Virus record (IMG/VR): IMGVR_UViG_3300037515_000373
Span: 1-31,390 of that record
Source: a virus
Taxonomy: Duplodnaviria > Caudoviricetes
Direction: 5' to 3' (one strand)
DNA: 31,390 bases
Part shown: piece by piece, positions 1 through 31,390 of the stretch
Position numbering within the stretch: the first letter of the stretch is position 1
Layout: every line of letters starts with the position of its first letter
Translations under genes and position numbers: made by a program
The notes under the pieces: generated by a model
What the model was told of the DNA's origin: nothing
Seen by the model: only the letters and a program-made list of their open reading frames with translations
Database searches by the model: none

Positions 1-177
1 GCCGCAATCACCGGAGTCAGTCGTCACGCCAAAGCGTTGCAAACCGCATTCCTGGGGGCTGACAACCTGGATGCCGATGTCACGCCCGACATGCTCACGG
101 AAGGACTCAAGGAACTGCGATTACTCACCACGTCGATTAACAAGACGATCAAGTCTGCTAGTGCCATCATCGGCTGA
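1..177 (+). CDS. hypothetical protein, 5' truncated by window edge
   Basis: Frame 1 open to TGA at 175-177 (AAITGVSRH...SASAIIG); overlaps next ATG. Confidence 0.6.
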   Translation, partial: AAITGVSRHAKALQTAFLGADNLDADVTPDMLTEGLKELRLLTTSINKTIKSASAIIG

Positions 178-287
178 TGGGCGCAGGCGCAATCGTCGTC
201 CTGGTGATCCTGCTGCTGCTCTCTCTCACCGTGAATTATGTTCTGGTGAAAGGGCTTCGGGGCCATCGGGGAGAGAGGGACCGATGA
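177..287 (+). CDS. small membrane protein (36 aa)
   Basis: MGAGAIVVLVILLLLSLTVNYVLVKG...; TGATG overlap upstream, ATGA overlap downstream. Confidence 0.55.
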   Translation: MGAGAIVVLVILLLLSLTVNYVLVKGLRGHRGERDR

Positions 288-520
288 CTTACCTGATACT
301 TGCTGGCCTCGCGCTCGCTGTGTTTGCCGCATCGATGTTGAAAATGCGCAAGCCTTTAGATCATCACCATGTGGCGAGTTGGATTGTCGCTCACGGAGAT
401 TGGCTGCTTCACCATCACCAGAAAGAGGTCAACAATGTGCGAGATATTCGATCCGTTCGTAGTCGAAAGCCTACTGTTGGGCTACCGCATACCGGGCGCG
501 AGCCGGGGCGACAGGGCTGA
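284..520 (+). CDS. membrane-anchored hypothetical protein
   Basis: ATG at 284 after GAGAGG; hydrophobic N-terminus MTYLILAGLALAVFAAS; 3' part overlaps next gene. Confidence 0.45.
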   Translation: MTYLILAGLALAVFAASMLKMRKPLDHHHVASWIVAHGDWLLHHHQKEVNNVRDIRSVRSRKPTVGLPHTGREPGRQG

Positions 521-830
521 GGCCGCGCACGTACTACTCTCCCGAGGGCTCACGGCACCAGAGATCGCGGTCATGCTGGACTGCACAGAACGCACCGTAG
601 AAAGGCTGAAACGCATTGAGACACAGCCGATGCCCGAAGAGCTACCGGAGTGGGCGCGCGACGACGACAGAGAGTGGCCGCTGTGCCCACAAGGCCACGA
701 GATGACACCAGACAACATACTCAGCCGCAAATATCATTCCGATGTCTGCCGCATGTGTTACAACACCGAAGCCCGCGCCCGCTGGAAACGGGCATACGAC
801 CGCAGTACACGAGAGGATGTCAGCGCATGA
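435..830 (+). CDS. HTH DNA-binding protein with C-terminal Zn-binding motif
   Basis: GLTAPEIAVMLDCTERTVERL HTH; CPQGH...CRMC; RBS AAGAGG before ATG 435. Confidence 0.75.
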   Translation: MCEIFDPFVVESLLLGYRIPGASRGDRAEAAHVLLSRGLTAPEIAVMLDCTERTVERLKRIETQPMPEELPEWARDDDREWPLCPQGHEMTPDNILSRKYHSDVCRMCYNTEARARWKRAYDRSTREDVSA

Positions 831-1048
831 TGAACTTCGCACGTTACGGGAATAGCTTTGTCGCACAACCAGAACCGGGGATCGTGTATGTGGTGAGCTA
901 CTACATGAGTTCCTGGGGAGCCTACGTCACGACGCCCGAGCACCCTGAGCCCAAACGCATTGCCATGTACGGCTTCCCGTCGCCCGAAGAGGCCGAAGGT
1001 GCCGCTGAGAAGCACTACATGACCAAGGATTCGGGGATCTGGCCGTGA
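827..1048 (+). CDS. hypothetical protein
   Basis: ATGA overlap, RBS GAGG. Confidence 0.7.
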   Translation: MMNFARYGNSFVAQPEPGIVYVVSYYMSSWGAYVTTPEHPEPKRIAMYGFPSPEEAEGAAEKHYMTKDSGIWP

Positions 1049-1203
1049 ATGAGCCCAACTGCTTTGTCGGCCCTTACCGCATACCAGGGCTGTGTGACAG
1101 CCCGCAATGCCTAGCCTGCCGCGACGGGCACATCCAAGTAGCCAAAAGCATGCAATCCGCTGTAGCCGCAATCGAATACCTCATTGAACACAAGGTGATG
1201 TGA
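1045..1203 (+). CDS. small Cys-rich hypothetical protein (52 aa)
   Basis: GTGA overlap; CDSPQCLAC; fills gap exactly. Confidence 0.55.
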   Translation: MNEPNCFVGPYRIPGLCDSPQCLACRDGHIQVAKSMQSAVAAIEYLIEHKVM

Positions 1204-1506
1204 ATGTCTGAAACACAAGTGACGCAGCCGGATTGGCCGTTCCTGCATGGCGGCAACGAAGGGCTTTTCGGTACTGTCCTGATGTCGAATTTCGATCATC
1301 AGGTGGATTTGGCTGTGGCGCAACGTCTTAAAGACGAGCAGGGTATTGCGGAATACACCGCGTGGAACTTTCATGCCGAATGCTGGTTCGCTGACGGGCA
1401 GTATCATGCCCTCCTGTGTCAACACGGCATCGCACGAGCCACGCTCAGCGCCAATACTCCAGAAGAGTTAATGACACTGTGCTGCAAAGGGTTTGGGAAT
1501 GACTGA
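1204..1506 (+). CDS. hypothetical protein
   Basis: ORF track, contiguous packing, RBS AAGGTG. Confidence 0.7.
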   Translation: MSETQVTQPDWPFLHGGNEGLFGTVLMSNFDHQVDLAVAQRLKDEQGIAEYTAWNFHAECWFADGQYHALLCQHGIARATLSANTPEELMTLCCKGFGND

Positions 1507-1786
1507 CAAGCCGGTGAACCTGGAGAGCGTGCGCCACCACGTGGAGATCCTGCAATGGGTCAACAAACGGATGGCTGAGTTAAAGACTTTGGTGGAGGAC
1601 AGCCGCCCCGCCGTGGAAGAGGCTCTAGGCAGCCACGAGGTGGGCATACTGGATGGGCTGCCGGTGGTGACGTTCAAACACCTGACCTCCAATCGGCTTG
1701 ATCAGAAGCAAGTCAAAGAGCATTACCCCGAGATTGCCGAAAAGTGCATGACTACAACGAATTCGCGGAGGTTTGAGGTGCTATGA
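1499..1786 (+). CDS. hypothetical protein resembling the C-terminal segment of YqaJ-type exonucleases
   Basis: VTFK...RLDQKQVKEHYPEIAEKC...SRRFEV pattern. Confidence 0.65.
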   Translation: MTDKPVNLESVRHHVEILQWVNKRMAELKTLVEDSRPAVEEALGSHEVGILDGLPVVTFKHLTSNRLDQKQVKEHYPEIAEKCMTTTNSRRFEVL

Positions 1787-2253
1787 CCATCCCCAATGTT
1801 CCCCCCGACATTCTGGCTGACATCGATCAGTCCTACGCCATGGTCAATGAAGAACTGGACAAGATGGTGGCCGAGATACAGCGGGGCATCGACGCCAATC
1901 CTGAGATGGCCCATAACAAGCCGCTGCTGTGGGCGTACTGCATCAAGAGCTATCGCGATCTGGCGATGCAGCTACCCACCTTTGATGATTACGTCGCCAG
2001 CAACAACCGCATTGCCGACCTGCTCGCCACGGCGACGTTCCGGCTGACATCCAGCCCCGATGGCGACATGCCACCCGAGCCCCCAGGCCTCAAGGCAGAC
2101 AAGCCGTTAGATGGCAAGCTGACGATGACGATGGCCGGGCTGCCTGATCTGCCTGGCATGATTCAGCAGCTTCTCGGACGAGCGTTCTTGATTACGTTGC
2201 ACGACATCGGGATTGACATTGATGATGTGCGTATCGAATTTGAGAACACATGA
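1783..2253 (+). CDS. hypothetical protein
   Basis: ATGA overlap, RBS GAGG. Confidence 0.75.
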   Translation: MTIPNVPPDILADIDQSYAMVNEELDKMVAEIQRGIDANPEMAHNKPLLWAYCIKSYRDLAMQLPTFDDYVASNNRIADLLATATFRLTSSPDGDMPPEPPGLKADKPLDGKLTMTMAGLPDLPGMIQQLLGRAFLITLHDIGIDIDDVRIEFENT

Positions 2254-2543
2254 TTATTAAGGCGCGCAAGATCGGGGCCACCGGGGTTGCATTCTCTGGC
2301 CGGGCCGAAGGGGTGAAGATCACCGCCAATGCTTCTGAGCACGGCTACAAATACCGGCTGCAAGTGGAGATCGATTTTGCGGCGCTGTCCGAGAAGCAGG
2401 GGCAGAAGGTGCATAAAGCTGTGTTCGATGCGGCAACCCAATCCCTTAGCGCCGCAGCCGATATGAGATCGGTGAATGTGCCGCTGTTCGACCTGGACGA
2501 CCTGCCGAAAAATGTCACCGAGAAAGGAATCAACGAATTATGA
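2250..2543 (+). CDS. hypothetical protein
   Basis: ATGA overlap. Confidence 0.7.
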   Translation: MIIKARKIGATGVAFSGRAEGVKITANASEHGYKYRLQVEIDFAALSEKQGQKVHKAVFDAATQSLSAAADMRSVNVPLFDLDDLPKNVTEKGINEL

Positions 2544-2800
2544 TTCATACCCTGCCGCCCGAAGTTGCTCAAGCGGCACAGACGCTTTGGGATCTGTCGA
2601 GCAAGGATCTCGATGAGGCTGTTGATGCGCTCGTGCAAGATATGAAAAGTGGGAATTTTCCTGATGATCAAACACTTTTCGCGTTCACCATCACCCATGA
2701 GGCTGTGACGCCACCCGGTGCTGACCCGAAAATGACGGGTTGCTATCTGATGGCAATCTTCCGGCTTGCGCGACAGAGGATCGACGCAGAGCATGAATAA
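2540..2800 (+). CDS. hypothetical protein
   Basis: ATGA overlap, RBS AAAGGA. Confidence 0.7.
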   Translation: MIHTLPPEVAQAAQTLWDLSSKDLDEAVDALVQDMKSGNFPDDQTLFAFTITHEAVTPPGADPKMTGCYLMAIFRLARQRIDAEHE

Positions 2801-2890
2801 GCATCATCTTGGCTGCATGTGGCGTAATCGCCAAGTGCGTTCGCGGGGAAAGACTTTCAGCTTTCGTGTCAACATGGTTAGGCGGGTGCG

Positions 2891-3169
2891 GTGATGCTGC
2901 TACGAATGCGTTTGCGGCGCATACAGAGACGTTGGGCGCGGTATTGGTCTGCACCCGAGCATGACCCGCTGGTGATCTTCTGGGCCGGTATCCGTGCTGA
3001 CATCGATGCGGAAAAGTGGGAGCGTCAAAAACGGGTGTTCGCCGAAATCTTTGGGCCGAGACTAGGGCCGTGGTCGGGACAGGACGGCGCGATTTTGGGG
3101 TACTACGATCCTGACCGAGACGCACGGGATGCCGCACGTCGGGCCGAAAAGCGCAAGGTAAAGCCATGA
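2891..3169 (+). CDS. hypothetical protein
   Basis: ORF track; ATGA overlap with next gene. Confidence 0.6.
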   Translation: MMLLRMRLRRIQRRWARYWSAPEHDPLVIFWAGIRADIDAEKWERQKRVFAEIFGPRLGPWSGQDGAILGYYDPDRDARDAARRAEKRKVKP

Positions 3170-3288
3170 ATGTTGTTGTCCTGGTGGACTATCTACAAGC
3201 CCTCGTGCGGTTCATCGCGGCGTGCGCGTTTACCTGCCTGGGGCTGTGGGGCGGCGTGAAACTGGGCAACTGGCTGGAGGGGCGCTGA
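3166..3288 (+). CDS. small membrane protein (40 aa)
   Basis: MNVVVLVDYLQALVRFIAACAFTCLGLWGG...; ATGA overlap. Confidence 0.55.
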   Translation: MNVVVLVDYLQALVRFIAACAFTCLGLWGGVKLGNWLEGR

Positions 3289-3289
3289 C

Positions 3290-3484
3290 ATGCCCGCTAA
3301 GCCATGCGCGCCAGGCTGCCCTTGTGGATACCGCACAGGTTCCCGACCTACGCAAATAGGTTGTGGTGCGGCGGTATGCCCCAATCGAAATCCGGTGCAT
3401 GAGGCCGAGCGTGAAGAGTACCGTGATGCACTCGCGGCTGAAACCGAAATGGAACGTGCTCACTACGAAACGGAGATGCGATGA
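3290..3484 (+). CDS. small Cys-rich hypothetical protein
   Basis: RBS GGAGG; CAPGCPC...C...C. Confidence 0.65.
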   Translation: MPAKPCAPGCPCGYRTGSRPTQIGCGAAVCPNRNPVHEAEREEYRDALAAETEMERAHYETEMR

Positions 3485-3648
3485 CCGAAAAGCCTAAGCG
3501 CACACTGGATTTGGACAAGACGATCAATGCCTTGACCGAGGTTGTTGCCGCTGCGCTCGTTGTCGCGGCGCTGGCTATCTACGGATTCGGCGACGAGTTC
3601 GAACTGGCTGTGCTGCTGATGTTCACCGCGATTTATCTGGCGCTGTGA
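3481..3648 (+). CDS. small two-TM membrane protein (55 aa)
   Basis: ATGA overlap; two hydrophobic segments. Confidence 0.6.
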   Translation: MTEKPKRTLDLDKTINALTEVVAAALVVAALAIYGFGDEFELAVLLMFTAIYLAL

Positions 3649-3899
3649 TGATGCGCGCATTCGTCGTCAACCGGCTCTACGATCTCGCCAACGTGTTATG
3701 CATTGCCGCAGATCGGCTTTCGCCTGCCGATGATTCTGTGTGGCGTGCGCGCATGTGGAGTGCCTACGGGGTCACCGCGAAGCCTGACGAGTTGGGCAAC
3801 CTTGCGTCGGAACACAATCCGACGCACACCGATTACGTACCTATGACCGCCGAAGATCTGGGCTACAACCCCTGCGAGTATGGGAGCGCCGATGATTAA
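3645..3899 (+). CDS. hypothetical protein
   Basis: GTGA overlap. Confidence 0.6.
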   Translation: MMMRAFVVNRLYDLANVLCIAADRLSPADDSVWRARMWSAYGVTAKPDELGNLASEHNPTHTDYVPMTAEDLGYNPCEYGSADD

Positions 3900-4206
3900 G
3901 CAATGGTTTTCACTGGGGCCGTGGGATGAGGACGAGGGCCGCAAGCGGCACTGGTTCAACCGCTGTTACGAATGGCAGAACGACCGAATCCGTTTCATGG
4001 CAGGCGATTTGCTGGCTGAGGGAGAGAAGGAGGGTGGCGGTAATACTGGGCCGCAGTTCTCCGTAGAGGTGGCGCTGGCGCAGGAAGACATACCGGAGTA
4101 CTACCTGGTGGACAACCCGAACGCCAAGTATGACATTCACTATGTGTCAATTGTGGTGTGGCGCTGGGGGATTTACTTCTCCGTACGCGGGCGGGTGTAC
4201 GCATGA
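3892..4206 (+). CDS. hypothetical protein
   Basis: RBS GGGAG before ATG 3892. Confidence 0.65.
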   Translation: MIKQWFSLGPWDEDEGRKRHWFNRCYEWQNDRIRFMAGDLLAEGEKEGGGNTGPQFSVEVALAQEDIPEYYLVDNPNAKYDIHYVSIVVWRWGIYFSVRGRVYA

Positions 4207-4487
4207 CTAGCATGAGCGTCGTGGTGTATGGCAAGCCGGATTGTGTGCAGTGTGCCTACACCTGCAAGGAATTGGACACCATGGTGGACAAGGGGCAGTT
4301 ACCCGGCTACCAGTATCGCGACGTGATGACCGATCCTGATGCCGAGAAAGAGGCGAAAGCCATTGGGCTGGAACTGAAATCAATGAACCTGCCTATCGTG
4401 GTGGTGCGCAACAAACACCGCGCCGAGAGGTGGAGCGGCTTCAAGATTGAGAAGCTGCGTGGGCTCAAATCGACAGGGGATTACTGA
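4203..4487 (+). CDS. nrdH: NrdH-like glutaredoxin
   Basis: VVVYGKPDCVQC active site; LPIVVV...WSGFKIEKL. Confidence 0.9.
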   Translation: MTSMSVVVYGKPDCVQCAYTCKELDTMVDKGQLPGYQYRDVMTDPDAEKEAKAIGLELKSMNLPIVVVRNKHRAERWSGFKIEKLRGLKSTGDY

Positions 4488-4786
4488 TGAAGCAAAGCAG
4501 ATGTCTAGCATGCCTGGAGTCGATACAGCGCGGCGATATGCGACCATGCGTGAAACATCGCGAGCCCGATAAATCAAAGCGGACACAGGTGCATCCACAC
4601 GTGCCACTGAAAGCCGATCTGCTTAAGGCGCAACGGGTCTGGAAGCGCCTGCTGGAGTCGGTGATCGTGGACAAGAGAATCCGGCGCATTGACGGCAACG
4701 ACGGCGAGCCGGTCGCTTACGTGGTGCCGGTCGAGCAGTATCGGTTGATGAACCTGCCAGCACACCCGGTGGTGGTGGAACTATGA
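4487..4786 (+). CDS. hypothetical protein
   Basis: TGATG overlap; N-terminal CLAC; C-terminal PVAYVVPVEQY resembles a Phd/YefM-like strand. Confidence 0.65.
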   Translation: MKQSRCLACLESIQRGDMRPCVKHREPDKSKRTQVHPHVPLKADLLKAQRVWKRLLESVIVDKRIRRIDGNDGEPVAYVVPVEQYRLMNLPAHPVVVEL

Positions 4787-5043
4787 AAATGCCATGGCAG
4801 ACCAAACCAGTGTTTCGGATAGACGTTGAAACACTGCACCTAGCCGTCGAATTGGCGGCGCAGCGGGCGGCGAAAGCCGAAATAGAACGTCAGTTCAGCG
4901 AGCAGTTCCCCGGTGCTCGGCTAGACCTCTCTTCCAATGTGACTATGCCGGGCTTCGATAACATCGATTTAAACATTTCTAGCTACCTGGTTGAGTTAGT
5001 CGGGGGAAGCGTCGAGAGCCGCGATAGGTGCAGCCATGAGTGA
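4783..5043 (+). CDS. hypothetical protein
   Basis: ATGA overlap. Confidence 0.65.
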   Translation: MKMPWQTKPVFRIDVETLHLAVELAAQRAAKAEIERQFSEQFPGARLDLSSNVTMPGFDNIDLNISSYLVELVGGSVESRDRCSHE

Positions 5044-5563
5044 CGTGCTGGCGCGCATCCTGGAGCGTGTGAGGCCCAACACCACAGCGCTGGAATTCGG
5101 TGTGTACAAGGGCAATACGCTGCGCATGATCGCAGAACGCATGCCGGTATACGGGTTCGACAGCTTCGAAGGGCTGCCGGAAGATTGGCGAAAAGGCTTT
5201 GAGCGCGGCACATTTGCGTGTGACCTACCCGAGGGCTTACCGGATAACGCGAGTATCATCCCCGGCCTGTTTCAAGACACGCTGCCTAACGCACCGCTGG
5301 GAGACATAGACATCGGGCTTGTGCATGTGGACTGCGACCTGTATAGCTCGGCGGCGCTGGTACTGAAATTCGTTGGCCCGCGCCTGAAAGCAGGCACCTA
5401 TATCGTATTCGATGAGTTCCACGGCTACCCCGGCGCAAGCGCGAAAGGCGGGGAATGGCTGGCATGGAATGACTACGTTGCTGCCGCTAAACAATACGGG
5501 GGTTGTCTATCTTATCAAATCGCTGACATCGGACCCGAGCAATTGGCGGTGAGAATTCTATGA
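5036..5563 (+). CDS. class I SAM-dependent methyltransferase, TylF/NovP-like
   Basis: LEFGVYKGNTL, GFDSFEGLPEDW, GLFQDTL, LVHVDCDLYSS, IVFDEF motifs. Confidence 0.9.
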   Translation: MSDVLARILERVRPNTTALEFGVYKGNTLRMIAERMPVYGFDSFEGLPEDWRKGFERGTFACDLPEGLPDNASIIPGLFQDTLPNAPLGDIDIGLVHVDCDLYSSAALVLKFVGPRLKAGTYIVFDEFHGYPGASAKGGEWLAWNDYVAAAKQYGGCLSYQIADIGPEQLAVRIL

Positions 5564-5922
5564 GTGACGCGAAGTGCAATCTTTGTGATGACAGTGAGGG
5601 CAAGGCTTTTCGCGTTCCCTGGAGCGGTAGCACATCTGCTGATGCGATCAGCGTCGAACTGATGAGAGCACATCTGTTGGACAAGCACGGAGAGACGGGC
5701 ATTGTCGTGAATTCGCCACCGCTTCTGCTGGACTGGAAAGGTCAGCCTGGCAACATCGTGGCGCGAGGCAGGCGCGGCACCTATACGATACAGACGGTAG
5801 CCAATATCTTTGTGCTGCAAGGCATTGACGGGGAATGCCGTAACGATCTGGGATTCTGGGGTGCGGAATGCACCAGCCTTGACGAAGCCAAAGCCGCTGC
5901 GCAAGAGGTGGATTCACGATGA
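5560..5922 (+). CDS. hypothetical protein
   Basis: ATGA overlap; CNLC...H...H motif. Confidence 0.7.
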   Translation: MSDAKCNLCDDSEGKAFRVPWSGSTSADAISVELMRAHLLDKHGETGIVVNSPPLLLDWKGQPGNIVARGRRGTYTIQTVANIFVLQGIDGECRNDLGFWGAECTSLDEAKAAAQEVDSR

Positions 5923-6221
5923 GCAAACGACGCAATCGGCAACAACAGGTAGGGCAAGAGGCTGCACGCCACATGGAAAACATGTCGAAAGCCGCGCTCA
6001 AGGCAACCGCAGAACTACGGAAAGGCTTTATGCCCGATGCATCACTGGAGGTCACCAGCCGGGCAGCAGCCAAGCAGGCGCAATGGGGAATGTGGGCCGG
6101 TCGCGAGATTCTGCGGCTAGCTGACGACAACCCCGGCGAGACAAAACGTTTCGTTATCGCGATGCCCGACCAACGGCGCTGCTACGAGATTACGCTGACC
6201 GATGTGGAGAAACGCCCATGA
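5919..6221 (+). CDS. hypothetical protein
   Basis: ATGA overlap. Confidence 0.7.
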   Translation: MSKRRNRQQQVGQEAARHMENMSKAALKATAELRKGFMPDASLEVTSRAAAKQAQWGMWAGREILRLADDNPGETKRFVIAMPDQRRCYEITLTDVEKRP

Positions 6222-6490
6222 GTAGAGCGAAAGCTGATGCTAGCGTGCGGTTTTGGGCAAAAGTCAATAAAGATGGACCGATGTGTGAGGTGCTGAATTC
6301 TCGTTGCTGGCTATGGACGGCTGGCACTTGGCGTAGTCGGCAGGGCTCGCTGTACGGACAGTTCACACTCCCTGACGGAACGTATTATCACGTTGGTTAT
6401 TTCGCTGATATAGCTGATGCCGAAGCTGCTGTAATCGCTAGGCGCAGTGAGCTATTCACGCACAACGATCTAGACAGGGTGACGATATGA
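6218..6490 (+). CDS. internally deleted HNH-AP2 homing endonuclease remnant
   Basis: RFWAKVNK...CWLWTAG...YGQF joined directly to AP2 end YHVGYFADIADAEAAVIARRSELFTHN; HNH catalytic core absent. Confidence 0.7.
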   Translation: MSRAKADASVRFWAKVNKDGPMCEVLNSRCWLWTAGTWRSRQGSLYGQFTLPDGTYYHVGYFADIADAEAAVIARRSELFTHNDLDRVTI

Positions 6491-7215
6491 TAAAGGGTAA
6501 AGTTGGGGTTGCCATCAGCACTTATCGTCGCCCAGAGGTGCTGGCTCGCGCGTTAGCCAATTGGGCGCAGTTCATGCCTGACGATCTTGTGGTCAATCAC
6601 GACCGCGACGGCATTGGTGTTGCCGCGACTAAAAATCGCGGAATCGCCGCGCTCATGGATTTGGGTTGTGAGCATCTTTTCCTCGCTGATTCGGACGTGT
6701 GGCCGGTGCAAAGGTATTGGCCCGCCCCCTATATCAACCACGAGCAGCCTCACTTGATGCATTGCTGGGGCTCCAGGCGCTTTCTGGGCACTGACGGCGA
6801 CCTCACGGTGTGGAACCACCCGAGAGGCGTTCTGCTATACGTAGAGCGCCACGTAGTGGAAGCCATCGGGGGGATGCGTGTCGAATTCGGGCAGTGGGGC
6901 GGCGAGCATGTCGACTGGTCGCGCAGGATTCATGCGGCAGGATTCACCAGGCACCGTTACGCCGATGTTGCTGCGGCCAAGCGCGGGATCTGGCACTGCG
7001 AAGACTACGACCGGCGCGAGCCCAGCAGTGTGCCCGATTCGGTGCGCAATGATCCCGAGAACGTCAAGCATCGCCATGGGTTGTATGAGAAGTATCGCAA
7101 CGCTACCGATTTCGTGGATTACCGCTGCCGTTGCACCCCCGATGGCATCGAGCCGCAGTGCCCGATTCATCTGCCCGGCATGGACATCAGTGAACGTGAC
7201 CAGGTGCCGCAATGA
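6487..7215 (+). CDS. glycosyltransferase (GT-A / family 2-like)
   Basis: VGVAISTYRR, GVAATKNRGI, HLFLADSD (DxD), IGGMRVEFGQWGGEHVDWSRRI. Confidence 0.88.
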   Translation: MIKGKVGVAISTYRRPEVLARALANWAQFMPDDLVVNHDRDGIGVAATKNRGIAALMDLGCEHLFLADSDVWPVQRYWPAPYINHEQPHLMHCWGSRRFLGTDGDLTVWNHPRGVLLYVERHVVEAIGGMRVEFGQWGGEHVDWSRRIHAAGFTRHRYADVAAAKRGIWHCEDYDRREPSSVPDSVRNDPENVKHRHGLYEKYRNATDFVDYRCRCTPDGIEPQCPIHLPGMDISERDQVPQ

Positions 7216-7286
7216 TGATTGGAGGTTATTAACTGCATTTTTGTTCGACTCTCGTTCGATAAATCATCTACAAGAAAGTAAAGACA

Positions 7287-7559
7287 ATGGCGCTAATCAA
7301 TGTAACCCGTAAGGCCGAAGCATTGCAGGCATATCAGTTGACGACCGTGGACGACATGTTTGCGGCGCTGAAATTCCTGGCGACGAAAGGCTATGGGGGG
7401 CATATCAATTGCACATCCGGCACTGTGTGGACGCTGGGCATACAGAGCGGGAACGTGTCGCAGTCAGCGGTTATCGGTGACTGGATCGTGATAAAGAACG
7501 GTACGTACGCTGAGGTGGTTCTTGCCAGTCAGGCGGCAAGCCTCTACCAATTAGCCTGA
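7287..7559 (+). CDS. hypothetical phage protein
   Basis: AT-rich leader; SAVIGDWIVIKNG motif common in small phage proteins. Confidence 0.7.
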   Translation: MALINVTRKAEALQAYQLTTVDDMFAALKFLATKGYGGHINCTSGTVWTLGIQSGNVSQSAVIGDWIVIKNGTYAEVVLASQAASLYQLA

Positions 7560-7582
7560 GAGGGAAAACCATTGGGGCCGCA

Positions 7583-7801
7583 GTGATGAGTGAAGTAGCT
7601 GATCCGTCTTTTCCTGTCGTGCTGAGCAACGCCAGTCTGGGCGGGTACAAAGCTGCGGTGACCCGCAGTGGGCTTGGGTTGAGTTTCGATGATTTGGCTG
7701 CTCTGGCAGTCACTTTCGGCTTCGACAATGATGTGGTGGGGTTTGAGGATTTCGCGGTGACGCAGCAGGCCAAAGCCAACGCACGCGCGAAAGGGGTTTA
7801 G
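7583..7801 (+). CDS. hypothetical protein
   Basis: ORF track; abuts next gene. Confidence 0.6.
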   Translation: MMSEVADPSFPVVLSNASLGGYKAAVTRSGLGLSFDDLAALAVTFGFDNDVVGFEDFAVTQQAKANARAKGV

Positions 7802-8239
7802 ATGTACAGTAATCAGCGATTCGTGTTGATTGTCAACGGCGAAACCGTATTCGACAGCGGGCCGTGCGATCTCGACATTGAGGTTCGCACCGATATGGAC
7901 CGCGAAATATCCGACCGGCGCGACAACCGGGGTCGCAGGATTGAATCTGAAAGCACCACGCACACCGTGCAATTGACGACCGGGCTGAATACGGCTGGGA
8001 CACAGTTAGAGCGTAACTGGATAGCAGCCGAGCGCAACTATCGTGAGGGCGACCGGATTGAGGCTGATGGTTCCGGCGATTGGGCTGTCGTGTATGACGA
8101 TGATCTGGTCAGCCGCTTTGATAAGCAGAGGAGCGTCGCCATTATTGCAGGCGGGGGTAAGGGTAAAAAAATACCGCCGAAACCGCCAGAGCCCCAACAG
8201 GTTACACCAGTGGATAAGATACGGGAGATTGATCTATGA
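7802..8239 (+). CDS. hypothetical protein
   Basis: RBS AAGGGG; ATGA overlap downstream. Confidence 0.7.
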   Translation: MYSNQRFVLIVNGETVFDSGPCDLDIEVRTDMDREISDRRDNRGRRIESESTTHTVQLTTGLNTAGTQLERNWIAAERNYREGDRIEADGSGDWAVVYDDDLVSRFDKQRSVAIIAGGGKGKKIPPKPPEPQQVTPVDKIREIDL

Positions 8240-8925
8240 ACCGCAATACCGGGCGCATTCTGCACCACGACGAACGCTCACGCCAATACGCTTACGCCGC
8301 ACCGCAAACCGCGCCGAAATCGATTGTGCATCGGCTGCATGCCGGGGCACTTGATCAGGGCTACCTGAGTGCCTGTACGGGCTTCGCCGGGGCGCAGTGG
8401 CTCAACTGCGCGATAAACCTACCCGCGCGCAAGCGATGGAATAAACGATATACAGGGATAGGTGCGGGCTATCTATTCAGTAGTGATGCACGGCGTTTGT
8501 ACGGTGCCGCAACACAATACGATGATTTCGGGTGGGTGTGGCCACCGACTGACCAGGGTAGCTCCGGTCTAGGCGTCGCTAAAGCGCTGAAGAAACAGGG
8601 CGTCATCAGCCGCTACGAATGGACGTTTGATTTTGACGGCTTTCTCGCCGCGCTACAACGCCAGCCTGTGCTCGTCGGTACTGCGTGGACCGATGGCATG
8701 TGTTACCCCAGTCCCAGTGGGGTCATTCATGTTCACACCGATACCCTGGACGGCGCAGGCGGGCATGAATATCTGGCCATCGGAATCAACTACCGCCGCA
8801 AGCTGATTCGCATCCGTAACTCGTGGGGGCCGCGCTGGGGCATCGCAGGCGATGCGTACATCAGTTTCGATGACATGAAAATGCTTCTCGCCGCTGATGG
8901 TGATGTCATGGTGCCGGTGATCTGA
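8236..8925 (+). CDS. papain-like (C1) cysteine peptidase
   Basis: LDQGYLSACTGFA (oxyanion Q, catalytic C), GGHEY (H), IRNSWG (N), WGIAG.AY. Confidence 0.88.
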   Translation: MNRNTGRILHHDERSRQYAYAAPQTAPKSIVHRLHAGALDQGYLSACTGFAGAQWLNCAINLPARKRWNKRYTGIGAGYLFSSDARRLYGAATQYDDFGWVWPPTDQGSSGLGVAKALKKQGVISRYEWTFDFDGFLAALQRQPVLVGTAWTDGMCYPSPSGVIHVHTDTLDGAGGHEYLAIGINYRRKLIRIRNSWGPRWGIAGDAYISFDDMKMLLAADGDVMVPVI

Positions 8926-8926
8926 G

Positions 8927-10435
8927 ATGGCTAGACAACGCGGCATGCTGCCTCGTGAAATCGCCGGGCTACCCGAGCACGGTGTGTGTCAGTGCGGAGT
9001 AGCGCTCATCCGATGGCCCAACCGCCCACCACAGTACGACACGCCAGAGGCCAAGACATGGCTTCACAACCCCGACACAGGGTTTCGCTACCGCGTATGT
9101 AAGGACACCCCCATGGCTGCCAAACCTGTTGCTGACTCCGTCTCTGATAGCGAAGAATTCTTTGCGCTCACTGCCGATGACATGCGTGAAGATCTGGAAG
9201 CGGTGATGACCGAGCTAGCCAACCTCACCGACATACTCGTCAGCGCGGAAAGACTGCTGGCGCAGGATATTTGGCATCAAGCGCATGACCTAGATTTAGG
9301 CGTGGAAGCAGAGAGGCTCTACCAAGCTGGTCAGCAAGAAGGGTTTTGGGATGACCCCCGCATAGAGCCGGAAATCGTGGAGCCCGACCCGCTGATCGTA
9401 CAAATGGGCTGGGACGCATATCATCTCACTGACTCGCAGGTTGAGTTTCTTGCCGGGCGCAGCCGCACCAAGTTTATGATTGAGCAACTACGCGAGCAGG
9501 TTACACCAATACTCACCAGCAACGACACTGAGTTGATACCTGGGGCTCAAGGTTTTCTGGACTCGCTGGATGAGATCAAACCCGTTGTGACGCAAGAGGA
9601 TTTCTTCGCCGAAGGGCCGCGCGACGACACGCCGTTGCTCACTGACCTGAAAGCCATGGTGCGCCAGCATGCCACCTCGCATCCCCGGCACGCGCAGATA
9701 CGCCTGGGGCCGTCGGAGGTAGGACACCCGTGCGCGCGCAAAGTCATCAGCGGCTTGATCGGTCAGGATGCCCGCGACAATGAGGCCAATCCGGCATTCG
9801 ACGTGCTGCCATCCTACATCGGGGTGGCCAGCCACAAGGCCATGGAAGACGCTGTAGCCCTAGACAATGCACGGCTGGAAGCAGAGGGCATGCCGCCCCG
9901 TTGGTTCTCAGAGCGCAAGGTGACAGTGTCCGAAGGGCTCAGTGGCACATGCGATTTGTATGATTTACATACCGGAACAATTGTGGATTTCAAGTTCCCC
10001 GGCGTCACACGCATGACGCAGTATCGCAAGGCTGTTGCTGCCGGGCAGGCTCCGAACATGGTGTACCGCATCCAAAGCCACTTGTACGGCAAGGGGTATC
10101 GCAATGAGGGCTACGACGTGAAAAACGTGGGCATCTGGTTTCTGCCGCGTTCCGGCACCCTGTCCACGTCGTTACTGTGGGTTGAGCCCTACAGTGAAGA
10201 TCTTGTGCAAGAGCAGCTTTCGCGCCTAGAGGATCTGATCATCCTGCTGCATGATCTGGAACTGGAGCGCCATCCCGAGCGGCTGGCGATGATCCCGATC
10301 ACCCCGCACGAGTGCTCCCTGTGCCCCCACTTCTCGGTCAATCCGCAACGCAGCGCGGGTAATCCGTTCGCCTGCCTGGGCGGGGCTGAATATCAGCCGA
10401 AGATCACGGATCACTCTGGGGCGGTAGTGATATGA
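8927..10435 (+). CDS. Cas4-like PD-(D/E)XK exonuclease with long N-terminal extension
   Basis: GPSEVGHPCARK; GTCDLYD...IVDFK; YRIQSHLYG; C-terminal CSLC...C (1+3 Cys Fe-S pattern). Confidence 0.85.
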   Translation: MARQRGMLPREIAGLPEHGVCQCGVALIRWPNRPPQYDTPEAKTWLHNPDTGFRYRVCKDTPMAAKPVADSVSDSEEFFALTADDMREDLEAVMTELANLTDILVSAERLLAQDIWHQAHDLDLGVEAERLYQAGQQEGFWDDPRIEPEIVEPDPLIVQMGWDAYHLTDSQVEFLAGRSRTKFMIEQLREQVTPILTSNDTELIPGAQGFLDSLDEIKPVVTQEDFFAEGPRDDTPLLTDLKAMVRQHATSHPRHAQIRLGPSEVGHPCARKVISGLIGQDARDNEANPAFDVLPSYIGVASHKAMEDAVALDNARLEAEGMPPRWFSERKVTVSEGLSGTCDLYDLHTGTIVDFKFPGVTRMTQYRKAVAAGQAPNMVYRIQSHLYGKGYRNEGYDVKNVGIWFLPRSGTLSTSLLWVEPYSEDLVQEQLSRLEDLIILLHDLELERHPERLAMIPITPHECSLCPHFSVNPQRSAGNPFACLGGAEYQPKITDHSGAVVI

Positions 10436-10605
10436 GCACTTATGCCGTAAGCGGTTTTCTGTGGTTGATGATCGCGCTGACGTGGATGCTGCCGGTGGAA
10501 CTGCGAGCAATCATCGGTGGCCTAGGCGTGCTCGTCGGTGCGCAGTTCGCGCTGTGGAATGTCCAGTGGCGCATAGTGTTGCGTCGAGAGAAAGGGATCA
10601 AATGA
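10432..10605 (+). CDS. small membrane protein (57 aa)
   Basis: ATGA overlaps at both ends; hydrophobic. Confidence 0.6.
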   Translation: MSTYAVSGFLWLMIALTWMLPVELRAIIGGLGVLVGAQFALWNVQWRIVLRREKGIK

Positions 10606-10910
10606 GTAATGAACATATCGACACCGTATTGCGCACCATGGACGAAATCAGCATAAGCATCAATGGTGTTATTGCGAAGAGCGAGAAGCAACGTACCGAA
10701 ATCAAGGAACGCTTCGAAGCGCTACGCAGTCAAGATACTGAACTTGCCGACACGATTGCATTGGCGCGCAAGCAGTTAGAGCGATTACAGAAAGCCGCCG
10801 AGGTGCTTGCCGGTGGTAGCCCATTAGAGCCCACAAAGGCTACCGAGACTGGGCTTTCTCGCGGCCTCATAGAGGCCGAACGCCGCTCCATGGAATTCGG
10901 GCGGCGATGA
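10602..10910 (+). CDS. coiled-coil hypothetical protein
   Basis: RBS AAAGGGA before ATG 10602; heptad-like helix. Confidence 0.7.
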   Translation: MSNEHIDTVLRTMDEISISINGVIAKSEKQRTEIKERFEALRSQDTELADTIALARKQLERLQKAAEVLAGGSPLEPTKATETGLSRGLIEAERRSMEFGRR

Positions 10911-11164
10911 AATCCCTTGCCGGATTCAAGGTTTCGCAGCACATCCGCTTTCGCCAGCATCCCACGATGACGGCATGCTGGGCGTGGACGGGCTATGTCA
11001 GCCCTGCCGGTCTAGCGCAGGCATGCGGCACCACGGCACGCCGGGTGGTGTGGACGAAGATGCGCGGATACCTGCGTGATGACGAAAGGTTGCACGATCT
11101 GTGCGGCTATGACGACTGCGTGAATCCGCATCACATGAGAGTGAGGGTGTGTCATATTGCCTGA
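10907..11164 (+). CDS. HNH endonuclease-like protein, possibly degenerate
   Basis: CWAWTG...LHDLCGYDDCVNPHHM; ends before the usual final Asn. Confidence 0.7.
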   Translation: MKSLAGFKVSQHIRFRQHPTMTACWAWTGYVSPAGLAQACGTTARRVVWTKMRGYLRDDERLHDLCGYDDCVNPHHMRVRVCHIA

Positions 11165-11244
11165 GTAGACTACTGATCAGCCGCTAATAGGCTGCGAGCG
11201 GCAGCAGCACAGGAAACAACGAAAAGTAAAGGAACACAGGAACA

Positions 11245-11919
11245 ATGGCTACAAAGGACAGTGAAGCATTTTTCGCCGGTGGCTCACCTTCGGCGAAGTT
11301 CGACACAGCCGGTACTACGGTCACGGGCACGATCACCGAAGAGCCGGTGATGCAGCAGCAGACCACACCCGAGGGCAAGCTGAAGACATGGGACGACGGA
11401 GCGCCCATGAATCAACTGGTGGTCAATCTGCAAACGACACAGCGTGACCCCGAGATCGAAGACGACGACGGCATTCGCCGCCTGTACATCAAGAGGCAGA
11501 TGCGCACGGCTGTGCAGACGGCGCTACGGGAAGCTGGCGCAAAGGGTTTGGATGTCGGCGGTACGCTGACCGTCACCTACACCCACGACGGCGAGCGCAC
11601 CAATCCTGCGTTCAGCCCGCCGAAACAGTATGTGGCGCAATACGTGAAGCCAACTGCCGACCAGGCCGGTTTCTTCGGCGGTGGGGCTGTGGTAGGCAAT
11701 GCCACCAACGGCGCTGCTGCTGCTCCCCAGGTGCCCGCTGCGGCTCTGGCGGCAGGGATCACGGCAGAGGCATGGGTGCTGCTGCCTGCGGCTGCACAGG
11801 CGGCATTCGTCGCCGCTGCCGCCCCGGCTCTACCTCCCATGCCGCCCGGCATGACGGCTGATGTGTGGGCGGGCTTGACACCGGAGGCGCGCGCGGCGCT
11901 GAGCGGGCTGGTCAAGTAG
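11245..11919 (+). CDS. putative single-stranded DNA-binding protein (actinophage type)
   Basis: SAKFDTAGTTVTGTI...TWDDG.PMNQLVV.LQT...DDDGIRRLYIK; strong RBS; near exonuclease. Confidence 0.7.
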   Translation: MATKDSEAFFAGGSPSAKFDTAGTTVTGTITEEPVMQQQTTPEGKLKTWDDGAPMNQLVVNLQTTQRDPEIEDDDGIRRLYIKRQMRTAVQTALREAGAKGLDVGGTLTVTYTHDGERTNPAFSPPKQYVAQYVKPTADQAGFFGGGAVVGNATNGAAAAPQVPAAALAAGITAEAWVLLPAAAQAAFVAAAAPALPPMPPGMTADVWAGLTPEARAALSGLVK

Positions 11920-11926
11920 AGAAACC

Positions 11927-11976
11927 CCCTCCCTGCGTCAACCCCCCGGTCCCCCCATCGGATGGCGCAGGGAGGG
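11927..11976 (+). terminator. GC-rich stem-loop, probable terminator or processing site
   Basis: CCCTCCCTGCGTCA (11927-11940) pairs with TGGCGCAGGGAGGG (11963-11976) just after the stop codon. Confidence 0.6.
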
Positions 11977-12025
11977 CTTCTCCAGTTCTCAAGGGAGAGA
12001 ACAAGTTATGAAAGGGGAAGATGAG

Positions 12026-12154
12026 ATGGACTGGGAGAAGTGGGACCAGCCGTCGTGGCCGATACTCATCGGTCTGATAGCTGCTATGACGCCTGTGGTT
12101 GGACTGTTGGCTTGGGGGCTGCTCTCGCTGCTGCCCGCTGGCGGCTGTAGCTGA
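12026..12154 (+). CDS. small membrane protein (42 aa)
   Basis: RBS AGGGG; single hydrophobic segment. Confidence 0.5.
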   Translation: MDWEKWDQPSWPILIGLIAAMTPVVGLLAWGLLSLLPAGGCS

Positions 12155-12177
12155 CGTAATCGAAAGGTTATCGGCAT

Positions 12178-12402
12178 ATGCGCCAAGTGGTTTCATGCTA
12201 TGTGTACACCACACAGCGGATCTGCGCCTACGTGTGGCACGGTGAGCAACCGCTGGCCATCTGGGATCTCGTGATGGTGCGCAATCCTATTGCGGCACAA
12301 AGGCATACCATCCCCACTGTTGCCGCCGTAGTGGTGGAACTGGACCCCGACTACAGCGGCTATCTCGTCATCATCGAATCCAAGCTAGGGAACATTGTAT
12401 GA
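12178..12402 (+). CDS. hypothetical protein
   Basis: ORF track; RBS AAAGG. Confidence 0.6.
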   Translation: MRQVVSCYVYTTQRICAYVWHGEQPLAIWDLVMVRNPIAAQRHTIPTVAAVVVELDPDYSGYLVIIESKLGNIV

Positions 12403-12515
12403 ACGACCCCATCATCTTCATCACGTGGCGCGACTGGCTGGCTCTCGCGGGGATTATTATCGGCGCTCTCGTCTTAGGCGGCATTGCCGTCTACTGCCGA
12501 ACTAGGTGGTTCTAA
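12399..12515 (+). CDS. small membrane protein (38 aa)
   Basis: ATGA and TAATG overlaps; hydrophobic. Confidence 0.55.
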   Translation: MNDPIIFITWRDWLALAGIIIGALVLGGIAVYCRTRWF

Positions 12516-12859
12516 TGCCATTACCACCTGAGTGGGGCGGCATGATCTCGCCCGAGCAGCATCCCAATCCTCATGTGTCGCTGGAGGATTACCGGCGCGG
12601 CCTGAATGCCATGATCGACATCTGCACCAGGAACGACACCGCTGACGATGAGCTAGCCGTCATCGAAAATGTTGCGAGCCTTGTCCATGTCGGCATGGAC
12701 GACAACCATGTTCGCCACCTTCTCGGCTGGGCACTGGTGCGGCTGGCCAAGATCAGCATTGCCGATGCGGCTTATGAAGAGGCGCTGAAGAATCGCGTAC
12801 ACGGAAGCATTGCAGCTAATCGATATCTCACTGCGGTACAGGAGGCGATACAGCCATGA
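12515..12859 (+). CDS. hypothetical protein
   Basis: TAATG overlap. Confidence 0.7.
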   Translation: MPLPPEWGGMISPEQHPNPHVSLEDYRRGLNAMIDICTRNDTADDELAVIENVASLVHVGMDDNHVRHLLGWALVRLAKISIADAAYEEALKNRVHGSIAANRYLTAVQEAIQP

Positions 12860-13038
12860 AAAACATATTCTGCCGCTTCGTTTTTGCCAACGGAGAGGGC
12901 TTTTGGGTGCGGCGCGATTTCATCGAAGCGGTGTTCGCCCATAAGGGGAAAACCGTTGTGCGCGTTGCGGGTGTGCAGTACGCCGTCGATCACACCGTGG
13001 CCCAGGCCATGCTGATTGTGGAAGGGATAAGCGAATGA
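12856..13038 (+). CDS. hypothetical protein
   Basis: ATGA overlap, RBS GGAGG. Confidence 0.7.
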   Translation: MKNIFCRFVFANGEGFWVRRDFIEAVFAHKGKTVVRVAGVQYAVDHTVAQAMLIVEGISE

Positions 13039-13196
13039 TCAGTGAACGCGAACGCATTGCGAGAATCATTCTCGGACATCCGCGTAACGTCGGTAATGCA
13101 CCAGGCGCGTGCCTATGCAGCCCTGGTGTGATGCGCAACGCCTACGATCATGCACTGCACGTCGCTGACCGCATCCAGCGCAGGCGGGAGGACTGA
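13035..13196 (+). CDS. small hypothetical protein with H/C metal-binding motif (53 aa)
   Basis: ATGA overlap; CLC...HALH. Confidence 0.55.
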   Translation: MISERERIARIILGHPRNVGNAPGACLCSPGVMRNAYDHALHVADRIQRRRED

Positions 13197-13426
13197 TGAA
13201 ACATTGGAGGCACCTAGATGCCGAATCCCTTGCGCGCCAAGGGTTAGCGACTAACCCCACCATCACCGTGTACGAAATGCTGGATGGTCAAGAATTCAAC
13301 CGGCGTCCCGCTAATCCGTGGTTGGGCGTTCGATTGTCATTCGACAAACTAGGAGAAGCGGCAGGCAGGGCTAGTGAGTCACTTTCTGCACTTGGGGAAT
13401 CGCTGGGGAGGATTAATGAAACCTGA
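13196..13426 (+). CDS. hypothetical protein
   Basis: TGATG overlap, RBS GGAGG. Confidence 0.65.
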   Translation: MKHWRHLDAESLARQGLATNPTITVYEMLDGQEFNRRPANPWLGVRLSFDKLGEAAGRASESLSALGESLGRINET

Positions 13427-13577
13427 AGTGCTGCATAGTCAATTGACTGCCATGATTCCCGATGCGCGCGAAATCGTGATCACCAATGTGTATCACAACA
13501 CGTTTGCGTTCACAGCGCACTTCGCAGACGGCAGTTGGTTGTCATGCATCCATGCCGTATGGAGGGAGCCGCGCTGA
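13416..13577 (+). CDS. hypothetical protein
   Basis: RBS GGAGG. Confidence 0.6.
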   Translation: MKPEVLHSQLTAMIPDAREIVITNVYHNTFAFTAHFADGSWLSCIHAVWREPR

Positions 13578-13816
13578 TGGGTAAGAGCATTGATTCACCG
13601 ACCATCGCGAACTTCAGCGAGCCGAAAACATCGGTGCCGGTGATGACCGAGCAGGGGCCGATGATCGTGGACATGACCGAAATTCTCAAACACCTTGGTA
13701 CACAAGAACTCCGTAAAGGTGACGTGCTGTCCATTCGGGGCTACCGGGACGCACGTGGCAAGATCGTGCCCGACTACGACAGCGTCCAGATCGTCACACA
13801 GAAAGAGGGTGGCTGA
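13577..13816 (+). CDS. hypothetical protein
   Basis: TGATG overlap, RBS GGAG. Confidence 0.65.
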   Translation: MGKSIDSPTIANFSEPKTSVPVMTEQGPMIVDMTEILKHLGTQELRKGDVLSIRGYRDARGKIVPDYDSVQIVTQKEGG

Positions 13817-13944
13817 TGGATACACCCATCTACTGGCGGTTGGTCAATGAGCTAGGTGATCCGATGTTCTATGCCGCAGCTATCGCCTCATGGGTTGAAA
13901 GTTCTTCCCGCTACATGCATTTACGAATTGAGGTAGTGCAGTGA
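13816..13944 (+). CDS. small hypothetical protein (42 aa), paralog of next gene
   Basis: MDTPIYWRLVNELGDP...; TGATG overlap. Confidence 0.6.
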   Translation: MDTPIYWRLVNELGDPMFYAAAIASWVESSSRYMHLRIEVVQ

Positions 13945-14102
13945 ATACGCCCATCTACGCGAGATGTGTTGAGGTCTACGGTGATCCGCAGATGCACCTG
14001 GAGTATTTGCGCAAGCGGTACGCGATGTTCCGGCTGGACAGGATGATCGGCAACGTCAACAACATGCTGTGCAGCATTATGGGCTTACTGGAGATCTTCT
14101 GA
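13941..14102 (+). CDS. small hypothetical protein (53 aa)
   Basis: MNTPIYARCVEVYGDP...; GTGA overlap, RBS GAGG. Confidence 0.6.
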   Translation: MNTPIYARCVEVYGDPQMHLEYLRKRYAMFRLDRMIGNVNNMLCSIMGLLEIF

Positions 14103-14227
14103 TGTGCGACGACGAAAACCATTGCACCATATGCAATTCCCTATGTGACGACAGCGGGCTATGCGATTTTCACAAGTGGGACGACCAGCCGTTGCAGTAC
14201 TACTACACGAGTGAGGACGCAGAATGA
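14102..14227 (+). CDS. small Cys-rich protein (41 aa)
   Basis: HCTIC...LCDFH; overlaps at both ends. Confidence 0.55.
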   Translation: MCDDENHCTICNSLCDDSGLCDFHKWDDQPLQYYYTSEDAE

Positions 14228-14367
14228 AATTCCTCAACTACGATTCGGCGAAAGGCTTTGGCGCACGCAGGTTTCGGCTGTTTCACGGGCACAGCGGCAG
14301 GCTGCTCGGCGTCCACTGGCAGTGCGGATCGCGGTGCCACACATGGCTTTTCAGATTGGAGAGGTGA
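14224..14367 (+). CDS. small hypothetical protein (47 aa)
   Basis: ATGA overlap, RBS GAGG. Confidence 0.5.
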   Translation: MKFLNYDSAKGFGARRFRLFHGHSGRLLGVHWQCGSRCHTWLFRLER

Positions 14368-14369
14368 GT

Positions 14370-14597
14370 ATGCGTGAACAAACGACAAGCACCCTATGGG
14401 TATGCGACGGGGGCGATTGCGAGAACTCCCAAACACTGACAGGCGGCTATCAGAACACCCCACCGCAAGGTTGGCGCATCATTGAGATTCTGCCCGTCAA
14501 CCTGAATATGGCGCTGAAGCCACCCCCAGACCTCACGCGTGAACTGCTTTCGCTGTGCCCCAACTGTTTTAACAAGCTAGGAGATCTGATCGCATGA
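14370..14597 (+). CDS. small Zn-finger-like protein
   Basis: VCDGGDC...PQGW...LCPNC; RBS GAGGTG. Confidence 0.7.
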   Translation: MREQTTSTLWVCDGGDCENSQTLTGGYQNTPPQGWRIIEILPVNLNMALKPPPDLTRELLSLCPNCFNKLGDLIA

Positions 14598-14992
14598 GTG
14601 ATCCACGCGCTGACTGCTGGGAACTGGCCGGGGAATGCATGGCCGAAGCCGACAAGGTGATCGCCCGGCTGAAGTTCAATCCGCACACCCACACTGCCGC
14701 TGAGATACCCGCTGCCGTCGCGCTGTACATGGCGCGGGCGCAGATACTTGCCACCCTGGCAACGGTGCCCTACGACGCCGTACAGAGTGGGGTAATAGAC
14801 GGACTAGTCGCGCAGCAGCGTGCGCGGCGCACCCGCGAGCGTGCCAACGAGATCATGCGAAAAGCCAAGGCGCGCAAGCCTGATCCGTTAAAACAAATGC
14901 GGTGCGGCAACTGCGATGGTGTGCTTCCCAATGGCTGCACGTGCAACACCGCCGACATGATCGCGAACAGCGACGACGGGCACCATCAATGA
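14594..14992 (+). CDS. hypothetical protein
   Basis: ATGA overlap; C-terminal CGNC...CTC. Confidence 0.7.
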   Translation: MSDPRADCWELAGECMAEADKVIARLKFNPHTHTAAEIPAAVALYMARAQILATLATVPYDAVQSGVIDGLVAQQRARRTRERANEIMRKAKARKPDPLKQMRCGNCDGVLPNGCTCNTADMIANSDDGHHQ

Positions 14993-15441
14993 GAGTCGGG
15001 ATCACCGCCACCCGCTACCCGCCCACCGTGCGGCAGCGAAAGCTGTTGCACCGCACTCTACGTGACGGCTTACACGAAGACGACGACCTGATCACCGAGC
15101 TACACCACGGAGCATGCACAGGCGGCGATGCGCTCGCCCACGAGATCGCGTTGCTAATGGACCTGTTCATCTACGTTCACCCGCCCATCAACCCGCGCTG
15201 GCTGTACTACGAGGCTGTGTTGAACCCCGGCCCCAAAGTCATTGTGCTGCCCGCCAAGGGCTATCACGAGCGCAACGACGACATCGTTGCTGCCAGCGCC
15301 GCCATGATCGTCATGCCCAACAGCTACGAACCGCAGCCGCATTCGGGCACCTGGAGCACCTACGCGAAAGCTGTTGAGGCGCACAAACCTACGCTGATGA
15401 TCTTCCCCGATGGCACCTCGCGATATGACGGCAATGAGTGA
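14989..15441 (+). CDS. SLOG superfamily (DprA/YspA-like) protein
   Basis: VGITATR, LHHGACTGGDALA, ERNDDIV, SGTWST motifs. Confidence 0.85.
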   Translation: MRVGITATRYPPTVRQRKLLHRTLRDGLHEDDDLITELHHGACTGGDALAHEIALLMDLFIYVHPPINPRWLYYEAVLNPGPKVIVLPAKGYHERNDDIVAASAAMIVMPNSYEPQPHSGTWSTYAKAVEAHKPTLMIFPDGTSRYDGNE

Positions 15442-17872
15442 GGTCGCAGAGTATCTAGACATACTCGACTACCAGCCCGGCGAATTAGTCGGCCTGTTCT
15501 GGAAACGCGGCGACGACCAGGAAACCGCCGTATTGCCCTTTGCCGCAGTCGAATACGCCATCAGCCAGATAGATCGAAGCTATGACATCTATCTAGCGCC
15601 GAATCCCACGAAAGGGCCGCCGCGAACATCGAAGCAGGGTAAAGGCTTTGGTGGCAGAGGCAAAGAGGCTGACGTGACACGGGTGCTGGCCGTCTACGCT
15701 GATCTGGATATCAAGCCCGGTGCCTGTCCCGATTTCGAATCGGCCATAGACATCACCAAAGAGGTATCGGGCATCATCGGAATAGAGCCTGTCGCAACGA
15801 TATTCAGCGGTGGCGGCATTCAGCCCATCTGGAAGCTAGACGACTGCGACCCCGCCATCGGGAAAAGACTATTGGCACGTTTCGGGCGGCTGGTGAAAAC
15901 CGTTGCCGCTGCACGAGATATCACCGTGGACAGTGTTTTTGACACGGCGCGGGTGCTGCGGGTGCCGGGCAGCCTCAACCATAAATACAACCCCGCCCGC
16001 GAAGCTGCATTGATCGTCGGGCGCGGGGCACCCATTGACCCTGACACCCTTTCCGAGCGCCTAGACGAGGTCGGTATTGCCGACATAGACGACGATGACG
16101 AGCTAGGTGCCGATGTGGTTGCCCGGCCCTCAGATTCGCCGTGGGCCACCGAAACATGCGCCTACATGCTCAGCGTCATCGAAGAGTGGAAGCGCGAGCA
16201 GGTCACCGACCGGCACCCGTGGCTGCTGTGTCAGCTTGTGCGCCTGGAATGCGCACGCCGGTACGCCTGCCTGACTGAAACCGATTACCGGCGCGCACAC
16301 AACGTTCTGGAAATCCGCTTCCGCAACGAAGGCGCCCGCCCCGGCGACGAAAGGACCATCCCGCGCCTAGAGATCAGCGACCTACGGGCAGAAGCGGATT
16401 CACGAGCCTCGCGCAAAACCGATGCGCAACTGAGCATTGAGCTAGGCGGCGACACCGGCCACACCCACAGCCTGGATGCGCTGGTAGCCAATATGACATT
16501 CGATCAGACGGTGCTGGCGCAGGCGGTGCTATCGGGGGGTGAGGTCGGTGTCAGCGCTGCTGCTGTGTTGCCATCGGGCGGCGAACCACCCGAGCGTCCC
16601 GAGATCATCGCGGGCATTGTCGAGACGGAGCAGAACTTCTGGGACAGCCGCGATTCACTGAAAAGCATTTACGAGTACGCACTTTCGCGCACAGCTAGCC
16701 CATGGTCTGTGCTGGGGTGTTGTGCGGCAACAGCTTTGGCATGGGTGCGACCAACGGCCACACTGGAGGCACTGGTTGGTGCCGGGCCGGGCTCGCTCAA
16801 CTGGTTCTGCTGCCTGGCAGCGGGCAGCGGTGGCGGTAAATCGACGTCATGGGCCACGGCGCGGCGCATCATGCCCGACAACGCCCGCACCCGCACCATC
16901 GGCGTCGGCAGCGGTGAAGGACTGCTGGAGGCGTTCGCACGGCGCGGCAAGGACGCCAACGGGGCCGCACAGATGAGTGTGCGGGAATCGCTGCTCGTCA
17001 ACATCGATGAAGTGGATTCACTGGCAGCCCAGAAGAGCCGCAGTGGATCGACATTGATCCCGCTGCTCAAATCGGCGTTCACCGGAGGTGAGTTGTCGTT
17101 TAGCTATGTCAGCAAGAAATACCCGGTGCTGCGCGATCAGACCTATCGGCTGACGCTGATTGCCAACGTGCAGCCCGGCAAGGCGGGCTGGATCTTCGAA
17201 GATGTGAAAGGTGGCTTCCCCCAACGGTTTATGTGGTTTCCGGCGCGCGATCATCGCATCACCAGGGCGCGCTACCGCAAAGAGGATTTCACACTGGGGC
17301 TGGTGCTGCCAGATGCCAGCGAATATGAGTATCCCAGAACACTTTTCGTGCCTCCGCAGGCAGTAGATGCGGTGATGGATGCACGCATACGGGCCAACAG
17401 TGTCGAGTTCGAAGACGGCTTGGAATCACACATGTTGTTCACACAGCTTAAATTCGCCTACGCGCTGGCGGTGCTTGATGGGCGTGCTGAAATGACGAGT
17501 GAGGACTGGCGGCTGGCGGGCATCGCACAGAACGTGTCGAACCTGACACGCGATTGGGTGCTGACCGGCATACGGGCCGAGCGGGAACGGGAAGATACCG
17601 AGCGGGGCGAGCGTCTGGGAACGGCGCGAGCGGTCAGCGACGCTACCGCGCTGGCGTATTCCACGGATCGTGCGGAGCGCATCATGGGCCGGGTGGCGGT
17701 GCGTATCAGTGAGGCCGGGCAGCAGGGTGCGCCAGATCGCGCGCTGAAGAAAAGCTTTGAGAGCAAGGACCGGCACTATGTCACGGCGGCACTGACCAAG
17801 CTGGCAGCCGAGGGTGTCATCGTGTCGAAAACGACCGGCGAAAGAGGTGGTGTCGCATGGTTTCTCAGGTAG
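15434..17872 (+). CDS. DNA primase (RepB/AEP-like) fused to P-loop helicase-like domain
   Basis: VYADLDIK, FSGGGIQPIW, DTARVLRVPGSLNHK; Walker A GSGGGKST, Walker B LLVNIDE; alternative starts 15410 or 15425. Confidence 0.88.
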   Translation: MSEVAEYLDILDYQPGELVGLFWKRGDDQETAVLPFAAVEYAISQIDRSYDIYLAPNPTKGPPRTSKQGKGFGGRGKEADVTRVLAVYADLDIKPGACPDFESAIDITKEVSGIIGIEPVATIFSGGGIQPIWKLDDCDPAIGKRLLARFGRLVKTVAAARDITVDSVFDTARVLRVPGSLNHKYNPAREAALIVGRGAPIDPDTLSERLDEVGIADIDDDDELGADVVARPSDSPWATETCAYMLSVIEEWKREQVTDRHPWLLCQLVRLECARRYACLTETDYRRAHNVLEIRFRNEGARPGDERTIPRLEISDLRAEADSRASRKTDAQLSIELGGDTGHTHSLDALVANMTFDQTVLAQAVLSGGEVGVSAAAVLPSGGEPPERPEIIAGIVETEQNFWDSRDSLKSIYEYALSRTASPWSVLGCCAATALAWVRPTATLEALVGAGPGSLNWFCCLAAGSGGGKSTSWATARRIMPDNARTRTIGVGSGEGLLEAFARRGKDANGAAQMSVRESLLVNIDEVDSLAAQKSRSGSTLIPLLKSAFTGGELSFSYVSKKYPVLRDQTYRLTLIANVQPGKAGWIFEDVKGGFPQRFMWFPARDHRITRARYRKEDFTLGLVLPDASEYEYPRTLFVPPQAVDAVMDARIRANSVEFEDGLESHMLFTQLKFAYALAVLDGRAEMTSEDWRLAGIAQNVSNLTRDWVLTGIRAEREREDTERGERLGTARAVSDATALAYSTDRAERIMGRVAVRISEAGQQGAPDRALKKSFESKDRHYVTAALTKLAAEGVIVSKTTGERGGVAWFLR

Positions 17873-17881
17873 TCGCCTTAT

Positions 17882-18123
17882 GGGGGAGCTATGGGGGAGA
17901 AATCTCACACAGCAAACTTGGGCCATGGCGGGGGAGAGGGGTAGTGGGGGAGGACCCCAAAAACAGTTTTGGACAACATGATTCGATCCCTAAGAAAACT
18001 CTGAGAGTGAGAAACATGCGTTTATCAGCACATATAGTATATATATATAATTTATCCAGTCGTGTGTGTACTCCCCCCAAGGTTTTCCCTTCCAATACTC
18101 CCCCAGAAGCTCCCCCCTCCCCC
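17882..18123. other. putative replication origin with inverted iterons
   Basis: 4x GGGGGAG then AT-rich core (18032-18054) then 4x CTCCCCC, directly after primase-helicase. Confidence 0.65.
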
Positions 18124-18168
18124 AGATCGGGCGTGCAACGAGCTAAGCAGCGAAAGAGCTAAAAGGCA

Positions 18169-18768
18169 GTGATCCTTGAATGTCCGTGCACACGAGGCAC
18201 TTACGACGACGCCAAATTTCACTCGTGCTATCAGTGCTACCTGGATCGTCAGGACTCACTCACGCAGTGCATCCATTGCTCCCGATGGCACACACCCAAA
18301 TACGCCATGTGCTGGACCTGTCGACAAGAGCGCGGCTCACGCGGCGACGACGCGGCCAATGCACTGCGGCTGGAGATCCTGTTGCGCGACGGCTTCGCGT
18401 GCTACGGCTGCGGCTCACACGACACGCCCCAGGTCGCCCATCTGGCACATCCCCCCGATGGCCGGGTGTGGAATCTGGCGACAGCCTGCCGGGCATGCCT
18501 GCGCAGTCCTGACGGGCAGGCGACGGCGGCGCGGCGGTATGTGCTGATGTGTACCTACCTGACATTCGGATGGAAGTGGATAGACCTGGCAGACCGAGAA
18601 GTGTTGTGCGCCCAGGCATTACAGGCGAGCACCCAGCGTAATGACAAGCGCTACAGCTTCGCCCGGTTCGCGCATTTTCGCGAAAGTATCGGTGCCGCAA
18701 GCTATTTGAGCGTCCCCCCACCATGGGCTGTGCTCATGGCCGACGCAGACACGGCAGATGTGAGATGA
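18169..18768 (+). CDS. Zn-binding HNH-like protein
   Basis: Several CxxC; LRLEILLRDGFACYGCG...VAHL...NLATACRAC. Confidence 0.75.
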   Translation: MILECPCTRGTYDDAKFHSCYQCYLDRQDSLTQCIHCSRWHTPKYAMCWTCRQERGSRGDDAANALRLEILLRDGFACYGCGSHDTPQVAHLAHPPDGRVWNLATACRACLRSPDGQATAARRYVLMCTYLTFGWKWIDLADREVLCAQALQASTQRNDKRYSFARFAHFRESIGAASYLSVPPPWAVLMADADTADVR

Positions 18769-18774
18769 CCCACG

Positions 18775-19134
18775 ATGGCAGCCAAGAAACCGGCACCCCA
18801 GCATTTGATCTCCACCCCGCCCCGGCGCAGCCAGTGCCGACGTTGCGGTGCCTACGTGCTGTGGTGCTATGTCAAAGGCACGGGGAGGCGGCTGGACCCC
18901 ACGCCGGTCACACTGCACGGGGAGGCGGTCGCACTGCTGGCCGGGGCGCATACGTACATGGTGGCGATCCTGGGGCGTCACGGGCCGGTGCTGCGCAGCG
19001 CGGCGATGATCACGCGCGGCCTACCGGAGTACGGGCGCATTCATGCTGGGCACCTCTGTGGGCTGGATTTGAGTCACTACCCCGATGGCCGGGTGTGGTT
19101 TGCCGATGCGAGCCCCGAAATCTGCCCGTTTTGA
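18775..19134 (+). CDS. hypothetical protein with Zn ribbon
   Basis: CRRCGAYVLW...LDPTP...HLC; ends in PF. Confidence 0.7.
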   Translation: MAAKKPAPQHLISTPPRRSQCRRCGAYVLWCYVKGTGRRLDPTPVTLHGEAVALLAGAHTYMVAILGRHGPVLRSAAMITRGLPEYGRIHAGHLCGLDLSHYPDGRVWFADASPEICPF

Positions 19135-19210
19135 GGCTCACGGGCACCGACACCCGCGAAAAGCCTGTACGGGGCTCAGAATGGCGCTCAGCGCTCAGAA
19201 AGGGGCTCTG

Positions 19211-19696
19211 ATGGCCGGGCCGGTGCTATGCGTGGACTGCATCAAAGAGGGTGTGACGACGTTTCGCGCCATCGTGGAGGGGTGCGGGCCGCGTACGCCC
19301 TTGTGTTTGACGCACAAACGGGCGCGCAAGAAAGCCGCCAGTGCCCGAGCCCATGAGTTGCGCACTGAAAAGAATTTCGAGATCAGCGCCGAACTGTATT
19401 GGGATCTGTATGCGGCTCAGGGTGGGCGCTGCTATGTGTGCCGGGTGGCATCGGGCAAAACCAAACGCCTTGCCGTCGAACACGATCACGAGGTGGCTAA
19501 AAACGAGTGCGGCCATGATCCGGCCAAGGGCTGCCCGCATTGCATCAGGGGTTTGGCGTGCGGGCGGTGTAATCGGCTGGTGGCGTTCCTGGGGCCAGAT
19601 GCATTGGCGCGGGCGATCACGTTGCAAGTCAATCCACCGGCACAACGATTCTTCAAGGGGGAGGTGATCGAAGAATGCCAAGATATCGGGGCGTGA
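19211..19696 (+). CDS. endonuclease VII (Holliday junction resolvase)-like
   Basis: YAAQGGRCYVC...LAVEHDH...IRGLACGRCN. Confidence 0.88.
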   Translation: MAGPVLCVDCIKEGVTTFRAIVEGCGPRTPLCLTHKRARKKAASARAHELRTEKNFEISAELYWDLYAAQGGRCYVCRVASGKTKRLAVEHDHEVAKNECGHDPAKGCPHCIRGLACGRCNRLVAFLGPDALARAITLQVNPPAQRFFKGEVIEECQDIGA

Positions 19697-19971
19697 AATC
19701 CGATGTGCCCCAAGGGGTGACGGCGGTGCTGGCCAACGGGATTCGCATCCCGTGCCAGGTGCTACGCAACGGCAGGGATATCAGCGGCTATCCGAAGTTT
19801 CGCATTGTGGCAGAACTGGATTGGCGGCGTCATCAGATCGTGCGTGTCGAAGTCGAGTATTGGCCCGATGACACGTCGCTGGCGCTGGACATGGCCGATG
19901 CCACGCCCGGCGAATGCGGAATGTATGCCAGTAAAATCGAATGGGTTGAAAAGGGAAGGGCTGCACCATGA
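19675..19971 (+). CDS. hypothetical protein
   Basis: RBS GGAGGTG. Confidence 0.7.
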   Translation: MPRYRGVKSDVPQGVTAVLANGIRIPCQVLRNGRDISGYPKFRIVAELDWRRHQIVRVEVEYWPDDTSLALDMADATPGECGMYASKIEWVEKGRAAP

Positions 19972-20210
19972 ATGAGGTTCAACACGAGGCGAACATGGCA
20001 TTGGAGCGGGCGCGCAGTCAGGTCAAGCTGAAGCGCCACGAGCTATGCGCGGCTAGGCGGGCTGAGTACGCGGCGCTGGGCACGCTGCGCGAAGCGGTGC
20101 GGCGTGATCCTGAATCCTGGTACGGGACAAGTCCTACGGGCGAAGCCCTTGGACAAAGCGCTCCAGCTTCGCTGGAGAGCGCGCCCGGTTTCAAAGATAA
20201 AGCGGTGTGA
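19968..20210 (+). CDS. hypothetical protein
   Basis: ATGA overlap. Confidence 0.6.
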   Translation: MNEVQHEANMALERARSQVKLKRHELCAARRAEYAALGTLREAVRRDPESWYGTSPTGEALGQSAPASLESAPGFKDKAV

Positions 20211-20211
20211 G

Positions 20212-21072
20212 ATGGCGACATGCCAGGCCGGGGCGGCGTGCTGTGATTCGCGGATCGTCAGCGGTGAACGCCAGCCGGTGGACGGCATCGACGGGGTGTT
20301 GTGTGCGCAATGCCTTAGCGCACTGCGTCAATCGGTGCGCAACCTGGTCAGCGACTACAGCGCTCTTGGCGCTCTTGTAGGTGAGCGTCCGGTGACCGGC
20401 GATATCTCGGTGTCCATGACGCCCGATCCGGTGGTGCCCATCAACGTGCATGTGATGGCGCTGCAAGACGAATTGGCTGCCAATGCCGAAGCCGCATTGC
20501 TGGCGGTGAGGGACAAGCTGAGTGCTCCAGTGCCGGTGCGGCAAAGAGGCCGGGGCTATCCGGTGCGCAACGGGCCGGTGATCCTGATGGCGCACAAGGT
20601 GTTTCGTCCCGATGTGGGGTTGCTGGTGAATGCTGGGGCAGATATTGCGGTGAGGATCATGCGCGCCCATCGCAAGGTGAATTCCGTTGTGGGAGAGCGC
20701 AAACAACGTCGGCGGCTGGCGATGCCATGCCCGATGGACGAGTGTGGTATGCCGACACTGGGGATCGACAACGGCGAAACCGATGTGACCTGCCGTAGCT
20801 GCGGCGGGCGCTGGACCGAAGCGGAGTATGAATGGTTCGCCGGAATGATCACCGGCTCAACAGATCAGAAAGAGGTACACATGCTGCGCTGGTTGCTCGC
20901 TGAAAAGACTTGGCAGGTAGCACAATTAGAGCAATTCTGCGACAACACCGACGACATGCTAGCCAAGGTCAAAGCGATAGCCGGTAATGATCTCAGCCAG
21001 TTCGATACGGCTACCGTACAGGCGTACCTGGTGGAAACGCTGGGTGATTGGGCACCAGGGCAATGGATGTAG
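20212..21072 (+). CDS. Zn-finger phage protein, putative transcriptional regulator
   Basis: LCAQC near N-terminus; PCPMDECG...VTCRSCGGRW; last gene of the + strand block. Confidence 0.7.
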   Translation: MATCQAGAACCDSRIVSGERQPVDGIDGVLCAQCLSALRQSVRNLVSDYSALGALVGERPVTGDISVSMTPDPVVPINVHVMALQDELAANAEAALLAVRDKLSAPVPVRQRGRGYPVRNGPVILMAHKVFRPDVGLLVNAGADIAVRIMRAHRKVNSVVGERKQRRRLAMPCPMDECGMPTLGIDNGETDVTCRSCGGRWTEAEYEWFAGMITGSTDQKEVHMLRWLLAEKTWQVAQLEQFCDNTDDMLAKVKAIAGNDLSQFDTATVQAYLVETLGDWAPGQWM

Positions 21073-21096
21073 TACGGGCGTACCAGAATTTTGGGC

Positions 21097-21192
21097 AAAA
21101 AAATAGCGCCGGTCCAAACCCGTTGAATGTCTTGGGGTTTGGAGCGCGGCGCTAAGCCCCGCAGCAAGGCGGCTAAACCTCACTGCGGGGCT
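21097..21192 (-). terminator. tandem hairpins between convergent operons
   Basis: AGCCCCGCAG/CTGCGGGGCT (21155-64/21183-92, extended by G-U pairs on - strand); TCCAAACCC/GGGTTTGGA (21113-21/21135-43) followed by a U7 tract on the - strand. Confidence 0.7.
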
Positions 21193-21197
21193 CTTGT

Positions 21198-21308
21198 TCA
21201 TTCGCCGGTCATTACCTCCAGCGGATTGGTGCCGGGCACATAGCTGCCGGGCGGGTCAGCCAGTCCCAGTAGGAACCTGATTAAGGCATCCATATCGGTG
21301 CTGTCCAT
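21198..21308 (-). CDS. small hypothetical protein (36 aa)
   Basis: MDSTDMDALIRFLLGLADPPGSYVPGTNPLEVMTGE; RBS GAGGTG, starts just after upstream stop. Confidence 0.5.
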   Translation of the reverse strand: MDSTDMDALIRFLLGLADPPGSYVPGTNPLEVMTGE

Positions 21309-21309
21309 G

Positions 21310-21711
21310 TCATTTCACCTCCGATGCGTAATCGATGCTGAGCACGTTGGCCCCCAGCTTCTCGGCGGCACGCACTGCGATGTGCCGGTGCCAGGCCGGG
21401 GGCATCTCATCGGCCCACCCGGTGATCTCGGCGGGCACCAAGAGGTGCTGACCCCCGGTGACCACCTGGTAGGCGTCAACCGCCTCGTGCGCCCGCTGAC
21501 GCATCAGTGTCAACAGGCTGGCCGCGCGCTGCGGCACGGTGCCACCGGGCGATTCCCAGCGCAGCACCGCACGCGGGCCGACGCCTAGTTGCACAGCTAC
21601 CCACTGAGTGCTCAACCCCAGATATTCACGCAGGCAACGGAATTCGGCAGGCGACATGGTCTGTGGCAGTAGGGCCGTTAGTTCGTCGTCGCTGTATTCG
21701 GACAATCTCAT
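21310..21711 (-). CDS. Aca2/YdiL (DUF1870)-like HTH regulator
   Basis: MSPAEFRCLREYLGLSTQWVAVQLGVGPRAVLRWE...VP and C-terminal PPAWHRHIAVR. Confidence 0.75.
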   Translation of the reverse strand: MRLSEYSDDELTALLPQTMSPAEFRCLREYLGLSTQWVAVQLGVGPRAVLRWESPGGTVPQRAASLLTLMRQRAHEAVDAYQVVTGGQHLLVPAEITGWADEMPPAWHRHIAVRAAEKLGANVLSIDYASEVK

Positions 21712-21851
21712 GGGCTTTCCTTTCTGTACTCGATACCGAAACCGATACCGTGCTCATGTATTTCGATGGCGGGATTGCCACCTGTGAGGATTGCCAGCAG
21801 CACCGTGTTGAACACGGCAGCCGTGGGCAGCAGCCAGAAGTCAGGAATCAT
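21708..21851 (-). CDS. small hydrophobic protein (47 aa)
   Basis: ATG 21851 after purine-rich RBS; ATGA overlap with HTH gene. Confidence 0.55.
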   Translation of the reverse strand: MIPDFWLLPTAAVFNTVLLAILTGGNPAIEIHEHGIGFGIEYRKESP

Positions 21852-21889
21852 GGCGTGCTCTCTTTCTACTTGGTGATGGTGTGATGGTT

Positions 21890-21942
21890 GAATCCATCTA
21901 GCAGCACAGCGACCTGAAAGCCGCTGTGCCACCCGTTGATTC
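21890..21942 (-). repeat. 53-nt structured repeat, copy A
   Basis: GAAUCAACGGGUGGCACAGCGGCUUUCAGGUCGCUGUGCUGCUAGAUGGAUUC. Confidence 0.9.
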
Positions 21943-21977
21943 ATCCTCCTAGCTTCGCAGGCAAAGCCTGCTCGCAA

Positions 21978-22316
21978 CTAGTGTGTTGACCAGGTCTGCC
22001 CACCATCGTGGCTGTGAACCCCGGCGGCGATCACCTTGCGGTCCACGCTGCGCCCGGCCAATTGCTCAGCGCGGGCTAGCGCCATTTTGGTCGCTGCCGA
22101 GCCCTTTGCCGACACCAGCCGGTATATGCAGGCGTCAGTCATGCGGGCGCGGTCAGCATCGGGGATGCCGTCGAACGTGATGGCACCCTGCGGGCCGACC
22201 TTGGCTTTGATCTTGCGCGAGGCCAGCATTTTGTCGATTTTCGCGACAGCCTGGCGAACCTCTGCAATGCGTTGCGCGGGTGTCTGATTGGGCAACCGCA
22301 TCAAGTCACATGCCAT
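21978..22316 (-). CDS. hypothetical protein (112 aa), AAA-ATPase-associated
   Basis: RBS GGAGG; N-terminal MACD, C-terminal GVHSHDGGQTWSTH. Confidence 0.85.
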   Translation of the reverse strand: MACDLMRLPNQTPAQRIAEVRQAVAKIDKMLASRKIKAKVGPQGAITFDGIPDADRARMTDACIYRLVSAKGSAATKMALARAEQLAGRSVDRKVIAAGVHSHDGGQTWSTH

Positions 22317-22441
22317 GATTTATACCTCCGTGATTCGTGTGATGTCGGGCCACACATGCGCACTGTGTTTTGCCACGGCAGCACATCGGCTACCGTGCCC
22401 ACGAGTGTTTCTGTGCGCCAATCGAATTCGACCTATGGCGA

Positions 22442-23191
22442 TCATGCGTCGTCGTCCAGATCGATGCTGCGCACATCGACCACAACCTGGATGTCGTCGG
22501 GGTGTTCCCCTTCGGTGTCCAGGTCCAGGAACGACGTACGGGCATTGTCGATTTTCTCGATGGTGACCTTGTCGATTTCCAGCGCCACATCCTCACCGGC
22601 TGCCTTGATTTTGGTGGCAGCGGCACGGGCAACCGAAATCGCTTCGGTCAGACGCTCTTTGGCGTCATCGGAGAGCATTTCGCCCAGCGATTTGGCCTGA
22701 TTGCAGGCGTCCCGCACAGCTTTGACATCCAGCTTCGCGAGCCCAGTTTGCATGGTGGACATCAGGTTTCGCACCTCTTCTGAGATGGCCCGCACTGCCT
22801 CCACGTCATCCTGAGCCACCCGGCCACAGATCACACTGACCTGTACCCGCGTAATCTCTGATCCGGCGTTGAATTCGTCGGCTAGCTTGCGTGCTTCAGC
22901 CACGGTGGCCATCAGCACGTCGGCTTTGTCTTCGGGGCACAGCAGTCCGTGATCAGACTTCGCGCAGACGCCCCGAATGAGGTTGGACACCTTGTTACGC
23001 ACCTTGACCGCGTCTTCGTATTCGGCGGGGTCGCTGATGATGCGCTCGGTTTCCCAGCGGGCGCGCTCTTCGCCGGTAGCGGTGAGGTGGGCGCGCTCCA
23101 GATCCTCTTTGCGGTACTGGATGTTTCCGTTGATGCCCGTCTTCAGGCTGACCAACAGACCAGGCCGCAAGGTGCGGATGGTTTCAGACAT
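22442..23191 (-). CDS. helical hypothetical protein (249 aa), AAA-ATPase-associated
   Basis: RBS AAGGGAG; alpha/beta N-half, helical C-half, acidic tail. Confidence 0.85.
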   Translation of the reverse strand: MSETIRTLRPGLLVSLKTGINGNIQYRKEDLERAHLTATGEERARWETERIISDPAEYEDAVKVRNKVSNLIRGVCAKSDHGLLCPEDKADVLMATVAEARKLADEFNAGSEITRVQVSVICGRVAQDDVEAVRAISEEVRNLMSTMQTGLAKLDVKAVRDACNQAKSLGEMLSDDAKERLTEAISVARAAATKIKAAGEDVALEIDKVTIEKIDNARTSFLDLDTEGEHPDDIQVVVDVRSIDLDDDA

Positions 23192-23227
23192 TTCGATCTC
23201 CCTTGGTTGTGTGATGGTGATGGTTGT

Positions 23228-23280
23228 GAATCCATCTAGCAGCGCAGCGACCCGAAAGCCGCTGCGCCACCCGTTGATTC
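23228..23280 (-). repeat. 53-nt structured repeat, copy B
   Basis: GAAUCAACGGGUGGCGCAGCGGCUUUCGGGUCGCUGCGCUGCUAGAUGGAUUC; 50/53 identical to copy A. Confidence 0.9.
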
Positions 23281-23289
23281 ACCTCCTAG

Positions 23290-24858
23290 TTAAAAATCTA
23301 GCTGCCGTTCACTGCCTTTACCCTTGCCCTTGGGCGCGGTGGTGGCGGTGCTGGTGGCTTCGCGGGCGAAATCGGGGCGCTGCTTGTCAGAGCCCTTGGG
23401 TTTCACCAGCTTTGCCGCTGCCACAATATCCTCTGTGGTGATTTCGCGGGCACCCTCATTGAAAGCCACGAACATGCTTTCCGGTATGAGAGCGGCGATT
23501 TCAGCTCCAGAGAATTGGTGTGTGGCTGAGGCGACTGCTTCCAGATCGATGCCGATGGTGTCGGCATTACGTCCGTGAGAGCGTAGCGCTGCGGCGACAA
23601 CGCCTTGGCGCTCAACATCGTTGGGCAGCCCCACCCAAAACACTTCATCGAAACGCCCCTTACGCAGTAGCTCGGGCGGCAGCTTGTCCACTGCGTTTGC
23701 CGTCGCTACCACAAAGGCCTCTGAGGTGCGGTCGTTCATCCACGAGAGCAGCGCTCCGAGAGCATCGGCAGACACCCCGCCATCGCCAGCTTCCCCGCTG
23801 GCACCGGCTAGTGCCTTTTCGATCTCGTCAATGACAATGACGCATCGGCCAATGGCCTCAATGGTGTTGAACGCCTGGCGAATGCTGGCCTCTGACTGCC
23901 CGACGTACTTACCTTTCAGGGCGTTCAGATCCAGCTTGATCAGCGGCACTTGCCATTCGGCGGCAAGGGCTTTGGCAGAAAGTGTCTTACCGCAGCCGGG
24001 CACGCCCAACAGCAGCGCACCCTTGGGTGCCGGTAGCCCATACTCGCGGGCAGCCGGGGAATAGGCACTAGAGCGTGCCGTCACCCAAATTTTCCATTGA
24101 TCAAGCCCGCCAACGGCTTCCATGCCACCGGGCAGCGGGGTCAGCCATTCCAGGCCGCTCCCGCGAATCGCCTGCTGCTTCTCGGCAGCAATGGTGGCCG
24201 GATCAATCCGTTTGGATTGCACCAGCGATTTGGCGAATGTTGCCTGTGCCTCTTCGCCGGAAAGCCCCACGGCGGCGTCGATTGCCGCGTCACGCTGGCC
24301 GTTGACTGCACCCTTACGCACGTCTTCGGGCAGGCTGGCTACTGTCGCATCCAGCAATGCCGCGATTTCTTCGCGGTCAGGTAACGGCCAATCGATCACC
24401 GTGGCATGGTTTTTCAACTCTGAGGGCACCTCAGCGCTAGGGCTGATCACGATGATTGCCTGCGCGCTGTGGCGTGGCTGGTTGGGTAACCAGCGCACCA
24501 GGTTGCGCAACCGTCGCAGCGTCAGCAGACCCGCAGGCGGGCCGAGCCACGAGGGCAGGTCACGCATGATGAACACGTTTCGATTCGGGGTTTCCGGCGA
24601 ACCGGCCTGCTCTCGAATCAAATCCAGTGCCCCATCAGGGTCATCAGAGTTGGGAAACGCGCGATCAGGGGTGCCGTCTATGCTGGTGATCCCAGCGGCG
24701 ACATCCCATGCCCGCGTCATGTATTTGGCCTCTGCTGCTGCTTCGAAAAGGTACTTTTCGACTCGCGCCTCTTCGGTGGTCACTACCCACAGCAACGGGT
24801 TACGTGCCTTGAGTAGCGCCGTGATGTCAGCGGCTTTGGCTTGTGACTTGGTGGTCAT
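23290..24858 (-). CDS. Ycf46-like AAA+ ATPase (522 aa)
   Basis: N-terminal LLKARNPLLWVVTTEEARVE; Walker A GVPGCGKT; pore loop KYVGQSE; Walker B IVIDEIEK; SRH TAN...LPPELLRKGRFDE. Confidence 0.92.
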   Translation of the reverse strand: MTTKSQAKAADITALLKARNPLLWVVTTEEARVEKYLFEAAAEAKYMTRAWDVAAGITSIDGTPDRAFPNSDDPDGALDLIREQAGSPETPNRNVFIMRDLPSWLGPPAGLLTLRRLRNLVRWLPNQPRHSAQAIIVISPSAEVPSELKNHATVIDWPLPDREEIAALLDATVASLPEDVRKGAVNGQRDAAIDAAVGLSGEEAQATFAKSLVQSKRIDPATIAAEKQQAIRGSGLEWLTPLPGGMEAVGGLDQWKIWVTARSSAYSPAAREYGLPAPKGALLLGVPGCGKTLSAKALAAEWQVPLIKLDLNALKGKYVGQSEASIRQAFNTIEAIGRCVIVIDEIEKALAGASGEAGDGGVSADALGALLSWMNDRTSEAFVVATANAVDKLPPELLRKGRFDEVFWVGLPNDVERQGVVAAALRSHGRNADTIGIDLEAVASATHQFSGAEIAALIPESMFVAFNEGAREITTEDIVAAAKLVKPKGSDKQRPDFAREATSTATTAPKGKGKGSERQLDF

Positions 24859-24898
24859 GGTGAATCTCTTTCTCTTGGTGGGTGATTCGATGGATGGT

Positions 24899-24951
24899 GA
24901 ATCCATCCCACGACACACAGAGCCGAAACCCTATGTGCCGGTGGTTGATTC
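24899..24951 (-). repeat. 53-nt structured repeat, copy C (diverged)
   Basis: GAAUCAACCACCGGCACAUAGGGUUUCGGCUCUGUGUGUCGUGGGAUGGAUUC; same ends, length and loop register. Confidence 0.85.
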
Positions 24952-24954
24952 TTT

Positions 24955-25136
24955 GCAGGCAGAGCCTGCTCGCCGTGTGTAGTCGGGCTATGCCCGAATA
25001 CTTCGGGGGCCGGGACCGAATCGAACGGTCGTCATGCTCAACCAGAGCAGCCCATTGCCTAGATCATCGTTATGCATTAGATGCTAGGCCAGCGTTTAAC
25101 CCGCGCTGATGCGGTGTGAAAAGCGTTGTTACGCTT
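24955..25136 (-). ncRNA. structured leader or ncRNA with tRNA-like T-arm
   Basis: GACCG-UUCGAUU-CGGUC (25014-25030) plus several neighbouring hairpins. Confidence 0.5.
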
Positions 25137-25177
25137 GATAAATAAGTATGTGAGCCATCCAAGACGCTTGTAACAAC
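25125..25177 (-). promoter_or_regulatory. candidate leftward promoter flanked by an inverted repeat
   Basis: AT-rich; TTACAA-N17-CATACT on - strand; GTTGTTAC (25125-32) / GTAACAAC (25170-77). Confidence 0.4.
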
Positions 25178-25369
25178 TCAAGCTTTGCCCTCATCGCTTA
25201 CCGTTCAAATGCGTTGTGCCGGTGGTGGTTTCGATGTGTCGGTGGCTATCTCGTACCCGCTGACTTTGCGGTGCGGAGCGCCTGCCTACAGGGAGAGAAA
25301 CCGTCGGTCACAAATTCATCGGCCCAGGTGGGCTGACGGGTTTGTCGCGATGGGGTTTGTTGAGATCCT

Positions 25370-25620
25370 TCTGCACGCCAGTCTCACCGCGCGTTTCACG
25401 CGGTTGGCCGGGCGTCGGGCGCGTAGTGGCACCCGCTGTAGCGCGGCTCTGGCCTGTCTCTTGGCTCAGTGCGTCCCGCGTGGCCGTATCAGGCACCGCG
25501 CGGGCTGTGGGTCGTATTCTCGGAGGGAGGGGGATCGGGTGGTCACTTCTGGGGAGTTTCGCTCTTCTGGCCTTTCGGCCCCCGCGTGTCCGATCCTGCT
25601 CTCGCCTCCTTTCCCTTCAC
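25370..25620 (-). ncRNA. candidate multi-stem structured RNA
   Basis: Nested helices GGAUCGG/CCGAUCC, GGCC-GAAA-GGCC, CCCGCG/CGCGGG, ACCGCG/CGCGGU; no convincing ORF. Confidence 0.4.
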
Positions 25621-25634
25621 CCATAGCGTACCCG

Positions 25635-25650
25635 TAGCGGCTAGCCGCTA
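25635..25650. promoter_or_regulatory. perfect 16-bp palindrome, candidate operator
   Basis: TAGCGGCTAGCCGCTA, next to a - strand TACGCT (-10-like, 25625-25630). Confidence 0.5.
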
Positions 25651-25663
25651 AACGTCTTTTGGC

Positions 25664-25679
25664 TGTGATTTCAGTCACA
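25664..25679. promoter_or_regulatory. CRP/GlxR consensus box
   Basis: TGTGA-TTTCAG-TCACA, exact TGTGA-N6-TCACA. Confidence 0.55.
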
Positions 25680-25830
25680 ATATCTTGCGTTCGTCCTGCG
25701 TCATTCTGCATGCGCGCGTGACCAGGCGAAATAACGAACACGGCAAGGGTGGGGTGGTTGGACCTGACACGGGGTTTCGTGGCTCAGCGTGCGCCACAGC
25801 CCCGGCAATGGGCCGCTACGCTCGTGGGCC

Positions 25831-26208
25831 ATGAGCGCAGAGGTTCACGCCAAGCAGGTGGCCCAGTCCTACCGCCGACTAGCTCAGGGGATTGCCAGCG
25901 GTGAGGTGCCCGACCCACAGGCCGCGCTGGCGGCGCTCGATGAGCATTGGCAGGGCCACGGGGCTAAGTGGGTGGTGCCGTGTCAGGTGCCTCTGGATCT
26001 GGATGCGTGGCTGGCAGCCGGGGAGGTGGCCGACGTGCTGGGCATCGCTGCGCGGCGGTTGCGGGACTGGGCGCGCTATGGGCATGTCCGGTGCTACGTC
26101 GCTGATGGGGTCCACCGGTACAGCGTGGGCGACGTGGTCAATTATCAGCGCAGGCGTGCAAAGCGTGTGGTCAGGCCCGTTACCGAAACTGCCGGTAACG
26201 TGATGTAG
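25831..26208 (+). CDS. MerR/excisionase-like HTH DNA-binding protein
   Basis: WLAAGEVADVLGIAARRLRDWARYGHV...RYSVGDV. Confidence 0.8.
   Translation: MSAEVHAKQVAQSYRRLAQGIASGEVPDPQAALAALDEHWQGHGAKWVVPCQVPLDLDAWLAAGEVADVLGIAARRLRDWARYGHVRCYVADGVHRYSVGDVVNYQRRRAKRVVRPVTETAGNVM
26176..26199. repeat. 24-bp palindromic repeat, copy 1
   Basis: CCCGTTACCGAAACTGCCGGTAAC. Confidence 0.8.
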
Positions 26209-26258
26209 GGCTGTCTTCCCTGTTGGCTACACTGGCTTTCACCAGCAAGGGAGAAACC

Positions 26259-26570
26259 ATGAATCCTGATGTGGCACAAAGCTTTATCGCATGGCAAAGC
26301 CTGGCAGTATGTAGAGACTATGATCCCGACATGTTCTTTCCCGAACTAGAGGGTAGAGGGCCGAGAGCTCAGCGCCGGTTGATTACCAAAGTTGTTGACG
26401 CACAACGGGTCTGCTCGGTATGTCCGGTGATGATGCAATGTAGGCGCGAGGCCCGGCGTACTCAAGCGGTGTGCGGGGTGTGGGGCGGGGAGTTCCTTGG
26501 GGTCGTGTCGGCCCATCGGCCTACCACACGCAACGGCGAGAAGATCATGGCCGCAGCCGGATTGGCCTAA
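26259..26570 (+). CDS. whiB: WhiB family transcription factor
   Basis: WQSLAVC...DPDMFFP...CSVCPVMMQC...GVWGGE; RBS AAGGGAG. Confidence 0.93.
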   Translation: MNPDVAQSFIAWQSLAVCRDYDPDMFFPELEGRGPRAQRRLITKVVDAQRVCSVCPVMMQCRREARRTQAVCGVWGGEFLGVVSAHRPTTRNGEKIMAAAGLA

Positions 26571-26669
26571 CGCTGCTGAAGCGAGCGCGGATACGCTACT
26601 ATGGCGGCAAGTTTGCTGTTCCCAAAAACAGGTAGTCGCAACATCATTGGTGTATCTGCCCAGGTCAAC

Positions 26670-26693
26670 CCCGTTACGGAAACTGCCGGTAAC
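26670..26693. repeat. 24-bp palindromic repeat, copy 2
   Basis: CCCGTTACGGAAACTGCCGGTAAC, 23/24 identical to copy 1. Confidence 0.8.
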
Positions 26694-26735
26694 CGGAGTA
26701 TGTGCGGGAAAACTAAAAGGAAAAGGGGCAAGGCT

Positions 26736-27002
26736 ATGGCTCGCTTGGACATTCGTGTGGATGGTCGCACCAGGGTTTCTCGCACTGTGGATGATGCCGT
26801 GGTAGCTGCCGTGCTCAAGGCCAGCGAGCCGGTCAAGGTCAAGGCCAAGGTCAGGAACTTTCAGGGTACGACGGTGAAGCAGGCTAAAGCCAAGGCAGAG
26901 GGTGACACCCGGCCTGGCAGTACTACTGGCGACGTGCCCGAGAAGAGCCTGGGCGGTACAACTGGCGACGTGCCCGAGAAGAGCACGACAGGCGATGCTT
27001 GA
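26736..27002 (+). CDS. small basic protein with TTGDVPEKS repeats
   Basis: RBS AAGGGG; duplicated ACTGGCGACGTGCCCGAGAAGAGC. Confidence 0.65.
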   Translation: MARLDIRVDGRTRVSRTVDDAVVAAVLKASEPVKVKAKVRNFQGTTVKQAKAKAEGDTRPGSTTGDVPEKSLGGTTGDVPEKSTTGDA

Positions 27003-27276
27003 TCATGCTGAGGCTGCCCGGCTGTGGCGTACCCAAGAGGGCAAACGCTTGTCGGCACAGGTGGTCAGCGAAGAACCGTTGTGCCGCATACGATTAGCCG
27101 GTTGCACTGACATCAGCACGCAGGCCGATCACATCATTGCCATCAGTGTGCAACCCGCACTATGGAATGTGCGCGACAACCTGCAAGGCGCATGCGCATG
27201 GTGCAACAATCATCGGCAAGCGCGCGATCTCGCCGAAATGCATGAGCCGCAAGCACTTTCGTTCTTCAACGTGTAA
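26995..27276 (+). CDS. HNH endonuclease (terminase-associated)
   Basis: EPLCRIRLAGC...ADHIIA...NLQGACAWCN; lies just before terS. Confidence 0.88.
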   Translation: MLDHAEAARLWRTQEGKRLSAQVVSEEPLCRIRLAGCTDISTQADHIIAISVQPALWNVRDNLQGACAWCNNHRQARDLAEMHEPQALSFFNV

Positions 27277-27513
27277 GCGCGAAAAGCGTTACAGCACAAC
27301 GGCATTCATGCACGCGATGATGTTTGCTGACTTTCGCATCGTCGCAGGTCAGCCACGGATTGGGCCGTTTTTTTGGTAGCTGCATATGCGCGAGAGGCCG
27401 TCGCGGGACTTATTCATACCGCACTTATAACCTTGAACTTATTTAGGAATGAAAACTGAAGCAGCACAACAAGTTTCAGAGCCAACGCCGAAAAGCGTTG
27501 CAAACCACAAGGA
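27277..27513. other. probable cos/packaging region
   Basis: Non-coding gap between HNH and terS, the usual cos position in HK97-like phages; exact overhang not identifiable. Confidence 0.5.
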
Positions 27514-27879
27514 GTGAAGATCATGGCAGCACGGAAGACGAACCTGGCAGCGGTGCCCGAAGAGGTGCCACCGAAAACCCGAGCCCGCGCGACTCGCGCG
27601 AAGGTGTCGGCAGGTAAGCCCCCGGCCAAGCGGGCGCAGTCACGGCGGCGTGGCAAAGCCATTGATATTGACGACGAGCGCGAGACGCTGATCATGCTGC
27701 GCACCACGCTCAAGAAAAAGATCGATGACGCGCCCACGCACGCAATCGCCGCGATTGTCAAGCAGTTTCGCGACGTGGACCGCGAGATCAGAGCCATTGA
27801 CGCCAAGGCCGCACAGCAGGCCGAAGAGGACGGCGACGACGACGGCGACGATGAGGGCTGGAGCGACGACGATCTATGA
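27514..27879 (+). CDS. terS: terminase small subunit
   Basis: Position; RETLIMLRTTLKKKID...IAAIVKQFRDVDREIRAID with acidic tail; RBS AAGGAG favours ATG 27523. Confidence 0.8.
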   Translation: MKIMAARKTNLAAVPEEVPPKTRARATRAKVSAGKPPAKRAQSRRRGKAIDIDDERETLIMLRTTLKKKIDDAPTHAIAAIVKQFRDVDREIRAIDAKAAQQAEEDGDDDGDDEGWSDDDL

Positions 27880-27931
27880 GTTGGTGGCATTACGCCGGTC
27901 TGGCGCTGGCGGTCTGGATTGAGTTGACCTC

Positions 27932-28075
27932 GTGACCGCAACCCTGATGGGGCAGCTTGGATATTGCCCCGGCTGTCATGCCTGGCAACTCTATGTCGGT
28001 GCATATGACGAGCACGGCAAAACTGTTCGCTGCGCGGGCTGTTTGCGCGTGCCCGGCGAGTGCCGCTGCCGATGA
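27932..28075 (+). CDS. small Zn-finger protein (47 aa)
   Basis: CPGC...CAGC...CRC; GTGA and ATGA overlaps. Confidence 0.6.
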   Translation: MTATLMGQLGYCPGCHAWQLYVGAYDEHGKTVRCAGCLRVPGECRCR

Positions 28076-29496
28076 CCGCAGCGCTAGCCCCTGACCGGCG
28101 CAAGCTGAGTCAGGTCACCCGCGAACTCGTCCGGCCCGAGGGCATTGTATCCACCGGGTTCGGGCCGGTCGAGAAGCGTTGTGTGCAAATGGGTGTGACG
28201 CTGGATGAGTGGCAGCGCGGCATTGGCAAGTTGGTGCTGGCCAAGACATCGGATGGCAACTACGCGGCCACAGTCGGCGGTGTGGGGCTATCGCTGCCGC
28301 GTCAGGTGGGTAAGACCTACACCATTGGCTCGATCACCTTCGCGCTCTGTACATTGGTGCCGGGGCTGACGGTGGTGTGGACGAGCCACCACATGAAGAC
28401 GACCGGTGAAACGTTCCTGTTCATGCAGGGTTTCGCCAAGCGCATGCGGGTGGCTCCGTTCATCGACAACATCTATCTCGGTTCCGGCGACGAAGAGATC
28501 AGATTTACCAACGGCTCGCGCATCCTGTTCGGCGCTCGCGAACGCGGGTTCGGTCGCGGTATCGCCGGGGTTGACATTCTGATTTGCGATGAGGGGCAGA
28601 TACTTTCGGAGAAAGCCCTGGACAACATGCTCGCGACGTTGAACACGTCGAATCAGTGCGGTGGTCTGGCGATCTTCATGGGCACCCCGCCCAAGCCTGA
28701 GGACACCTCCGATGCGTTTGCCCGCATGCGCCGCGAAGCCATCGATGGTGATGTCACCGATACCGCGTGGATCGAATGCGGCGCTGACCCCAATGCCGAT
28801 CCCGACGACCGGCGACAGTGGGCGAAAGCCAATGCCAGTTATCCGTATCGCACGCCTCTGACCAGCATGTTAAGGCTGAGGCGCAAGCTGACGACAGAGT
28901 CATGGCTACGTGAGGGTTTGGGGATCTGGCAGGATTACGACGCACTGCGCAAGTTGGATCTGGCGCGCTGGGCGAAGTTGCGCAATGTCCGTGCGCCAGA
29001 ACCGAATAGGGCCGCACTCGTGGTGGACGTGAGCCCCGATAATCGGTGGGCCAGCATCGGCATTGCTGGAAAGTCTTTTGGTGACAGGGTTTTGGTGATG
29101 TGCAAGTCAGGACGTGGCATCGGGTGGGTGACTGACGCGGTGATGAAACTTCGCACCAGCAAAGGGATTACGGAGATTGCCCTGGTCATGGGTGGTCAAG
29201 CGCGAGGGCTGCAAGCCGAATTCCACACTGCCGGTTTGGAATTCCACAAGATGACACAGGTGGATGTCAGTGCATCATGTGTCGCTTGGCAATTGGGAAT
29301 GAAATCTAAAACCATTGTTCATTTAGGACAGGGCGAATTGGATTTAGCTGTAGCAAATGCGCGACTGCGTCCATTCGGTGAGTCTGAGATCTGGGATCGC
29401 ACGCGGGAATCGCTGGACATCTCGCCCGTGGTAGCATGCGCGGCGGCTTATCATCGGTGGGGCTTGAGTCAAACCCCTACTCCGACAATCGTTTAG
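28072..29496 (+). CDS. terL: terminase large subunit
   Basis: LPRQVGKT Walker A, ILICDEGQ Walker B, MGTPP, WAKAN, LVVDVSPD, DISPVVA. Confidence 0.95.
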   Translation: MTAALAPDRRKLSQVTRELVRPEGIVSTGFGPVEKRCVQMGVTLDEWQRGIGKLVLAKTSDGNYAATVGGVGLSLPRQVGKTYTIGSITFALCTLVPGLTVVWTSHHMKTTGETFLFMQGFAKRMRVAPFIDNIYLGSGDEEIRFTNGSRILFGARERGFGRGIAGVDILICDEGQILSEKALDNMLATLNTSNQCGGLAIFMGTPPKPEDTSDAFARMRREAIDGDVTDTAWIECGADPNADPDDRRQWAKANASYPYRTPLTSMLRLRRKLTTESWLREGLGIWQDYDALRKLDLARWAKLRNVRAPEPNRAALVVDVSPDNRWASIGIAGKSFGDRVLVMCKSGRGIGWVTDAVMKLRTSKGITEIALVMGGQARGLQAEFHTAGLEFHKMTQVDVSASCVAWQLGMKSKTIVHLGQGELDLAVANARLRPFGESEIWDRTRESLDISPVVACAAAYHRWGLSQTPTPTIV

Positions 29497-29509
29497 GGAG
29501 AGTTAGTCA

Positions 29510-30781
29510 ATGGCGATATGGGCAAGGATCAGTGAGGGTTTCCGCACTCCACCAGCAGCAAACCCTGGTGATCCCAATGGGATTGAGTTTGACCGCACTG
29601 AAACCTTTTCGCGCGCAGCGCCTTTCCCGATGCCGTCAGCATGGAATGGTTACCCGGCTGAATGGAATACACAGTGGGGCAACAGCACTATCGGAATGCG
29701 CAAACTGATTGATACCGCGTGGATGTGCCTGGATTTGAACACACGTGTCCTTGCCAGCTTCCCGGTGTATTGCGTTCGGGGCGAAAAGATTATGACGCCC
29801 AAGCCGTGGATGATCGATCCCGACCCGATGATGTACACATGCTGGAATGAGTTTGCTAAGCAACTGTTTTGGGATTACCTCATGGGCGAGGCGTTCGTGC
29901 TTTCGCTGGGCGAGGGGCCGCGTGACGGCAAGCCTGTGCAGATGCGCGTCATTCCCCCGTGGTGCGTGAATGTCGAAATAGTAGGCGGCGCAAGGCGTTA
30001 CAAAATCGGCTCATACGACTGCACTGATGAGATGCTGCACATTCGCTACACGTCCACGACAGATGACCCCCGAGGGCACGGTCCTCTTGAGGCAGCCGGG
30101 GCGCGCATACTCACGGCGGGTCTGTTGCAGAAATATGCAGGCACACTCGCGGAAACCGGTGGGGTGCCGCACTATTGGATCGGTGTAAAGAACTGGCTGA
30201 ATCCCACTGAGGCAGAAGAACTGCTGGACGGGTGGGTGGCTTCGCGCAAGCGGCACCAGGGCGAGCCCGGCGTCATCGGCGGTGACGGGGTGTTGCATCA
30301 GACGCAGGCGATGAGCGCGAAAGATCTTGCGTTGCTTGAGCTAGCGCAGTTCTCCGAATCACGAATTGCTGTATTGCTCGGTGCCCCACCGTTTCTCGTG
30401 GGGTTGCCAGGTGGTGGCGATTCGATGACGTACCAGAATGTGCAAGCGGTCTTTGACTTCCATGACCGTTCCATGCTGAAGCCTACAGCGAGTTTCGTGA
30501 TGTCGGCACTGAGTAACTGGGCTCTCGTGCGTGGCCAATCGGCTGAGTTGAACCGCGATGATTACTCGCGGCCTGACTTTAAAGACCGTGCAACCGCGTG
30601 GGAGATTTATATCAGAAGTGGTGTTGTATCAAGCGATTTCGTGCGAAAGGCAGAACGTTTTGATGATGAAGGTGGGGATGTCTCGGCTGCTGGACAACTC
30701 ACTGGAATGACAGATCAGGCGACACAAGATGGGCAGCCGCCCAATGATGGAGGTTACGGGAATGTCCGACGCATTGGATAG
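29510..30781 (+). CDS. portal protein (HK97-like)
   Basis: MGEAFV, EMLHIR, GHGPLEAA, IAVLLGAPPFLVG, MTYQNV; follows terL. Confidence 0.93.
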   Translation: MAIWARISEGFRTPPAANPGDPNGIEFDRTETFSRAAPFPMPSAWNGYPAEWNTQWGNSTIGMRKLIDTAWMCLDLNTRVLASFPVYCVRGEKIMTPKPWMIDPDPMMYTCWNEFAKQLFWDYLMGEAFVLSLGEGPRDGKPVQMRVIPPWCVNVEIVGGARRYKIGSYDCTDEMLHIRYTSTTDDPRGHGPLEAAGARILTAGLLQKYAGTLAETGGVPHYWIGVKNWLNPTEAEELLDGWVASRKRHQGEPGVIGGDGVLHQTQAMSAKDLALLELAQFSESRIAVLLGAPPFLVGLPGGGDSMTYQNVQAVFDFHDRSMLKPTASFVMSALSNWALVRGQSAELNRDDYSRPDFKDRATAWEIYIRSGVVSSDFVRKAERFDDEGGDVSAAGQLTGMTDQATQDGQPPNDGGYGNVRRIG

Positions 30782-31390
30782 TGAGATCAATGAGGGGCTG
30801 AATCATGGTCCCTTGCAATGTCGTAACGCCACGGTGGATGACGTGAACTACAAGCAACGTATCATCTCTGTTATTGCTGCGCCGTACGACTCGCCTGCCC
30901 TGGTTAAGTATCGCGGTGCGGTGTGGCATGAGATCTTCGAGCGTGGCGCGTTCGCCGGGGCGCAGGAATCTCCGCACCGCGTGCGAGCCAATCGCGAGCA
31001 TGACCGCAATCGCACTGTGGGCAAAGTGGTTTCATTCCCTCAGCGCAGTGTCAACGGTTTGGTTACCGACGTGAAGATTGCCAAGACATTGCTTGGCGAT
31101 GAGACGCTGGCGCTGGCTGATGAGGACTGTGTCGGCGCGAGCGTCGGCTATGCCGTCGTCGGTGACGGCGAGCGGCTGGAGAAGCGCACCATGACACGCT
31201 ATGTCACCAACGCTTTCCTACATCATCTCGCGTTCGTGGAACAGCCCGCATTCAAGGATGCGGCGGTGCTATCGGTACGCGGGGAGGATGACCTTACGAC
31301 TGTGTCGGCGCCACAGCCAAAGGTGTTGCTGGATGCTACGTTTGATGACATCCTGCAATTGTCCAACTGGATGGCCTCGCGCCAGAGCGG
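30762..31390 (+). CDS. prohead (capsid maturation) protease, 3' truncated by window edge
   Basis: ATG 30762 after GGAGG; EIFERGAF, NREHDR, GASVGY, HLAFVEQPAFKDAAV. Confidence 0.9.
   Translation, partial: MSDALDSEINEGLNHGPLQCRNATVDDVNYKQRIISVIAAPYDSPALVKYRGAVWHEIFERGAFAGAQESPHRVRANREHDRNRTVGKVVSFPQRSVNGLVTDVKIAKTLLGDETLALADEDCVGASVGYAVVGDGERLEKRTMTRYVTNAFLHHLAFVEQPAFKDAAVLSVRGEDDLTTVSAPQPKVLLDATFDDILQLSNWMASRQS

Follow-up and report, generated by a model that had tools for sequence, protein, structure and literature searches.

The window, by which we mean the whole 31,390-nucleotide stretch analysed, carries on its minus strand an operon in which a 53-nt hairpin stands ahead of three genes (Table 1). 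One of these encodes an AAA ATPase that is a homolog of the AAA-ATPase of Cluster O mycobacteriophages (Corndog gp96). The 249-aa protein gave a weak DUF3150 lead that lay below the naming threshold, and the HTH protein grouped with Aca2_YdiL clusters in the ESM Atlas (score 0.94, TM 0.77), with no Aca2 match in Pfam or PDB. Just upstream of hairpin copies A and C lies a 15-bp dyad, GCAGGC-NNN-GCCTGC, absent from the original prediction, with two occurrences in the window and none in 459 loci. The long stem that likely closes the operon was not among the calls of a simple terminator scanner. Because a promoter scan of the minus-strand operon found none, its early transcription is only inferred; SigA-like promoters have been reported in the corresponding, homologous part of Cluster O genomes.

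Table 1. Hairpins, leaders, genes and neighbouring elements of the minus-strand operon (positions in the window)
Feature	Position	Strand	Remarks
Hairpin copy A, 53 nt	21890..21942	-	Ahead of 47-aa gene; putative cut just 5' of G at 21898
Hairpin copy B, 53 nt	23228..23280	-	Ahead of 249-aa gene; putative cut just 5' of G at 23236
Hairpin copy C, 53 nt	24899..24951	-	Ahead of AAA ATPase gene; putative cut just 5' of G at 24907
A/C-rich leader and ribosome site after copy A, 38 nt	21852..21889	-	
A/C-rich leader and ribosome site after copy B, 36 nt	23192..23227	-	
A/C-rich leader and purine-rich ribosome site after copy C, 40 nt	24859..24898	-	
AAA ATPase gene, 522 aa	23290..24858	-	PF00004, E 3.8e-31; phrog_8638
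249-aa gene, function not assigned	22442..23191	-	Widely linked to AAA gene; phrog_11021; 939 homologs
112-aa gene, function not assigned	21978..22316	-	Third member of AAA module; phrog_11784
47-aa gene behind copy A	21708..21851	-	phrog_8547, E 1.2e-4
133-aa HTH gene	21310..21711	-	Aca2/YdiL-like by ESM Atlas only
15-bp dyad upstream of copy A	21957..21971	.	Possible DNA operator, separate from hairpin
Second 15-bp dyad, upstream of copy C	24955..24969	.	
Long stem then U7	21097..21154	-	Likely terminator closing the operon; z -5.1

The three copies have the common length of 53 nt, the end sequences and the U(UUCR)G loop that had been claimed for them, and the base-pair changes listed for the inner stem are present in the sequence. 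The distance from hairpin to ATG, given as 36-40 nt, measured 38 nt for A, 36 nt for B and 40 nt for C. In a scan of the window, the minus strand gave GATGGATTC and GAATCAAC at the three copies and nowhere else; the plus strand gave three unrelated matches to GAATCAAC. Minus-strand RNA folds of A, B and C had energies of -29.5, -31.0 and -27.2 kcal/mol, compared with -15.9, -17.4 and -11.7 kcal/mol for the plus strand, and z-scores of -6.3, -6.2 and -4.5 (0 of 200 shuffles for each copy). The covariation originally reported among the three copies stands for copy C, whereas A and B share 95% identity, which leaves C as the one informative copy. Rfam gave no relevant match between positions 20800 and 27600 at E values up to 10; at the same limit no family matched the 53-nt hairpin, in agreement with the statement that it belongs to no named family.

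Beyond the window the hairpin forms a family of 15 copies in seven records, with the cultured Gordonia phages Orchid and Gibbles among the carriers. A further locus, L331, has the stem but lacks the leader context and is not counted among the 15. Across the family the ends, GAAUCAAC...GAUGGAUUCA, hardly vary, even between phages of Mycobacterium-like bacteria that are only distant relatives of one another, a constancy that is partly imposed by the search patterns and by the relatedness of the copies. The apical stem varies while remaining paired: both sides have changed in 14 of its 15 pairs, 90.3% of cells are paired across the 15 copies, and its covariation score was reached by none of 500 shuffles. 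Read on the sense strand, the stems contain 34 G-U against three A-C combinations; the antisense strand folds equally well or better in four of the 15 copies. The internal loop has about seven conserved bases, and the apical loop is variable, being of UUCG type in most copies. The hairpin before Orchid gene 116 retains the bulge, the A.A and the C-G, and its base carries two changes that compensate each other in pairing. Almost all copies are followed by an A/C-rich leader and a ribosome site. Among 281 distinct matches to the end motif, an A/C leader, SD and ATG accompanied 12 of the 14 with a strong stem and one of the 267 with a weak stem. Homologs and covariation thus bear out the proposal of a repeated, cis-acting structured RNA element.

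None of 80 AAA-module relatives held a full copy, two additional viral scans yielded no further record with one, and a short blastn search against annotated phages returned chance-level matches only. Searches of viral contigs with single proteins gave no matches; a search with an alignment did. Model R1 of the family gave only two weak matches in 151 sampled actinomycete genomes, and an end-pattern scan of GTDB (54 of 64 parts) gave no family-member fold among the 120 stretches listed. No description of the motif was found in the literature searched, which lay mostly outside subscription journals. Absent from Rfam and from that literature, the hairpin is an undescribed family of an already known sort of element.

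In relatives of the AAA-ATPase operon the same slots are filled by hammerhead-like ribozymes or by sister hairpins that share a UGARU/AYUCA base, although most AAA-module relatives have neither a hairpin copy nor a hammerhead-like RNA, and Cluster O phages have a DNA palindrome at the corresponding slot. Hammerhead-like folds immediately precede the AAA gene in two loci, G002 and L395, and the 249-aa homolog in two others, L370 and L390; these four are pattern-based calls, three of which scored below the Rfam gathering score while L395 was not in that scan. The pattern matched 16 times in six of 89 loci and not at all in 80 shuffled loci. In G002, L390 and L401, hammerheads at Rfam level occur within these gene runs, and a Pistol ribozyme occurs in the leftward block of Orchid. 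The sister hairpins are closed by UGAR(U/C)/(R)YUCA. A G lies 10 nt from the end of the helix in 37 of 41 hairpins of leader type, and in 25 of 29 when the 53-nt family is excluded. A 22-nt apical block is common to the 53-nt family in G002 and the sister type in L401.

Taken as a whole, the analysis favours, with a probability of roughly 55%, the reading that the hairpins are processing sites for the RNase III of the bacterial host, like those between T7 early genes, at which cleavage is predicted. Among the three options of the original prediction (a processing or stabilising site of RNase III type, a protein-binding site, an antitermination signal), an RNase III-type site is the candidate that fits best because of the slot exchange with hammerhead-like RNAs, the helix length and the T7-like loop. 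RNase III substrates are described, in passages of PMC1540722 and PMC6212723, as helices some two turns in length (~22 bp) in which irregularities are allowed. The 53-nt hairpin offers such a length in its 6-bp base, loop region and apex of ~15 bp, and is a non-coding element of a phage operon with a ribosome site behind it. The operon would be transcribed as one, probably early, RNA. Each hairpin would form ~24 columns, comprising the 6-bp base, a 1-nt bulge, A-U, A.A, C-G and then ~15 bp, and RNase III would recognise the fixed base and make its cut in the 3' strand immediately ahead of GAUGGAUUCA, with a possible second cut in the 5' strand. A one-strand cut would leave the upstream piece with a protective 3' hairpin and a downstream piece that begins with the unstructured A/C leader and ribosome site, so each gene would acquire an identical leader whatever precedes it.

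Candidate cut registers were scored with an RNase III matrix made for the E. coli enzyme. The register that cuts before GAU had the best mean of 17, with two of 15 copies passing the high threshold of -25.5 and the window copies scoring -28.5 to -34.0. Permuted apical pairs scored at least equally in 98.7% of 2000 trials, and an alternative loop alignment did not favour this register. When each was taken at its best register, the hairpin family had a mean of -27.8 with three of 15 over -25.5, Actino-pnp RNA had -26.8 with two of 14 over, and one of five T7 signals was over. At the apical side, where a passage in PMC1540722 gives A-U as the preference of E. coli RNase III, the hairpin has G-C or G-U. 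Comparison by eye with the actinobacterial 16S processing stem gave AAC on the 5' strand as the only likeness, and this was not counted.

The weak fit to the cleavage preferences of the E. coli enzyme speaks for a hairpin that is never cut, and acts instead as an exonuclease barrier, a translation insulator, or a site to which RNase III or some other RNA-binding protein of the host binds without cutting. Binding without cleavage and G-C catalytic antideterminants are on record in part of PMC1540722, and many differing hairpins occupy these slots among relatives. A plain barrier, however, has no need of a constant base sequence, nor of a G always 10 nt from the end, and the swap with hammerhead-like RNAs points to cutting; we regard this alternative as possible but rather unlikely. 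A transcription signal, whether weak terminator, pause or antitermination element, is suggested by the stable intergenic hairpins and by the terminator-like structure at the operon end. It appears improbable, given that only 0-3 T occur in the eight bases after the hairpin in the 15 copies (one in each window copy), that the terminator scan did not call the 53-nt hairpins, and that one copy ahead of each of several consecutive genes is unlike a single antitermination site. The 53-nt hairpin was rejected as an intrinsic terminator on its lack of a U-tract, and nothing found spoke positively for an antitermination role.

The slots shared with hammerhead-like and Pistol ribozymes, and a loop that is fixed while the stem is free to vary, might also suggest that the hairpin cleaves itself, as a new class of single-hairpin ribozyme that has the fixed AAC/GAUG internal loop as its active site and that actinophages would use interchangeably with the other two to provide every gene with a new leader. 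We consider this very doubtful: the structure is a single hairpin in which few loop bases are conserved and the apical loop varies, it matched no Rfam ribozyme model at E values up to 10, and the loop letters are altered in the sister types and in the Orchid variant. Equally doubtful is an RNA operator for the Aca2/YdiL-like HTH protein, which had been put forward as a binding partner. Aca2 binds RNA, the ESM Atlas places the HTH protein among Aca2_YdiL clusters, and its gene lies within the same operon as the hairpins. Its family, phrog_955, was nevertheless found in one of five records, the window, and was absent from G001 (complete, with three copies), G002, G004 and Rey; tblastn found no homolog of the protein in 90 loci, and the 15-bp dyad is a better candidate site for it. 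Because the other carriers examined gave no HTH gene of this kind, the protein is an unlikely ligand of the hairpin family. A PF08965 search missed even the HTH protein of the window and is thus uninformative about other carriers. The least credible reading is a DNA recombination joint, similar to attC, that swaps small genes. Copies do lie between small variable genes, the window and G002 share a hairpin after the same 112-aa gene followed by differing genes, and G-T pairs form in single-stranded DNA as well. Integron attC sites have the core pattern RYYYAAC...GTTRRRY, which is missing from both strands of all three window copies, and the hairpin was rejected as such a site. The sense strand is the favoured one, most copies have a UUCG-type loop, and homologous recombination between repeats explains the gene swaps.

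If the RNase III reading is correct, T7-style message punctuation would extend to actinophages, and the hairpin would offer a small candidate substrate for the RNase III of actinobacteria, an enzyme whose rules the literature searched only sketches. Hairpins and ribozymes would then be interchangeable cutters that insulate the leader of each gene, and their exchange touches on the question of what phage ribozymes do. The same reading may explain stem-loops of Cluster M phages. Direct testing is possible because copies are present in the cultured phages Orchid and Gibbles.

Several known systems resemble the hairpin in part. The T7 early precursor contains five RNase III signals, according to a passage in PMC3867540. 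Like the hairpin, these signals (R0.3, R0.5, R1, R1.1 and R1.3) are irregular, two-turn, intergenic and placed before a ribosome site, and their E. coli matrix scores are similarly modest. In the T7 hairpins before 0.3, 0.5 and 1.1, AC faces GAU across the internal loop, as in the 53-nt hairpin, and we take the T7 cut to lie before GAU; the T7 sequence records carry no RNase III annotation. The 53-nt hairpin, whose cleavage is a prediction, differs in its apical stem of ~15 bp (9-12 in T7), an extra bulged G, a base near-fixed across distant phages and an actinobacterial host. Cluster O phages have a 17-bp palindromic repeat before the homologous AAA and downstream Corndog genes (PMC4351075); it is a short, strand-symmetric DNA dyad, resembling the 15-bp dyad of the window and not the 53-nt hairpin. 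Stem-loops upstream of the conserved repeats CR3/CR4 have been reported in Cluster M mycobacteriophages, in a passage that gives no function for them (PMC7953290). In Rey, irregular hairpins of 50-60 nt with a closing UGAR(U/C)/(R)YUCA precede the A/C leaders and ribosome sites of right-end genes; the loop letters of these hairpins differ from those of the 53-nt family, and model R1 found no match at this end of Rey or in L342.

In actinobacteria themselves, RNase III of S. coelicolor, which has a preference for G-C duplexes, cleaves the pnp leader at a 4/4 internal loop, as described in part of PMC10126417. The leader hairpin concerned is probably Actino-pnp RNA (RF01688), which is of similar length (~60 nt) and, like the 53-nt hairpin, has a near-fixed mismatched base and a variable apex and lies upstream of a ribosome site; it differs in having another sequence and in being a single-copy chromosomal element that autoregulates pnp. 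RF01688 did not match the hairpin at E values up to 10, and membership of that family was rejected. Type II hammerhead (RF02276) and Pistol (RF02679) ribozymes near phage genes occupy the same slots before the same A/C leader, and polycistronic RNA processing has been suggested for such phage-gene-associated ribozymes (in a passage of PMC6765202). Unlike them, the 53-nt hairpin has no catalytic core, and cleavage by RNase III would leave 5'-phosphate ends where ribozymes leave 5'-OH.

The three 53-nt repeats of the original prediction, and their spacing from the next ATG, were confirmed in the window sequence, which constitutes the entire 31,390-base virus record. All three fold much more strongly on the minus strand than on the plus strand, with 0 of 200 shuffles equalling any copy, and comparison with Rfam gave no relevant match for the window hairpins at E up to 10. 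The operon, inferred to be early from its position and from the available text of the Cluster O paper (PMC4351075), likely closes at a stem followed by U7. The genes on the opposite side encode WhiB, HNH and portal proteins, and a promoter search of the window found none.

Features of the window and of other viral records compared with it (L numbers); (-) marks the minus strand
Record	Position	Feature	Context
Window	24899-24951 (-)	Copy C, -27.2 kcal/mol	40 nt before ATG of 522-aa AAA ATPase gene, first in transcription order
Window	23228-23280 (-)	Copy B, -31.0 kcal/mol	36 nt before ATG of 249-aa gene, second hairpin-preceded gene
Window		112-aa gene	Between B and A
Window	21890-21942 (-)	Copy A, -29.5 kcal/mol	38 nt before ATG of 47-aa gene
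Window		HTH gene	After 47-aa gene, same operon
Window; L343-L422	21978-24858 (window)	AAA ATPase, 249-aa and 112-aa genes	Widespread three-gene phage module
Window	21957-21971; 24955-24969	15-bp dyad GCAGGC-NNN-GCCTGC, exact 6-3-6	Upstream of A and C
Window	21097-21154	Stem with U7	Likely operon end
Window	21141-21193 (-)	17-bp hairpin	Overlaps likely terminator, between convergent genes
Window	26169-26199; 26663-26693	31-nt repeat	Both flanks of whiB gene
Window	26916-26984	36-nt tandem duplication
Window	8927-10435; 15410-17872; 28060-29496	ORFs of 502, 820 and 478 aa	No Pfam or NCBIfam match; the last occupies the terminase position
L127	8855-8923 (-)	Type II hammerhead	Before phage gene; another upstream of AAA gene
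L390; L401	2232-2305; 3723-3795	Type II hammerheads	Each ahead of a phage gene
L370	269-5965	Seven hammerhead-like copies, all under Rfam cut-off	SD and ATG behind each
L126 (Orchid)	16018-16091 (-)	Pistol ribozyme, 36.9 bits (cut-off 34.5), absent from record's listed features	Leftward block, just upstream of tRNA-Leu and tmRNA
L149; L401; L411; L127	2640-5370; 4032-7990; 4301-8140; 9980-10910	CUGAGU...ACUCAG sister hairpins; no Rfam match at gathering score	Before nearly every small gene
L342 (Rey)	11000-20000	Irregular 50-60-nt hairpins, several with GNRA loops	Before most right-end genes
L368; L369; L377		Short common hairpin GCGGTTTCGCAGACCGC	Ahead of ribosome site, upstream of 249-aa homolog

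Homologs in other phages, and covariation among them, were found. Pattern scans for the hairpin's two end sequences, of which the fixity of the ends is in part a product, gave 15 copies in seven records: three each in the window, L333 and G001, two each in G004/L149 and L283, and one each in G002 and L292. Over its end region G001 matches Gordonia phage Orchid at 100% identity, and the two were counted once; Gibbles holds three copies beyond the 15. Most of the 281 distinct end-pattern matches are due to chance, but an A/C-rich leader, SD and ATG accompanied 12 of the 14 with a strong inner stem, compared with 1 of the 267 with a weak one. Both-side changes affected 14 of 15 apical pairs and the covariation score was reached by 0 of 500 shuffles, figures inflated by the relatedness of the copies and by the stem filter used in selection. 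Sense-strand stems contain 34 G-U against 3 A-C appositions; the antisense folds equally well in 4 of the 15 copies, including Orchid's three.

The AAA region gives a ~68% match to 34 Cluster O mycobacteriophage records, in which a 17-bp palindrome (described in the part of PMC4351075 available) stands where the window has hairpins. Of 90 loci, 82 carry the AAA ATPase gene, 82 the 249-aa gene and 77 the 112-aa gene, and the G002 hairpin sits in the same AAA operon as those of the window. The family is not bound to this module, since none of 80 AAA-related loci contains a full copy and in Orchid the hairpins stand ahead of unrelated genes, 113-115, at the end of the genome.

Other RNAs occupy the same slots. 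In G002 the slot of copy C, immediately ahead of the AAA gene, is taken by a type II hammerhead-like fold, and L395 has the same arrangement; in L370 and L390 such a fold precedes the 249-aa homolog, the slot of copy B. Three of these four score under the Rfam cut-off, and L395's was called by the search pattern. The pattern, which failed to pick up L401's Rfam hammerhead, gave 16 matches in 6 of 89 loci and 0 in 80 shuffled loci. In G002, L390 and L401, hammerheads at Rfam level do lie within these gene runs (12 of 80 loci Rfam-scanned). Processing of polycistronic RNA is suggested as a role for phage-linked ribozymes in the accessible text of PMC6765202. Sister hairpins of 50-60 nt with UGAR(U/C)/(R)YUCA closure are found in other slots of G002, G004, L401, L411, L283 and the Cluster M phage Rey (119 in 93 sources, 41 with leader context); the available part of PMC7953290 mentions stem-loops before repeats in Cluster M phages. 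A G lies 10 nt from the helix end in 37 of these 41, followed by variable bases, and in 45 of the remaining 78, a mixed set that includes reverse copies. A 22-nt apex is common to G002's 53-nt-family hairpin and L401's sister type, so the apex and the base are modules. In the hairpin ahead of Orchid gene 116, the base changes from C-G to G-C and from A-U to U-A with the bulge, A.A and C-G kept, all in one lineage.

No U-tract follows any of the copies, which argues against a terminator, and the attC core is absent from the window's three copies on both strands, which argues against an attC recombination site. That the hairpin is a new ribozyme, in slots that elsewhere hold hammerhead-like folds, is unlikely given its very few conserved bases. 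The main rival is a stabilising or protein-bound hairpin that stays uncut. The operon's Aca2-like HTH protein had been proposed as a partner, a role disfavoured here: its family matched only the window among five records, and one HTH-negative record is complete and has three hairpin copies. Its Aca2/YdiL likeness was returned by Atlas, and none by Pfam or PDB. The 15-bp dyad, found in 0 of 459 other loci and sharing its plan with the Cluster O 7-3-7 repeat, is a better candidate site for this protein than the hairpin, possibly as an operator.

The 53-nt hairpins would most likely work like the RNase III signals of T7. Their irregular two-turn helix, in which the base is fixed, the apex varies freely and a constant G sits at a defined distance, suits a ruler-type double-strand nuclease, host RNase III being the simplest candidate. 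All registers were scored with an E. coli in vivo RNase III matrix (Table S4, from the available portion of PMC6212723), the hosts here being actinobacterial. With G48 bulged, the register cutting before GAU had the best mean (-29.8) and ranked top in 5 of 15 copies; 2 of 15 exceeded -25.5 in this register, and the window copies scored -28.5 to -34.0. Controls scored similarly (Actino-pnp mean -26.8; T7 -24.6 to -31.1), so the matrix scores weigh neither for nor against RNase III. Permuting the apical stem gave an equal or better score in 98.7% of trials, and under an alternative loop alignment the matrix did not favour the register before GAU. This poor apical fit is a real but mild objection to RNase III, because the B. 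subtilis enzyme is reported, in the text available of PMC11780869, to share the preferences of E. coli's.

The 53-nt hairpins are a real, undescribed family within what is probably an already known kind of element; our literature search, with the original Cluster M stem-loop description outside its reach, found no description of the motif. The T7 hairpins before 0.3, 0.5 and 1.1 have AC opposite GAU, as does the family, and T7 cleavage is presumably located just before this GAU. According to the available portions of the respective reports, the T7 early precursor has five RNase III signals (PMC3867540), one-strand cuts at loops yield protective 3' hairpins (PMC1540722), S. coelicolor RNase III prefers G-C duplexes and cuts a 4/4 loop of the pnp leader on both sides (PMC10126417), and staggered cuts were mapped in the P. 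acnes pnp leader (PMC3848588). The Actino-pnp host hairpins (n = 14) combine a fixed base with a variable apex, as the 53-nt family does, but in a different sequence.
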